Source: Lepidodermella squamata (Eukaryota > Animalia > Gastrotricha). Taken from it: a DNA stretch of 64,000 nucleotides. A program made the translations under genes and the position numbers. This document shows, in pieces, positions 1-64,000 of this stretch (position 1 is its first letter; each line of letters opens with the position of its first letter). Under the pieces are notes generated by a model. That model was not told the DNA's origin. It worked only from the letters and a program-made list of their open reading frames with translations, and did no database searches. The stretch covers positions 1,116,001 to 1,180,000 of the forward strand of contig JBLDXI010000054.1 in NCBI GenBank assembly GCA_047495785.1, given 5' to 3'.

Positions 1-1
1 T

Positions 2-739
2 GGTGGGAGTATGGAGATCATACCTTGCAGCAGGGTCGCTCATATGAGACGAACGCTATCCTTACCCAGCATTCTACCATATTCCCATCCTTATGCTCCG
101 ATCAAGTTTTTCTTCCTAAGGAATAACATCAGACTAGCTGAGACCTGGCTTGACGAGTATCGATTCTATTACTACCACACTGCCTGTACCGCTTAGTAAT
201 AACGTCAACGTAACAGAGAGGAGAAAGCTGAGAGAGAGCCTCAAATGCAAATCTTTCAATTGGTACCTGAATAACGTCTTTCCAGAGGCTTTCAATCCTT
301 TGGAGGTGATTACCTGGGGCCAGGTCCGGAGCTATCACAACAACATGTGTCTAGAGTCAAAATCAGCTTTCATCGAAGTCAAGCGATGCCGAAAATGGAA
401 CAGACGTCAGGAGTGGTATCTGAGTAAAACTGGTCATATAAGGCGGGAGGATGTTTGTTGGGAGTTTCAAAACGAAACTTTGATGGCTGTCGAATGTTTT
501 TACGAGAGCTCACATCAGAAATTTACCCTTCATCAAGTAAGATTATATACACTATATTCTTATAGAAAATGTGTTCTCTCTTTTAGGATAATATGATAAG
601 AAACAACTTCATAGGCAAATGCCTGGAGGTTTCGAACGATTTGGTCGTTGCAAAGACTTGCGATCCCGACAATACTAGGCAGCAATGGGCGTGGAAAAGA
701 GGGACACCTGATTTTATGCCTAAATTAAAAACATTTTAA
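2..739 (+). CDS. Polypeptide N-acetylgalactosaminyltransferase (GALNT family), 3' part: end of catalytic domain plus ricin-type lectin domain; apparent frameshift near 180-196
   Basis: GGSMEIIPCSRVAH...RNNIRLAETWLDEY, then in another frame ERRKLRESLKCKSFNWYLNNVFPE and ricin repeats (MCLE...QEW, VCWE...QKF). After the GT-AG intron 537-587 the last exon reads DNMIRNNFIGKCLEV...CDPDNTRQQWAWK to TAA at 739. Confidence 0.85.
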
Positions 740-976
740 AAAAGAAGGATAACGATCGATACGAAGGTTCTGAAAGCTCAAATCAATCCGTGAATTAAAT
801 TGATTACATCATTCTTAGATGCAGGGAGACGTCATCAGCATATTTTGTCTGCAATTTGATCGCTCTACCTGCACATTCCACTTTTCGACCTTGCTCATGC
901 TTTGAGCTTCATGAATTTCAACTTTTTTAACCGCAAAAGACCCGATTTACATAGGTTCTAACATTTCCAGCAAAAA

Positions 977-3286
977 ATGTTTAAAATCCTAATATTCTCA
1001 TCAGTTATTACTGCTTGCATCCTTGGAGGAACAAGTAAGCCTTTCAAGGTGCAACTCTTAACTTTCATTCCTTTCACCGGGAACGCCCCTTTTGATGGGT
1101 CTGTCTGCAGAGCTGCGATGCAAGTTGCAGTTGATGCATCTAATTCAAACTCCAGCATTTTGCCTGACATCGAAATCGATCCACTTTATCTGGATGAAGG
1201 TCCCCTTTCTCTGGGCATAGCTACGGCATTGATTCAACATCTGAGAGAATCTAAAAAAGATCCCACTTCTTTCACAGCACCTGTTGCATTGGGTTCCTAC
1301 TTCAGCCCAGGTTGCCAAAGGGCAGGTCCAATCCTCCACCACCTAGGCTTTGTATTCGAGGCGATAGGATGCGGTGCTAATGATTTGACAAACCGTCGAG
1401 ATCGTTATCCTAATGTTTATCGCACCAGAGCTCCTGGGCAAAATCTTGTCCACGCTAAGATTGCCGCTTTCAAACGTTTTTCAAACTGGACAAAGTTCGC
1501 ATCGATCGCTTACTCGGAGAACAATTTCGACGTTAGCAACGCTAGGCTTCTGCTTGATATCTCGAAGGCCGTTGGCTTGAATATAGCTTGGTTTGACCTG
1601 GTTTCAGTTATTACCGACGAAACTATCGAGTCTTTGAAAAGTAGCAATGCTAGAGTGATTATTGTAGACTCAGGAGTGATTGAATTCACGACTTCATTCT
1701 ACTGCAAGGCCCATCAATTCGGAATCACCGGGCCTAGATTTGTATTCATAGCCAACTTGTATTCATTCATCGATTTGAAATCAGGCGAACTTGAGAAAGG
1801 CCTGCCTCGTGGCTGTACAAGGCGAATGCTACTGGAGCAATACAAAATTTCAATGTGGTTCGGCAGTTTCCTGAGCCCAGATGTAAATTACGGGAAAACG
1901 GCACTGGGCTATGATTTACACGATTTCGAGGTTCGATTGGATGCTTTAACCAACAGTTCCCGAGTTCCCGATTATCGATCCAGATTCTACTGCCACGATG
2001 CTATGTTAACCTCGATTTTAGTTCTAGATAGGGCTGAAAAACTTCTGAGATCCGATAACAAATCCCTTTCTCAATTCAATGGAGCACCAGGCGACGTAAT
2101 GCATGCTGTTAACACCAGTGCTGCAAGTATTGATATCATAACGTTGCGAGTTGGCCGAAGTTTCCTTTCAAAGCGAGCTGAGCCGGATTACGAGCCTCTT
2201 TATATGGGAATAACTGATCGGAATGAACCAAAATTAGTGTACAAAGTTACAGCCGCTTATAATTCGAATGTTGAAGACTATTCCTCTTACGTTTTTGATG
2301 GTCCTATCAATTTGACTTGGCCTGGATCCTCAAATAGATTGCTGCCTCGAGATTCCTGGTTGGTTAATACATTTGAAATTCAACTTTCTTTCCAGTACTG
2401 TTTGATTGTGTTCACTCTGGCATCTTTGGCTTCTCTTGTGAAGATAATCATCATAGGACGTCTTCTCAGCCGAATATTTCTCCGAAAGTCTGACCTCAAA
2501 TCTCAGACTTTCAGACTACTTATGAATATCTCAGGATTAAGCGTAGACATATCGGCTGTGCTTTATGCTCTGAGTTCATCTGATTTGAAAGGAATGCATG
2601 TTTGCGTGGCGAGATTATCATCCTTAAGCATGGGACTATCTCTAATGCTTGGCGCAATCATCGAGAAATCCCTAGAGCTGAATAGGAGGGCGAAATCGTT
2701 TGCTTTGCTCCGAGCCTCTGTTACAAGTATAAGGCTAAGATCTTCAAGCTTAATTTCTGATATTTCGACAAGGAAGAAACTGTCTACGAACATATTCGAA
2801 GCACTTGAAAACAGAATTTCAGCAATTTTCGTCATTAGCAACGTTTTAATCGTTATCGCATGGCTTCGCTTTGAACAGCATGGTTTCTTGAAAGTTGATT
2901 TTGAGCCTTATTACGATTCGAAAAAAGACATAATGAATTATCAATTTGGATGGATTTGCGAGTCGCATTACCATAAGAAATGGATATTTTCAATATGGTC
3001 AATGCACATTTTCGGACTGGCTTTTGCGGGCTATAAACTGTATGGCCTACGATATCACACGCGATTCAGGCAGATGAGAATTAAGAATAGGGCGATAATT
3101 GTAAATTGTTTCGTGAGTCTGCTTGCTTCAGCTCTGATTCTCTTGCTTATGCAAGATTACTACAACCAAACAGCTTACATTTCCTTTGCTGGACTTTTCA
3201 TATCGACTTCTACGTGCTTGATTGAAACCGCTGGAAAAGTGAGAATCTCCTGTTTACCTTCAACGCTATGTAACAGTCGGAAGTAA
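977..3286 (+). CDS. Class C GPCR, GABA-B-receptor-like (Venus flytrap domain + 7TM), intronless, 769 aa
   Basis: Signal peptide; ANF-receptor-type motifs (AMQVAVDASNSNSSILP, RDRYPNVYRT, FYCKAHQFGITGPRFVFI); hydrophobic TM region from about aa 470 including an ECL2 WICES cysteine. Confidence 0.8.
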   Translation: MFKILIFSSVITACILGGTSKPFKVQLLTFIPFTGNAPFDGSVCRAAMQVAVDASNSNSSILPDIEIDPLYLDEGPLSLGIATALIQHLRESKKDPTSFTAPVALGSYFSPGCQRAGPILHHLGFVFEAIGCGANDLTNRRDRYPNVYRTRAPGQNLVHAKIAAFKRFSNWTKFASIAYSENNFDVSNARLLLDISKAVGLNIAWFDLVSVITDETIESLKSSNARVIIVDSGVIEFTTSFYCKAHQFGITGPRFVFIANLYSFIDLKSGELEKGLPRGCTRRMLLEQYKISMWFGSFLSPDVNYGKTALGYDLHDFEVRLDALTNSSRVPDYRSRFYCHDAMLTSILVLDRAEKLLRSDNKSLSQFNGAPGDVMHAVNTSAASIDIITLRVGRSFLSKRAEPDYEPLYMGITDRNEPKLVYKVTAAYNSNVEDYSSYVFDGPINLTWPGSSNRLLPRDSWLVNTFEIQLSFQYCLIVFTLASLASLVKIIIIGRLLSRIFLRKSDLKSQTFRLLMNISGLSVDISAVLYALSSSDLKGMHVCVARLSSLSMGLSLMLGAIIEKSLELNRRAKSFALLRASVTSIRLRSSSLISDISTRKKLSTNIFEALENRISAIFVISNVLIVIAWLRFEQHGFLKVDFEPYYDSKKDIMNYQFGWICESHYHKKWIFSIWSMHIFGLAFAGYKLYGLRYHTRFRQMRIKNRAIIVNCFVSLLASALILLLMQDYYNQTAYISFAGLFISTSTCLIETAGKVRISCLPSTLCNSRK

Positions 3287-3319
3287 AACAAAAGTTTATA
3301 TGATATCATTTCTTTTTTT

Positions 3320-4414
3320 CTAAAGTTTATGCAATGCCAAATCGAAAATCCACACACCGAGGGTTACAGGCAATGCAATTTTAACAAGTAACAACAGGGC
3401 AATGGTTTTTGATTCTGTCGAATTTGAAAACGCTAAGAAAGTCAAACAAACTAGGGTAATAAGAACAACGAGTTCAAAGCTCATTAAGATGAAAATGAAA
3501 ACTTGACGCTTTTTGCTTTTAAAACTTGAAGAGAACGGAAGACATGCGAAACAGATAGCCAAATGCCATACAATTAATGAGAGAATCGGTATCAGAAACT
3601 TCAGCTGATCCACGAGAGATTCGTGATTGTAAAAATCCAATAAGAAGTACGGTATCAGATTGAAGGTAGACAAGACACAGTGGATGCATTTCATAGCTCG
3701 AGGGAATATCCAGTTTTGACACCACTTGAATCGGTAAACTTGCTGGGAGGTGGTCAGGCGACGTTTAGCAACTAGCTTTCTCGAAGGCTTTTTGTAGTTG
3801 AACAAGATTCCTGCTTGAAGTAAGGCAGATAGGCTAATCATAATTATTCCTATCAGAGCCAGTATTTCCATTCCGAAACCATCGAAAGCTTTACGTAAAT
3901 CAATACCAACGCAGTGAATCGTCTCGAAAAATAGGGAAGATGCTGAAAGGAGGAGTAGCAGCAGATCAACAACATTCACCGAGAAATATAGCCAGAATTC
4001 CCTGATATGGTTGACTGAGTACTTCTTAAGTAGCCCAAAAGTAAGGCTTAAGTGAATAATACAAACGATCATATAGAAAATTAATACATTTTGATCGCAA
4101 CTACAAAATGAAGAGAGGCTGCTGCTCATAGTCCCATTACACGGCCGATAAGGACTTTCCTTGAGATTAGCATCGAATTTATAGGCATATAATGAGGCGA
4201 GATTGAGGACGCTTGAAACACAACACGCTACTTTCAGAACCATCGCAATAGTGTTATTACGAAAGAAATTTGCAGATGATTTGGCTTTTGCAGTTTGACC
4301 TGCGGCTGTCGGTTTTCGAGGGAAGACCAAGCTATCCATGGAAAGCTTCAGCTTGGCAGATTTCGTGTCGAATGGCACCTCCGCTTGATCATCGTCAGAA
4401 CAGCCGGCTTGCAT
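3320..4414 (-). CDS. Uncharacterised multi-pass membrane protein, 364 aa
   Basis: Long ATG-initiated ORF with roughly 7-8 hydrophobic segments and a Cys-containing loop; no family recognised. Confidence 0.6.
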   Translation of the reverse strand: MQAGCSDDDQAEVPFDTKSAKLKLSMDSLVFPRKPTAAGQTAKAKSSANFFRNNTIAMVLKVACCVSSVLNLASLYAYKFDANLKESPYRPCNGTMSSSLSSFCSCDQNVLIFYMIVCIIHLSLTFGLLKKYSVNHIREFWLYFSVNVVDLLLLLLSASSLFFETIHCVGIDLRKAFDGFGMEILALIGIIMISLSALLQAGILFNYKKPSRKLVAKRRLTTSQQVYRFKWCQNWIFPRAMKCIHCVLSTFNLIPYFLLDFYNHESLVDQLKFLIPILSLIVWHLAICFACLPFSSSFKSKKRQVFIFILMSFELVVLITLVCLTFLAFSNSTESKTIALLLLVKIALPVTLGVWIFDLALHKL

Positions 4415-6050
4415 TTTAGAATCGAGGGTTTCACACCTCCTGCTACCTTTCGTAGTTTTAAATAAGCGTGGCTAGGCTACGCCATTCATATTGAAAAATT
4501 ATTATAAAAGCAACATGCATTAAGCTTGCCGGTTTTTTCACTACGTACACACGCGGTAGCTGCTTGGTTGTAATAACGTAATTTATGTGTGAAATAAGGC
4601 GCTGTTATGGTTCCTGAGTAAATAAAGCTGGAAGATGAAGAGAATATGTATCGCATAAGATTGATGCATCCGTCATCTTTTTACGAGCGTTTCTACTATT
4701 TGCTCATACTAAGTGTCGAGTTATCGGGTTATCCTTTAATGGCTTCAGGTTTTAGGGAACTTCGACCTAACATGGCCTACTAATCCTGATCTAGCAACCG
4801 AGGGCCTCGCGCATAATACAACCCAAAATGGTATGATATGGTATATCAAGATAATGCAAATTCGGTTTTGAAATCAAAGTCACGCCATAGACATATTCAA
4901 GACTGAGAGAACAACTAAATAGTGGGATAGCTTGAAGTAACTCTGATTGTTAAAGCCTCTTCTTAGTAATCAAAGCAAATTCGGACTATTAAAATGAACA
5001 CAAGATAAACTTGAAATGATACGGATCTGACCGAAAATAAGTGAAAAGTGGAGTTTAGCGAAATTTTGACAACGTGAGATTTTGATGCTGCTTTCAAGAT
5101 CAATTAACGAGGAGTCGATTGATATAAAAATAGATTGATATTCATCAGGGTTGCCGAGAAAATGGGCATCGAAGTTTAGGGGGACAATTTCCAATGTCGA
5201 AATATGCAATCTTAAAAAAAACTGAGTTGAGATAACTAGGAATCCAAGAATCGTCCCTCTTCGCGTCAAGACAAGTATTGCGATTTGCTGGAAAATACTA
5301 TTTTCTTTCTTCGCTTTCCAAATGACCAATGACCAAAAATAAGTGAAAAGTGGCGTTTGGCGTATTTTCTGTACTACATTTGGAAAGCGAAGTCGCGCTC
5401 AACAATTCTAATATTTTTATTAATTTCCTTGATCGAGCTATCGATTTCAGCTATTTTTCCAGGATATTCCTTGTTGCTTAAAGCAATCATTCTAAACATC
5501 GAAGTTGATTAGGAAAATGAGTATCGGATTTTCTGATAAATTTTGAATGAATTAACTGGGAAACATGCAAGTTTTGAAGCTTCTATCTTTAGCTAATTTT
5601 ACCGGCTAAAACCACCGGAAACTCTTCATTCCGGTTTCATTCGCGCCTGGAGTGTAAACAGCCATTATTCACACGCGTGACTCACTTCCTCGTCGCATAC
5701 TGCTATTATATTAGTGTTTCCACTCAAAGCTTGTGCAAGCTTTCTTTATTACTTTATTAGTCTAAGCTTCTTCATGCGCTATAGGTATAAAGCTGTTCCA
5801 GCGAGAAACTTAATTTTCTTACTATTATCCAGCATTATCTCAAGTTGTCCCTCCACCTATATGAAACCTGTTGTCTTACCGAATATGAATTTTTCGTTAT
5901 CTGTTTATTGAGCTAAACGAAAAAGACCAAACGAAAAAGAACAAAATCAGATTAGAGCAAATTGACACATAAGAGCAAATTTTGGTATTAATTTTAGCTC
6001 TTATTTATTGTAAGCGAATTTACGTAGATATTTTTACGAATTACTTCCGA

Positions 6051-9000
6051 ATGATGGCTGCGACCTATTGCGGTTTAATCTGTTGCCCAAAGCTGGCTGA
6101 ACGAGTCCCTTTTCCTTTGAAATCGGTTTCAGTTCAGTCCGAAATTCGAGGTTGGACTGTTGCGGTAACTGCTGAATTGGCCTATCAAAACACCCTGGCT
6201 GAAACTATCGAGTGCCAATTCGTCTTCCCACTCACCGAAAATTCAGCCGTCTATCGACTGGACGCCGATATCGACGGGAAAAAATTGTCAGCCGAATGCC
6301 GCCCGAGGAAAGACGCGGAGGAGACATATCAAGATGCGGTCGACGCTGGCCAGGCCGGTGTTCTTCTCGAAAATCAACTCGATTCTCCTGATGTTTTCCG
6401 CATCATGTTAGGGAATCTTCCGCCTGGTAAGGAGGCTAAGCTCACGATCGGTTGCGTCCAACCAGCAGAGCGCGACGTTGACGGTTCATTGACCGTAACG
6501 CTACCCGCTGTCCTCAACCCTCGTTACGTTCCGCATCACTTAATCTCAAACCCTGAGAAAATGAAGGAGCAATTTCATTCGAAAGTCCCGTATGTCGCTG
6601 TGTCTGAGGTCGCATACACCATGACATTCACCGCTAAAATCAACCTGGGCGTAAATTCTTCGATTTCCGAAGTGAAAACCGTGAATAAGGCTGATACGAT
6701 TAAGGTGGATTTCGAAGATGATAAAAAATTGGCTAGTGTTAGCCTTGACGGGAAATTCGTTCAAGACCACGACTTCGGCCTGATTATCGTTCCTAGCGAG
6801 CCTTTCAAGCCTATGGTCTACCTTGAACCAGGCCAGGCTGTTCAGGTGGGTGAGAAAAAGTGGACCTCTTACGACTTCGCGGCCGCATGGTTTGAGCCGG
6901 AGTCTGCAAATGACAAGCACGTCGGCTCTGGAATACCCGGTGATGAGTATTGGCTGGTTATTGATCGATCTGCTTCTATGAAGGGCAAGAGAATTCGAGA
7001 CGCCAAAACTGCCCTTGTGTTATTTGTCAAAAGTTTGCCTCTTGGTTGCAAATTCAATATCATTGGATTCGGCTATAACTTCATCTCTCTCTTCCCTGAT
7101 GGGTGAGTAAACGTTCAATACTGCTATAATTGAGAAGATTTTCGAGAAAGGAGGTTTGTACGGATATATTTCATAACGCTGAGGGATAGCGGAAAACTAA
7201 AAACATGGTTAGGTAGATATTCATATTGTGGATATCAGAAAACTATCAGCTCATCCAATGGCCTCGGTTGGGGTCGACTTTTAAGCAAAAACACATTTTC
7301 CGGAAGCAGTACCGGAAGCACACCAATTTGCGTGACGCGCGCGCGTACAACCAAAATGTTGGAGTGCGCGTAAAACTTTTTTCCACGCGAGAACCCCATA
7401 TTCAGTCGGTGAGAGAGGCTGCGATCTCATTTGCATAATTAATGATGCAGAAACAAGTACCAGTTTATACGACGAGTATGGCTCAATTTGGCTCGTGGAT
7501 TTAGAAGCATATAAAACACCTTACTCCCTAAAACAGCATCGAAGACTAGGCTGCTTTTAGTGTCAGAGAATTGCATGAGTGATTGTTTAACCGCGTATCA
7601 AAACTAGCTTCGCGAACCAGAGCTGATAAAATGCCAAAATCGCGTGCCTGGCCCGCAGGAAATTTTAGAAAAATATGGGAAATTTAGGAAATTTTCGTTC
7701 AGGAAATGCAGAAGTTGCATAATTTTGCTTGGAAAGATTAATCTTGGCTGGGAAATGTTGGGAAATCGGTTCGCAGGAAATTTTGCATGTTTTCCAGCTC
7801 TGCTTCGAACCAACCAAGCAGCTTAAAAAATCGAAAAAATCAAAAGTTGTTCCCAATTCGCGCGCAGTATTTAATTTCTTTGCAGTGACATTGTGTTTGA
7901 GGTTGTAAGTTGAAAAAAATCTGCACGCTGATTGGTCAGTTGGCTCGTATCCATGACTCCGCTTTGCTACTTGATCGTGCGATCTATATAATTTGTGGCT
8001 TTTATTATTTTTATGAAGGCCGTATCGTAGTACGCGTTTCCAACAAATGCGTAAAACCATTCATAAAAAGATATTTTTTGCAATTATTTTATGGATCGCA
8101 CGATCAAGTAGCAAGGCGGAGTCATGGATACGAGCCAACTGACCAATCAGCGGGCGGATTTTTTTCAACTTACAACCTCAAACACAATGGAGCAGTGACA
8201 AATACTTACTAGTCACGAAAAAAATCGGAGGACTGAAGTTCGGTATTGAACTTGATTATTGAAATTGATCTGAATTGGGGTTGCAGATCTTTAGATCTTC
8301 AGACGTAATGATATAGATAAATTCAAGTTTCCATTGATAAATACTCGGATACTTATGTTGAAATTTTTCATTCTTTTTTTTTAACAGAAGCGTTGAATAT
8401 TCAGAGGAGTCAATCGAGAAGGCTGTTTTGCATTCCAACGAACTGGAAGCCGATCTAGGTGGTACGGAAATTCTCAAACCGCTGAAATACATTTACGATA
8501 AACCGAAACCGACCGCGGCCAATGCTCGGCGATTTATCGTCGTCTTGACAGATGGCGAAGTTGGAAACACCCAAGAAGTCATTGATCTGGCGCAGAAAAA
8601 CGCCGCAACTTCACGCGTTTTCGCCATCGGCATCGGCGAGAGTGCCAGCACTGCATTGGTCAACGGCATTTCGCGCGTTTCTGGCGGCGTGGCTGAGTAC
8701 GTGAGAAGCTCATCGGACCGTCTTCAGGCTAAAATCATCTCACTGCTAAAGGCCGCTACTAACCCAGCTGCTGATGATATCAAGGTGAATTGGGAACTGA
8801 ATGGCGGGAAAGTTGTGTCTCTGTTGCCTGAGCACCTCCCGACAGCGGCTTATTCAGGCCGGCCTATTAAGCAGTACGCTTTGATTGAGCGAAATTTGGG
8901 TAACAACGTCGATGGTTTTGCTAAATTGACGGCGAAAATAGGCGGTAAAGAAGTTGAGCATAAACTGGTGTTTCAAATCGCGTCATCAGTCTATTCGGCA

Positions 9001-10027
9001 CAAAACGACGCTATGCCCCTGCATCGCCTTGCCGCGAAGTCGAGGATCCAAGAAATGACTGATCAGCAGTATCAACAAGCTGATTTCGAGGCTTGGAAGA
9101 AACAAATTGTTGCGATTTCTGTCGCGACTAGTGTTCTATGCAATGACACCGCGTTTGTTGCGGTTGACCCGGTTAGCAAGGTTCGAGTTGAGGTCAAGGT
9201 CGCGAAGAGCCGGCCACCTTTCGACCTTGCCGATTATCTCCTCGGGAGGTTAGACGCTCCTGCTACGGTTCATACGTCGAACGTTCATATTTCCTTCTAC
9301 TTATAGCTTCGACGGTTCACAGACGGAGAGATGGGGATACGGAATGGTACGTTAGCTTTTACTAAAAATCTTATGGACAGAAGTTAATTCAATTATGTTT
9401 AATTAGCACAGATCCCTGTGTGTCTTGACCCTGTATCGTATGTTCAGGATGTGAGTCTGTGATCAAAAAACGATACTTGCTATTATTCATGAAAGAAATC
9501 GGGGAAATTTACCAAAATTGTCCAGAAATGCGGGATATTTTCCGTAAAATTTCCTATCCACTGTTTTTATTGTATTTTTCAACCAAGATTTAGGATATAT
9601 ATTTGTTTCTGATTTTTAGGATCTTTGCGGTAGTAGTTTGCTCTGCGTTAATAGGAGTTTTCACGCTCCAGCTCCTCCGCCAGCTCCTGAAATCGCACCT
9701 ATGGATAAGTTGATCCGCTTGCAGAAGTTTAACGGCTCGTGGGCCATGAGCAACGAATTGGCTTCAATTGTCCAGCCTGCCAAAACACCGGACCAGGTTG
9801 AAATGCGCCGTGAAGCTACAGCGGCTATCAGCGGTAAAGTTTCGGATGAATACGCAATTGCTACGCTTATTGGTCTTGCTTTGCTGCGTAAAAAATTTGC
9901 ATCGAGCCGCGATGAATGGGAACTTATCGAACGAAAAGCTATGGCTTTCTTGAATTCAAACCTCGGAGAGCTTGCTGGGCAAATCGATTCATTTATCGAC
10001 GCGATCGCCCATGCTTTTTCGCTGTGA
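6051..10027 (+). CDS. VWA5A-like protein (VIT domain + von Willebrand A domain), multi-exon
   Basis: VIT motifs (PLKSVSV...ECQFVFPL...LGNLPPG), MIDAS DRSAS and VLTDGEV, ADLGGTEILKPL, C-terminal LIRLQKFNGSW...DEWELIERKA. Exons ~6051-7102, 8389-~9268, short middle exons, 9621-10027. Confidence 0.88.
7618..7802. mobile_element. hAT-like MITE in VWA5A-like intron 1
   Basis: Termini CAGAGCTG...CAGCTCTG; internal GGAAA(T)-rich repeats; imperfect flanking duplication (cttcgcgaac / cttcgaac). Confidence 0.55.
7889..8189. mobile_element. MITE with ~105-bp terminal inverted repeats (CATTGTG...CACAATG)
   Basis: Left arm cattgtgtttgaggttgtaagttg...gatcgtgcgatc is the near-perfect reverse complement of the right arm; flanks ttgcagtga / gagcagtga. 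Confidence 0.85.
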
Positions 10028-10261
10028 AAAACGAACACAAATTTGTGACTCAAACAAAAATTGATTTTTTTTCTAAAATGTCAAGCTTCAAGCTTAATTC
10101 CCGTGATGTTGTAAACATTATTTGTTATGTTGGACAGGTTCTTAATGCTTGCTATTCAATATATTCGAGCCACAATTTTGATTGATGCTTATAATATTTT
10201 CTCTATGGAATGCTGCATTTTCAATTCATTTTAGAAATTATAGCAAAATAAAGAGGGAAAA

Positions 10262-10512
10262 CGTGGGAGATTTTGTTGGTCCTGGGCTTGTTTGCGTTTG
10301 AGATTCTTCGATAGTTTCCGTTATTGAAATCCATTGATTTCAAGGCGGATGTCCAGGGCATTGCGGCTGGCGCTGTTTGTAAATTGGCTCATTTGAGTAA
10401 CTTTCCAGAACAACTTGATTGCTGGTTCACCCTTCCGCTGTCAATTCATGCTACAGTTTGCCGATTTGAAGCTGAAATCGGTGGGGTGAAATTGAGCATC
10501 AAACGCGTCTAA
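10262..10512 (+). pseudogene. Truncated VIT-domain fragment (decayed paralog of the upstream VWA5A-like 5' end)
   Basis: LKSIDFKADVQG...LDCWFTLPLSIHATVCRFEAEIGGVKL aligns with LKSVSVQSEIRG...IECQFVFPLTENSAVYRLDADIDGKKL; it stops early and the upstream frame is broken. Confidence 0.7.
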
Positions 10513-10785
10513 TCTTCTCATTTTCCACTGACTCGAGCATATTTCTATGAGCCTATGTATCAAAAGATTGATCTTTCACCTTGTTTCCAATCATCATTTT
10601 ACTGAAAACAGCTGAATCTTTTGTTTCCTTCAAACATCATGGAATTCGGAATAAAAGCCTTCATAGCATGTTATCAACATAATTTTTACAGGTCACTCTT
10701 GCCGTGAAAAATGAAAAAATAATCATCGGAGAGTTGAAGCTGTTGAGTAGAACAGGAACTGAAGAGTAGAATTGAATTGAAAACG

Positions 10786-11192
10786 TTATGAGCGTATGAA
10801 TATGCATCTGATGGCCGACATGATGGTTATTTTTGGCGTCGAATCGCCGCGACTCGCCGCCGACTGCGCTTGATCGTCCAGAGCTGAGTATTTGAAGAAA
10901 ATCGCCGCCGCTAGGACCATAGTGCCGCATATCATCAGCATTACAAGGCAGAGTATGGAAGCGAGACAGTGCTGAGCGCCTGTATACGGCGAGCTGTTGG
11001 CGACGCGTTTGGAAGACACGCTTATATTTCGCTCGTACTGATTTTTACCGTTACCGAGTTTCGGTGTGTAGCCATCATTTTCAATGTTCAAAGGTATCAC
11101 TTCATCGTGGTGTTTGGAGCAATTTGAAGACGCCGCTGACACCGGGGTTGAGGAAGAAGAAGAGGAGGATGTGGACGAAGCTCCTCCGGTCA
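10786..11192 (-). CDS. Small single-pass membrane protein with Ser-rich N-terminus
   Basis: MTGGASSTSSSSSSS...; one TM segment CLASILCLVMLMICGTMVLAAAIFF; coding-like GC content. Confidence 0.5.
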
Positions 11193-13340
11193 TAGTCGCT
11201 CCTAATATTCTATCTATCAAAATCTATTAAAAAAGCGCAAATCATTAAATTAAATTGGTTGGTTAAATGGCTCGAAGCTCGAAATGGAGAGACAATTGGT
11301 GGTAATAGAGGCGAAAGAGGTTCTAATGCCTAAAGCTGCACAGAAATAAGCTGAATTAATGTCGATTAGGCTGAATGCTGAATGCTGAATACTTTAGTCC
11401 TTTTCATAGGTCTGTAGAGAACAGGGAGAGCAGGTTCTCAGAAAATTCGATGGAAATAGGGATAATGCACAGTTTCTGTTATCGTTAACACTTAGCAAAC
11501 TTAATTCATATACTATTAAATTTCAGAAGGGGTAAGGTTACAGCTTATTAGGTTAATTGAACTCGAGCCTGGAAACTGGAAAACTTCGCAAGTCGCTTTC
11601 AAGTTGAATAGAAAGCACCTTTCACCATTTTTCCATATTTTCCATGAAGGAAAAAATTATCGGAAGTTCACACAGGATTAAAAGGAAACAGCCATGAAGC
11701 TATATTTATTTCTGGCTAAACAGAAGCCTAAAAAATGCTACCTCAAGCCTTGAATTAGTAGCAAGAACTGGAAACATTTAATAAAACAGCAGGGTCACAG
11801 CCTTAACTCAACGTGTTACTTGGCGTATAATCTCATTTACATTGTCTATGCCATTCATTTTTTTTCAAAATATTTACGCTACGTTAACGCTAAAGCTTGA
11901 TAATATAGCTACAACACGTCAATTTTTACTAATACTATAAGCACTGCGCATGAGAACTGTGTTTACCTAGCAAACTTATCAAAGAATTACTTTCCTTAAA
12001 ATTAGGTCCGAAAAACCGAACAAGAACTAATTCAAAGAACAACGAAGTTTGGATTTCTATAGTTGCGGGGCTAGAATAGCAAAGCGAAGGTTATTTTCTA
12101 GCTATAATTTCGATAAAGAAAGGTTATTGGTTTGTCAATTTTACTAATTTACGTAATAGTTATAAAACGTGCACCTCGATGGGCCCATGTGTTTTCGCAT
12201 GTTTTATTCATTACTCCAGCATTTTTTACGCATCCATTCACCTCACAGTCAATACGGGTGGACCTGCATGCATCAAATGCGTGTGAGAAGATCAATTTTT
12301 CAGTAGGAAGGATTTTCGGGGCAGCCGGTGCGGCTAAATAAAAGGTCGCTTTTCAAAGCAACTTGAAATGCGCTAGAAAACGTCTTTAAACTTGACAACC
12401 GTAGTCAAAACATTGTTCCGTATCCATAATTCGGTATGTACGTGTACGGTAATTACATTCTGCTATTCCATTAATTTCGAAGATTCACCTGTAAGCAAGC
12501 TGTGAACTACCTAATACTTGGTAATAATCGAAAATTTGGACCTAAATAAAAGCGTTAAAATCTATCCTAGTCCAAGTGGACCGAGAACATCTTAGGCCTT
12601 AAAGTCATTAACAAATAAATCCGAAAATTTGCCAATTCACAATAAACAGTTTTCCATCGATGCTGAAGCACATTGCTATAATACTAAATCTGAAAAAACT
12701 GGAAAGGCCCAGCCAAGTGCAAGTGAAAAGGCTAATTGTCACAATCTTTCTGAAATTTGTGCTTCGAAGGCTAGGTTTGCGAGATGTGTTGATTGCTGAG
12801 CATTTGTTCAAGGTTCAAGTTACATTGCCTTCAATGTCGAAATATGGCTCCACAAATCTAATTCTTGACCATGTTACTTCTGGACCCGATTCGCCTATTG
12901 AACAGCGTGCATATTTTTCTGTAATATGCTTGCTGAAGAGGGTTAAGTCGTCTCTCCTTGTAAGTCACGTAGTTCACGCTTTTTACTGATGCTAAATTGG
13001 AGTGCACCGACATCTGGATCAAAATAATTAAAAGTCGACGAGACAATTTGTCCAGTTTTTAAAGAAGATGCGTACAAAGGTCCAAAGTGGGTGATTAAGA
13101 AGCTACAATATGAAAATCGATATCGCCTTGTCATGAAGAGATTCCTTTCCCTTGCAAAGCGCGAACCTTCTGCGAACATAACTGATTATGATAAACTGTG
13201 GCACTCCGCCCAGGAGTGGTTAATTATCGAGTTGGAGAGGTTAATTTGACGACTTGCATTTAAGGTCATAGCGCGAATTCATCATTTTGAATTATCAAAC
13301 CTTAACCGAATTTTACACATTAACCATTTTCTCTTGCTCA

Positions 13341-16106
13341 ATGGAGAAGCATATATTTTCTATTCTGATCATCCTTCCTGCAATTCCCAATGTTTGGATG
13401 AAAGTATTCGTGAACAGTCCCATGCCAAGCCGCATTTTATCATCGAGTTACAACGAAAGCGTCCGCGGGCTGAAGAAGGTAATATCGATACCCGCAACTA
13501 TCAACAACGGCGGACCTCTTCTCCCTATCGGATCAACTTGCACTGAGGGCATGCGTTTCGCGATCGACAGCATAAATTCCCGCACAGATTTCCTGCAGGG
13601 CTATGAATTAGCCATAGACCCTATCGACGATATGGTATATATAGTTACTGTCCGATTCTTTGAAAGAAGATAATTTCCTATTTTGTTAGTGCTCACGAGC
13701 TCTTGGAGTCAACAAGTTTTCAGGTGAAATGCGGAGAAGTGACGAAATCGCTGACAGGTTCCCAATTCATTTGGGCTCTTACTGCTCGGGAAACATTTAC
13801 ACTGGCCAATATCATCACCATTTCAACTTTTTAGGGGTAAATTCCACGTTAGCTGGTTTACTATATGTCATATTTAATTCCTCTTCTAGCTCACTTTAGT
13901 TGCTGCTGCGGATGAGGTTCACAAGTCTACATCACAGTACAGCGGCTATTTCCCCACCTTACCGCTTTTGGGAACCGGCCACTACGCTCTACCAAAGTTG
14001 TTCGACATGATGAATTGGCGAAAAATTGGCATCATATCTGAGAACTCAAATTACAACAACGAAGTAAGCCTCAAAAAATAATCTGAGAATTTGTATAACA
14101 ATCTCCCAGATTGAGACTAAACTCACAGCTGATTTGGAGAAACTCAGCCCTCCGGCTACGGTCGGTATATTCAGATTCCTATACATGTCTGGGGTTGCCC
14201 CGGAATCCAGCTGGATCGAAGGCCCAGCGCTTGAGTTGAAAGAATTCAATCCGCGAATCATCATAGTCAACGCTGTTCTCTCGGTTCGAGTAGCTTGTTG
14301 GCTTCACAGGCTCAAAATGTACGGTCCAAACTACGTCATCCTATCTATGGCCATAACATCTTTCGGCCCGGCTGATATACTTCGCTTCTCAGATTGGTGC
14401 TCTGAGGAAATGCTGAGGCAGGTCTTGGAGAGTTTCATCTACTTTGGATACGCCAATTCGATGAACATGGGCGATTTCGATTCGGTTGATTCATTGGGTA
14501 ATACGGGACGCCAGCTGGATAACGCTCTCCAGCGGGCTGTTGAAAGTCCCGAGAGTGATTCAAGATGGTGGCATTGGCGGTCTTACTGCTACGACAATGT
14601 CATGATAGCTGCTCATGTTTTAAATCAAACTGAATCTACCTTGAACAAACGTAAGTAACGCCCTATTCCCTTTTTGTTTAATCCCAAATTGTATACAGGT
14701 AACGAAACTCTGTCTGATTGGTTCACGTCAAAACGGAAATTTCAACAAAACGGCTCGCAGATATTCGAAACAATGAAGGAGTCGCTTTTCTCGACAAAAC
14801 TGATGACCAAAATGGGTTATGTCGAGTTCGATGAGACGACCAAGCGTAACACCAAGGGCAAAATGAATATCGGCTTCTTCCAAGTTCGAATCGATGAGAA
14901 AAACCGTTTGGCACCATGGGTTATCGCGACGTTTGATACTAGTAATGGAAAATTTGACGCTAAGCTTGAAGCTATGAAATGGCGGACTGCAAGTGGAGCT
15001 CCGCCTTCGGACAGGCTCAGAATTATCCAAATAAACGCGCCTTTGATAGCTACATCTGCTTATGGAGTTATCCTCTCGGCTGCAATTCTGCTCATGGCTT
15101 TCATTTTTATTGTCGGGTTCAGCCAAAGGAAGCAGGCCGATGCGCCGGATTTTGCTGTACTATGCGGGGACTTTTTTCTGTGTCTTCATGTCATAGTTCA
15201 ACCTTCTTCGGCTATCTCAAGCCTGGAAGTCGCATGTATGGCAGCCTACGCCTTCTTGTTCTATGGAATATTCTGGCAATTAGCAGGAATGCTGGGGAAG
15301 ATAGAAATCGCAAAAAGTAGACATTTAGCTGAAGCAAGAGCACGTTCCAGAGCTAATGAGCGCTCACCGCGGCCAGCAGACAGACGAAAGCACAACAAGG
15401 AATGTCCGCCCATCGACTACTCATCTTCGGGCAGGGTGACGCCCGCAATATTCGTCCTACTTTTCGCTGTGTTTTTCATCCTCATCTTGGCGTGGTTCTT
15501 CGTCGATCCAATGTCTGTGAAGATAGCATCTACAGGATACCATCAATCTGCCCACGATGAGAGTATCGCTTACGAATCAACATCACTGGTATGTTCAACT
15601 GGCGAGAGAATCTCCTCGAAGGTTTTTCTTAGCCTAATAACTGCGACACTCGCTGTAATGGCTCTGAGGGGCGGATACGTCGCCTACGTCATAAGAACGG
15701 TAATTGCCCAATTATCAACCCTTTCCCTGGCAACTAATTTTTTCCACTAAAACAGAGAACAGAAACAGTAATTGCTGAACTGGCAGTCAAGTGTATGTAT
15801 GGGAGCGTGGTTCTGTGGGTGGGCGGTGGCGTCGTAGCCGGTGCAATATTTGCCGATTCCGAGCAATCGAAGCGCATTTCTATTGCAATGACAATTTTCA
15901 CAAGTATTTCGCTGAATCTTGCGCTGCTTTTTGGCATGAAGTCGAGGGAGCAATGTCGATCGACTGTTGCTCCAAGTGGGGCATCTTTACATGACAGGGG
16001 AGCTCGTTCTCCAGCTCACAATCAACAATTTGGCGTTGCTGATATTTCGCGATTCGTTGAAGATAACGGCATGAAATCGCTTAGAAATCTAGCTCTAGAA
16101 CCGTAG
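13341..16106 (+). CDS. Class C GPCR, GABA-B-like, paralog A (about 6 exons)
   Basis: EGMRFAIDSINSRTDFLQGYELAIDPIDD, MMNWRKIGII, VACWLHRLKMYGPNYVIL, YCYDNV, then 7TM with ILAWFFVDPM; separated by ~45-55-nt GT-AG introns. Confidence 0.82.
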
Positions 16107-16496
16107 ACTTGAAGCATAGAGGGTCTACGTTCAAAGATAAACGTGGGCAAAGCAGCAGGTTAATCTGATCTCTATGGCTAGAAATATGAATATGCTAGAA
16201 AGATTTGCATATATGAATTCCATGCCTATGTGAATCAAAATGAAAAAATAACTTGTACCTATTGCTCTTTCGTTGAAAAAATCTCCTTGTTATTTCCCAG
16301 ACCTATTCAAGATTTAGTACAATAATGCAAGACATTGCTATAAAAATCGACACCAGAAGATGTGTTTCATGTGCATTCGGCATTCAGCCCCTTTTTTCTT
16401 GTTCTAATTATGGCCGAATTCTCTTTCAATTTATCTTATCAAATGAATCCTTAACAAGCACGGCAAGGGCAGCCTCAGCAGCCTGCATTCAAAATC

Positions 16497-16690
16497 CGAC
16501 CGCACACGCTTTTCTAATCCTTTTGATTCCCTGGATTCTAAAAATAGCTGTGCTTAGGCCGGTGCTAGGAGAGGTGTCTATGGGACACAAATTTGAATGG
16601 CCACACAGCGGCCTGGTCTGTCTTGAAACACTAGTGGGGCGACCTAGGACGCCACTTCATGATTGCAATCAGAGCTTGTAATTTCAGACA
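16497..16690 (+). promoter_or_regulatory. Conserved upstream block shared by all three Ly6 genes
   Basis: ttctaat.cttttgatt.tctggat.ctaaaaat...gctaggagag(g)tgtctatgggaca recurs at ~18415-18626 and ~38460-38663, each directly upstream of a Ly6 ATG. Confidence 0.6.
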
Positions 16691-17641
16691 ATGTTCAACA
16701 TTGCAGCTTTTGCGGCTGTTGTTTCAAGCCTTTTCGCGGTTGCTTCAGGTGAAAAACTCGCTATTATTTTAATCATAAAAAGCATTGACCGTTTACAAGT
16801 GAAAAATGGGAAAATAATTGCTCGTTTTCCAAAATATTTGTTACATGAGGTGTTTTTACTTGAGGATTTTGAATTTTATATGAATTCTGAATGCTTCAAT
16901 CCACCTCAGAAGACGGGAGATTCCAAAATGTCGCCGAAAGGGTTTTGATTTAGGTTGACGTGGAAGCCCTAGTTTGATTCTACGTGGAAGCCCCAGTTTG
17001 ATTCTATCTTCTATCCAATCTTTGAACATTTCGCAAGCTTTCCTACCTCAGATTATCCCAAAAATCTTGACTGCGTTTGAGAAAATAACTAAATTATTTC
17101 GATGCAAGAAATATCTAACTTTAAACGCGAATTTTTTGAAATGATAAATTTCCACCCGTAAAATTTCCCAGCAACCCCGATGATGCTCCTCGCTCTGTGA
17201 TTCTGAAGGCGGCTTCGACTTATCTCACGAGAAAATCAAACATTATCAAAACCGCATTTTTCACTTGATAACGGCAAAGTGTTCTCTTCCAGCTGTTACC
17301 TGCTATCAAAGTGTCCTCGGCATTTTATCCGGCGATTGCACGGGTTCCTACTGCATGGTAAAATCCCTCTAAAATATTGAATAAACACTTGATTACATCC
17401 TTCGAAATTGTAGAAAACGGTCGCCACTGTGAATGGCAATACAGTGGCTTCGAAGTTCTGCTCAGCGACCTGCGATGAAGGCCCTAAAAGTGCTTCGATG
17501 GGCGGCCTGACATCAACCGGTAATGCTTACTGCTGTTCATCGAATTATTGCAACTCAGCCCCGAACAACATCGCCAGCAGTATGGCGCCTGTTGCGTTCA
17601 TGCTTGCAGCGTCATGGTCTCGCTGCTATCTGCTATCTTAA
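16691..17641 (+). CDS. Ly6/three-finger (quiver/sleepless-like) protein, copy 1; frameshifted GPI tail
   Basis: Three exons: signal MFNIAAFAAVVSSLFAVAS / AVTCYQSVLGILSGDCTGSYCM / KTVATVNG...FCSATC...YCCSSNYCN; 8 Cys with terminal CC-x4-CN. Confidence 0.8.
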
Positions 17642-18626
17642 CCGCGATTGGAAGCAGAATAAACGATATGATAGCCAATTATCGACCTCGAAAATCAGTA
17701 TTTTTGAGACACATTCTAGCGTCCGATATTACGTGTTATAGGTTAAAGGCATGATCTGTTTTCGATTGAAGTTCATTGTCCCATGGCCTACATTTCAATA
17801 ATAAATAAACTTGTAGCTGTTTTTTTCAAGATCACCTTACATATCAGGCTTGATCTCTGCACAGTGACTTTTGGTATGATTTTAGACTTTATTTCGGGAT
17901 TCCCACGGAGCTATTTATTGTCTTGCTTTCTCCCATATCAGTTTTTATTCCGGGGATTACAAATTGTCGGAGTTCGAAGCTCGTGAAATTATCGAGGGAG
18001 TTGCGTTTTTTGCTTGAAATACGGCAAAAGAAGAAAGATTTCAGAACTTAAACAACAAGGCCTTATTTTGGTGCTGCAAAAACTGCTGCAGGTAAGAAAT
18101 GGAAACGCTGATTGCTGATCTGAATGCTGAGCTTTGAAAAAGGTTTCAAATTTCAAACTTCAAACTTTCAACAATTTTTTGCTATTCATAATTCAATTTA
18201 TAATGGACGACCATTGAAAGCCCAATGAACTGTGCCAACTTTTGTTTTCCTCCAGCAAGTAAAAAAGTCCGCATTAAAACGGCATTAAAACGTAGTCTTG
18301 AATGAAAGCAACCCGTCGCCGGCATCTGTTGGTCTACCCTGAAATTCGAGGTCTCGGAGAAGAGCCGCAAGGGCAGCCTCATCGGCCTGCACCGACAAGA
18401 CCGCAAAAATCCCACGACGCATGCTTTTCTAATTCTTTTGATTCTCTGGATACTAAAAATAGTAGTGTTTAGGCCGGTGCTAGGAGAGGTGTCTATGGGA
18501 CACAAAAAGTGTAAATGACGGTGGTGGCTTGGCTGCTTGATCAGCCTTGAAACACTATTAGGGCGGCATTTTACGCTATTTCACTGCAAACTGCAAACTG
18601 CAAACTGAGCTTGTAATTCCAGAAAA

Positions 18627-19079
18627 ATGTTCAAAGTTCTCGCAATTGCTGCTGTCGTTTCAACCCTTTTCGCGGTTGCTTCAGGTGAAATATTGGTTAT
18701 ACTCCTACAGATAAAAGGCATACAATTGTTGTTTTCCAGCTGTTACCTGCTATCAAAGTTTCGCCGGCATTTCAACTAGCGATTGCACGGGTAACTACTG
18801 CATGGTAAAATTCCCATCCCAAAATTGAAAGCCGCTCGATAATGCCATTCTTTAAATTAGAAAACCGTCGCTACCGTGAATGGCAATACAATGGCTTCGA
18901 AGTTCTGCTCATCGACCTGCGATGAGGGCCCTAAAAGTACTTCGGTTGGCGGCCTGACATCAACAGGTAACGCTTACTGTTGTTCGTCGAATTATTGCAA
19001 CTCAGCTCCGAACAACATCGCAAGCAGTTTTGCAGCTGTCGCTCTCATGCTCGCAGCGTATGGTATTGCTGCTCTCTAA
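18627..19079 (+). CDS. Ly6/three-finger GPI-anchored protein, copy 2
   Basis: Same three-exon structure; TCYQ...CCSSNYCN followed by hydrophobic GPI-type tail SSFAAVALMLAAYGIAAL. Confidence 0.85.
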
Positions 19080-19419
19080 ACAGCGGCATAGCCAATCGGC
19101 CTCAAATTCTGAAACATGAGATACCCGGATTGCTTTTCAGAACTTTTTTGTCGGGTTTAAGAGTGATGCATGATCTGTTTGAGGTTCAAACCGTTATAAG
19201 CTTTATCGATTTAACAATAAATTGGTTTATCAATCGACATTCTCATCCTGTGTACTAGCTTTCGTTCAGCCGCGCGATAAAGAATCATTCGTTCACATCG
19301 ATGAATTTCGCCTCTGATTTGTAAGGTTGACGAGATAAGAACCCGGCATAAGGCGTGATATTACTGATAACAATTTGCTAATATAGTTCAAAATTTGAGG
19401 CAGGTAAATTATTTTAGAA

Positions 19420-20614
19420 ATGTCGAGCTCCGCAAATTCTTCCTGTGGGTGTTTTGCCGATGCTTGTAGCGACTGGCCACTCTCGATGCTCATGCATGCT
19501 GTTTTCATGCCTGCCGTCAGCTTTGTTATGTTCCTGATATCAGTTTCAACTTTGAAACAGATATCCAAGGCAATGCTGTACAATTTGTCTTCAAACATAC
19601 CCGCTAAAGCAGATTCTAGCCAGCAAAATATAGATAATAATGGCATAGCAGCGAATACGATCATTCCAGGTGAATTGAACGATGTTATCACGTTCGACAA
19701 CGAGATCAAGCGAAGTCAGAAGAAGTGTTACCTTTGTTTTCGAACCATTGTTCGGATAATGGCCGTCTTCTCCTTTGTTCGATCGCTGGATTTCATGAAA
19801 CCTGATGCCCATCTCACGCAATATCGCGGAGAATCAGGCTATTTGTTCTGCTACTTTGTTGTTCTAATGTTTTTCGTCCAGCGAAGTGCTAGAACCTTCC
19901 TGCTGATTTACTGCTCGATTTGCCTGGTGGAATTTCTGATAATAACTCGAAACATGCGACGTAGATTCGAGAAATTGGACGTTCCGCTACTGAAAATATC
20001 CGGAGCGCCTATTTTCACGACAATAGCTTGTGCAGTCGCTGTCATTCTAATGCTGACCTCTGTCGGAGTTTACGATTGTTCGATTTGCGACCAAGCATAC
20101 GGTATCGTTGGCATAGGCGAGCGAGATTTCGAATCGTTACCCATCTACGGAACTATTTTCACAATGATGGATAACATAAGCTTGGCTATATCTACTACAA
20201 TTGATTGTAAGTGAAATTTCACGAATTTTCCGAGTCATCCTTAATTCTTTTATTACAGCTTTCCTGTTGATTTCGGCAATAATCGGGTTAAGTTGGACTT
20301 TATATGTCACCAAGGCCTACTTCGAACCCGGAGATTCCTCAACATCCGCCTTTATTCGAGCTTGGGTTTCAGCAATGGTCGCAGCTATAGTGATAGCGTT
20401 GCACCAGAATTTTCATCAAGTCAGCGAGCTCTTGGATAAATTGGATCCTAGTCGGGATTTCGGCATACATATTGACTGCATATTTAATGGGACTCCTCTA
20501 GCTGTGTCTGATGAGTATTGTGTGGGTGACGACTATATCTTTCTGTTTGAAATCATGACTACTTCGGTGGCTTTACTTCAACTTAACTCGTTCCTCAGCT
20601 CTCAGGTTAGGTAG
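19420..20614 (+). CDS. Uncharacterised multi-pass membrane protein, 'CSDWPL' family copy 1 (2 exons)
   Basis: SCGCFADACSDWPLSMLMHAVFMP...; intron ~20208-20259; three paralogs in the window conserve both sequence and intron position. Confidence 0.75.
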
Positions 20615-21172
20615 CTTCGCTTCCTTCGATTCTCCGTTCTACTTTATCCGAAGATCAAAGCTTCCATTTGTTTTCTTGAAGTCCATTGACTAAATGGAGT
20701 CTATAATTCTCATACGAAATCATATTTGTATGGTATAACATGAGTAAAAAGTTCATATCTGAATGCGGCGAGTTCAGATATAAACGATTTACGAATGTTA
20801 TACCGTAAAATATCGAATTGGCCAAGCTACTCGACCTATATATCTATAAATATCGCATGGGTACTAACACTATATTTTTTGAGCGAATGCTATATTTGTA
20901 TGATGTAGTATGAGTAGCACGAGTCTATATATTCGAGTAGCACGAAATATAGATCGAATAAAACGAATGAAACGAGTGAAATCCAGCTGTTTGTGCTAGT
21001 GTAATGCTAGCCCAAAGAAAAAGGTGAATTGTATGAGATAGGAGATGCTATCATTTCATTATTGTCTATACTACAACGCATAAAAACCGCATTCCGGGTC
21101 TGAATTTTATTCTTTGTTTATTCTCTATTCTTCCTTTTTAAAGATATTTTCTGCTTGAAAAATAAGACTGAG

Positions 21173-21645
21173 CTAATTAAGCGTGGGACTGCTGCATGAC
21201 TTGGGGCTCCAGCCCTGATGTTCGTAATCGAAATCACAAAATTTATGAACCTGTGTCCTCATATTCAGATACATAGCAACCTCCAAATATCGCAGCACGT
21301 GATCGCCCCAGCGTTTCTCGTACATCTGTAAAGAATCAACAGCTTCACGCTTGAAGGCTTGAATCCCGGGATGATCGCGAAACGTTGGGATGTGCAGTAT
21401 TTCAAAGTTATTGTAGAAAACTGGAAATTTGTAGCTCCGTTTCGCATCGGGCAGTCTCGAAAATTTTGGCAGCTGCAAGGTGAAAATTGAATTTCTTTCC
21501 TGCTTGGTAATGTAATTCTCAACGAAATCGACCAAGCCACTTGTGACATGTGGCGAATCCCTGTTCACCACTCTGGTACCATACAAGTATCTCTTCTCTT
21601 TCATGTAAGCAAAAATGTCGTAATTTATGGGTGAAGCTATATTCG
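21173..21645 (-). pseudogene. GT15 (KRE2/MNT1-like) alpha-1,2-mannosyltransferase, 3' half, separated by LTR insertion
   Basis: NIASPINYDIFAYMKEKRYLYG...FYNNFEI...MYEKRWGDHVLR...DFDYEH: GT15-type motifs (YDxF, FY/WxNFEI, RWGD). Confidence 0.85.
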
Positions 21646-22298
21646 TGTCACACCTATCTATTAGAACAGAGTTATATCAAACCAGTAGCTTGATCAACTC
21701 GAATAACAGATAGAGAATTAATTCTGGTATTTGATATTTTATTGCGACACTTGTTCGGTGACACAGGGCAGAAGTCTTTGGATGACTTCGTCGACAGTTA
21801 GTAGCACACGTAACTCTAGTGTCATAAACTAATCAAAGCTCGTGAGCTGTTAGCTTTGCTAGTTCTAGTGGTCTGCTAGTTAAGCTTGTTAGTTAGTTGA
21901 TACAGAATGAGAAACATGGAGTTTATATAGGCTCATGCTACTGCGTCATTGGAATATTGCCAAGATCCATCATAGTACTTTCTATAGATGATTCATATTT
22001 ATCAAGTCGAAGCTATGATGAGTCATAATTATTATGACGTATCGATTGCATCATGGAGATGAGTCATCATTTCTATTGCGTATTGATTGCGCATTATCTT
22101 TGAATCGATTGCTGATCGATTTCCTATTGCGTATTTCGAGATTGCTGATGCGTAGTTACGAATTATTGTTGCGTACGGAGGTGCGTCGTAACTCATTTCT
22201 GATGTTCGAGCGTTGGTGGCTTGAAACCGGTAGCTGGTATTGAAAATATGAATAAACCTTTTGAAACGTATTGGTGTTGAGTGTTTAATCCGATGACA
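21646..22298 (-). repeat. 3' LTR (653 bp)
   Basis: Direct repeat of 30224-30876 at offset 8578; preceded on the minus strand by a short purine-rich tract (cgcgggagg, 22299-22307). Confidence 0.97.
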
Positions 22299-22745
22299 CC
22301 TCCCGCGTTACTTTACATTTCGTCCCGAAATGATGGCGACTTTTCAAAACGCGTCGGTTGATTTTTGGCAAAAATTCCAGAATCCTGCGGCGAAAACTAA
22401 ATTTTATTTGGTAAAACAATTTTTAAAATATTTTTAAAATATTATTTTAGCATCAATAATTATTTATTTAGCTAAAATATATTTTTCCTTCACCTTTCTC
22501 AGGAGTTTTCGAGAAAAAGTTGCAGGTTTAAGTTAGTAGGTGAACGTGATTTTTCAGCGGTTTTGGGTGGTTTTTCACTCTTCAAGACTTTGTCCACTCA
22601 GGTTTCTTTATTAAAACGACCGTTTTACTTAGTTCTTTAGGGCTTTTACTAACAATTTTCGTATTTTGTTTATCTAAATCGTTTCTAGGTTTTAATGGGT
22701 GACATAGGGAAGTTCACGCAGTGTTTATCTTTTACGCTCTTCTTT

Positions 22746-23342
22746 CTACCACTTCGGTTCTTGCTGTTGATATGTTTCGGGTGACCAGACTGATACGCAT
22801 CCGGCCTTTGGCGGGAATTCATGCTGGATCCGGACCACTGTGTCCAAATTTATGTTGAATTTGCCATCTGTTACGTGCATGTTGAACACATGGGCTGGCT
22901 GTGTTTGCACATAGTGATTGTCCCTTACGGGTCCTGCTACCTCCTTCTCTTGGCCTGTTGTTACTGCAGTCGTACTTGCGCTCAGATTCGGCATAGTTTC
23001 GACCGCCAATTTTGGTACCAGGATCTTAGGTGAGCACCTCTGGGTCTCTTCCTGTGGTTGCTTGCTTAGACGATAGATCCCGTTGCTCGTGGCTGCTTCT
23101 CCAGCCAAAGTTCTTCGTAGCGCAATGGCTTCTTCTTCTTGCTGCTTTTCTTCTCGCGATATGTATTTCGATCTTAGGGGAATACTTTCGGCGTAGAGTT
23201 GATCATATGGAGCCGGTCTCTTTGTCCGGTCCATACGGACTCGTTCCTCCGGTGTGGCCTCTTGATACTCGCGAGCATAACGGTAACGCCGCGATTCCAT
23301 CTTGGATGGCGACAGTTCTTTCTTGGAGACTTTGGCAGCCAT
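22746..23342 (-). CDS. Retrotransposon accessory ORF5, 198 aa, charged, unknown function
   Basis: ATG-initiated, same strand as pol, inside the LTRs, flanked by AT-rich spacers. Confidence 0.55.
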   Translation of the reverse strand: MAAKVSKKELSPSKMESRRYRYAREYQEATPEERVRMDRTKRPAPYDQLYAESIPLRSKYISREEKQQEEEAIALRRTLAGEAATSNGIYRLSKQPQEETQRCSPKILVPKLAVETMPNLSASTTAVTTGQEKEVAGPVRDNHYVQTQPAHVFNMHVTDGKFNINLDTVVRIQHEFPPKAGCVSVWSPETYQQQEPKW

Positions 23343-23574
23343 TGATAATAATTTTTCAAAATTCTAAGATTATAGATTATATTAAGTTTAACAAGTTTTA
23401 AATTTTGCCTTTTCCTTTTATTGTTTCTAGGTTCTAGATTTGTAAAACAGTAAAGACTGAGCTTATAGTTTAATGAGTCGGCTTCTTGTGATGATTTGTC
23501 GGTGCTAGTATGGCTGTCATGGTTGGTTATCTATGGTCGAACATTGTGAAGTTCTTCTGTTGTGACGGGGCTGT

Positions 23575-23877
23575 TTATTCTTCCATCATGGGTGAACCAT
23601 TTGTCAACGTCTCCTCTGACGTTGCAGGCGTTGTGGTTGGCGAGATAGTATCTAATACGAGTAGTATCAGTTCGAACGAGGTCTCGAGGAAAATAAGGAT
23701 TGTGGGTACAATCCTTGTCCCTATGGGGCTGACCGGCCGACCATCGAAACCGACCGGGTTGAAGTGGTCAACCCTCGTCAGAATTTCCCCGAATGCAAAG
23801 TCGAGGTAAGCTCTGAGTTCGGGCACCGTCGTCGGTTGCCTGTACAGGGCCGCGGCGCGATCTTGCAGATGAGCCAT
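23575..23877 (-). CDS. Retrotransposon accessory ORF4, 100 aa, unknown function
   Basis: acaATGG start context, sense to pol, one hydrophobic segment. Confidence 0.45.
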   Translation of the reverse strand: MAHLQDRAAALYRQPTTVPELRAYLDFAFGEILTRVDHFNPVGFDGRPVSPIGTRIVPTILIFLETSFELILLVLDTISPTTTPATSEETLTNGSPMMEE

Positions 23878-24144
23878 TGTGAGTTTTGAAAATTAATTGT
23901 ATATTGAGGTAACAGAGTTCTAACAAGTTGAAGACATCAGTCATTAGGCCAGGCTTATTTATTTATTATGCCTTAGTTATTTTCTTGTCATGCCAGGGTA
24001 TGCGTATAATATCCTTTCGGTAGTTGACTAGTATTCTTTAACAAGGTATCAATGTAACAGACGCCTGTTAGCAATTTGCTTTTTGTTTTCCAGGGATACA
24101 ACTTTACTGATTGCCGTGGCTTTCGAGTCCTGGGTGAGCAGTTT

Positions 24145-24726
24145 TTACGGGTCTGCAGGAGTCTGTCGCTGTGTTGGTGTGATGACGGCGAGCAATCGTG
24201 GCGGTCCGCGCTGGCTGGGTTGTCCGCTAGGCTCCGTGCCGAAGAGGTCGAAGCAGCATCGGGCTACTTCTTCCCCTCCGAACGTTTCCCTTAATTGCGC
24301 GAGGACGGTCTGGTTTTGATACCAGACTTGAAGGCAAGCGATGATTTCCGGGCCGAATTGTTTGATCACGTCTGGGCGATGCAGAGCTTCGACCATTAAA
24401 TGGAAGTTGGCCTGATCTGCTAACGCCCGCCACCAGACCCAGACTTCGTCGGGCCGTCCTTCTTCCCAGCCGGGCTCCGGATACTGCTCGGGCAGGGACC
24501 GCTCCAGACTGGATGTAAATAGCCAGTCATTACACCACAGCCGAATGGGGTCGGTTATTGTATGGTCCACCGGCTTGAAATTATACCGGCCCTGCTGGCG
24601 CTGCTTCTGGCGCCAGCGGCACCCGTCGATCGTAAAGAAAGTCAGTATCAATCGCAGCGCCCGTTGGTTTCGCTCGAGATCGCTGCTTGCGCGATTGTCG
24701 TTTTGGTTGCCAGTGTTGACGTCCAT
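24145..24726 (-). CDS. Retrotransposon accessory ORF3, 193 aa, Trp-rich, unknown function
   Basis: accATGG start context; GC-rich coding-like block between AT-rich spacers. Confidence 0.6.
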   Translation of the reverse strand: MDVNTGNQNDNRASSDLERNQRALRLILTFFTIDGCRWRQKQRQQGRYNFKPVDHTITDPIRLWCNDWLFTSSLERSLPEQYPEPGWEEGRPDEVWVWWRALADQANFHLMVEALHRPDVIKQFGPEIIACLQVWYQNQTVLAQLRETFGGEEVARCCFDLFGTEPSGQPSQRGPPRLLAVITPTQRQTPADP

Positions 24727-24801
24727 GGTTGAGGTAATTCTTTATGCCTGAGCGTTAGTTTAACAATTAGTTGTTCGAATCTAGGATGCAATGTTAATTG
24801 G

Positions 24802-25023
24802 TTAATTAGTTATGCTTGGTGACAGTGTGTCCCATGGTACGCTGGGTGACAATGGCGCCGAATATTCTTCTAATTCGCCATCATCAGGCCAGTCGTCATG
24901 ATCGAAGTTAGTCTGGTTGTCAAATAAGTCGAAGAGCGACGTGAACGAGAAGTCAAGAATTTCGGGTATACAGTTGTGGCGATATTGATGATTGGTGACA
25001 AGCGGTACCTCATGTGGCGCCAT
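24802..25023 (-). CDS. Retrotransposon accessory ORF2, 73 aa, acidic
   Basis: ATG-initiated, sense to pol; Asp/Phe-rich. Confidence 0.4.
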   Translation of the reverse strand: MAPHEVPLVTNHQYRHNCIPEILDFSFTSLFDLFDNQTNFDHDDWPDDGELEEYSAPLSPSVPWDTLSPSITN

Positions 25024-25095
25024 GAAGCTTTACTAGGTACGTTATTCAAGTTTAATTTGTAGAGCTAGGGCTCACTTGCTGCTTACGCGCTTAGG

Positions 25096-25608
25096 CTAAG
25101 GCGCGTTTCTGCAAATGCAAGCAAGTTCACCGATGAGGCGGTAGTAGACGCAATGGTCTATTTCCAAGTCGATTTCATAAATGTCGGAACATTGAACTAT
25201 CAGCTCCTTATATAGCGCTACGCCGCATTTTTCAAACGTTTCGCAGCGTTGTTCCAGAACGGTCTTTTCGCAACGGCTTGTTACTATTTTTATCGGCTCG
25301 TGCCCTGGTATGCCGGTGGTATTTTTGTCGGTTAACACCTCGGCACAGGGTGCGGCCGCGCCTGTTGCGTTGAGCGCGTCGGTATTATTATCTGCGTGTT
25401 CATTAGCGACTGCGCACGGAGCCACTTGCGTTTCATTTATTGATGTGCGCGCGGGCTCGGCAGCTATCATAGCGGCGATCGGTATTTCTTGTTTTAGCGC
25501 TTCCAACCCGCTTACAGTTTTATAAATCAGGAACGCGGTCGTCGTGACCATCGCGATGAGCGCTAGCGCCTGCAGCACGTTCTTTCCTAAAGCGATGTAG
25601 TTGCACAT
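25096..25608 (-). CDS. Retrotransposon accessory ORF1, 170 aa, putative type II membrane glycoprotein
   Basis: N-terminal hydrophobic anchor (VLQALALIAMVTTTAFLIY), four N-x-T sequons (NET, NNT, NAT, NTT), Cys-rich C-terminus. Confidence 0.6.
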   Translation of the reverse strand: MCNYIALGKNVLQALALIAMVTTTAFLIYKTVSGLEALKQEIPIAAMIAAEPARTSINETQVAPCAVANEHADNNTDALNATGAAAPCAEVLTDKNTTGIPGHEPIKIVTSRCEKTVLEQRCETFEKCGVALYKELIVQCSDIYEIDLEIDHCVYYRLIGELACICRNAP

Positions 25609-25800
25609 TGTCCAATCGTGTTGATGAATACGGTCTCTGTAATTTTATCCTTACGTAGTTTATGCGCTCCGGCCTTCGAGCTGTCAATTCCTTATTCAAT
25701 CAAAAAGAAAGGTTGCTCGTAAGCGCTCTTCCCGGGAAATTGTAAGACGTCTTGCTAGCGAGTTTTCTTTTTGTTTGAATATTTCTCCCTCCTTTTCCGG

Positions 25801-27405
25801 CTACTTGTCTGATTTCTGGTACATCGATTCGTTTATGCGCGGTTCTTTGTAACATTTTCCAAGTTTAGCCGCTCTTGCCGGTAACTCTCTGTGTATTATG
25901 TTGCTGCTTCCACTCGTTTTACACGTGATCCCTGTTTCTGCAGAGCTGGGTTCTGAGGCCGTTATGGTGTTTTGTGGTGTGATGGTGGGCCCAGATGCTA
26001 TTTCTGGCAGTGGTGGTGGCGTGATGTTGGGCAGGTTTCTGCTTGCTGCCTCACTGTATGTTATGTATTGCGTAGTCTGTATTGGCTCCATTCGCACTAT
26101 CGGTTGGTGCGCTAACAGCCTCTGTAGCTCTTCGGCGCTGACTGTGCGCGCTTGCTTTGACGTGTTATTGTTTGGTAGACTAGGCGCCGATGCCTCAGTG
26201 TTCCATTGTTCTATGTCATACTCGTCTGCGGGTAACAGTTGCAATGTGCGGCTTTTCTTTTGTAATGTGGTCTGCGTTGTGCTGCGTGAGTTGCGCTGTT
26301 GCTGTTGCGCTATCTCGAATTCGGTCATTTTATCTAGTTGAGCCGGGACATCGCCATAGTATTCTTTTAAGCGGTTGCGATGTACTACTTTTTCCTTACC
26401 GCTACCGTTAAACAGTCGTATTGCGTAGTTGAGCGCTCCGTAGCGCGCTACAACCGTGTACGGGCCGCGCCATGCGCAATGGAATTTCGCAGACTGCCCT
26501 CTTTTTACCACTGGGTTATGCAGCCACACCAGCTCGCCTTCTTGGAAGGGCTCGCAGTTTTTGCTTCCTTGATCGTATGTACGCTTTTGGCGTGCGCGCG
26601 CCTGCGCTAGTTTTTGCCGCGTTTCTTTGAATGCGGTGCGTAAGCGTGTGTAGACTTTTTGTGCGTACTCACTACGGTTTTGGATTTCATGACTGAATGC
26701 TGGCTCTTGAATGGCTACGTCTATCGGTAGCTTTGCATGCCGGCCAGTCATTAGATAGAATGGTGCGTAAGATGTTGAGTCGTGCGTGCTGGTGTTATAC
26801 GCAAATAGCGCTGATTTAAGATAGACATCCCAATCGAATTGCGTAGCAGGAGTCAGATATTTAGCTATGATATCCTGTACTGTTTTGTTCATGCGCTCGC
26901 AAAACCCATTGCTCATAGCGTGGTATGGTGTGGTGTGTACGTGTTTAGTACCCAGGATTGCGCAGATATCGTTTATTAGCTTGGCCTCGAAGTTTCGACC
27001 ATTGTCGTTTAACAAAATTTGGCTGCGCCCCCACCTAAAAACAAAGTCGAGCAGACAATCAGCCACTGATTCGGCTGTAATATTTTTAAGCGGATATCCC
27101 TCAATATATTTTGTGAAGTGGTCGCCTATTAGCAGAATGTAATTGTTGCCTTTCTTTGTTGTAGGTTGGATTGGACCCATTACGTCCCATGCTACGAGTG
27201 CCATTGGCTCCGTTGTGTCAATTGGTTGCAGGGGAGCGACCGGGTGCGCGTTTGGCGCTTTTCGTTGTTGGCAGTCATGGCATTTCCGGACGTAGTCAGC
27301 AATTGTTTCTTCCATCTTTGGCCAGTAAAATCGTTGTCGAACGCGATCCAGGGTACGATCGAGTCCCAAGTGTCCTGCATTCACATCGTTGTGCAAGCTT
27401 TTCAA
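25801..27405 (-). CDS. Integrase (HHCC, DDE core, GPY/F motif) with long low-complexity tail; out of frame with RT
   Basis: HNDVNAGH...CHDC; WDVMGP, LLNDNG, GFCERMN; WRGPYTV. Confidence 0.92.
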   Translation of the reverse strand: MKSLHNDVNAGHLGLDRTLDRVRQRFYWPKMEETIADYVRKCHDCQQRKAPNAHPVAPLQPIDTTEPMALVAWDVMGPIQPTTKKGNNYILLIGDHFTKYIEGYPLKNITAESVADCLLDFVFRWGRSQILLNDNGRNFEAKLINDICAILGTKHVHTTPYHAMSNGFCERMNKTVQDIIAKYLTPATQFDWDVYLKSALFAYNTSTHDSTSYAPFYLMTGRHAKLPIDVAIQEPAFSHEIQNRSEYAQKVYTRLRTAFKETRQKLAQARARQKRTYDQGSKNCEPFQEGELVWLHNPVVKRGQSAKFHCAWRGPYTVVARYGALNYAIRLFNGSGKEKVVHRNRLKEYYGDVPAQLDKMTEFEIAQQQQRNSRSTTQTTLQKKSRTLQLLPADEYDIEQWNTEASAPSLPNNNTSKQARTVSAEELQRLLAHQPIVRMEPIQTTQYITYSEAASRNLPNITPPPLPEIASGPTITPQNTITASEPSSAETGITCKTSGSSNIIHRELPARAAKLGKCYKEPRINESMYQKSDK

Positions 27406-29101
27406 TACTCTGTCTTGTAATGCCGCGTAATGTCGTAATGTCGCGTGGTGCTGGGTAGTCGCGGACTACTTTGACCTTCCCTTCGTCCGGTCTCACCCCT
27501 TGTGCAGTCACGATGTGGCCAAGGTATGGTACTTCTTGCTGTGCGAAATGACATTTAGACGCTTTTATTTTCAGTCCTGCGCGTCTTAGTCGATCGAATA
27601 CCCGTCGGATGCTGTCGAGATGTTCTTCGAACGTGCGGCTGAATATCAAGATGTCGTCCAGATATACCAAACATCGTTCGAAGAGTAGTCCGTTTAGGAC
27701 GTATCCCATTAGTCTTTGGAACGTCGCTGGCGCGTTACTGATTCCGAATAGGAGCACGCAAAATTCGAACAAACCAAATGGACTTGAGAATGCCGTTTTC
27801 GGTTTTGATTCCTCCGTGAGTCCGACTTGCCAGTACCCGGATGCAAGGTCGATGCCTGTGAACCAGGCTGCTCCCGACAGGGCGTCGAGTGTATCATCGA
27901 TCCGGGGCAGCGGGAATGCGTCTTTTTCCGTCATGGAATTTAATTTCCGAAAATCGATGCAAAAGCGTACGGAACCATCTTTCTTGGGCACGAGTACGAT
28001 CGGGCTGGCCCATCCGCTTGTGCTTGGTCGGACGACTCCGGCAGCTAGCATTTCGTCCAGTTCCTTTCGGATGATTTCGCGTTCTTTGAACGTCGTTCTT
28101 CGCGGTAGCTGCTTTACCGGTCTTCCCGTGGTCCGAATTTCGTGCTTTACTACATTGCATTTGCCGAGATCCCGCTTTCCTTTCGAGAAGATGTCGTTGT
28201 ACTCGATGAGCAAGGCCTTCAACTGCTCCCTCTGCTTGTCCGTTAACTGTGGTGAGCTTAAGTCGATACCTTCTGGCACAGTGGCTTGTTCTGCTTTCTT
28301 TTGCACTCCTGTTCCTACCGAGTTGATGATCGGAGCTGTCTTGTTGGGGATTTCGGACTCGGCGACCTGTTCTAGGTAAGCTATCTTTTGATCTTTGTGT
28401 AGGACCAGCGGGCATTTTGACACGTTTAGGATGGGCACTATTATTTTCCCTTCCTTTGAGCGGACCAGTGCGTGACCTATTAGGTATGCGGGCTGTTCTC
28501 CTTCTAGCTTGATAGGGTTTGTAATTCCTACCCTACCGTTCGGTATGTCCGCGTGTCCTTCCACTAGTGCTGCTGTTTCTGGGGCTATTTGTGTTGCTTT
28601 TATGAGCCTTATGGGTTCTAGGGCTTCTGGTATGACCACTTGGTTAACTTGTATGGTCTGGTTAAGTTCCTTCAGCGGTATTTTATTTCCGTCGAGGCTG
28701 ATTTCTCTTTTAGACCAGTTGACCTTGGTGGTGCATTTTTCTAGGAAATCTGCGCCCAAGAGCCCTTCTGTGCATAAATTATTTACAAACAGAAAGTTGT
28801 GCTTGTAGGAATGGGGTCCCAGTTGAAACAGAATTTCTGCTTCTCCTGCCAGGTTGAGGGGCTTGCCGTCGGGGCCTACTGCCGTTGCCTTCTTTGTCAG
28901 AGTTCCCTTGGGTAGGTACTTAGACTTTAGACAACTTTTAGCGGCTCCCGTGTCGACTAGAACGTTTATTTTATTATTGTTTACTGTAAATTCTACGGCT
29001 AGTCCCTTAACACTGTTTTTACCCACTTGAGCTATTAATGCGGGGTTTGGCTTTTGGGACGGCGTTCCCCCGTTTGCTACACCGGCCCTTCCTAGTTTCC
29101 C
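27296..29101 (-). CDS. pol: Pol: aspartic protease + reverse transcriptase, truncated before RNase H
   Basis: LVDTGA protease; SPIVLVPKKDGSVRFCIDFRKLN, YLDDILIFS, YLGH. The frame is open upstream to the GGGAAAC slippery site. Confidence 0.93.
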   Translation of the reverse strand, partial: GKLGRAGVANGGTPSQKPNPALIAQVGKNSVKGLAVEFTVNNNKINVLVDTGAAKSCLKSKYLPKGTLTKKATAVGPDGKPLNLAGEAEILFQLGPHSYKHNFLFVNNLCTEGLLGADFLEKCTTKVNWSKREISLDGNKIPLKELNQTIQVNQVVIPEALEPIRLIKATQIAPETAALVEGHADIPNGRVGITNPIKLEGEQPAYLIGHALVRSKEGKIIVPILNVSKCPLVLHKDQKIAYLEQVAESEIPNKTAPIINSVGTGVQKKAEQATVPEGIDLSSPQLTDKQREQLKALLIEYNDIFSKGKRDLGKCNVVKHEIRTTGRPVKQLPRRTTFKEREIIRKELDEMLAAGVVRPSTSGWASPIVLVPKKDGSVRFCIDFRKLNSMTEKDAFPLPRIDDTLDALSGAAWFTGIDLASGYWQVGLTEESKPKTAFSSPFGLFEFCVLLFGISNAPATFQRLMGYVLNGLLFERCLVYLDDILIFSRTFEEHLDSIRRVFDRLRRAGLKIKASKCHFAQQEVPYLGHIVTAQGVRPDEGKVKVVRDYPAPRDITTLRGITRQSIEKLAQRCECRTLGTRSYPGSRSTTILLAKDGRNNC

Positions 29102-30078
29102 CAGTCCTGCTCGGCGGGTTTATTGAGCTCGGATTCACTTTTTGTTGGGCGACGACAGTTTCGTTTGATGTGGCCCTCCTTTCCGCAGTTATAGCATTTA
29201 ACGGGTCGTCTTCTCTGGTTATTGAACCGTCCCGGTCCGTTGCTATTGCCACGGAAAGAGTTATTGTTGCGCCGAAATGGTCGATCCTCCGGCTCCCCAA
29301 CTCTTAGCTTTTCCATCTTGTCTGCTAGTTGGTCTAACTTTTCGTCCTTTTTCTTTTGCAGCTCTATTTGCTGTGTCAACAGACCGATTAACAATGGTGT
29401 CGTGGAGTCTGTGATATTGCCGATAACTGGTGAAGTGCCGATGGCGCCAAGTTTAAGCGCTCGTTCTTCTCGCTCGGCCAATTCAACGGCTTTTTCGAGC
29501 GTAGCTGGGTCGCCGCTTGCTTTGAAGACGGCGATTCGAAGGTCTGGTCGTAGACCTGCCATGAAGCGAGCAAGCAGTTTTGCGTCTTGGATGGCTTTTG
29601 TTGCCTCCGGGTCGGCTAACTTCATCAGCTTCCTGAGAGCTGCAAGGAAATCTCGGACTGTCTCGCTGGGTTGCTGAGTTTTGTTTTGAAATCGAACCTC
29701 AGCGACAGCTTTGTCGACTTCCAAATGGGCTCCTTTGGCCAGTATTTCTTTTGCCGCCTTTAAGCTGTAGACCGAATCGCGGTTTTCGGCTTCCCAAATT
29801 TCGAGCAGTTTAGCCGGCAGATATGCAGGCAAGACTTTCAAAACCATGCGAATTTTGTCCCTTGCTGCTGTTTGGGCTGTAGCTGCTGCTGTTCGTGTTG
29901 TTTCGTCTGGTATCGCTGTGGCTGATACGTCGCGAGTTGCTGCGGTGTCGTCTACTCCGCATGCTATGGCAATAGCGCTGAAATGCTGCCAGCTTTCCTC
30001 GAATTCTTCTGGTGATTCGCTCGAGATTTTCGGCAAAGCGTGAAGACATCTTTGTAATTCTAGAGTGGTGTGTGCCAT
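29092..30078 (-). CDS. gag: Gag with CCHC zinc knuckle, 328 aa
   Basis: QQPSETVRDFLAALRKL capsid-like motif; CYNCGKEGHIKRNC. Confidence 0.93.
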   Translation of the reverse strand: MAHTTLELQRCLHALPKISSESPEEFEESWQHFSAIAIACGVDDTAATRDVSATAIPDETTRTAAATAQTAARDKIRMVLKVLPAYLPAKLLEIWEAENRDSVYSLKAAKEILAKGAHLEVDKAVAEVRFQNKTQQPSETVRDFLAALRKLMKLADPEATKAIQDAKLLARFMAGLRPDLRIAVFKASGDPATLEKAVELAEREERALKLGAIGTSPVIGNITDSTTPLLIGLLTQQIELQKKKDEKLDQLADKMEKLRVGEPEDRPFRRNNNSFRGNSNGPGRFNNQRRRPVKCYNCGKEGHIKRNCRRPTKSESELNKPAEQDWGN

Positions 30079-30205
30079 CGATTACCATGTGCTGGTTACT
30101 TGTTTGTAGCGAATATTGTAGTAAAGAATCAATGCTTGTTGGGCGATAAATGTCAATTCTAGCGTGTTGCGCCGTAATTGTTTTGTGATTGGGGTGGTTT
30201 CGCTA

Positions 30206-30218
30206 ACCGCTGCCACCA
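30206..30218 (-). other. Primer-binding site, complementary to tRNA-Leu 3' end
   Basis: TGGTGGCAGCGGT 5 nt inside the 5' LTR; matches the ...ACCGCTGCCACCA end of eukaryotic tRNA-Leu (recalled, not searched). Confidence 0.75.
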
Positions 30219-30223
30219 GAATA

Positions 30224-30876
30224 TGTCACACCTATCTATTAGAACAGAGTTATATCAAACCAGTAGCTTGATCAACTCGAATAACAGATAGAGAATTAAT
30301 TCTGGTATTTGATATTTTATTGCGACACTTGTTCGGTGACACAGGGCAGAAGTCTTTGGATGACTTCGTCGACAGTTAGTAGCACACGTAACTCTAGTGT
30401 CATAAACTAATCAAAGCTCGTGAGCTGTTAGCTTTGCTAGTTCTAGTGGTCTGCTAGTTAAGCTTGTTAGTTAGTTGATACAGAATGAGAAACATGGAGT
30501 TTATATAGGCTCATGCTACTGCGTCATTGGAATATTGCCAAGATCCATCATAGTACTTTCTATAGATGATTCATATTTATCAAGTCGAAGCTATGATGAG
30601 TCATAATTATTATGACGTATCGATTGCATCATGGAGATGAGTCATCATTTCTATTGCGTATTGATTGCGCATTATCTTTGAATCGATTGCTGATCGATTT
30701 CCTATTGCGTATTTCGAGATTGCTGATGCGTAGTTACGAATTATTGTTGCGTACGGAGGTGCGTCGTAACTCATTTCTGATGTTCGAGCGTTGGTGGCTT
30801 GAAACCGGTAGCTGGTATTGAAAATATGAATAAACCTTTTGAAACGTATTGGTGTTGAGTGTTTAATCCGATGACA
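30224..30876 (-). repeat. 5' LTR (653 bp)
   Basis: Direct repeat of 21646-22298; contains minus-strand TATATAAA and AATAAA. Confidence 0.97.
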
Positions 30877-31400
30877 TTCGAGTCGGTATCCAGTCGTAGG
30901 TAGTATTCAACATCCTGCATAACAGGGTGGTGTAGTACTCGATGGTACCAGAAATCGCACATATGCCGGTAGCCTATCGTCCATGGTTTGCCAGTTTCCA
31001 ATTTGTAAATTTCGAGAAATTTCTCAGGAATCTCGAATTTCACCTCGACCAATTCGATAAGTTCCGATTCGTTGGATTGTAGCCACGTTTTTGTAAGATT
31101 TTCAAACATTTGCCGATCCACCGGCTTCTCATGAAAAATTATTATTGGATACCGGAATCTCCTGTTAAAATTAGCGAATAGCAGTCTTAACGAGTGCGAT
31201 AGCTGATCATAACGAGAGGGAGTTGCCAGGTATGCAATTACATTGCGTAGCTCGGCATTTTGTTGAGTGGTGTTGATAACGCGCGCCATCGAAGAATTCC
31301 ATTGCTTTGCGGGTACGCGAAGGGCGAAGCATACACTCGCACAAAAAAATAAAATAGAAACGCATATCTTGCAGACTAACCCTCTTTCCGGGTCGACCAT
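30877..31400 (-). pseudogene. GT15 (KRE2/MNT1-like) alpha-1,2-mannosyltransferase, 5' half
   Basis: Type II signal-anchor, then FNRRFRYPIIIFHE and GYRHMCDFW...HHPVMQDVEYYLRLDTDS. Joins the 3' half in frame (330 aa) once the element and one TSD copy are removed. Confidence 0.87.
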
Positions 31401-32649
31401 TACAAAATGATACTATCATAGAGGAATTTCGAAAATAAGACAATTCTTTTAGTTATTATTAGATTTTTGAGCATTGTTTTAAAGAGAGGACGCTAATAAA
31501 GATGTTTGCGTTACGCATGACATCAAAACTGCACCTGTTGATTCTTTTCTAATGTGTTCACATCGAGCATAGAATGCGAAAAGGATTGTTTCCGAGGAAA
31601 GCAACAACATCGCGGTCTGGTGGACCAGACCCCGACGAGGCATTACTCGTGTTCCACGACGCGCTCCGGTCGACCAGGATGCGATGGGCCTACAATCTCT
31701 CTCTTCAAACGCCTCTTCCTGAGCTCGTGACTGTCGACCGAGTCATGGTGGGTTCCAAAGCGAATGAACAATAAACGCGCGAGCACGGTATCCCGTGTCA
31801 AATCAAATCATTGATACCGAAAAATCATAAGAAATCATGACTCATCAGGATTTTCACCAAACTGGGGGCTTTGAAACTTCAAAATTAGCGCGAATTTGAA
31901 ACTAATGTTCCTCTCCAAAATAAATTTTATCGGAAATGGCTGAAAAATCCTAGTTTAGCAGCATTCGAGATTTCAAGTTTTTCGATTGAATCCCGCATCG
32001 TAAATCAAAATCAATCAAATGAAAAGGTCTTCCCGCGTAAATCAATCGTTATAAATCTGAATCACCAAAAATCAAATCTAATCAAATCCAAAGCACTGAT
32101 GAAAATGTCATGTTAATCGATTGCACCACTGATTTCGCATGAATAACAGTCAAAAATAATTCGATTTGGTATGTACCATCAGAAAAAAAATGTCAGGCAA
32201 AACTGGAAGCAGTTTCTACAATTTTATCACCGAAAGGTGTCTTTCGCCTGCAGTATAGCACACAGCAGGGCTGTTATTAAATTCACTTTGAGCAGTCGGT
32301 AGGCGTGGTGTGACGGTCTGTTTTGTTTGCTAAGTGAGAAAGTTGAAGCTATACTGTGTGCGTCCTGTCGTAGAATTAAAAATAAAAGCAAGTTCAAGCA
32401 TTGCGAAATGAGGACAAATTTTTTTTGAACTAGGCGCTGGATAAAATTGTTGTGTTCCCTATTCGAATATTTCAAAATGTAAGATCTCGAGACCAATATT
32501 GGCATTGCCTAGTTGACTCCCATCGTCATCAGCATACTCGCATCAGCAGCATTTTCTTCCATTTTGGGATTCATTTTAACCATGATGGTTTGAATAGCTT
32601 TTTTTTACTGAATTTTCTCACTTTCCTACTTCGGCGGCAACGACAGCGG

Positions 32650-32882
32650 TCATTCACACATCCGAAAGCATAACCCGGAGCCCGGAGCGCAACCTCGCGC
32701 TTGCTCCTGCTGCTGCTCAGCGTCGCGACTGGCCGGCTGTGCTCCAGCTAGTTCACTGTCAACTTCAGCATTCCCCAAAATGGCCGAAGAAACCTGCAAA
32801 TATAGTGGGATTATGTAGAAAATATACTTAGGGGCTGGTAGAAACCTACCAAAATGGCAAAAACAACAGCAAGTTTCATCAT
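32650..32882 (-). CDS. Secreted Cys-rich peptide precursor A (frameshifted in the mature region)
   Basis: Exon 1 MMKLAVVFAIL (32882-32850); exon 2 VSSAILGNAEVDSELAGAQPASRDAEQQQEQAR-GCAPG...; CCCGGAG tandem duplication at 32674-32687. Confidence 0.75.
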
Positions 32883-33027
32883 GTTGGAGATCATTGGTCC
32901 CATCGGTTAATTTGGACATAACCCTACGTCTAAAACTCGCGTTTGGGCAATTGATCTGATTTTATTCGCACTCTCAACGCATCATCAAAACCTTCATTTC
33001 TCTGCTACTAGTTTCACAAAGAATCCA

Positions 33028-33290
33028 TCACCCCGAAGTGCCCGCTACACATGTACAGACCCCGTTTTGACATTTGCTGTAATATCCATGGCTGCAATGC
33101 AGACGTGCTGTCTCCTGTGGCTGCTCAGCGCCGCGGCTACTCGGCTGCGCTCCAGCTACTTCGCTGTCGACCTCGGCGTTAACGACAATCGCCGACGAAA
33201 CCTGCAGGTAAAGTAGATTTATCTGTAAAAATTACTTAGGGGCAAGCAGGAACCTACAAAAAGCGCGAGAATAATGGCAAGTTTCATCAT
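33028..33290 (-). CDS. Secreted Cys-rich peptide precursor B
   Basis: MMKLAIILALF / VSSAIVVNA-EVDSEVAGAQPSSRGAEQPQETAR-LHCSHGYYSKCQNGVCTCVAGTSG*; phase-0 GT-AG intron 33257-33202. Confidence 0.82.
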
Positions 33291-33719
33291 GTCGAATAAA
33301 AATACAGATGTCACACGGAATTTAGGAATTTGAAGAAATTGAGAGAATAAAAACTCCACGAATGAAACTGACTTCATCACGAAGAGAACTTTCTCCCGCT
33401 GAACAAATAATATTGCGAATTTGTCATTTTGCGCTGGCTCAAGCAAGATGATAAAGGATGAAGAAAATTTCATGTTACTACAAAGAATGTTAGCCAGGCT
33501 ATTTAAAGAATGTACCTATTGAATGTACTTAAAACATTCAGCATGTAGCAGCTATTTATAGCATTTGCATCATGCAGCTAATTATGAATAATAACATTTG
33601 TTCAGCGGGAGAAAGTTCTCTTCGTGATGAGCTTCTAAGCCAGTTTCATTCGTCAAGTTTTTATTCTCTCAATTTCTTCAAATTCTTAAATTCCGTGTGA
33701 CATCTGTATTTTATTCGAC

Positions 33720-33975
33720 ATGATGAAACTTACCATTATTCTCGCGCTTTTAGTAGGTTCCTGCTTGCCCCTAAGTAACTGTACAGATAAATCTACTTTA
33801 CCTGCAGGTTTCGTCGGCGATTGTCGTTAACGCCGAAGTCGACAGCGAAGTAGCTGGAGCGCAGCCGAGTAGCCGCGGCGCTGAGCAGCCACAGGAGACA
33901 GCACGCCTGCATTGCAGCCATGGCTATATCCAAAAATGTCAAAACGGGGTCTGTAATTGTGTAGCTTTTTCGTGA
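33720..33975 (+). CDS. Secreted Cys-rich peptide precursor C
   Basis: MMKLTIILALL / VSSAIVVNA-EVDSEVAGAQPSSRGAEQPQETAR-LHCSHGYIQKCQNGVCNCVAFS*; intron 33753-33807. Confidence 0.82.
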
Positions 33976-34668
33976 TGGACGCTTTGTGGTAATTGACTAT
34001 TTGTGAAACTTGTCGCTGATAAATTCGCTGAAGTTATGATGATGCGATGTCGTTGAGAGTGCGAATAAAATCAGATCAATTGCCCACACGCGACTTTCAA
34101 ACGTAGGGTTGTGCCTATAGCCGATAGGACCAATGATACATATTGTTAGCGTCGTTGAATATGTCGGATTTAGGCTTGTTGACATCAGTTTCAAGATGAG
34201 AGGTGACAAGTAGAAAGCGGGATTTTTTAAGTGAATGAATAGGCAAGAGAGAAGAAATGGCATTGCCGCATCAGAAAGCAACTAAAAATAGCTTGGACTT
34301 CGACCTCATATAAATTTAGTTAGGCGAACACGCTGTAGATGTTTTTTCAACTAGAGACCACGGGGACGTCGTAATGAAGAAAAAACTCATGCATTATACA
34401 TAATAATATTTCATCTAAGGTGATCGTAAAATTTGTTGACACAAGAATTTTATTTCGCATTGCTTTTTTCATTATTTTTCTCTTAACAATAAAGCTTATT
34501 TGTTTTTCCTCTCGAAATAGCCACTTAACACCTACACCTTATTTTGATTGCTCGCGATAGCTTTTGCACCGGCGCAATTACAGCAAGAAGTGCCTATAAA
34601 TTACGGGCTAATGAGGCAGCTTTTTATTTCTTTTCAAATTCTTCCCTCTCTTCGTTTGGTTTATTCTG

Positions 34669-35290
34669 ATGGCAAGATCAGCCTTTGTCTTGACGGCTTT
34701 GCTCGCTGCCTTTGGTTATGCCGCAGCAGCCAGATACTACGTCAACCAAACGCCTAATGTCGGCAGCTCTAACGCCTGCCCGTCGCATCCATCTTATCGA
34801 AGGATATGACATGAACGCGGCTGTCACCGCGATTGGGGCCAAAGTAGGCCAGTACTGGATCGGTCTCTACAACACCCGCAAAATATCGGACGGTGTCAAT
34901 GGATAGACTTGTAAGTAAAATTTGCATTCTCGCTAACTTGCAAGATGATTTATGTCGAATACAAAGGGATTGATGGTTCAAGTTTCAACCGTAATAGCTA
35001 CGTCAACTGGAGCCCGTTGACAGGCTACACGAACCCTCAGGATACCAACCTGAACCCAGGTTCAGGCCTTCCGGGTATCTACATCAATGAAAAGGGCCAG
35101 TTCTTTTTTGCCCTTGGTTACGCATCTGTCAACCGCCCGCTGCTGTGCAACGGTGAGCTGAAGGTAAGAAATTTCTATATGTATTTGGATATCCCTTAAA
35201 TAACGATAACCTTCTCAGTACAAGCCAACAACCACAACCGCAACCCCAGCCATGGATGACGATGACGATGAATGTATAGGCCGCTGCTGA
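34669..35290 (+). pseudogene. Secreted C-type lectin-like gene with frameshifts and an in-frame stop
   Basis: Signal MARSAFVLTALLAAFGYAAA; ASI, YWIGL, W-IDGS...YVNW, PLLC motifs lie in different frames; TAG at 34904-34906; short introns. Confidence 0.65.
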
Positions 35291-36035
35291 TTGCTTTATA
35301 TCCATCCATTGTCTTTTTTTTGGTTAAATAGTAGTAGCCGTAGCAATTGATGCCAATGTAAGCCAGAGCTGCTGTTACTCCGACAATGATGTCTAGAACT
35401 CGCCCAAAATTGATGGTAATGGAGCCATTTCGTGATGTTGATGGTGCTACTCTGACTTCCCTAAATCGTCATGGAGTAGATAGTGATTACTCAGCATAGA
35501 AAGGACAGCAGGTGTTTGAAATTGGATAACAACATTCGAATAGGTTTGACCGGAACAGAGCTCATCAACACAGTATCGGCAAAAACCATTAGAGCTAGCA
35601 TAATCGTGACAACGAAAATCGACCTATCAGCTCGAATTAGGATCAGTTCCTTGCCTAGGATGACCTTCCGTCCCAAACAACCCAATTTAAAAATGGCCAT
35701 TGGATTGTGCAGTTGCCGAAATGGCCATTAATGGCTCCCATTGTTCTCAGCCACGCTCGGGACAACAAATTGGTCGGCTCGCGTGCGTCTAATAAAAACT
35801 TCTTCATTCACCGGTGACGATTTTGAGGGCTTAAAATGTTTGAGATCGCCATTCCTGATTATTACTCACAAGCTGGATAATGGGAGTGTAGTTGTAGTGC
35901 AGATCTTAGGATAGCGCGAATCAGCATTTTAGGGTCCTCCCTTTGACCCTGCGACTGAACAGAACTGAACTGAAAATGGTCATCCCTGCCAGTTCAGAAA
36001 CAGTTCAACAAAGCTGAAGCCAGTCATAACCAAAA

Positions 36036-36907
36036 ATGGCACTCGTTCGAATAATGGCAGTTTTCTCCTTTGTTCGATCGCTCGATTTCTTAAAGCCTGG
36101 GGCTCATCTCGCTCCATATCGAGGCGAGATTGGTCACTTGTTCTGCTATTTTGTGATTCTCTTGTTTTTCGTCTATCGTACTGCTAAAAATGTTCTTCTA
36201 ATTCACTGCTCGATTTGCCTGGTGGAATTTCTGATAATAACCCGAAAAATGCGGTGCAGATTTAAACAATTGTTCTTCCCGATTTTGAAAATATCCGGAA
36301 CGCCTATTTTCACGACTATAGCCTGTGCCATCGCTGTCATTTTGATGCTGACCTCTGTCGGTGTTTACGATTGTTCGATCTGTGACGAAGATTCAGGAAT
36401 TATTGGCTTAGGCGAGCGCGATTACAAATCAATACCAATTTACGGGCCCATTTTCACAATGATGGATAACGTAAGCCTGGCTGCAGCTTCTGCAATTGTT
36501 TGTGAGTGAGAGTTTTCACGAATTTCCCGCATCATTCTTTTTTTTACAGCTTTTCTATTGATTTCGGCTATAATCGGGTTAAGTTCGACTTTCTATGTCA
36601 CGGCGGCCTACTTCGAGCCAAGAGATTCCACGGGATCAGCCTTCATTCGAGCTTGGATTTCGGCCATGGTCGCAGCTATTGTGATAGCGTTGCATCAGAA
36701 TTTTCATCAATTCAGCGATCTCCTGAATAAACTGGACCCTAAAATGCGGGATTTCGGCATTCATGTTGACTGTTTATTCGTCGGGACGCCTTCAGCTTTG
36801 TCTGATGATTATTGCTTGGTCGACGACTATATCTTTTGTTAGAAATGATTACAACTTCGGTATCCCTTCTTCAACTTAACTCGTTCCTCAGGTTTCAGGT
36901 CAGGTAG
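36036..36907 (+). pseudogene. 'CSDWPL' family copy 2, 5'-truncated with a late frameshift
   Basis: Similarity starts at VRIMAVFSFVRSLDF; lacks the N-terminal ~110 aa; single-base loss near 36835 gives an early TAG. Confidence 0.7.
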
Positions 36908-37279
36908 CTCTGTTTTCATTTAATGTTAAACTTTATCCGGAGAGCAAAGCTTAAGTATATATCTGTAATATTATATTGCTGACTGCAGTAAAAAATACGT
37001 GTTTCGCGCAGGTGAATTGAAATGATCTTTTTCAGCACGGAAAATTGTTTCATCCATGGCAGCTCCTGGATCCTAGATCGCACCTTGATGTCAACACCAA
37101 AGCGGGTCAATGGCAACATCAAACAAATTTCATAAAAAAAAAATGTACACAACGCTGAACATTCAATCGCCAATCCAAATCTAAATCGACAAATCGCTAA
37201 TCCAAAGAGGTGTGGAAAGCATAAGAAAATATTGGCGTGAAAAAGACTTCGTTGAAAAGGCGTAATGTAGGGTGACGAT

Positions 37280-37436
37280 CAGGGTGCGAAGTACAGGGGT
37301 GTCGCGACACCCCAGCTCCGGGACTGCATCTAGAGGAAGGCTGAGAAAATCCACAGGGGGACCCTTTGGTTTCTTCTGCTGGGTCATAGAAAACAAGTAG
37401 AAAACACCTCAGCTCCCGGTCCTACTTCGCACACTG
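37280..37436. mobile_element. hAT-type MITE, 157 bp
   Basis: TIRs CAGGGTGCGAAGTA / TACTTCGCACACTG; perfect 8-bp TSD GTGACGAT (37272-37279, 37437-37444). Confidence 0.9.
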
Positions 37437-37542
37437 GTGACGATATGCTACGATAGTGCGAGTGGGCGGCAAGGTATGTGAACCTTTCAGGGTTACTAAA
37501 GGCTCGCAACAAGGTTGCCCTCTTTCCCCCCTAATCCCTAAT

Positions 37543-37679
37543 CAGAGAGCGAAGTAGGACCGCGGAACTGGTCAGGATGATAAAATCCCGACACAAGGGC
37601 CCCTTGGTCTTCGACTAACGGAACTGGAACGGATCGATGGAACTGGTAGGGATTTGATCTAGCGGTACTTCGCTCTCTG
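37543..37679. mobile_element. hAT-type MITE, related subfamily
   Basis: TIRs CAGAGAGCGAAGTA / TACTTCGCTCTCTG; similar copy at ~57192-57333; no clear TSD. Confidence 0.75.
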
Positions 37680-37718
37680 CCATTGCTGTTCATGGTTCAT
37701 ATGTGTCTTCAATGTCGT

Positions 37719-37853
37719 CAGTGTGCGAAGTAGGATCCGGGGGCTTTGGTGTTTACTAATCGTTTTCTAGGATCCAGCCTAAGAAACCAAAGGGTCCCCC
37801 CTGTGGTTTTTCCAGCATTCATCTGCTTGGAGTCCCCGAGCTGGGGTGTCGCG
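37719..37853. mobile_element. hAT-type MITE, inverted copy of 37280-37436 missing one TIR
   Basis: Reverse-complement similarity to the 157-bp MITE; 8-bp TSD AATGTCGT (37711-37718, 37854-37861). Confidence 0.85.
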
Positions 37854-38663
37854 AATGTCGTATGCAAGCCGGAGTGAATAGAGAAATGTGTCGTACCACT
37901 AGCATTCGTATTCTAGAGTATTCTAGATGACACAGGACTTATGCAGCATTTAACGTCTGTATTGAGGCGTGTCAAATTTTGGGTCTGAAATTAAAGTTAA
38001 ATTAAATTACCGAAAACCATGTTCATGGTAGTTGATAAAATGGAAAAGACTGGAACCTTTTAGCAAATTCAATGCAGTTTTTGTATCCTTCAAAAGATTC
38101 ATTCGTATTATTCAAATCACCGCTTGCTTTCAAGGTACAAATTGAGGCCCAGCGACAGATTATAGCGGAAACTTGTTGGTATTTCCATATATATTATGAT
38201 AATATGGCTCTTTTCCATAAACTGTTTGCTAATTTTCCCGGCATCACGACTACAGAAAATTAATGCTTGTCAGTCTGGACCTCGAACGCTCAGCGCTTAC
38301 AGCTGCACGAACTATCACTGTAGTTACACGGCTCTTCCAATCTCACTTGTCATGCACAATCTAGCAGCGTTTTGCAATAGAACCCTGCACCAGTTTTTTT
38401 TAAGAAGGACTTTCGTATTTCAAGGGCAGCCTGCACCGAGATAACCGCAACAATTCCATCGCGCACACTATTCTAATTCTTTTGATTCTCTGGATACTAA
38501 AAATGGCAGTGCATATACCGTTGCTAGGAGAGTGTCTATGGGACATATAAAAATGAAAGACGGCAGCAAGTTGGTTGCTTTGTTAGTCTTTATTCTTGAT
38601 ACACAAGTAGGACACGGCATATTACGCTATTTCATTGCAAACTGAGCTTGTAATTCCAGCAAA

Positions 38664-39118
38664 ATGTTCAAAGTTTTCGCCATTGCTGCTGTAGTTTCTA
38701 CCCTTTTCGCGGTTGCTTCAGGTGAAATACTTGCTATGATATCAATGACAAAACGCATGTAACTGTATTTCTTCTAGCTGTTACCTGCTATCAAAGTTTC
38801 GCCGGCATGGCAGCAAGCGATTGCACGGGTAACTACTGCGTGGTAAAATTCTCTTTCTTTTCTCTTGATTGAATGGCTTGATTATGCCATTCGAAATAGA
38901 AAACCGTCGCTACCGTGAATGGCAATACAATGGTATCGAAGCTCTGCTCCTCGACCTGCGATGAGGGCCCTAAAAGTACTTCAGTTGCCGGCATTAGCGT
39001 TACCGGAAACGGTTACTGTTGCACGACGAATTATTGCAACTCAGCTCCGAAGAATATTGCTAGCAGTTTTGCAGCTGTCGCTTTCGTGCTGGCAGCTTAT
39101 GGCCTCGCTGCTATCTAA
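38664..39118 (+). CDS. Ly6/three-finger GPI-anchored protein, copy 3
   Basis: MFKVFAIAAVVSTLFAVAS / AVTCYQSFAGMAASDCTGNYCV / KTVATVNG...YCCTTNYCN plus hydrophobic tail. Confidence 0.85.
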
Positions 39119-39491
39119 AAAAGCAGCATTCTCACCAATCGACGAATGTGATATCCCAACGTCTTTTCTCCACTTTTTTTCTAAAATCACGTGGTCTGTT
39201 TGAGGTTCAATCTGATAAGCTTCAATGACCACAGAATTAACAATAAAATATCTGTGTTGTTTGGGCTTTGACTCAATACCAGCCGAAATGTTCTTTTTGT
39301 GAACTTGTTGCGCGATAAGGAATCGCTCGTTCAAATCGATGATGTTTGCGTTCTATTGGTTTAGGTGCGGAGCGATAAGAGATCGGCATAAGGTGTGAAG
39401 TCACTGATAATTACAAAATGTTAACAGAAAACCAAATGTTACCGGTTTTGTAGTTCATAATTTATTGCAAGTCAAGGCAATTGTTTTAGAA

Positions 39492-40663
39492 ATGCCGAGC
39501 TTCGCGAATTCCTCCTGTAGATGTTTTGCAGATGCTTGTAGCGACTGGCCGCTCTCCATGCTCATGCATGCTGTTTTCATGCCAACCATCAGCTTTGTGA
39601 TGTTCCTGATATCAGTTTCAACGTTGAAACAAATAGCTAAAGCAATGCTATACAATTTGTCTTCAAACATAAACGCTAAAAGAGATTCCAGCCAACAAAA
39701 TACAGACATGGCAGCAGATACGATCATTTCAGGGGATGTAATCATGATCGACTGCGATATCAAGCGAAGGCAGAGGAAGTGCTACTTTTGTTTTCGAACC
39801 ATTGTCCGGATAATGGCCGTCTTCTCCTTTGTTCGATCGCTGGATTTCATGAAGCCTGGTTCCCATCTCATTCAATATGGCGGAGAATCAGGCCATTTGT
39901 TCTGCTACTCTGTGATTCTCATGTTTTTCGTCCATCGTAGTGCTAAAACCTTCCTCCTGATTTACTGCTCGATTTGCCTAGCGGAATTTCTGATAATAAC
40001 GCGAAAAATGCGGCGTAAATTTGACAAATTGGACGTTCCGCTACTGAAAATATCTGGAGCGCCAATTTTTACGACCATAGCCTGTGCTATCGCTGTCATT
40101 CTGATGCTGCCCTCTTTCGGAGTTTACGATTGTTCGATCTGTGACGAAGAGTTCGGCATTATTAACTTGATCCAGCGAAATTTCGAATCCCTACCAAAGT
40201 GCGGAGCAATTTTCACAATGATGGATAACATCAGTTTGGCTGTATCTACTACAATTGTTTGTTAGTGAGAGGTTCCAAAAATATCCCGAGTCATTCCTGA
40301 TTTTTTTTTACAGCTTTCCTGTTGATTTCGGCAATAATCGGGTTAAGTTGGACTCCGTATGTCACTAACGCCTACTTTGAGCCTGGTGATTATTCGAGAT
40401 CCGCCTTCCTTCGAGCTTGGGTTTCAGCCATGGTCGCTGCTATAGTGATAGCGTTGCACCATAACTTCCATCAATTCAGCGAGCTCCTGAATAAATTGGA
40501 ACCTAGTCGGGATTTCGGCATTCATATTGACTGCATATTAATCGGTGCTCCACTAGCTTTTTCTGATGATTATTGCGTGGTTGATGACTATATCGCTTTG
40601 GTTGAATTCGTGACCACTTCGTTAGCTTTACTTCAACTTAACTCCTTCCTCAAATCTGGGTAG
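39492..40663 (+). CDS. 'CSDWPL' family multi-pass membrane protein, copy 3
   Basis: Close paralog of 19420-20614 with the same intron position. Confidence 0.75.
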
Positions 40664-41471
40664 CTCTGTTTTGATTCCCCGTTCCACTTAATCCGGAGAC
40701 CCAAGCTTCCTTTGGTTTTTGCGAAAAAATTCAAAGACAAGATGGAGTCTAATTCTCACACGATGCCACAGTCCCCCGATATGATAATATCCGATCTTCC
40801 GTAAATCATTATCCGGAGAGCAAAGCTTATCTCTATTGTATAAGGCTGACTGCAATAAAAAATTAGTGTTTTTGAACAATTTTGCAGATCTGAAATTGGA
40901 AAAATTGAAACGACCGTTTTTCGGATTTTTCAGCCCTGTTAGCCGCAACGATTGCGTTTAACCAGCAACAAGGAAAGCAAATAAAATAACAGCTTTGCAG
41001 TTTATTTTTGATCGCATATCGAATGTATTGCGTGGATTGAGTAGGTGCGTATGATTCTGGGGACATCTATTTGAGTGATAGTCGCTGTTTTTGTTAAGTT
41101 CCCCTCATTGAATCATTCGATTCTTGAACTTCCTGAGATTTCCTAAGTTTTGAGAGCACTTTGAGAGCTATTCAGTGGGCCAAATGAGAGCCAGCGGATG
41201 CAAGCTATATTCAATAATACTCCGCTGTTTTAAATTGTTGCAGCTCTAAAATTGGAGCTTCATTGATACGTCAAGGGCTTTACAGACGTTTTTAGCGAAA
41301 GACAATCCTGTGTCACCACTAACGTAAGTATCGCTTGGTTGCGTTGCAGAGAAGTGCACTTAGAGAAGGAAGTAAACATAGGCGAAGAATAAGCACCGCG
41401 GACGTAATTGACACTTATTATAGGCGGTTGTTGAAGCTTGAAACCGCATCAATTTGAAATTATCAATCGAA

Positions 41472-44222
41472 ATGACGCGAGCTATTATCTTTTTCTGGCT
41501 TCAATTCTGGGTAATCATGCAAGTCGCATTCGTGGGATCGTCGAAACTTCCTGCAAATAGCCCAATGCCTAGTCGCATTTTCGCTTCGAGCTTTAACAAG
41601 AGTGATCCGAGAGGAAGAATATTGTCTTTGCCTGCAACGATAAACTACGGAGGTCCATTGCTTCCTCTTGGTCCAACTTGCACAGAAGGAATGCGCTTTG
41701 CCATTGACAGCATTAAGAAGACAGCAAATTTTCTGCCTAATTACGAAATAGCTATCGACCCATTGGACGATATGGTAGGTTGACTTAGCGACCATTGTAA
41801 AAACCTACAATTTATTGCAAATTTCAGTGCTCCAGGGCTGGTGGGGTCAACAAATTTTCTAGCGAAATGCGACGAAACGACGAAATCGCTGATAGGTTTC
41901 CTATTCATTTAGGATCTTACTGTTCGGGCAATATATACACAGGCCAGTATCACCATCACTTCAACTTTTTAGGGGTAAGAGATGAAACAATAACTAATTA
42001 ATGATCGATTGGTTGAAACTTGCCTTCGATAGCTAACGATGGTTGCATCGAACGACGAAATTCACAAGTTTGTTTCACAATACCAAGGATACTTTCCGAG
42101 CCTCCCTCTTCTCGGTACTGCTCACTATGCTCTTCCTCAATTTTTCGACATGATGAATTGGAGGAAGATCGGAATAATATCTGAAAACGCAAAATACAAT
42201 ACTGATGTAAGATTGCTTGCAATGATAAATTGTAATTAAAAATTCCAAATATGGATCATAGATTGAAACCAAACTCGCCATCGATTTGGAGAAGCTAAAC
42301 CCACCGGTAAAGATCGGCATCTTCAGATTCCTTTATATGTCTGGAGTTGCTCCCGAATCTAGCTGGATCGAAGGTCCAGCACTAGAGTTGAAGGAATTCA
42401 ATCCGAGAATCATCATAGTCAACGCTGTGCTTTCAGTTCGAGTGGCTTGTTGGCTTCACAGGCTTAAAATGTTCGGCCCAAACTACGTCATCCTATCAAT
42501 GACGCTGCAATCCTTCGCCCCTTCTGAGTTACTGCGTTTCTCCGATTGGTGCTCAGAGGAAATGCTTAAGCAAGTCTTGGAGAGTTTCATCTTCTTTGGT
42601 TACGCGAATTCGATGAGTATGGGCGATTTCGATTCGGTTGATTCATTAGGCAACACTGGGCGCCAGCTAGACAAAGCCCTTCAGACCGCCGTTGAAAGTC
42701 CTGAGAGTGATTCAAGATGGTGGCATTGGCGGTCTTACTGCTACGACAATGTCATGATAGCGGCTCATGTTTTGAATCAAACTGAATCTATATTGAACAC
42801 ACGTAATTCTCTTGCGAACTAATATTTGCCCTTAATTTTCATTCTTCTATACAGGTAACGAAACTCTGTCCGATTGGTTTACGTCAAAACCGAAATTCCA
42901 GCAAAACGGATCGCAGATATTTGAAACAATGAAAGAGTCATTATTCTCAACAAAACTGATGACCAAAATGGGTTACGTTGAGTTCGATCAGACCACTAAG
43001 CGTAACAGCAGGGGCAAAATGAATATCGGTTTCTTCCAAGTTCAAATCGATGAACGAAACCGTTTAGCACCCTGGGTTATTGCTACGTATGATACGAAAA
43101 CTGGAAAGTTTCTCGCAATACCAGGGGCTATGAAATGGCGAACAGCTGACGGACAAGCGCCAACAGACAGTCTGCGGGTAGTGCAAATCAACTCTCCTCT
43201 GATCAACACTGCAGCCTACGCAACGTTAGCGGTGATTTCCGCATCCATAGTTATCATTAATATAATTCTAATTTCGCTTCTATGTTTACGCCGAGACCGC
43301 TCATTCAACTATTTGATCCTAATTGGAAATATTTTCCTCCAAATTTACATCTTGATCCGACCACCTCTGATACTTTCTTGGCTCGCTGTATCGTGCATGA
43401 TAGCTTACAGTGGTTTGTTTATCGGGGTTCTCTCCCAATTCCTCGCATTTGCGGTTAAACTGGAAATTTCCAATATTAGCCGTTTTCGTCGCACGCAGCG
43501 TAGTTCCCGTTTTCAAAGCACCAGTTCCGGAGTTTTCGAGCGGATGAAATCTGCGAGTTCGGAATCTTTAGCTGCACTTGGCTGTTTAGGCATTTTGGTG
43601 GTCGTATTGGGCCTGATTGCAGCGTGGTTTGCCAGCGATCCTTTGGTGATCGATACAGTAATTTCCGAAGTAAATATTGCTTCAAATGATGGTAGCGTCG
43701 GATACCAATACTTGAGCAACCGCTGTATTTTAGGCGAGGAGCTGCAAACCTACATTCTGATGGGTCTGATCATCGTTATTATTAGTACTCTGGTACTACG
43801 AGGCGGATACTTAGCATATCTCTTCCGATCGGTGCGTTTTATTGTCTCAAGTTTAAGTTTGATAGTGACACTTTAAATTTCAGAGCAACAGCGCTGGTGG
43901 ATCAGACCTTTTAGCAACAGGAAAATGCTTATACGGAAGCGCAATCCTGTGGGTTTGCGGTGCTGTTGTGGCTGCAGCGATGTTCGACGACGCCGCTGAC
44001 AGGAAACATCTGGCGATATGCGTCACCGTAATCGGAAGTTGCCTGCTTAACCTGAATATGATATTTGCTCCGAAGCTGCGATCGCTGCTGCTGGAGAGCC
44101 TAAGAACTGAAAGGATGACCGATGTTAAGGTTCGAACACATCCATCAAAGTCGGTTGTGCGGGGTGGCAGGACATCTCAGTTTGTTGAGGAGCGCAGTAG
44201 TAGGGATATCGCTCATTCTTGA
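41472..44222 (+). CDS. Class C GPCR, GABA-B-like, paralog B
   Basis: Same exon structure as 13341-16106; near-identical flytrap domain; 7TM with IAAWFASDPL and MIFAPKL. Confidence 0.82.
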
Positions 44223-44526
44223 GATCCAAAGCCAATAATGCTGGAACCCTTGTATATCGCGAAGTTCTGGCTTCGATTCATACAAACCCCGATGATGTAA
44301 CACCGTTTATGATATGATTTTAAATAAAGTAATGCTGGAAGTGAACAAAGAATCACAAAGAAACACTCATGACAAGTCGGGTTGCTCGATAGAATTTAGC
44401 TCGACGGAATCTATGGATTCCTGAAATAACAAAAATGTAATTATTTCGAAGTGCGGCAAGGGACACAACCTGAGTAAGTAGAACGCGTTGATGCTCTTTG
44501 AACTAGGCAATAAAAAATTCGACGGT

Positions 44527-44868
44527 TTTTACACTCGTTTTCGCGGAAGAGAACCTGGATATTCACGTGTTATTCATGTGATGCTGCTGTTACAACAAAC
44601 ACGCGAGCAAACAACCACTCCTTAAATTCGCGTCCCGGTAGTACGTGCAACGCTGTATAAACTCATCTCAAGCATGATCTAATCATTTGATCATTTTGCT
44701 TTTACACTTGTTTTATTCGCCAAAGGGAACCTGAATATCCACGTGTTATCCACGTGGTGCCTGCTGTTACAACAGCCATTCGAGCAAACAACCACTCTAA
44801 TTCGCGCCTCGGTAGTAGGTGCAACGCTTTAAAAACTCCCCTCAAATATGACCTAATCATACTCATCA
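44527..44868 (+). repeat. Two diverged tandem copies (~172 bp) of a promoter-like unit
   Basis: tttacact...gaacctg.atat.cacgtgttat...ctgctgttacaaca...gagcaaacaaccactc...gtgcaacgct occurs twice; contains CACGTG E-boxes. Confidence 0.75.
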
Positions 44869-44896
44869 GTTTTCAAATAAATTCAGAGAAGTCATC

Positions 44897-45236
44897 ATGC
44901 TGGTAAAACTGGCTATCGTCTTCGCATTACTTGTTGGCGCTGTTTGTGAGTTAACTTTTTCAAAAGTAAAAAATGAGCGAATTTCTGTATCTAACAGCCG
45001 CTAACAACTACCGATACAGCACTAGCAGTTGCGTCGCCTGGAACAGGTCAAATATTATTAGGCGAGTCTCGGGATCTCAATCGCGTCATCAATGCACCAC
45101 GATTTGCGATGCAGAGAAGAATTGCAGGGGCTTCTGGCACACCAGGCCTGTTAGCAGAGGTGACTGCTACCTGCTGTCCTCATACGCTAACGCTGGCAGC
45201 TACAACGGTCCTGATGGCCATTACGTCAGAGCTTGA
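44897..45236 (+). CDS. Small secreted single PAN/Apple-domain protein
   Basis: Signal MLVKLAIVFALLVGAVS, phase-1 intron, then C-x3-C-x5-C-x2-F...C-Y-L (QCTTICDAEKNCRGF...GDCYLL). Confidence 0.75.
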
Positions 45237-45500
45237 GCTACGGCCCGGATTATGCTGGATTGAATTCATTCAATTTGGGAAATCATAATTGCGCCATATG
45301 AGGCTAATCAATAAAATTGCGATAAACATATCTTCCGGGTTTGTTTCTAAAAATTAATCAAAATAGCTGATAATTCTCACATTTATCGGCATTGAGAACG
45401 TTTTATTTCATTACGGCAGTTTGAAACGTGACTGTTTACAGATTTCATATCGGCCTGCTTCCGAAAATTTTGTAAATCATTCCGAGCATCAGCGAAAAAT

Positions 45501-47016
45501 ATGGCCTCTAATTCAACCTGTGCTTGTTTTGGCGAGTCTTGCAGCGATTGGCCATTGGCCCTCCTCATGCATGCGGTGTTCATGCCCGCAGCAAGCTTTG
45601 TACTCCTCCTAATCGAAATTTCGACCCTGAAACGAATGTCTACAACCATGCCCATCCTTTTAACAGCATCTGTCATGAAATATCTACCGAGACTGTCACG
45701 ATTCAAGCCTACAGATTCGATGTATTCAGGATCGATACAAGTAACAATGGCTCAGCAGGCAGAAGCTTCAGCATTGGATAATCAAGCCTTCGAATCTGAT
45801 AGAGGCAGTGTAGCCTCAGAATTCTCCGCCATCGACAAACGCCACACTATGGAAACGAATGAAACATACCAGAAAATGGAGAACGAAATGCTCGAGGTTG
45901 AAGAACAGCTGCTGAAGCGATGTCAGAAGAAGTGTTTCATATGCGTAAGGACTATAGTCCGAATCATGGCTGTCTATTCAACGATTCGAACGCTGGACTT
46001 TTTGAAGCCTGAGGCTCACATCTCGCAGTTCCAGGGCGATATCGGATATTTGTTTTGCTACCTGGTTATGCTGATGTTTTTCGTTCAGAGAAGCGCGATT
46101 ACATTCCTGTTGTTCTACATGTCCTTCTCCATAGCTGAGCTTTTGATTGTTACAAGACTGATGCGGAAACATGGGAAGAACTTACTGCCCATGCCAGCGC
46201 CGTTGTTGAAACTGACTGGGACGCCGATTTTCACGATGTTTGGGTGCTTCATCGCCGTAGTGTTGATGCTGACATCTGTTGGAAGTTACGACTGCGTACT
46301 TTGCGATCCTTACCACAAAATTATTCATATAAGACGCCGCGACTTTGATGCATCACTCCATGTTTACAAGGAAATGTTTAGGATGATGGATAATGTCTAT
46401 TTGGCATTAGCTGCTCTATTCGACAGTAAGTTGGTTTTCAAGTTAGCCTTAACCCGAACCCTAACCTGAACCCTAACCCTAACCCTAAATATGACCTCAA
46501 TTTTCAATAAAAGTAAGGGGTTAGGCCAATAACCTCAGGATTCGGGATTTAAGACGGAGAATTTGTAAATTCAATACAACCAATCTTTTTACAATAGCTT
46601 CCCTCCTCTCGTTATCGCTAATCGGTATTGGTTTGACGAGGTATATTGCTGACAGCTATACTGGACCTGTAAAACAATATCTAGTCGCAATCGACCAAGT
46701 ACAGCTTGTGGAAAACAAGACACAGCACGATCTTCGAAAGAAGTTCATAATCACCTGGATTACTGCGATGATTGCAGGGTTTATCATGGCTCTGCATCAA
46801 AAGCTGCACCACCTGAGCGAGCTGATCGCAAAGCTGAATACGTATAGAAATGTTGGAATTCATACGGACTGCATCTTCATCAGTTCTCCGGTCGCGATCT
46901 CGGACCAGCACTGCATCGGCGATGACTACGTGTTCCTGGTGGAAATTTTTACTAATGCTATTGCTTTGCTTCAGCTTAATGGCTTCTTGAAATTCGTATC
47001 TTCCGACAGAAAATGA
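45501..47016 (+). CDS. 'CSDWPL' family multi-pass membrane protein, copy 4 (most divergent)
   Basis: TCACFGESCSDWPLALLMHAVFMP, KKCFICVRTIVRIMAV, MMDNV, GIHTDCIF, LLQLN; intron ~46426-46597. Confidence 0.78.
46447..46488. repeat. Degenerate interstitial (CCCTAA)n telomere-like tract in an intron
   Basis: ccttaacccgaaccctaacctgaaccctaaccctaaccctaa. Confidence 0.65.
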
Positions 47017-47198
47017 ATATAACTAACGCTTTACTAATGACTTGGACACAAAAATAAATATTGCAAACATGACTCGAAAAGCTTGAAGCAGAGTAGAAAT
47101 ATCAGCGAAAAATCAGCAGATTGATTATCGACATTGACTTGTGGTATAACTACAACCCTGTTCCTAGCGAAGAAAGCTGAGACATCGAAGGAGTTGAA

Positions 47199-49977
47199 CT
47201 ACTTGAAGATAGCCGCCAAGCTCTTGGACATGTAGTAAGGCTTGTCTGCACTGCCATCATTTCGCTCGCTATCCTCGAGAACGCATAGGAAGGTCGTTTC
47301 GACTCCGACCTCGTAGACGTGGAAGCAAAGTGAGGCTACGGCGAAGGAAGACAGCACCACTATCTAAAAATGAATCAAATGTAAAATCACCAAATTCCCT
47401 TCATGAAAGATTTACTATGATCGGGACGTAGAAGAAGTGCAATGTGGGGAAAGATGGTTGCAGACTCGGAATCGCAGTTACCAGATCTCCGTGGAAGTAA
47501 AAGTAAGACAACAGACCAACTCCAGCTACGACGATAAGCTTCGAAATCAGAACAAGGAAGCTCGAAACTCCACTCAGGATCACGGCCCGCCCAGCGTTTC
47601 TCATAATCAAAGCCCAAGCGTCGAAGGCAGATACAAGAAAATTACGACCATGGATAGCCATCATGATGTAAGCCTACACATTTCGAAAATATCATCTTTC
47701 ATCCTTCATCGTTAATTCAAACCTTTCTTGCGACGAATTTAACCAGCTTTTCAAGGCACGAGAAGCAGCACTGGACGCATTTGATGAGAAATTCAGCAGC
47801 GTGATTTTGTTGCTTCTTCAACTTGTAGGCGATGTAGTCCAGAATAATGTGCAAAATCGTCATGACAGCTATCAAAAACGATCCGAATGCCAAGGAACCA
47901 ATGTGGTACCTCAGCGTGCGATACAAGGCGTAAAGCAAAGGAATGGCGGGTATATCGTCCGGCTTTTTGAACGACCAGTAATACGCAGCGAAAGATCCTG
48001 CGAGAACTGCGATTCCGAAGCCAGCGACAAAGAAATAGGCCCAGAAGAACATTAAGGCGTTGTAGAGTTGGAAGAAGATCATGAAGTTTGTCTCGCCATA
48101 CTTCACGAATCGACACATATCCGTGAGAGATGTTTTCGCGAAAGCTTTTATCCCGGTTTGCGTTCCATTTGTCGTAACGTTGATCATAGCCTCGTAGTTG
48201 CAGTTTGTCATTGAAACCGGGAGTTTGATCAGCCCAGCATTTGGTTTGTTCGCGAACTGGGGCTTAGCTAGAGTTGCGAGGCAAACTGCTGTTCCGATGG
48301 CGATAGTCAAAACCATCAGTTTAAGGGCGAAGGGGATGAGTGGCCACAGCAAGATGCTAGGCATATGGCTCAGCGCGACAGAAGTTTCTTCGAACAGCTT
48401 GATTGCTAACTTAATTCTCGACCCCAAAAAGCAGAGAGCTAGCAGTGAAATCACAAGAACGGCGAGGGAAATGAATCCAACCCAGAGCCATAGATCGGGC
48501 TGTAGTAAGAAAATTTCAGTTTAAGCCCTGAAAATCTCACAAGAAACTTACGGATTCATTCCGAATAGAGAAAGGCTGGTAAAAAATACAAAAAATATTA
48601 ACAGAAAATGATGAAAATTTAGGAAATTAAGAAAGTGATTCCTTTCCAATCACGAAGAAAAGAGCAGAAATAGCTAAAATAAACAAAGCAGTTAGTGCTA
48701 GGAACTGACCAATTGGGAAACTGACGAGTTCTGACCAAATTCAATATTCTGACCCAATTAATATAATAATCTAATGAAATTACCATAGTTACCATAGTTG
48801 CGTTGACTTGAGCGTTTAACGAATTTGCAAGAGACGACAGCTGATCGGGAATTTTGACGTAGTTAGTCAGCATGTTGTAGCGGTAGAACGCAAACCCTGT
48901 CACGATGATCCAAAGAATGACGAAAATAACCAAACTAGCCCAGACAATTGGGGCGACAACGCATCTGAGCAAAGCGATCCAGATGAAAGAAATGACTAGG
49001 GCAATGGCGATGAATACTAGAATATGCCGCCATGCAGCTTCAAGGTCTGAGAAGCACTTTGACGACCAAGATTGCATTTCAATCAGGTAAGTCACGGCGC
49101 TTCTAGATGCAATCAACTGATCCATGGTAACGATTCCTCCCTTCGCGTCTACGAAGGTTGCATTCGTAGTTTGAGCTACGTAATTTGCTGCGTCGATCAG
49201 ATAACTCGGGACACATCGGCCAGCTACTGGCCGGGCTGGTAATAGATAGGGTGCGCACAACCCGGTTTCGACCAGCTCTTGAACTTTCAACTTGAGCCAT
49301 TTGTTGTCAGGGATTGATTCGTTGAAGTTGACCTGATCAACGCAGACCATTTGTTGCCGTCTCACGTAGGGGCTGATGCCGTTTATATTTTCGGTGAGTT
49401 GGAGGCTCATCCATGACCAGGTTGCGTTTGGGCACTGCTCGACGCAAACTTGAGTTGTGGGGCAGCCTGAGAATGGCAGAGATGCCATATTCTTGGCGCA
49501 TTGCATAAGGTCATAGAAATGCAAGTAAGGCTTTGATCTAAATCAGAATTTTCATCATCATAAATAATTTTTAAGGAAGATTTCTACGCGAATTGATCAA
49601 CTCCACATAGACGGCCCTGGCTGTCAGTTGGGTAGACCAGCATTAACGGGTTACTTTTCGAATAGGCTGAAACATCAAACAAATAAGAATTACCAAGTCA
49701 TTTCATATTGAAATCGAACCGTAAAGAGAAATTATGATTCCGACCAGCGAACAGGCGAGAAATACGAAAAAACAAATGATGTCGGTGCATGATCGGTCGT
49801 GGAGAGGGCCCTTGAACTTTGGGTCATGCGAATAAGCCTCACCTAGCAACGAAAATGAAGAATCACAAGAAAATGCTGACGATTTGAGAACTAACCGAAT
49901 TTTTTCCGCTTCTTCTCTGAAATATCCTCAACCTTGTTGCTTGGCACAATTGGTGTGTTTTCATTCGCTGATGACAT
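47199..49977 (-). CDS. Choline transporter-like protein (SLC44A2/A4 type), multi-exon
   Basis: DPKFKGPLHDRSCTDIIC, LVYPTDSQGRLCG, GCPTTQVCVEQCP, RYHIGSLAFGSFLI, MMAIHGRNFLVSA, FLCVLEDSERNDGSADKPYYMS. Confidence 0.93.
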
Positions 49978-51094
49978 GCCGAAAAAAGAAGGTTAGGTTA
50001 AATTGACAGGATACAAAATTGTATTTCACAGCTTATAATGCCTAATAAATAAATCGACCCTCACGATAAAATGTCTGAAGAATATTAGGTATTGCGTGCT
50101 GAGGCTCGATAATTAAGAGTTGCCACTTGCGCTCCTGAAAAGATTATCGATCGGTCATGAAGTAAGAGAGGTAAATTATACTTTTTGCCAATGAAACTTT
50201 CATTCAGCTCAACTGCACTAACGCATACATTTAGCGCTGATGAATTAGGCATTTAGGAATACTACACAGCGTGTTTTAGGGTGAGGAGCGCCCGTGAGCA
50301 GCTGTTCCCACATTATAAGAAAAACAAAGCGTAGTAATTACGCTGTTTTGCGCCCATGTCTGTATTTTTTGGTATTTTTCAATGCGCTGGATTACGCTAA
50401 TTACCCCTGCGCAATGGCTCGGTGTGTTGGCTCCTTTTGCTCTACGAGCGATCAACATGGAAATAAAAAGCACCTGTGTAAAATGCATAATATGTGGGCC
50501 ACAGAATATCAAAAGATAACTTAATTTCTCTGGCCTAATTTTCTCTTCAAAGATGAATTTACCTTTTGGGGAAGGACCTATGGAGTGTTCCATACGTAAC
50601 ACAAACAAATAAAATTCGGGATAAAGGAATCAGAAATTATAAAATGAGAAAAATCACTGAATGGTCTGAAATGCAATGAGAATACCATTCAGGTAGATTT
50701 CTTGTGAGTAGGATTCAAAAAAAATCCAAGAAATTTGATAAAACCAGGTAAAAACCGAAAATTACCGAACCAGTTACCATCGGGGATTACAGGGTTTTCT
50801 CTAGTAAGTTTTTAACGTCTTCTCCTGAAATATAGTGAATGAAGGATGGAAGATGTTCTCGGCGGGCTAAATTTCAAAAAATTAGTTTAATTTCTTCGAA
50901 ATTTTGCAAAATTTCAAATTGGTTGCGCAATTCAAGGGACTCGCTTTATCAACAATTTCGCTACACACAAGATGAGTGGAATGTTTACATCCAAGCGAGA
51001 AGCTAACTCTTGACACGCCAGCGCATTTCAAGTGTTTTGCGCAACTAGTTTTCGCAACTCCAAAAAAGCAGCAGCATAAATTTGAAGCTACAAC

Positions 51095-51362
51095 ATGTTT
51101 TCCTCTACTCTGTCGTTGGTAATTCTCTCGCTGATTGCTCCGCTATCAATTTTCAAAAATGCTGGGATATCACCAGGTAATCTTGAACTGCCAGCTGTGA
51201 GATCTCAAGTCAAGAAATTTCGTTCTAGTTGAAGGAGGCGAAACAGTTTACAATTTCGAGAAGCAGCGAACAGCGGACCTCGGCGTGGCCATCGCAATTA
51301 TTGTGACCTTACTCCTTGTAATGATAGCTGTCATCTTGATATTCATTTTTGTGAGATGTTAG
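51095..51362 (+). CDS. Single-pass membrane microprotein 1 (divergent member)
   Basis: MFSSTLSLVILSLIAPLSIFKNAGISP/VEGGETVYNFEKQRTADLGVAIAIIVTLLLVMIAVILIFIFVRC*; phase-1 intron. Confidence 0.65.
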
Positions 51363-51448
51363 AAAAATACGACCATCGAACAATAAAATTATTTTACTCA
51401 AAATGTCAGCCATCACAGAAAATTATTGCGATTGTCATACAGTTAACT

Positions 51449-52207
51449 TCACAATTCGTAATGATCTGTTATAACGTCACTTACTTCACCTAACGTTTCT
51501 TCATCACCGATTTGCCACTGGTATAAATCGACGGCCGTAAGTCCTGCTTTCGACTTGACGTCTTTCAAACCTTCGTAATTCTCCATCAAATACCTCACAA
51601 TAGCATCTTGACCGGAAAGAGCGGCATGGTGGAGAGCTGTCATGCCGTCCTGGTCGACTGAAAACGGATTCGCTTGTTTCACCTTGTTTGTTAACAAGTA
51701 TTTCACAATGGCTAAGTGACCGTCCTTTGCAGCCAGCAGTAATGGAGTCCTTTCTAGCCCATCTCTCGCTTCGATCAACTCGTCGTACTGCCGAAGTAAC
51801 AGCTTCACCGAGCCTAGAGATCCTATCCCAGAGCATGCGGCATGAATTGCCATGAACTTGGTTTCAGAGCCGATTTCTCGGGCGAAAATATCGGCACCCA
51901 AGTTCCGGATTAAAAATGCAACAACGCTTGGGTAATCTCGAGTTGCCGCCTCGATCAAAATGGTAGTTTTGACTGCTCCAACTCCAGTCACGAATTTGAT
52001 AAGCGTTGCATCTGCTAATCGTTTCAAGACCGAGCATCGTGGTGTCAACGTTTTCTCTGGGTCGAAGTGGCGTTCGAATTCAAAGCGGAACCGCTCTACG
52101 ATAGCCTTGAGCCTCGATAGGCTGCCAGATTCGACGGACAAGAGCAATTGCATTCCATAGTCTGCCGTCTGAGGGAAAATTCTAGAAATTTCTGAACTGC
52201 AGCTCAA
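51449..52207 (-). CDS. Ankyrin-repeat protein (last exon; upstream exons probably extend to ~52560)
   Basis: RTPLLLAAKDGHLAIVKYLL, GMTALHHAALSGQDAIVRYLM, GLTAVDL. Confidence 0.85.
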   Translation of the reverse strand: MSCSSEISRIFPQTADYGMQLLLSVESGSLSRLKAIVERFRFEFERHFDPEKTLTPRCSVLKRLADATLIKFVTGVGAVKTTILIEAATRDYPSVVAFLIRNLGADIFAREIGSETKFMAIHAACSGIGSLGSVKLLLRQYDELIEARDGLERTPLLLAAKDGHLAIVKYLLTNKVKQANPFSVDQDGMTALHHAALSGQDAIVRYLMENYEGLKDVKSKAGLTAVDLYQWQIGDEETLGEVSDVITDHYEL

Positions 52208-53216
52208 ATTGTGTTACCTGCTGAATGAGGTAATCCGCTTCGGACTTGATTTGGGATTTCCATTTAGAAAAATTAGCACTGTTCGCATTGAGATCAGAAT
52301 TCTTGAGGCTTAATTCATATGCATCATCCTTAAAAGGCAGGATATGAAACAATTTTCCTGAAAATTTAGTTTACTTACAAATAGCTGAAATTCTTCAGAG
52401 CAGTCTACGGCGAAATCGAGCTTTAGAGATAGTTAACGGAAAAAATTCAGTATTACCTTCCATTGGGTCGGAAACCATAGGAAATTCGCCCATAAGTTCG
52501 AATGACGAAGTGGACCATGCAGCAGCAACAATAATCACAGAGAATATTGTCCACAGCATCTTTCAAATTGTCACGAGCCTCGAGTCAAGCCATTCCCTCG
52601 TTTCTTTCTTGCAATTATTAGCCTATTTATCTGAATATAGGCTCTTAAGATGCTCCCCCGCTTTTACTATACGATAAAGAATTAGTACTGACCAGTGAAA
52701 TTATAGTAGTAGCCACGCGTGAGTGGAAAAAATGGGCGTTGGCTAGGCAGTAGTGTTGTTATTATACTCAGTTTTCTTTCACGAGTGCTGTGGCCGCATG
52801 TAGTTTAGTATTATAGAAGCCGCAAGTGCCTTTTTATTGATTAAGCTGGCCACAGCAGTGCGGTCGACTTACGCGCATGTTTTTCCACCTGCCACTCTTT
52901 TATGAAACGGCTTTTGTTTACATTCTTAGATACTATACTGCGGCATCAACGCAATGACAAAAGCGCTTTGTTCGTAAAGTCAACTTGTTACAATAAAGAC
53001 GCTCCGCTCTTTTTGCAAGCGTCTCAGTGTTACATCAATTAACTCCGAAAAAAACGCGTTTTGCAAAATTCTGTCAATTTATTTACATCAATTTGGATAC
53101 AAATTTGAAATTGAAGCCTTCCATGCAATAAATTATGTACAATCTCCATTCATAACCGCATAAAATTCAGCAAATCTGTGCGAGAGGTGTTGTGATAGGT
53201 GCAAAATCTCCAGCCG

Positions 53217-53510
53217 TCAGCATTTTAAGACCCCGAGAGCGCATAGCAGTATGAAAACCAGCAGAAGGATGAAGGTCATAACGCCGAGAACAATCCCAGT
53301 AATTATCAAGGCTTCATCTGTGCCGATCGTCCCAGAAGAAGACTGCGTCTGAGATTGCGCTTCTGTAAACAAATTCCCGATTCATCGACCATTTTTGGGG
53401 TAAAAGTAATTACCGGCTAATTTAGGCGATTGGTGATCGAGGAGACTCAACGGCGAGAGGATAAATACGCTTACCAGCCACCATTTGTGATGTAACCGTG
53501 CTAAACCCAT
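53217..53510 (-). CDS. Single-pass membrane microprotein 2
   Basis: MGLARLHHKWWLVSVFILSPLSLLDHQSPKLA/EAQSQTQSSSGTIGTDEALIITGIVLGVMTFILLLVFILLCALGVLKC*. Confidence 0.72.
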
Positions 53511-53713
53511 TGCCAACAAGTGCGAAGTGATCAAGTGCTTAATTGTGTATAAAAATCCCCTATAATTCGAGGATTGCGTGCGAATCAAATAACGTAAATC
53601 GAACAAAACAAATAACTAAAAAGTGATTGCGATCGAGAGGTATTAGAGTCTGCGATGAGACTTGATGGCCGTTGTTGCTGTCCAAGATTGAGGTTGAGTG
53701 ATTATTTGAGCAT

Positions 53714-54311
53714 TTAGCAGCATTTAACTGCGCCTATCGCTAGCAGGAGGAGTAGGACGAGGAGAAGGATGAATGACATGCTGCCGAGGATTATGCCGAC
53801 CATGACGCCTGCACTGTCGTATGAGATGAACTCTTCACGGTTAAGAGGAGGATGTGGAGCAGCATCTGAGGTTAAGGTTAAGAACATCAACTTGCGTTTA
53901 ATAACCAACAAAGGTTCTTGCAATGATGATTGGGGGCGCGATCCCTAAGGTTAATTTTCAATTTCAATTTCGAATTCAATTTCAATTCCTTCGGCTCTAA
54001 ATTTCTGATTAATTAAGGAATTTTTCTCAATCAGGGAAAATTCGAAAGAAATTTCTTTCTTGCAAACTAAGTGCGGCACTTTTTTCCTAATAATGCGAAG
54101 TATTGAAAGTTTTATGGAATATTTTCAGCCCGATGAGGATTGTTCAAGGTCGAATAGTTCTTTCGATTTTATGTTTAGCGCAATGTTGCCAAGCAAGGCT
54201 CACTTTACCTGTGAATGACGATTGCCAGCATAATAGGAATGACGATATGATGAGCAGCGTAAATAGCCTGATTATTAGGCTGTTACTGAATATTACGGGG
54301 CTAGGCAGCAT
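53714..54311 (-). CDS. Single-pass membrane microprotein 3
   Basis: MLPSPVIFSNSLIIRLFTLLIISSFLLCWQSSFT/DAAPHPPLNREEFISYDSAGVMVGIILGSMSFILLLVLLLLLAIGAVKCC*. Confidence 0.75.
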
Positions 54312-54441
54312 GATTTCTAGATGTTAAAAGAGTTAATTTCCTATTATGGTTAAAACGTTACATATAAGCAATAGGTAAAATTGGTTAGATTCCGGTTAAA
54401 GGTTGAGAGGTTAATAGCAACTAACAAATAAATGTAGCCAA

Positions 54442-54719
54442 TCAGCAACATTTTATTGCGCCGATAGCTACTAAGAGGATGTAAACGAGAACGAGGATGA
54501 AACACATGCTGCCTAGAATGATGCCAACCACTGCCCCAGCTGCGTCCGTTGTGATGAATTCCTCCCTAACGAGAACTGGCTGCGGAGCACATTCTGAAAA
54601 ATATTCAATTTAAAATTTCGAACTGGAGTCGATATAAACGAACCAGCCAGTTTCATGATAAAGGGCGCCAGAGCAAGGAGCCTTGATAACATGAAATTAG
54701 CTCTTAATATCACTTCCAT
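54442..54719 (-). CDS. Single-pass membrane microprotein 4
   Basis: MEVILRANFMLSRLLALAPFIMKLA/ECAPQPVLVREEFITTDAAGAVVGIILGSMCFILVLVYILLVAIGAIKCC*. Confidence 0.72.
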
Positions 54720-54818
54720 CCTTAATAACCGAAAATATTGTCTAAATTATAGAAATAAACGAAATTTTTTGCAAATTGTTGAAGTCTCGGGCAGTTTTGA
54801 AATTAAGCCAGAGATATC

Positions 54819-55056
54819 AAGACCATTTGAGGACTCCGAGAAGGCATTCAAGAGTAAAAACTAAACTAAAGTGAAGATCATGCATCCGAGCACCCTGCCA
54901 ACCAGAAATCCAGCTCCACAGTAATCATAGCGGTCCTGGCGGGAAAAATTATTCTAAAATCTATTTACATTTCAAGTATACCTGAAAGAGCCGCCTAACA
55001 GACACAAATAATTGCACTTCGTCGCAGAAATGTTCGAATCCAATCTTTGTTCCCAT
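54819..55056 (-). pseudogene. Decayed microprotein-family copy
   Basis: DYCGAGFLVGRVLGCMIFTLV* then frameshifted LLGVLKWS*; broken signal exon. Confidence 0.55.
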
Positions 55057-55157
55057 AGTAAAACTCCTATAAATTCCTAAAATTAGAAATATGGCGTAAA
55101 ATTGATGATTTTAATGAGCATTATTCATTGAGCATTCGATCCATTCAAGAGCAGTTT

Positions 55158-55455
55158 TCAAGATACAGCGGTGCAGCATTTGAGTTGGCCTAGAGAGTTC
55201 AGTAAAATCAAAACCATCGCCGCTATAACTGTCATTACAAGAAGTGTCCAGCCAACTATCGCGCCAGCACTATCTAGTTGAATGTATTTCTCACTGTTGA
55301 TAGGAGGCCCTTGCTGGGCAGCTAAATATGAAAATCGAATGAAAAAAACGGCGGAAAAAGTATTGAGCAGTACTTATCGGGTTTTGCGCATTCGAGACTT
55401 CGGTAAACAATAACAATAATGACAGCAGGGTTACGACCTCCGAAACACGTTCCAT
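55158..55455 (-). CDS. Single-pass membrane microprotein 5
   Basis: MERVSEVVTLLSLLLLFTEVSNAQNPI/TAQQGPPINSEKYIQLDSAGAIVGWTLLVMTVIAAMVLILLNSLGQLKCCTAVS*. Confidence 0.72.
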
Positions 55456-56610
55456 AAAACAAATAAATATCTACAAAACTATTGAAAAGCGTGAAAACAA
55501 ACATATTTTTCGCATCAAGCTGAGTGGGCGATCGTATTTTCGCTTCATAATGAGGTATCAATGACAAACAAAAGCATAGAAACAATAGTTGACAGTTGGC
55601 ACCTGGAAGGGTTCACGTTACTAATTGCTGCTGCTGCGTTTTTTAATGCCCCACTCGAGTCGTAGAAGTGTCGAAAAGTTTCATCAACACCGGTCGTGCC
55701 AAGTTGCAGCTGATAAATAACACATTATCATAGCGTAATTAAGACGAAGCCGCGCTCATGCATGAGCATTGCTAGTTAACAAGCCGGCGATTAATTACTC
55801 AAGTATAATACCCATCAATGACAGGCGAGGCGTCAATAAAAAACTGGCAATTAGTATTAATTTTAGGAAAATCCGTAAAATTCCGGCTAGCCAAGAAAAA
55901 AATCCAAAAATTATATATTATGATTTCAGCTATCAGCAATCGCGATAGAAAAATTAAAAAAATAGTGGCTTTAGGCCATAAAATTCGGAGCACAGAACTT
56001 GTTTCGCAACTTTCCTCAGGTGTCAAGGCTGTGTAATGCTCGAGTGCAAAAAGCGCGCAGGCGATTAATGTAGCTAAGATCCCAGAGATACGTTAAATTG
56101 TTTTTTAACCCTCTCACTCCGTTCCCAAAATGACGGCACACCATGGCGCTTATTATTTTGCTTTTATTTATTACAAAACATGGCAATTATCGCCATTTCC
56201 GCTGCTGGAATATACTTTTCTATTAACTCACCAAGTTTACAGTGTTTCTCTGTTTGTCAATAGAGAAAGAGCAACAATGCAGTGTGTCACTTACAGCTTG
56301 CCCGCTGTTAAGAAGGCAAAACACTTGAATTTGTTCACTATTCCTCACGTTTTTGTCTCTGAGAGTGGAAAATTACTTCAAGAATCGCAAAACAGATTTT
56401 CCGGTTTTCGGGTAGACTTTATTTTATAGCCGCGCTGTTTTCGGAATGGAAAAATATCTAAGATTTATGATTCACTGCTTTTTAATGATGCATATGCTAT
56501 AAAAATTAATCTAAATTAATCGGAGAAATAAATATTCATCAGTATTTCGAGTATTTTGATTATGCTGAGCAATCCATTCTTCTTGTTGTTGGTTTGATTT
56601 TCAAGTTGGG

Positions 56611-57638
56611 CTATTTGCATTTTATGACACCTGCAGTTGCCAGGACAATGATTACGACGATGAAGAGGAAGGCCATAACGCCGAGAACGATGCCGATTAT
56701 TACCCCTGCGCCGCTGTAGTCTACCGATGTGACGATTATCGTTGTCGTATCGCCTCGAACTGGGTACAAAAATATTTATAAAAAATGAAAGCAATGTGAT
56801 TCTGAACAGCCGGGTCTAGAAAAATTATTCCAAGGTGGGATATATTGATAAATGGGCTTCTTATAAAGCTTAGCCTATCGAATAAGCCTGAATGCGCCTA
56901 GTTTTGGGGCAAATGAAGATTTTCTTAGAAAATGTTGGGAATTGCTTTGCAGTTGCTGTGGTCACCTCAATTTGAGGGGGCTTTTTGTAACGCATCAGAC
57001 CGTAGAAGTCTAATAGGGATCGTCTCCTATTGATTTTCGAGGTGGACTTCATATCTTTAGGCAAGCATAGTCCTTAACTTTCATTTGTTGAAAAGATTCA
57101 ACCGCAGCGAAAGAGTTTCTAAATTCTCAACCTTGATAGCTATTATGCAACCTTTCAAGTGGACGGAAAATCCCTAAGGAATTTTCTCCCGACAGAGAGC
57201 GAAGTAGGACAGCAGAACTGGTAAGGATAAGGGAAATCGGCATAAGGCTCCCCTAACTGATCGAGCTGACAGTTCAGATTGATTGAACTGGTATGGATTG
57301 TCCCAACCATCTATACCGGCACTTCGCTGTCTCCTTCCCAAATCGTGGATAAGTCTTGGGAAATTTGATACTCGGATCTTCGTGGTACATGAAAACCCGA
57401 GAAAGATACTCCAGCTATTCTAACACTGATACACAAAGCTATCGATCATAGAATGCTTATCGGGCAAAGGACAAACATGAAGGAGATTCTTTAGGACTTG
57501 TCTTCAGCCGTTGATAGTATTAGAATAGTCTAATTTACCTTCATTAAATAGCGCAAGTGGAGATATGACAAGAAGCGATAAGAGTAGGACATTGAGCTGA
57601 CTTGCCAACACCTTTTGTAACGCAGATCGCCGCATCAT
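56611..57638 (-). CDS. Single-pass membrane microprotein 6 (long intron containing a MITE)
   Basis: MMRRSALQKVLASQLNVLLLSLLVISPLALFNE/VRGDTTTIIVTSVDYSGAGVIIGIVLGVMAFLFIVVIIVLATAGVIKCK*; exon 1 assignment inferred from phase and similarity. Confidence 0.68.
57192..57333. mobile_element. Degenerate hAT-type MITE, copy of 37543-37679
   Basis: cagagagcgaagtaggacagcagaactggtaaggata...gaactggtatggatt...cacttcgctgtct. Confidence 0.7.
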
Positions 57639-58897
57639 GACTGAAATGGCAAATTAACAGGCCGTCGCACTACAAAGGAAGAAAAATTGATAACGCAAAT
57701 TTGATGATGAAGATGTAATTCAATATTTACACATGTTCTATTCTATGAAGATGCCAAAAACCGACAACAATTAGTCGACGTGTTACACGAAGTTGTAGAA
57801 GCCAGCGCGGCCGTTGGCGATGATAATTGAGCCGATGGCTGCTAAGTGCTCATTGTCTCTGACACATGTAACAACAATGGGATTTGCGCATAAACAAATA
57901 ACACACGACAGCCGCAGCAGAAGCACGAGCGCCGCGTTAACGTTGTAATTATTGAAAAGTTGCCGAAACAATTGCGCCGTATAATTTGTTTTTCGACTAT
58001 TTCGGCTATTTTTTTGAGCTGATTGCAACTTGTTAAACATGAAAACATGCTTAGATTAGCGTGTAAGATGGTGTTTATCTTAATAATGAGATAAGATTTA
58101 CAAATTTCCACGCATGGCAAAGGTTTTGCATCCCAGCGGCGACGTGACTACTATTCCCCTTGTCGAATGCGCTTGATCCATTTGCGGTAACGGCTGTCGG
58201 CTATCGGCTGTTATTTTTAATTCACATCCTGTTTGCTCGCGCAGCCAATGTTATACCTACTCAGACATTTGAAACTTCAATGGATTTGCCATAGTTTTAC
58301 TGTAAATGTTCTCGAAATTGTTCTTTCTTGCCCTGTGTGATGCATTTATCGCGCTTTTCAAGGGCATAATCAATGATTATGACATAATGGAACAGTTTCA
58401 TCCTAACTGATTGCCCTCCAGTTTTTTTATTTCTGTTTATTTCATTTCGTTTTTGAAAAATGAAAAAATGCTGAAACTCTCTTCTTTTACTGATTGCGAA
58501 GATGGTCTGTTTTTTTTCAAGAAATAACATGCCCAATGGTCTGACTTCGGTCTGACTTAGGATCGACTAACGTTGGTCCTCCTCCGACACTCAATATGGT
58601 TGGAGGAACATTATCATCCTTCAGCCATACTGGGTACACCGGAGTGACTTTTATTCCGTTATCTGTACAGGTTTTTTGTCTTTTTGTTCTAAAATCTTGG
58701 TTTTTTGAGGAAATAAAGAAGATGTTATGTTGTGTTATGTTATGTTATGTTAACATGCCCAACATGAATAAATTCAACCAGCTCAGATGCTTAAATATCT
58801 AACCCATCTCAGGCTAAAATTCTTAGTTCATCATTAACGATTTTCGAAATTCGTTCCTTATTCAAAGATGCTTGCACGATCATTAACGGTGTTTTTA

Positions 58898-59241
58898 CAT
58901 TGTGGAACCACTCAAAAGTCAAATTCCAATGCGCATGCTGATTGGTCAATCGATCGTTGCTATGACTCCCGGATGAAACATTATGGTCGTGCGATCCATA
59001 AGATTTTTTGCAACAAGTGTTTTTTGCCGCAGTCATGTCATTTTCCACAATTATTATGGGGTTTACGCTCGTGGTCAATGGAAACCGTGCAGAGGGTGTG
59101 GCAAGGTCATTTTTTACATAAATAAAAAATAATTTATTAGTGGATCGCACGACGGAAATGTTTAATCCCGGGGTCATAGCAACGATCAAATGACCAATGA
59201 GCGTGCGCGTCAAAGTTCAACTTTTTAGTGGTTCCACAATG
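58898..59241. mobile_element. MITE with long imperfect TIRs (CATTGTG...CACAATG), related to 7889-8189
   Basis: cattgtggaaccact...gctgattggtca...tcgtgcgatcca mirrored at the right end. Confidence 0.8.
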
Positions 59242-60212
59242 CAATTGAAATTTGAGAAAAAGCTTCGCATTGCGGTTTCATTCACCTCAGTTCACTTCCC
59301 CACATATTCGATTCGCACAAATTCAGTAAATTTTGTTGTTTCGAGAACGTTTCAGCCGTGAAAAAGTAGACCCTAGCTAGATCTAAATTTGACACTGGGA
59401 TAGATAGAATGCGTTCGATCCTACGTAGATCTTACGGTCAAATGAGACCTGCGCACCATCGGTGCCCATCGATTTTGTTTATTATATCGACAATAGGTCA
59501 CTAAATGCTAAAGCACTAATTTTGGACGAATATTTCGCCTTTTCATACTGATGCACTATCTACGGAGCTCTGAGGTCTACTGATTACCGCCTAGGGCTTG
59601 AAGCCTGGAAAACTGGAAGAAAATTTGAAGCCTGGAAAACAAAGGCAATGTTCGACCATCGAAATCATGCCATTAAGTCATCATAATAATCATGAATAAT
59701 CATAATTTTGAATTAAGCTCATTTGATCAACCTTCTCCAAATGACTGATAGGATTTAACGTAATTTGAATTCATACTGTTTTTCGCACGCAAAAGATGGT
59801 ATGTGAGCGGCAGTTGCTGACGAGCGAAACGTGCCGGCAGTCAGTGCCGTCTAAAACTGTCAAAAACTGGTCAAACGGTGAATAACTGGACGGCAGCAAA
59901 TGATATGCGGCTCGTTTCAACAATTAGCCGCTGCGCTCTCATCGTGGATGAAACGCGTATTGTTTTCATCGTCAAAGTGAATCCGCTACCAGTGGCAGTC
60001 ATCAACACCTCGCAAGTCATTATCATTGCTCAATTCATCACTCGAAAAACACAGTGCTCTTAGGTAAACAAATCTCTTGTCAAAAAATTCCTGAAAATTT
60101 CTTTTGTTTCAAAATCTCCAAATTTTACATCAACCCTTGTTTCATCGCTATTTTTCGATAATTGACAAGTGTTATTCATTTTTTTCGAATGTAGGTGAAA
60201 GAATTTGTCGCA

Positions 60213-60504
60213 ATGGGCTTTCCCAACTCATTTGTTCTACTGTCAGTTGTCGCGCTTTCGCCTTTCACCTGCTCAGCGGCTCCGCTTCAGTCGAACAGTG
60301 AGTTTGATATTCTGGGGAATTTTTGATTACTTAATCATTTCATGTGATTTAGAGCCTCTGCCACCTCTCAATGGCGATAACTACATTCATCACGAAGAAG
60401 CTGGCATTCTGGTGCTGGTCATCCTCGGCATGATGTGCTTCATTCTATTGCTTGTGTATTTGCTTCTATTGGCAGTCGGCGTCATCAAATGTGGCTCGAC
60501 TTGA
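60213..60504 (+). CDS. Single-pass membrane microprotein 7
   Basis: MGFPNSFVLLSVVALSPFTCSAAPLQSN/KPLPPLNGDNYIHHEEAGILVLVILGMMCFILLLVYLLLLAVGVIKCGST*. Confidence 0.75.
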
Positions 60505-60896
60505 AACTTATTGGCCTATTAGTTAATTGCTCACTCGCCTCTATCCAACCATGCTCATGCGATCTATGAAGAAATAAATATTCCCTGAATTAACCTTTCT
60601 GCCATCAGCTTGATCAACCATTTTGGTAGATTCTTTAGAACTGAAATTCTTGCCTTTTCCACGCAGATTCGACGAAACGTCTTGGAAAGCTTAATTCAAT
60701 GACGGAGAATCCTTTTGTAACAGATGTGCCAAAAATCTCCAGGTTTCCGGCTCTTCAAATAGATAACGTATCTTGGATGGAATGACCTTGCCAAGACTAA
60801 AGATAAGGCTTGATTAGCAATCTTTCAAGATAAGAGAGGTAGCGTATAACTAGTTTCTACTTACTCTATCCTTTTCATGACAGGAGCCTGTAAAGC

Positions 60897-63211
60897 ATGA
60901 TCTACAGAATCTTTTTTATAGCCCTATTTGCCAGGGTCAGCGTAGAAAGCAGATCTCTTGATTCAGAATTCTTCTCACCTAGTGGTCAGTATAACCAGCT
61001 CCTTCGGCCTAATCTCAACCTCAACCAACTGGAATCGGATATCGAGAGGCTCTCAAATTTCAAATGGGATTTTTCAATCCTTCGAAGAGCTGGCGAAACA
61101 GCCCCCACTGCAGCAACCTGTTTGCGAGACTTGGGTAGAATTTTTGCGTCGAATGATACCTGGGCGAAAACATGTAATAAAACTTTTTAATTTGTACTTC
61201 TATCGTTTACGCAATTTCGTTTTTAGATCAGGACTCCTGGGCTAAGCCTGCATCTGGAGTTAGGAAGGGTAACATCAAATGGTACGGCGAATTCGATCAA
61301 TGCCTTGAGATACCAACAGTCGAATTACCTGGCCTGAAGAAAATCATTTTCGATCCCAAATTTTGCAGGATCGGCCTTGCCTCAGTTAATAGTCGCGGCC
61401 CCAATGCCTCACAGGGTATTACTCAGTCTTTTCCTGCCCCGATGCTCGGAATATGCGTCCCAAATAGCTGCAATGAAGCGACTCTTGTTGAGGTTATGAA
61501 CCCTTTGCTAGCCGCTGCTGGTTTCAAAGTCGCGGAAGGCCTAACTTACTGCCCAGTTCCTAGGCCAGAATTCACGACCTATGCAATTGTATCAATGTAA
61601 GTCTGAAAAATGTTGAACCTCCATGAATGATCTATCACTGTTCCAGAATTATTTTGGCAGCGGTTGGTGTGCTTACTCTAACCGGCCTTTGCGTAGATAT
61701 TTGCCTTAGGCGCAGATATTCGAAGAAGAAGAAGCAAATGACAGACATAGAGAAGGCCAAGATGAAGAGACCCCGTGAGCTTCTTACCAAGGAAGAAAAA
61801 ATGACAATCAAAGGCCATTTCGCCGACATTCTTTGCTGCTTCTCGCCTATTGCAAACCTAGGGAAACTTCTGTCAGTGCCTTCGATTGAAGAATCTTACA
61901 AAAGACCTAATCTGACTGTCCTGAACGCGATTCGAACGATCAGTGTGTTATGGATTATTCTCGGCCACATGTACTTCTTCATGCTGTCGGCTTTCGACAA
62001 CATATTGGATGTTGCTGATCTGAGAGGCCATGTCAGCTTCCAATTCGTTATCGGAGCTTTATATTCGGTGGATTCTTTCCTTTTCCTGGGTGGTTTTCTG
62101 GCTTATTGGGGCCTGTCTCGCAGATTGAAAACCCTTAAGTTCAATTTTTTCCTGTCTATACCCATGATATACTTCCATCGACTGGTGAGGATCCTGCCGC
62201 CTTATATCGCAATAATTTTGCTCGACCTTGGTCTTTGGCCTTATATTTCAAATGGGCCGTTCTACTTTCAAGGCGTAGACCAATTTTGCGCGGATAATTG
62301 GTGGACGAACCTTCTGTTTGTCAATAACTTCATCGATCCTTACCGAATGTGTGCCAACTGGACGTGGTACCTTGCTGTGGATATGCAATTGTTCCTGTTA
62401 GCTCCTTTTGTGATTTATGTCCTCGTTAAATGGCCGAAATGGGGCTGGGCTATCTGTTTAGTTGCCCTGATAGCACAATTCATTCACAATTTTGTGATCA
62501 CTATGGAATATGAATTGTCCACCGCCCATTATCTTGTCCCTAAAGGGTATCTTGAAATGGCTGCTAATGGGTAAGTTATTTTCATGAAAAAATTCTGAAT
62601 AAACTTTTGAATTTTGATTTTTTTACAGGACTAATACGAAAGATTACGTACTTTATTTCGATTACATTTACACAAAACCATGGGCTCGTCTGGGCCCTTA
62701 TGTAATTGGAATCCTTACCTGCCACATTTTGGTGGCCCATCATGATTTCCTCATGGAAAAAATCTTCAAAAAGGCACACATCCGTCTACCGATTTCACTT
62801 TTATCACTTATTCTGATAGTTGTCCTACTGTATGCCCAGTTTGGCGTTTATGCCGGGCGACGGATCGACCCTACCTGGGTTGATGCCCTCTACAACGCTT
62901 TTGCAAAAACTGTTTGGGGCATCGCACTGGGTTGGATCATCATTGCTGGATCGCTGAATCGGCTGGGAATTTACGGGAAGTTCTTCTCGTGGCCCATGTG
63001 GGCGATTCCGGCGAGATTGTCCTATTCAGCTTACCTAATGCATCCGTTTGTTTACCTGTACTTCGTTCAGACGAGTCGGAGGCCGTTTCACGTTACGGAT
63101 GCAACGACATCATTTCACTTTACTGGCGTTGCAGTTACGACATTTATGGTTGCCACGACGTTCTCGTTGATTTTCGAGTCGCCTCTTGTCGGTCTCATGC
63201 GATATTTCTAA
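60897..63211 (+). CDS. NRF-6/O-acyltransferase-like protein (NRF domain + acyltransferase-3), multi-exon
   Basis: Signal peptide; DSWAKPASGVRKGNIKWYGEFDQCL, GICVPNSC; LNAIRTISVLWIILGH, SVDSFLFLGGFL, WTWYLAVDMQLF, YTKPWARLGPY, ARLSYSAYLMHP. Confidence 0.92.
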
Positions 63212-64000
63212 CCTTTTATGGCCACTTCGAAAATACACAATTTATTTGATAATATTAACACAGAACGATGTGGAATTAATGTATATTATAGCGAATATTT
63301 ACGAGCATTTATAATTCATTTTTTACCTTTTTTACATTTGCCGGCCCGCCGGTGTTTTCTCCGATTTCAGAAATCCTTGATCATTTGGGTTAGGCGCGAT
63401 TCTTCTTCTTCTGAGCAAACGATAAAAGCCCTAACAACGATTAATGCAGGTAGCAAAACCTCGTAGAGATCCTTTCTCTTCTTCTTTTCGGAGAGAGAGA
63501 GAGATCCTTATATTTTGCAGAATGGCCGTAGTCTACCGCCATGTCATGCCACCGCGCCGGGATCGTTTAGAAGTGTTTTGCTTTTCGTACTTTTGAATTC
63601 AACATTCAACTGTTTGAAATTTCGCAGGAAACGCTTCATCCATAGAGAACGTAGTGATCTATGGCTTCATCATTGCACCCTGCCGCATCACAGCATTTGC
63701 AATGCGGAGTCCTCAGGCAATCTTCTTGAGTTGAGCAGCCTCTGGAAAACTGGTGTCTATACAGAAAAAAGTGTCGAAAACGTCGAAAATCGCGTACTAT
63801 TACACGTTTCGGCTTTTATTCAACCATCTTCAGGATCAAAAAATGTAAGGACATCAACAATCATGTCTCAGAGCTAGTATCAAAACTGTTGATTTCTCCG
63901 AAACCAGGGGGATTTTACATCTGAAATTTCATCTGCCCGTGCCATTTTTCCTGGATGCTGAGTTGAAGTTTTCGGGCTACTCTCATTTAACCAGTTCCTG

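Follow-up and report, generated by a model that had tools for sequence, protein, structure and literature searches.

A GT15-type glycosyltransferase gene split by an apparently recent LTR retrotransposon insertion in a metazoan-looking contig

Introduction

Glycosyltransferases of CAZy family GT15 are regarded as Golgi mannosyltransferases of fungi and protists. The closest described members are Kre2p/Mnt1p, Ktr4p and CmsA/Ktr4 (PDB 1S4N, 5A07 and 7BOO), which belong to Pfam family PF01793, share a GT-A fold and are held by a type II membrane anchor. The active site of Kre2p, as Lobsanov and co-workers reportedly described it in 2004, contains Y220, the metal ligands E247 and H388, and D361. 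We found no report in the literature of GT15 in animals; the published account of Cgm1 concerns GT139, a different family.

Carbohydrate-active enzyme genes acquired laterally by small invertebrates (bdelloid rotifers, mites, nematodes and tardigrades) offer a second comparison. Like these, the gene described here is intronless, belongs to a family otherwise non-animal, has a host-like composition and lies among host genes; unlike them, it has no demonstrable donor clade. We interpret it as a resident host gene of GT15 type that was taken up long ago from a non-animal eukaryote and was recently split by a retrotransposon, and we give this joint account a probability of roughly 0.6.

Structure of the split gene

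The gene was found in two pieces on the minus strand of the window, the whole 64-kb stretch of DNA analysed. As shown by translation, positions 31400 to 30879 encode M...YYLRLDTDS, the 174 codons of the N half, and positions 21643 to 21176 encode the 156 codons of the C half (NIASPINYDIF...), followed by a stop codon at 21175-21173. By coordinate arithmetic, removal of the intervening element with one copy of its target-site duplication left 993 nt in a single frame, that is 330 codons plus the stop. The insertion falls between codons 174 and 175 of this intronless ORF, and the first two bases of codon 175 are 30878-30877. A stop sits 4 codons upstream of the ATG (open frame 30774-31412), and AATAAA-like signals lie about 60 nt 3' of the stop codon. 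All features are collected in Table 1.

Table 1. Positions of the split gene and of the inserted element in the window.
Feature	Position	Strand	Content and basis
GT15 N half, codons 1-174	30879..31400	-	short cytoplasmic tail, signal-anchor, GYRHMC, YYLRLDTDS; translation, PF01793, alignment
Target-site duplication TTCG (+ strand), next to 5' LTR	30877-30880		
5' LTR, 653 bp, TG...CA ends	30224-30876	-	LTR comparison
Internal region of Ty3/gypsy-type element	22299..30223	-	Pfam domains, junction reading
PBS-like TGGTGGCAGCGG	starts 30218	-	
gag	30078-29092	-	Pfam Retrotrans_gag, zf-CCHC
Protease and reverse transcriptase	29026-27296	-	Pfam RVP, RVT_1
Integrase	27405-25801	-	Pfam Integrase_H2C2, rve, Integrase_p58_C
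Three ORFs after integrase, without family match	25608-25096, 24726-24145, 23342-22746	-	
Purine-rich tract GCGGGAGG	22306-22299	-	
3' LTR, 653 bp, identical to 5' LTR at 653/653 positions	21646-22298	-	LTR comparison
Target-site duplication TTCG (+ strand), next to 3' LTR	21642-21645		
GT15 C half, codons 175-330	21173..21645	-	INYD, FYNNFEI, RWGD, Y-E-H, C-terminal Cys; translation, PF01793, PDB matches

An intronless ORF of 330 aa, restored on removal of the element, had been proposed in a preliminary description of this DNA together with a set of KRE2/MNT1 motifs. The two halves bear out both, and GYRHMC, YYLRLDTDS, VFYNNFEIL and KRWGD are present in them. Aligned with 26 full-length relatives, the halves join directly, neither lacking nor duplicating a residue (e.g. 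against Euglena, YYLRLDTDSFLLAPIKYDLF). With 88% conservation or more as the threshold, these relatives have 28 conserved columns, and the gene keeps the consensus residue in every one, which indicates that it was intact until the insertion. The splitting of the gene by an LTR retrotransposon is confirmed far beyond chance.

Reading through from the N half adds 35 codons encoded by the LTR before a stop is reached (ORF 30771-31400, 209 aa). The expected product is a truncated protein of 209 residues, and the haplotype in the window is therefore a null allele of the GT15 gene. If the active-site comparison below is right, the insertion would separate the nucleotide- and metal-binding half of the enzyme from the half with the acceptor site and the His. 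A paralogue, which the preliminary description had proposed to look for, was not found in the 64-kb window by tblastn with both halves.

Genomic context

The GT15 gene has a GC content of 0.44 and a GC3 of 0.48-0.51. Like its codon usage, these values lie in the range shown by the genes around it; the codon usage of the transposon differs. No compositional break was seen in the window outside the element. The neighbours include an nrf-6-type gene, a CTL-type choline transporter gene, a VIT-VWA gene and an ANF-receptor gene. The first combines an NRF domain (48.8 bits) with Acyl_transf_3, and to our knowledge nrf-6-type genes and the NRF domain occur only in animals. The CTL gene scores 61.6 bits against human CTL1 and 30.3 bits against yeast Pns1. 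Judged from these few domain families, the host contig looks metazoan. Of the earlier statement that the gene sits among metazoan genes, it holds that the gene is embedded in host-like DNA.

We regard it as very improbable that the GT15 pieces are contamination or a product of chimeric assembly, or that the contig is not of animal origin. The exact 4-bp duplication, the matched LTR pair and the in-frame, gap-free rejoining are the signature of a real insertion, the composition is continuous with the flanks, and the nrf-6-type gene and the other neighbours listed above are carried on the same contig. Some results speak in favour of an artefact. The 769-residue ANF-receptor ORF found no relative in the word search at E <= 1e-5, exact look-ups returned nothing on record for either a 322-residue window ORF or the gag of the element, and many long window ORFs have no family match. 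Rfam and tRNA scans of the window gave no match.

Family membership, predicted fold and active site

The Pfam cut-off for PF01793 (Glyco_transf_15; profile length 325) is 25 bits. Each half of the gene passes it separately, the N half with 34.7 bits (E 1.6e-8, profile 44-182) and the C half with 44.5 bits (E 1.7e-11, profile 188-324), and the two are collinear on the profile. By this measure the gene is a genuine member of the GT15 family, as had been stated from the motifs. Among proteins of solved structure the C half matched Ktr4p (E 4.6e-10), Kre2p (E 2.8e-7) and CmsA.

The fold was approached through the nearest full-length relative, the metagenomic protein P0036. Its AlphaFold model (pLDDT 88.4) matched Ktr4p, Kre2p and CmsA with E values of 6e-20 to 1e-17 and TM scores of 0.64-0.68, and the next GT-A families with only about 1e-7. 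With this model as proxy, the window protein is predicted to have a GT-A fold superposable on Kre2p and Ktr4p. On inspection, the N-terminus is short and charged and leads into about 20 hydrophobic residues, the putative signal-anchor LVCKICVSILFFCASVCFAL. This stretch aligns with its equivalent in the relatives and points to the type II topology of Golgi enzymes.

Alignment to Kre2p (phmmer against 1S4N, with residue numbering set by the chain offset of 1S4N) placed the Tyr of GYRHMC at Y220, the first Asp of DTD at E247, a conservative change that keeps an acidic residue there, the Asp of RWGD at D361 and the His of Y-E-H at H388. The equivalents of these residues are invariant within the subfamily. 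The motif around the metal-binding Glu differs. In the canonical KRE2/MNT1-KTR enzymes it is YYWR-V/L-EP-D/N, read as WRVEPD in Kre2p and as WRLEPN in Ktr4p; the window protein has YYLRLDTDS, and all members of its subfamily keep R-x-D-x-D-S. The protein belongs to a non-canonical GT15 subfamily in which DTDS replaces the EPD or EPN of yeast. Unlike the solved enzymes, to which the P0036 model is about 20-22% identical and the window halves score 13-43 bits, it is short (about 330 residues) and has hardly any stem.

The intact enzyme is probably a type II, Golgi-type, retaining glycosyltransferase of GT-A fold, from a divergent GT15 subfamily with members of about 330 residues. By analogy with Kre2p, it would bind GDP-mannose through Mn2+, with the first Asp of DTD and the His of Y-E-H as metal ligands. 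The Tyr of GYRHMC and the Asp of RWGD would lie at the reaction centre, where a retaining reaction would pass mannose on to a glycan acceptor in the lumen. The comparison itself gives the fold, by proxy of P0036, and the conserved residues; from these we infer which sugar is donated, in what linkage and to which acceptor. GDP-mannose and an alpha-1,2 linkage are extrapolations, because we found no enzyme of the subfamily with a characterised activity in the literature. With DTDS, the metal might be coordinated in another geometry, or the enzyme might use another donor.

Relatives and origin

An exhaustive search gave 492 matches, the best with 43% identity and 123 bits and none above 50% identity. 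At least 150 cluster representatives scored 51-123 bits, and the N and C halves ranked the same proteins at the top. The named relatives come from euglenids, Naegleria, Rozella, an aphelid, a nucleariid, Mucoromycota and Basidiomycota, with a separate bacterial clade. On these matches the subfamily appears patchy in eukaryotes (euglenids, Naegleria, early-diverging and some higher fungi, a nucleariid), with the bacterial sister group standing apart. The short GT15-like proteins of the named eukaryotes, and those of metagenomic eukaryotes (P0036, P0037, P0038, P0047 and others), are of the same length class as the window protein. They match it at 30-43% identity and have the 28 conserved columns in common with it, among them RLDTDS, NNFE, RWGD, Y-x-H and the C-terminal Cys. 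None is more than 43% identical to it, and the window copy alone was seen interrupted by a transposon.

The preliminary description had taken the gene for a fungal KRE2/MNT1-type alpha-1,2-mannosyltransferase that had moved from a fungus to an animal and supported mannan-type glycosylation there. The family is PF01793, the solved homologues are all fungal, and the relatives include fungi and their allies (Rozella, Rhizomucor, Amoeboaphelidium and Basidiomycota). However, Kre2p and Ktr4p are distant: the C half matches them at 34-43 bits and the N half at about 13 bits, far below the 123 bits of the best match and below at least 150 representatives, and they carry the EPD-type motif in place of DTDS. 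The other sampled clades are likewise non-canonical; P0055, for one, scores 48 bits against Ktr4p. Proteins of euglenids and Naegleria are at least as close as those of fungi. Placing the window protein with the Basidiomycota-type clade was rejected (AU p = 0.012), and in the careful tree the window rows lie outside the clade that holds Rozella, Rhizomucor and the aphelid. Since the nearest relatives are not yeast-type enzymes, a fungal origin is unsupported, and we consider this transfer improbable. The conclusion that mannan-type glycosylation is implied went too far, because the copy is disrupted, the window has no paralogue and no member of the subfamily has a known activity. With the gene disrupted here, nothing can be concluded from it about glycosylation at present.

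Most proteins matched in the first word search were 250-310 residues long. Two were encoded in bacterial polysaccharide gene clusters and one on a phage-like contig, which first suggested a bacterial donor. Such an origin, from GT15-like genes of polysaccharide clusters and possibly by way of a virus, became less likely after the exhaustive search and the trees. Constraining the window rows to group with the bacterial ones lowers the likelihood by 11.1 lnL units, a placement that the AU test does not reject (p = 0.104). Against it, the bacterial rows form a clade of their own (SH-aLRT 98 in the quick tree, 99/92 in the careful tree), bacterial proteins score below the eukaryotic relatives on both halves, and the window protein has the N-terminal anchor and the C-terminal Cys region of the eukaryote type. 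We judge the probability of this origin to be very small.

In all trees the N and C halves were entered as separate rows. Both joined P0036 and P0037, with SH-aLRT 97 in the quick tree and 67/90 in the careful tree, where support is only moderate because each half was placed as its own row. These two nearest proteins, at 34-43% identity, are from metagenome contigs that also carry a fused CAD gene, an EB-module protein (44 bits), DPP8/9-N and C19orf12, with gaps of about 40-50 bp between exons. The eIF2-gamma of the same organism scores 439 bits against human and 384 bits against yeast. On these few domain families, P0036 and P0037 are probably two paralogues of another small invertebrate. In tblastx the GT15 gene was all that the window and the metagenome loci have in common, so there is no synteny between them.

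It is possible that the subfamily is an ancient eukaryotic one that was inherited vertically by animals, lost in most of them including the model species, and kept in a few small invertebrates. It is scattered over Discoba and Holomycota, and GT15 genes have also been counted in cryptomonads (PMC6260743). The nearest relatives are probably invertebrate, the composition is fully host-like, and no clade of the trees nested the window protein with support as that of a donor; its position is within the eukaryote-type clade. Many independent losses across Metazoa would nevertheless be required. The GT15 gene has no introns, either in the window or in the metagenome contigs; its neighbours have short ones. 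Relationships within the eukaryote clade also depart from the species tree, Rozella grouping for example with Rhabdomonas and Naegleria, which suggests that the subfamily moves laterally. No animal is named among the roughly 60 relatives with readable source names, out of several hundred, so named animal homologues may have been missed. We consider vertical inheritance unlikely; with many losses, it would account for the observed pattern as well.

The preliminary description gave GT15 as absent from standard animal models. The readable names include no animal, but the two nearest proteins lie on invertebrate-looking contigs. A vertically inherited metazoan clade, which had been named as the outcome that would speak against a transfer, is therefore possible. 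Lateral acquisition is plausible, and so is patchy retention. The most likely origin would be an old transfer from a non-animal eukaryote to the ancestor of a small-invertebrate lineage, followed by amelioration.

If an invertebrate does carry a resident GT15 gene, and a second probable one its relatives, this would add to the patchy or lateral carbohydrate-active enzymes of small animals and hint at a glycan that has yet to be explored. In practical terms the finding carries limited weight, as the window copy is broken, no donor can be named and the chemistry of the subfamily is extrapolated. A wider picture is tentative and rather doubtful as a whole: a small-invertebrate lineage might have a functional Golgi GT15-type family (the window gene and two paralogues in a second animal) from a protist-like donor, making a mannose-containing epitope new to Metazoa, and in the window an active retrotransposon would only just have disabled one allele.

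The inserted element

The insertion is a Ty3/gypsy-type LTR retrotransposon of 9,231 bp (21646-30876), on the minus strand and thus in the same orientation as the GT15 gene. It resembles Ty3/gypsy elements (Metaviridae) in its TG..CA LTRs, 4-bp duplication, PBS-like and polypurine-like tracts and order of gag, protease, reverse transcriptase and integrase, which the Pfam matches give as gag, RVP, RVT_1 and integrase. Unlike them, it shows no RNase H stretch at the expected place between the reverse transcriptase and the zinc finger of the integrase, as read at the junction; its frame shifts near 27400, between reverse transcriptase and integrase, and it carries three extra ORFs. Since the RNase H part is absent and the frame changes, the element appears to be non-autonomous.

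The LTRs are without difference over 653 bp and the coding sequence is otherwise undamaged, which indicates that the insertion is very recent. The locus is a clean and datable case of gene inactivation by a retrotransposon, and the element responsible would still be mobile though seemingly without an RNase H of its own.

Structure and identity of the split GT15 gene

The preliminary description had reported an intronless GT15 ORF of 330 residues split by a retrotransposon, an observation that was accurate and well described: subtraction of the element and one copy of its target duplication left, by base counting, 993 nt in a single frame. A stop codon was located 4 codons upstream of the ATG at 31400. 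The two halves were used as separate queries in all searches and as two separate rows in the trees, which lowered resolution. Each half alone passed the gathering score of PF01793 in Pfam, and the two matches were collinear (positions 44-182 for the N half and 188-324 of 325 for the C half). The C half matched the structurally solved fungal enzymes Ktr4p (E 4.6e-10), Kre2p/Mnt1p (E 2.8e-7) and Aspergillus CmsA; matches of the N half to the same three enzymes were weak.

The active site of Kre2p reportedly includes Tyr220, Glu247, Asp361 and His388. In the alignment these positions corresponded to the Tyr of GYRHMC, the first Asp of DTD, the Asp of RWGD and the His of Y-E-H, respectively. When aligned with 26 full-length relatives, the halves met without gap or overlap, and the consensus residue was present at 28 of the 28 columns that were at least 88% conserved. 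The AlphaFold model of P0036, the nearest full-length relative (pLDDT 88.4), matched Ktr4p, Kre2p and CmsA with E values of 6e-20 to 1e-17 and TM scores of 0.64-0.68, against about 1e-7 at best for the next GT-A families. Based on the Pfam, active-site, alignment, conserved-column and model evidence, the gene is a genuine member of the GT15 family and was free of defects prior to the insertion. A GDP-mannose donor, an alpha-1,2 linkage and Mn2+ are inferred for it from conserved residues and fold only. At the N-terminus, a short charged tail precedes a hydrophobic segment some 20 residues long, a predicted type II anchor as in Golgi transferases.

Features of the window and of the loci carrying bacterial or phage-type GT15-like genes (L001, L002, L004)
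Feature	Location	Strand	Remarks
Ricin-type beta-trefoil lectin ORF	138-593	+	36 bits; left window edge
ANF-receptor ORF	977-3283		Family match
VIT-VWA gene	5982-9303		Family match
GT15 C half	21643 to 21176	-	156 codons, starting NIASPINYDIF, then stop (translation)
LTR retrotransposon, whole element	21646-30876	-	LTR pair and target duplication
LTRs	21646-22298 and 30224-30876	-	653 bp each, identical at all positions; TG start, CA end
Three ORFs between integrase and 3' LTR	25096-25608, 24145-24726, 22746-23342	-	170-198 residues; no Pfam match
GT15 N half	31400 to 30879	-	174 codons from ATG, ending YYLRLDTDS (translation)
CTL-type choline transporter	47404-49524		Human CTL1 61.6 bits, yeast Pns1 30.3 bits
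NRF-domain gene, then Acyl_transf_3	NRF 61181-61597		48.8 bits
Ankyrin gene	In window		Neighbour of GT15 gene
GT15-like genes, bacterial/phage type	L001 8001-8933; L002 209-1090, 7804-8784; L004 2377-3153		258-326 residues

Relatives of the GT15 protein

When the N half was used in a word search, only 10 weak matches with identity of 37% or less were obtained. Two of these belong to gene clusters for bacterial polysaccharides, and a third is carried by a phage-like contig. GT15-like genes in such surroundings indicate that PF01793 is not restricted to eukaryotes. Those in the polysaccharide clusters adjoin GT11, GT4, methyltransferase, epimerase and UDP-glucose dehydrogenase genes.

Because the claim of a transferred gene depends on the absence of animal relatives, an exhaustive search was run with the C half (E <= 1e-3). 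It returned 492 matches, none of which was more than 50% identical; the best had 43% identity and 123 bits. In local comparison the same proteins were top-ranked by both halves. Named relatives were found in euglenids (Euglena gracilis, Euglena longa and Rhabdomonas costata), Naegleria (N. fowleri and N. lovaniensis), Rozella allomycis, Amoeboaphelidium protococcarum, nucleariid Nk52, Rhizomucor pusillus and the Basidiomycota Hydnum, Fomitiporia and Mycena. No animal name was present among the readable source names of the relatives. GT15 genes have also been counted in cryptomonads in a CAZyme table (PMC6260743).

The canonical yeast enzymes scored 34-43 bits, compared with 51-123 bits for 150 representatives among the matches listed, and the subfamily of the window gene has R-x-D-x-D-S where Kre2p has R-V-E-P-D. 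Given this distance and the different motif, the earlier label of KRE2/MNT1 type is inaccurate. By sequence, the gene belongs to a GT15 subfamily, non-canonical and patchy across eukaryotes, and not to the yeast type.

Phylogeny and origin

In a first tree of 126 non-redundant domains and the 2 window rows, both halves independently grouped with P0036 and P0037, the nearest relatives from metagenome contigs (SH-aLRT 97), and 46 bacterial-type rows formed a separate clade (98). Nine proteins of 1000-1500 residues with two separate query-matching stretches (P0053, P0092, P0102, P0120, P0133, P0144, P0164, P0165 and P0168) were placed in the bacterial-type clade. A more careful tree of 69 rows again separated the bacterial rows (99/92) and placed the window rows within the eukaryote-type clade (95/86), united with P0036 and P0037 at only 67/90. 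There the window rows were located outside the Basidiomycota-type clade (100/100), outside the clade of Rozella, Naegleria, Rhabdomonas, Rhizomucor, the aphelid and the nucleariid, and outside the euglenid-containing group.

AU tests were applied to two groupings chosen after the tree was seen. Union of the window rows with the Basidiomycota-type clade was rejected (p = 0.012), and union with the bacterial rows was not rejected (p = 0.104). Owing to these tests and the placement in the careful tree, the fungal donor proposed in the preliminary description is not favoured. We prefer a history in which an invertebrate lineage acquired the gene laterally, long ago, from a eukaryote other than an animal. 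That an ancient eukaryotic gene was simply retained, without any lateral transfer, is a less likely but plausible alternative.

P0036 and P0037 are two loci of one ENA metagenome sample, lying on different scaffolds (ERZ23486764 scaffold_2121 and scaffold_993), each called as a single ORF (363 residues in P0037), with near-identical copies in two more assemblies. Their contigs had a GC content of 38-39% and inter-exon gaps of about 40-50 bp. They carried a fused GATase-CPSase-DHOase-ATCase (CAD) gene, an EB-module protein (44 bits, cut-off 24), a DPP8/9 N-terminal domain, C19orf12, and an eIF2-gamma with a higher score against the human protein (439 bits) than against the yeast one (384 bits). 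Judged from these gene families, the single organism behind the two paralogues is probably a small invertebrate. No synteny was found between the window and the two loci. If the organism carrying the two paralogues is an invertebrate, the window gene, P0036 and P0037 make up a small animal GT15 group, 34-43% identical. Such a group, if real, is exactly what the preliminary description had named as refuting a recent transfer. It would still fit an earlier acquisition of the gene by a common ancestor.

Genomic context

The GC content (0.44) and GC3 (0.48-0.51) of the GT15 halves, together with their codon usage, were within the spread of neighbouring genes; the codon usage of the transposon was outside it. 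Open frames in the window are long, with a spacing that suggests introns of roughly 50 bp. The NRF and Acyl_transf_3 domains point to a gene of nrf-6 type. To our knowledge, nrf-6-type genes are found only in animals. Long single-exon ORFs of 315-769 residues with weak or no family match were seen at 977-3283, 3323-4414, 14674-15747, 42929-43873 and 45501-46466. A word search found no relatives of the ANF-receptor ORF. The genome seems to represent a lineage that is poorly sampled or evolves fast.

The retrotransposon insertion

The element is flanked on both sides by a 4-bp direct duplication, TTCG. Its internal ORF domains in Pfam were ordered Retrotrans_gag and zf-CCHC; RVP and RVT_1; Integrase_H2C2, rve and Integrase_p58_C, an arrangement that would assign it to Ty3/gypsy. 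It was inserted in the same orientation as the GT15 gene between codons 174 and 175, directly past the DTDS motif, and thus parts the half that binds nucleotide and metal from the one with RWGD and the His. The read-through product has 209 residues, the last 35 of them LTR-encoded, and this haplotype is a null allele. Since the copy is inactivated, it allows no certain statement about present glycosylation, and the mannan-type glycosylation earlier read from it does not follow.

The insertion must be very young, as the LTRs show 0 differences in 653 bp and both coding halves are undamaged. The RT thumb region passes directly into the integrase N-terminus, the frame changes near 27400, and between RT and the integrase zinc finger (27296-27405) the expected RNase H stretch was missing. 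The missing stretch and the frame change at this junction make the element appear non-autonomous. That its LTRs are identical although it lacks the RNase H stretch suggests recent mobilisation helped by another copy; no further copies or solo LTRs were found within the window. The three ORFs following the integrase, the first of which contains a hydrophobic segment, may be what is left of an env-like or accessory region. Between 22001 and 30000, GC was 0.49, above the flanks, and the AT skew of the + strand was -0.22 to -0.35, so that the coding strand of the element is A-rich, unlike the flanks.

Follow-up and report, generated by a model that had tools for sequence, protein, structure and literature searches.

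A row of short hydrophobic reading frames in the genome of the gastrotrich Lepidodermella squamata raised the question of whether they are separate genes of one family, and what kind of protein such a family would encode. The locus lies in a window of 64,000 nucleotides (contig JBLDXI010000054.1, positions 1,116,001 to 1,180,000), within which all positions are given. The cluster is probably a lineage-restricted tandem family made up of six active genes (M2-M7) and one pseudogene, with products that are type I single-pass membrane microproteins. An initial annotation had listed seven members and one decayed copy, and all eight loci were found where it had placed them:

51095-51362, plus strand: M1, 71 codons; exon 1 51095-51176, intron 51177-51228 (52 nt), exon 2 51229-51362; product ends in V-R-C.
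53217-53510, minus strand: M2, 80 codons; exon 1 53414-53510, intron 53363-53413 (51 nt), exon 2 53217-53362 including the stop; Ser/Thr-rich ectodomain, C-terminal end L-K-C (HMM E 1e-24).
53714-54311, minus strand: M3, 84 codons; exon 1 54209-54311, intron 53866-54208 (343 nt, containing a low-complexity repeat), exon 2 53714-53865; G-x3-G-x3-G in the helix, C-terminal end V-K-C-C (HMM E 9e-29).
54442-54719, minus strand: M4, 75 codons; exon 1 54644-54719, intron 54594-54643 (50 nt), exon 2 54442-54593; ectodomain opening with an additional Cys, C-terminal end I-K-C-C (HMM E 1e-27).
54861-55056, minus strand: decayed copy; exon-2 remnant 54864-54935, upstream ATG frame 54985-55056.
55158-55455, minus strand: M5, 81 codons; exon 1 55374-55455, intron 55322-55373 (52 nt), exon 2 55158-55321; end L-K-C-C plus five residues (HMM E 2e-26).
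56611-57638, minus strand: M6, 82 codons; exon 1 57539-57638, intron 56760-57538 (779 nt, containing a high-copy repeat at about 57173-57371), exon 2 56611-56759; Thr-rich ectodomain, C-terminal end I-K-C-K (HMM E 4e-23).
60213-60504, plus strand: M7, 78 codons; exon 1 60213-60297, intron 60298-60352 (55 nt), exon 2 60353-60504; C-terminal end I-K-C-G-S-T (HMM E 3e-26).

M2-M7 displayed a common architecture in which an ATG exon with a hydrophobic, signal-peptide-like core is followed by a GT..AG intron and a second exon, giving products of 75-84 codons (about 80 residues). The introns measure 50, 51, 52, 55, 343 and 779 nt and all are in phase 1. Exon 2 encodes an ectodomain of 15-20 residues, a helix of 29 residues with the pattern A-G-x3-G-x3-G ... 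G-x-x-K-C, and a nearly tailless end (2-8 residues after the helix). A hydrophobic core was found in all first exons and all second exons, and AlphaFold2 modelled exon 2 as a single helix (residues 9-48, core pLDDT 96-97). The exon-2 products align over 48-49 columns, eight of which are unchanged across the six members (A18, L26, M29, V36, L40, G44, K47, C48).

Against the 2002 stop-to-stop frames of the window, a six-member profile returned each of M2-M7 at E 1e-23 to 1e-28 and the decayed copy at E 2e-4. In the whole 121-Mb genome no further copies were found outside the cluster by the family profile search, the next best match (E 0.2) coming from an unrelated receptor of the EGF type, at its helix. 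A conserved block common to the upstream regions of the members and DNA repeats shared between paralogs were both looked for, and neither was found. The decayed copy reaches a stop after 24 codons, within the helix, and also carries an Arg there; its upstream ATG frame (54985-55056) is without a hydrophobic core, and the first exon chosen would imply a phase-0 intron, compared to phase 1 in M2-M7. M1 shares the gene architecture of M2-M7, yet displayed no significant sequence similarity to them: it reached only E 0.22 against a profile built without it and a probability of 5% against the family by hhalign, and a search for an M1 paralog elsewhere in the genome found none. The seven members first counted are therefore six, with the decayed copy as a pseudogene, and M1 appears to be a neighbour built along the same lines, whose kinship to M2-M7 is not confirmed by the sequence comparisons.

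Expression was read from a public RNA-like run (X1) over the region of M2-M6 and the decayed copy, alongside a DNA run (X2). We infer that X1 is RNA: its depth falls to zero over spacers and introns at which X2 reads about 100x. Five GT..AG joints of 49-52 nt were present in X1, among them the M4 intron and, exactly, the M2 intron (53362|53414, 51 nt skipped, with CT..AC ends corresponding to GT..AG on the minus strand), and X1 contigs at M2 span 53121-53587. The M4 joint (54595->54646) skips 50 nt, and its 2-nt offset from the GT..AG model is accounted for by one synonymous base change (GCT/GCA, Ala). At M3, both exons have X1 cover, as does the 3'UTR to about 53598; depth is 0 in 53989-54187, the sole bin that is wholly intronic. 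The strand-switch joint 53863/54313 shows the customary gap, about 100 nt, only with the 343-nt intron removed. At M6 a contig (56489-56758) ends at the acceptor, the 5' part of exon 1 is covered, the intron bins are 0 except over the repeat, and the 779-nt intron must be removed to bring the gap at the joint 56758/57642 to about 105 nt. Nine strand-switch joints in all display gaps of 84-114 nt only after the predicted M3, M4 and M6 introns are taken out. The M3 and M6 introns are thus backed indirectly, by cover and gap arithmetic. M5 had weak X1 cover on exon 2 only (depth 2.5) with no junction among the listed joints, and over 54785-54983, at the decayed copy, X1 depth was 0. M2-M7 are real genes, and M2-M6 are transcribed exon by exon. 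As regards the two-exon phase-1 models of the initial annotation, the M2 junction was confirmed exactly and that of M4 bar one synonymous base, while the junctions of M3, M5 and M6 were not seen directly.

The same data bear on another reading, with a single larger gene that uses these exons as its alternative ends, or with frames open merely by chance, and we consider this highly improbable. Between M4 and M2 there is almost no break in X1 cover, and the spacers from stop to next ATG are only 102-204 nt, as a single gene might give. Against this, each member has its own ATG exon with matching donor and acceptor, and the listed X1 joints each connect the two exons of a single member, with none between exons of different members, in agreement with the original reading as separate genes. 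Chance frames are excluded by the combination of saturated synonymous sites and a conserved protein. Conservation was judged from paralogs within one genome and from two haplotype differences. Between paralogs pS was 0.54-0.84 (about 0.7, saturated), compared to a pN of 0.13-0.51 in the helix. The two differences listed between haplotypes in the coding part of M5 (55293 and 55320) both read as synonymous, and three more lie in its intron. These comparisons indicate that the duplicates are old and that the helix is under purifying selection, as had been suggested at the outset.

Within the helix the six invariant positions (A18, L26, M29, V36, L40 and G44) fall on one face, in an arc of 80 degrees (p about 0.001 by random draws, in a post hoc test); the overall helical moment of conservation was not significant (p 0.14). 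Beside this face runs a glycine-zipper motif (G19-x3-G23-x3-G27). It is complete in M3, M4 and M6; in M2, M5 and M7 two of its Gly remain, and each of the three is missing from one member. A homodimer prediction for M3 exon 2 scored 0.04, which counts neither for nor against self-association. This conservation also bears on whether the products are GPI-anchored mini-peptides, with a D/S-A-G omega site and a C-terminal hydrophobic run that is cut off to leave some 20 residues anchored by a lipid. Such processing would suit a signal-like N-terminal exon, a hydrophobic and nearly tailless C-terminus and the small-residue triplet just before it. The hydrophobic run, however, follows directly on A-G with no polar spacer by eye and is 29 residues long. 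No other part of the protein is as well conserved: its invariant positions share one face, and the terminal K-C is likewise unchanged in every member. GPI signals that are cleaved off usually show little conservation, and we regard GPI anchoring as improbable here.

Exon 1 would, on the preferred reading of a type I membrane protein, encode a cleaved signal peptide. By eye, M5 (V-S-N-A|Q) and M7 (C-S-A|A) carry classical small-x-small cleavage sites, which argues against a two-helix hairpin in which the uncleaved exon-1 stretch is a first membrane helix and both ends are cytosolic. A clear site of this type was absent from M2, M3 and M4, and their hydrophobic cores of 13-15 residues or longer would be compatible with such a hairpin. 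Exon-1 sequences are, however, unconserved between paralogs, while the helix of the second exon is conserved, and the phase-1 intron sits right after the exon-1 hydrophobic stretch, a placement typical of signal-peptide exons. A hairpin is accordingly quite unlikely.

The ectodomain is the variable part of exon 2, with a pN of 0.35-0.79 compared to the helix range given above. Four members share P-x-P-P..(F/Y)-I-x-x-D/E in this segment and two are Ser/Thr-rich. Variation of this kind is found in many fast-evolving secreted peptides and, together with the P-x-P-P...(F/Y)-I motif common to four members, would fit membrane-tethered precursors that shed their short, active ectodomain as a peptide for signalling or defence. 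Conservation peaks instead in the helix and the terminal K-C, and no dibasic or other processing site was seen in the members, so that we judge shedding of a peptide to be very improbable.

The type I reading predicts a mature protein of about 50-55 residues, with a short outside stretch, the long 29-residue helix and, in the cytosol, Lys-Cys(-Cys) only. The positive-inside rule, packing through small-x3-small motifs, acylation of juxtamembrane Cys and the longer helices of plasma-membrane proteins are all established. By these precedents the invariant Lys would fix the topology, the invariant juxtamembrane Cys48, after Lys47 at the cytosolic helix end, would be a likely S-acylation site, and the long helix would suggest the plasma membrane. 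The helix most likely packs laterally against another membrane helix, either of its own copies or of a larger partner protein. Because of the invariant one-face residues, the glycine zipper and the Lys-Cys end, we propose that the family may serve an accessory or organising function as a small subunit; on the motifs, such an auxiliary role is plausible, and so are palmitoylation and packing of the helix. A bolder version is that the proteins form a class of accessory subunits not yet described, acylated and built on a glycine zipper, with each paralog tuning or trafficking a channel, pump or receptor, and hence an independent functional counterpart of FXYD and KCNE; we put this forward as speculative and rather unlikely in that full form. 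Small single-helix proteins are routinely overlooked by gene finders, yet those described so far (FXYD, KCNE, regulins) exert strong control over pumps and channels. The six gene models, with their conserved helix face and invariant Lys-Cys end, make up a tractable set of microproteins from a neglected animal lineage.

Searches for relatives were performed at several levels. A Pfam scan with all seven exon-2 products returned helix-only sub-threshold noise (Glycophorin_A, Syndecan, SKG6 and the like). A word-indexed search of 5.8 billion proteins with a seven-row alignment gave nothing at E 0.01, a metagenome scan with a three-row alignment gave no relative, and an exhaustive HMMER search of 1.84 billion protein representatives with a six-row profile likewise gave no relative. 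The lone HMMER match (E 6e-4) covered 19 positions of a repetitive protein of 3119 residues and was taken as chance. The only match in a PDB profile search was a bacterial signal peptidase helix (E 0.67), and a literature search on motif words gave no match. In the ESM Atlas, generic small single-pass clusters (SMIM3, SMAGP, PRIMA1, stannin) appeared at 0.75-0.85 and serve as leads only. The family thus seems to match no described family, in line with the initial annotation, and the blank is weak support for this, given a short, hydrophobic profile and the possible omission of records from this genome and its nearest kin.

In build the family resembles FXYD proteins (phospholemman and kin, regulators of Na,K-ATPase; PF02038): these too are small, of type I and single-pass, and have a short ectodomain, small residues conserved in the helix, and basic residues and Cys right after the membrane. 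The juxtamembrane Cys of FXYD proteins is palmitoylated. With E values up to 10 admitted, none of the seven exon-2 products matched PF02038 and the PDB profile search returned no solved FXYD chain. The F-x-Y-D signature is missing from all members, alignment columns 12-16 being (F/Y/S/T)-I/V-x-x-(D/E/S); M3 reads F-I-S-Y-D, and other members can be likened to (F/Y)-I-x-x-D/E. In the family the acidic residue adjoins the helix, compared to about seven residues before the helix in FXYD, and the family differs further in being almost without a cytoplasmic tail. KCNE (ISK_Channel) gave no Pfam or PDB match and was rejected, the family tail being 2-8 residues compared to tens in KCNE.

Regulins (phospholamban, sarcolipin and sarcolamban, regulators of SERCA) are, like the family, single-helix membrane microproteins, and act purely by one helix packing against a pump. 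They are tail-anchored, without a signal peptide, with a cytosolic N-terminus and a single coding exon, whereas the family begins with a signal-like exon and is oriented the other way round; no regulin sequence match was obtained in the Pfam or PDB profile searches. The initial annotation had likened the family to FXYD, KCNE and regulins in concept while matching it to none, and this distinction held, by sequence tests for the first two and by topology for regulins.

Syndecan (PF01034) was rejected at 7.7-12 bits against a cut-off of 25.2, with matches to the helix only and no tail in the family for the C1/C2 regions. Glycophorin A (PF01102) was also rejected, its best match being 14.2 bits (E 0.05, helix only) and its scores 11-14 against a cut-off of 30.1. 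The family is without a glycophorin ectodomain or tail, and its resemblance to glycophorin A and glycine-zipper helices lies in a G-x3-G-type motif, in the full zipper form in M3, M4 and M6, which marks a class of helix rather than a family.

The window consists of animal DNA (contig C54 of a genome of 121 Mb in 151 contigs) with a G+C content of approximately 42% and introns near 50 nt. Reading 50800-60800 in all frames, followed by placement of splice sites, resulted in eight loci: six two-exon microprotein genes (M2 to M7), a neighbouring gene of like build (M1) and a decayed copy.

Features of the window (M2 to M7 by frame reading and splice-site placement)
977-3286, ANF_receptor-domain open frame of 769 codons
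5982-9306, VIT + VWA protein
51095-51362 (+), M1
51449-52675 (-), ankyrin-repeat gene between M1 and M2 (Pfam Ank_2, E 6e-22)
53217-53510 (-), M2
53714-54311 (-), M3
54442-54719 (-), M4
54861-55056 (-), decayed copy
55158-55455 (-), M5
56611-57638 (-), M6
57173-57371, high-copy repeat within the M6 intron
58895-59244, inverted repeat between M6 and M7
60213-60504 (+), M7
61627-62574, Acyl_transf_3 membrane acyltransferase directly downstream of M7

The two-exon build with a phase 1 intron described in the initial annotation was present in all six of M2 to M7. Exon 1 (25-34 codons) starts with ATG and has a hydrophobic core, the intron is GT..AG and exon 2 has 47-53 codons. Intron length was 50-55 nt in four genes, 343 nt in M3 and 779 nt in M6, where the intron is made longer by a repeat. 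Run over the 2002 open frames of the window, a six-member profile recovered each of M2 to M7 with E between 1e-23 and 1e-28. A search of the whole genome, in line with the genome searches proposed in that annotation, gave no further copy. The next-best genome match (L008) was rejected as a family member, being part of an EGF-type receptor. The decayed copy matched the profile at E 2e-4 and is a pseudogene: a stop follows 24 codons, the helix contains an Arg, a signal-like exon is missing and X1, an RNA-like public sequencing run, gives no cover. M1 has the same build and ends in V-R-C, but scored only E 0.22 against a profile made without it (hhalign probability 5%), with no paralog found in the genome, and is counted as a neighbour of like architecture whose membership is not shown. 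This leaves an array of six genes and one pseudogene, compared to the seven plus one decayed originally claimed.

Neither a DNA repeat nor an upstream block common to the paralogs was found. Synonymous sites between paralogs were saturated (pS 0.62-0.82), with pN of 0.13-0.51 in the helix compared to 0.35-0.79 in the ectodomain. These values agree with the purifying selection proposed earlier and indicate that M2 to M7 are old duplicates, kept by selection on the protein and on the helix above all.

Reads were mapped over 51800-57750, a region that takes in M2 through M6 together with the greater part of the ankyrin gene; M1 and M7 lie outside it. The type of X1 is given as 'RNA?', a tentative label. 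X1 contigs lay on exons, with zero depth in spacers and introns where the DNA run X2 has approximately 100x, and five joints skipped 49-52 nt, four of them bounded by GT..AG on the minus strand, of which three are in the ankyrin gene. X1 behaves as RNA. One joint (53362 to 53414) matches the M2 intron prediction to the base. Another (54595 to 54646) takes out 50 nt at M4 with non-canonical ends, 2 nt off the GT..AG model. A single base separates the two placements and turns GCT into GCA, another Ala codon, and the offset is therefore attributed to a synonymous variant in X1. X1 covered both exons of M3 and M6 and nothing in their introns except the M6 repeat, with no plain junction for either gene among the X1 joints. 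Cover of M5 was weak and confined to exon 2. The introns claimed in the initial annotation were thus found in RNA exactly for M2 and, bar one synonymous base, for M4, while M3 and M6 are supported indirectly by cover and joint gaps. That the exons are alternative ends of one larger gene, the refuting case named there, gained no support from the X1 joints.

X1 also contained nine 'opposite strands' joints within 52457-57642. Gaps at the six without an intervening intron were 84, 86, 98, 94, 94 and 113 nt. The three over the introns of M3, M4 and M6 had genome gaps of 450, 164 and 884 nt, which became 107, 114 and 105 nt with the predicted intron removed, placing all nine at 84-114 nt in mRNA coordinates. 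These joints are probably a fixed-gap library artefact formed on spliced molecules, possibly from mates joined head to head or from snap-back cDNA, and they indirectly support the M3, M4 and M6 introns. At three of the nine (52457, 53863, 56758) an exon boundary is 0-2 nt away, a coincidence that the artefact reading leaves unexplained.

X1 cover ran almost unbroken across M4 exon 2, M3 and M2 (53100-54720), with a 10-nt hole at 53588-53597, over a stretch where stop-to-next-ATG spacers are just 102-204 nt. One joint extends the M3 transcript sequence to 54395, 47 nt off the M4 stop. Overlapping UTRs or a polycistronic transcript could account for this cover.

The six exon-2 products aligned without internal gaps. 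Columns 1-17 are variable and are followed by A18-G-x3-G-x3-G, invariant L26, M29, V36, L40 and G44, and a closing K47-C48 with 0-6 further residues. AlphaFold2, given exon 2 and the six-row alignment, predicted a single helix over residues 9-48 (core pLDDT 96-97) that includes a hydrophobic run of 29 residues (A18-V46). On an ideal helix, an arc of 80 degrees holds all six of the invariant helix positions, as it does for approximately 0.1% of random six-sets in a post hoc test; the overall conservation moment of the helix was not significant (p 0.14). A glycine zipper (G19, G23, G27) adjoins the invariant face, each Gly being replaced in one member. Outside the membrane, M3, M4, M5 and M7 have P-x-P-(P/V)-(L/I)..(F/Y)-I-x-x-(D/E) in common and M2 and M6 are Ser/Thr-rich. 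An R-G-D opening the M6 ectodomain (56750-56757) and an additional Cys where the M4 ectodomain begins (54589-54591) are absent from the paralogs and may be chance.

Hydrophobicity peaks occurred in exon 1 and exon 2 of every member, and cleavage-like sites are classical in M5 (V-S-N-A|Q) and M7 (C-S-A|A) and less clear in the others. By general rules the signal peptide would most likely be cut off, leaving 50-55 residues; in a less likely reading, a first helix left uncleaved would give a hairpin protein. The cleaved product would be a type I membrane protein with just Lys-Cys(-Cys) in the cytosol, the Lys setting topology and the Cys a likely acylation site, and the long helix would point to the plasma membrane. 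GPI anchoring would take this helix as its signal, but a polar spacer is absent and the would-be signal is the best conserved part of the protein. Another less likely reading has the ectodomain shed as a peptide. In the main reading, the conserved face would pack on another helix, either its own copy or a partner's, and the role would most plausibly be helix-mediated association in the membrane.

Searches were run with exon 1 and exon 2 sequences not joined. Pfam returned helix noise only, all below threshold, and chains of FXYD, KCNE, regulin, glycophorin or syndecan type were not among the matches when the profile was run against all sequences in the PDB. No relative was found among 5.8 billion proteins (word search), 1.84 billion representatives (full HMMER) or in a metagenome scan, in keeping with the lack of a known match noted at first, and the ESM Atlas gave generic small single-pass clusters with scores below a useful level. 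For a 48-position hydrophobic profile, distant kin are out of reach in libraries this large. Because these libraries may omit records of this genome and its nearest kin, the blank searches mean 'no described family' and not 'no orthologues'. Overall, six type I microproteins (M2 to M7) together with one pseudogene make up a family that is real, expressed, under selection and undescribed.

Elsewhere in the window, the 769-codon ANF_receptor frame had no relative at E 1e-10 in its sole search, a word-indexed protein search. The M6-intron repeat reached an X2 depth of approximately 1100, compared to approximately 100 on either side; loose ends are numerous at 57192-57244, and X1 covers the repeat too. 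The inverted repeat (104-nt arms, 82% complementary, 142 nt apart) looks like a small non-autonomous transposon. In the ankyrin gene, X1 confirmed short introns at 52169-52217, 52328-52377 and 52405-52456, the last two leaving a 27-nt micro-exon (52378-52404) between them. Its exon 1 (ATG at 52559) opens with a signal-peptide-like hydrophobic stretch, a start that is unusual in ankyrin-repeat proteins. X2 resolved two haplotypes of about equal depth over 51800-52730, with differences that in the ankyrin exons fall for the most part on each third position (51842, 51845, 51848, 51857, 51863, 51869 and onward); the M2-M3 stretch (53121-54057) was a single contig with no haplotype differences.
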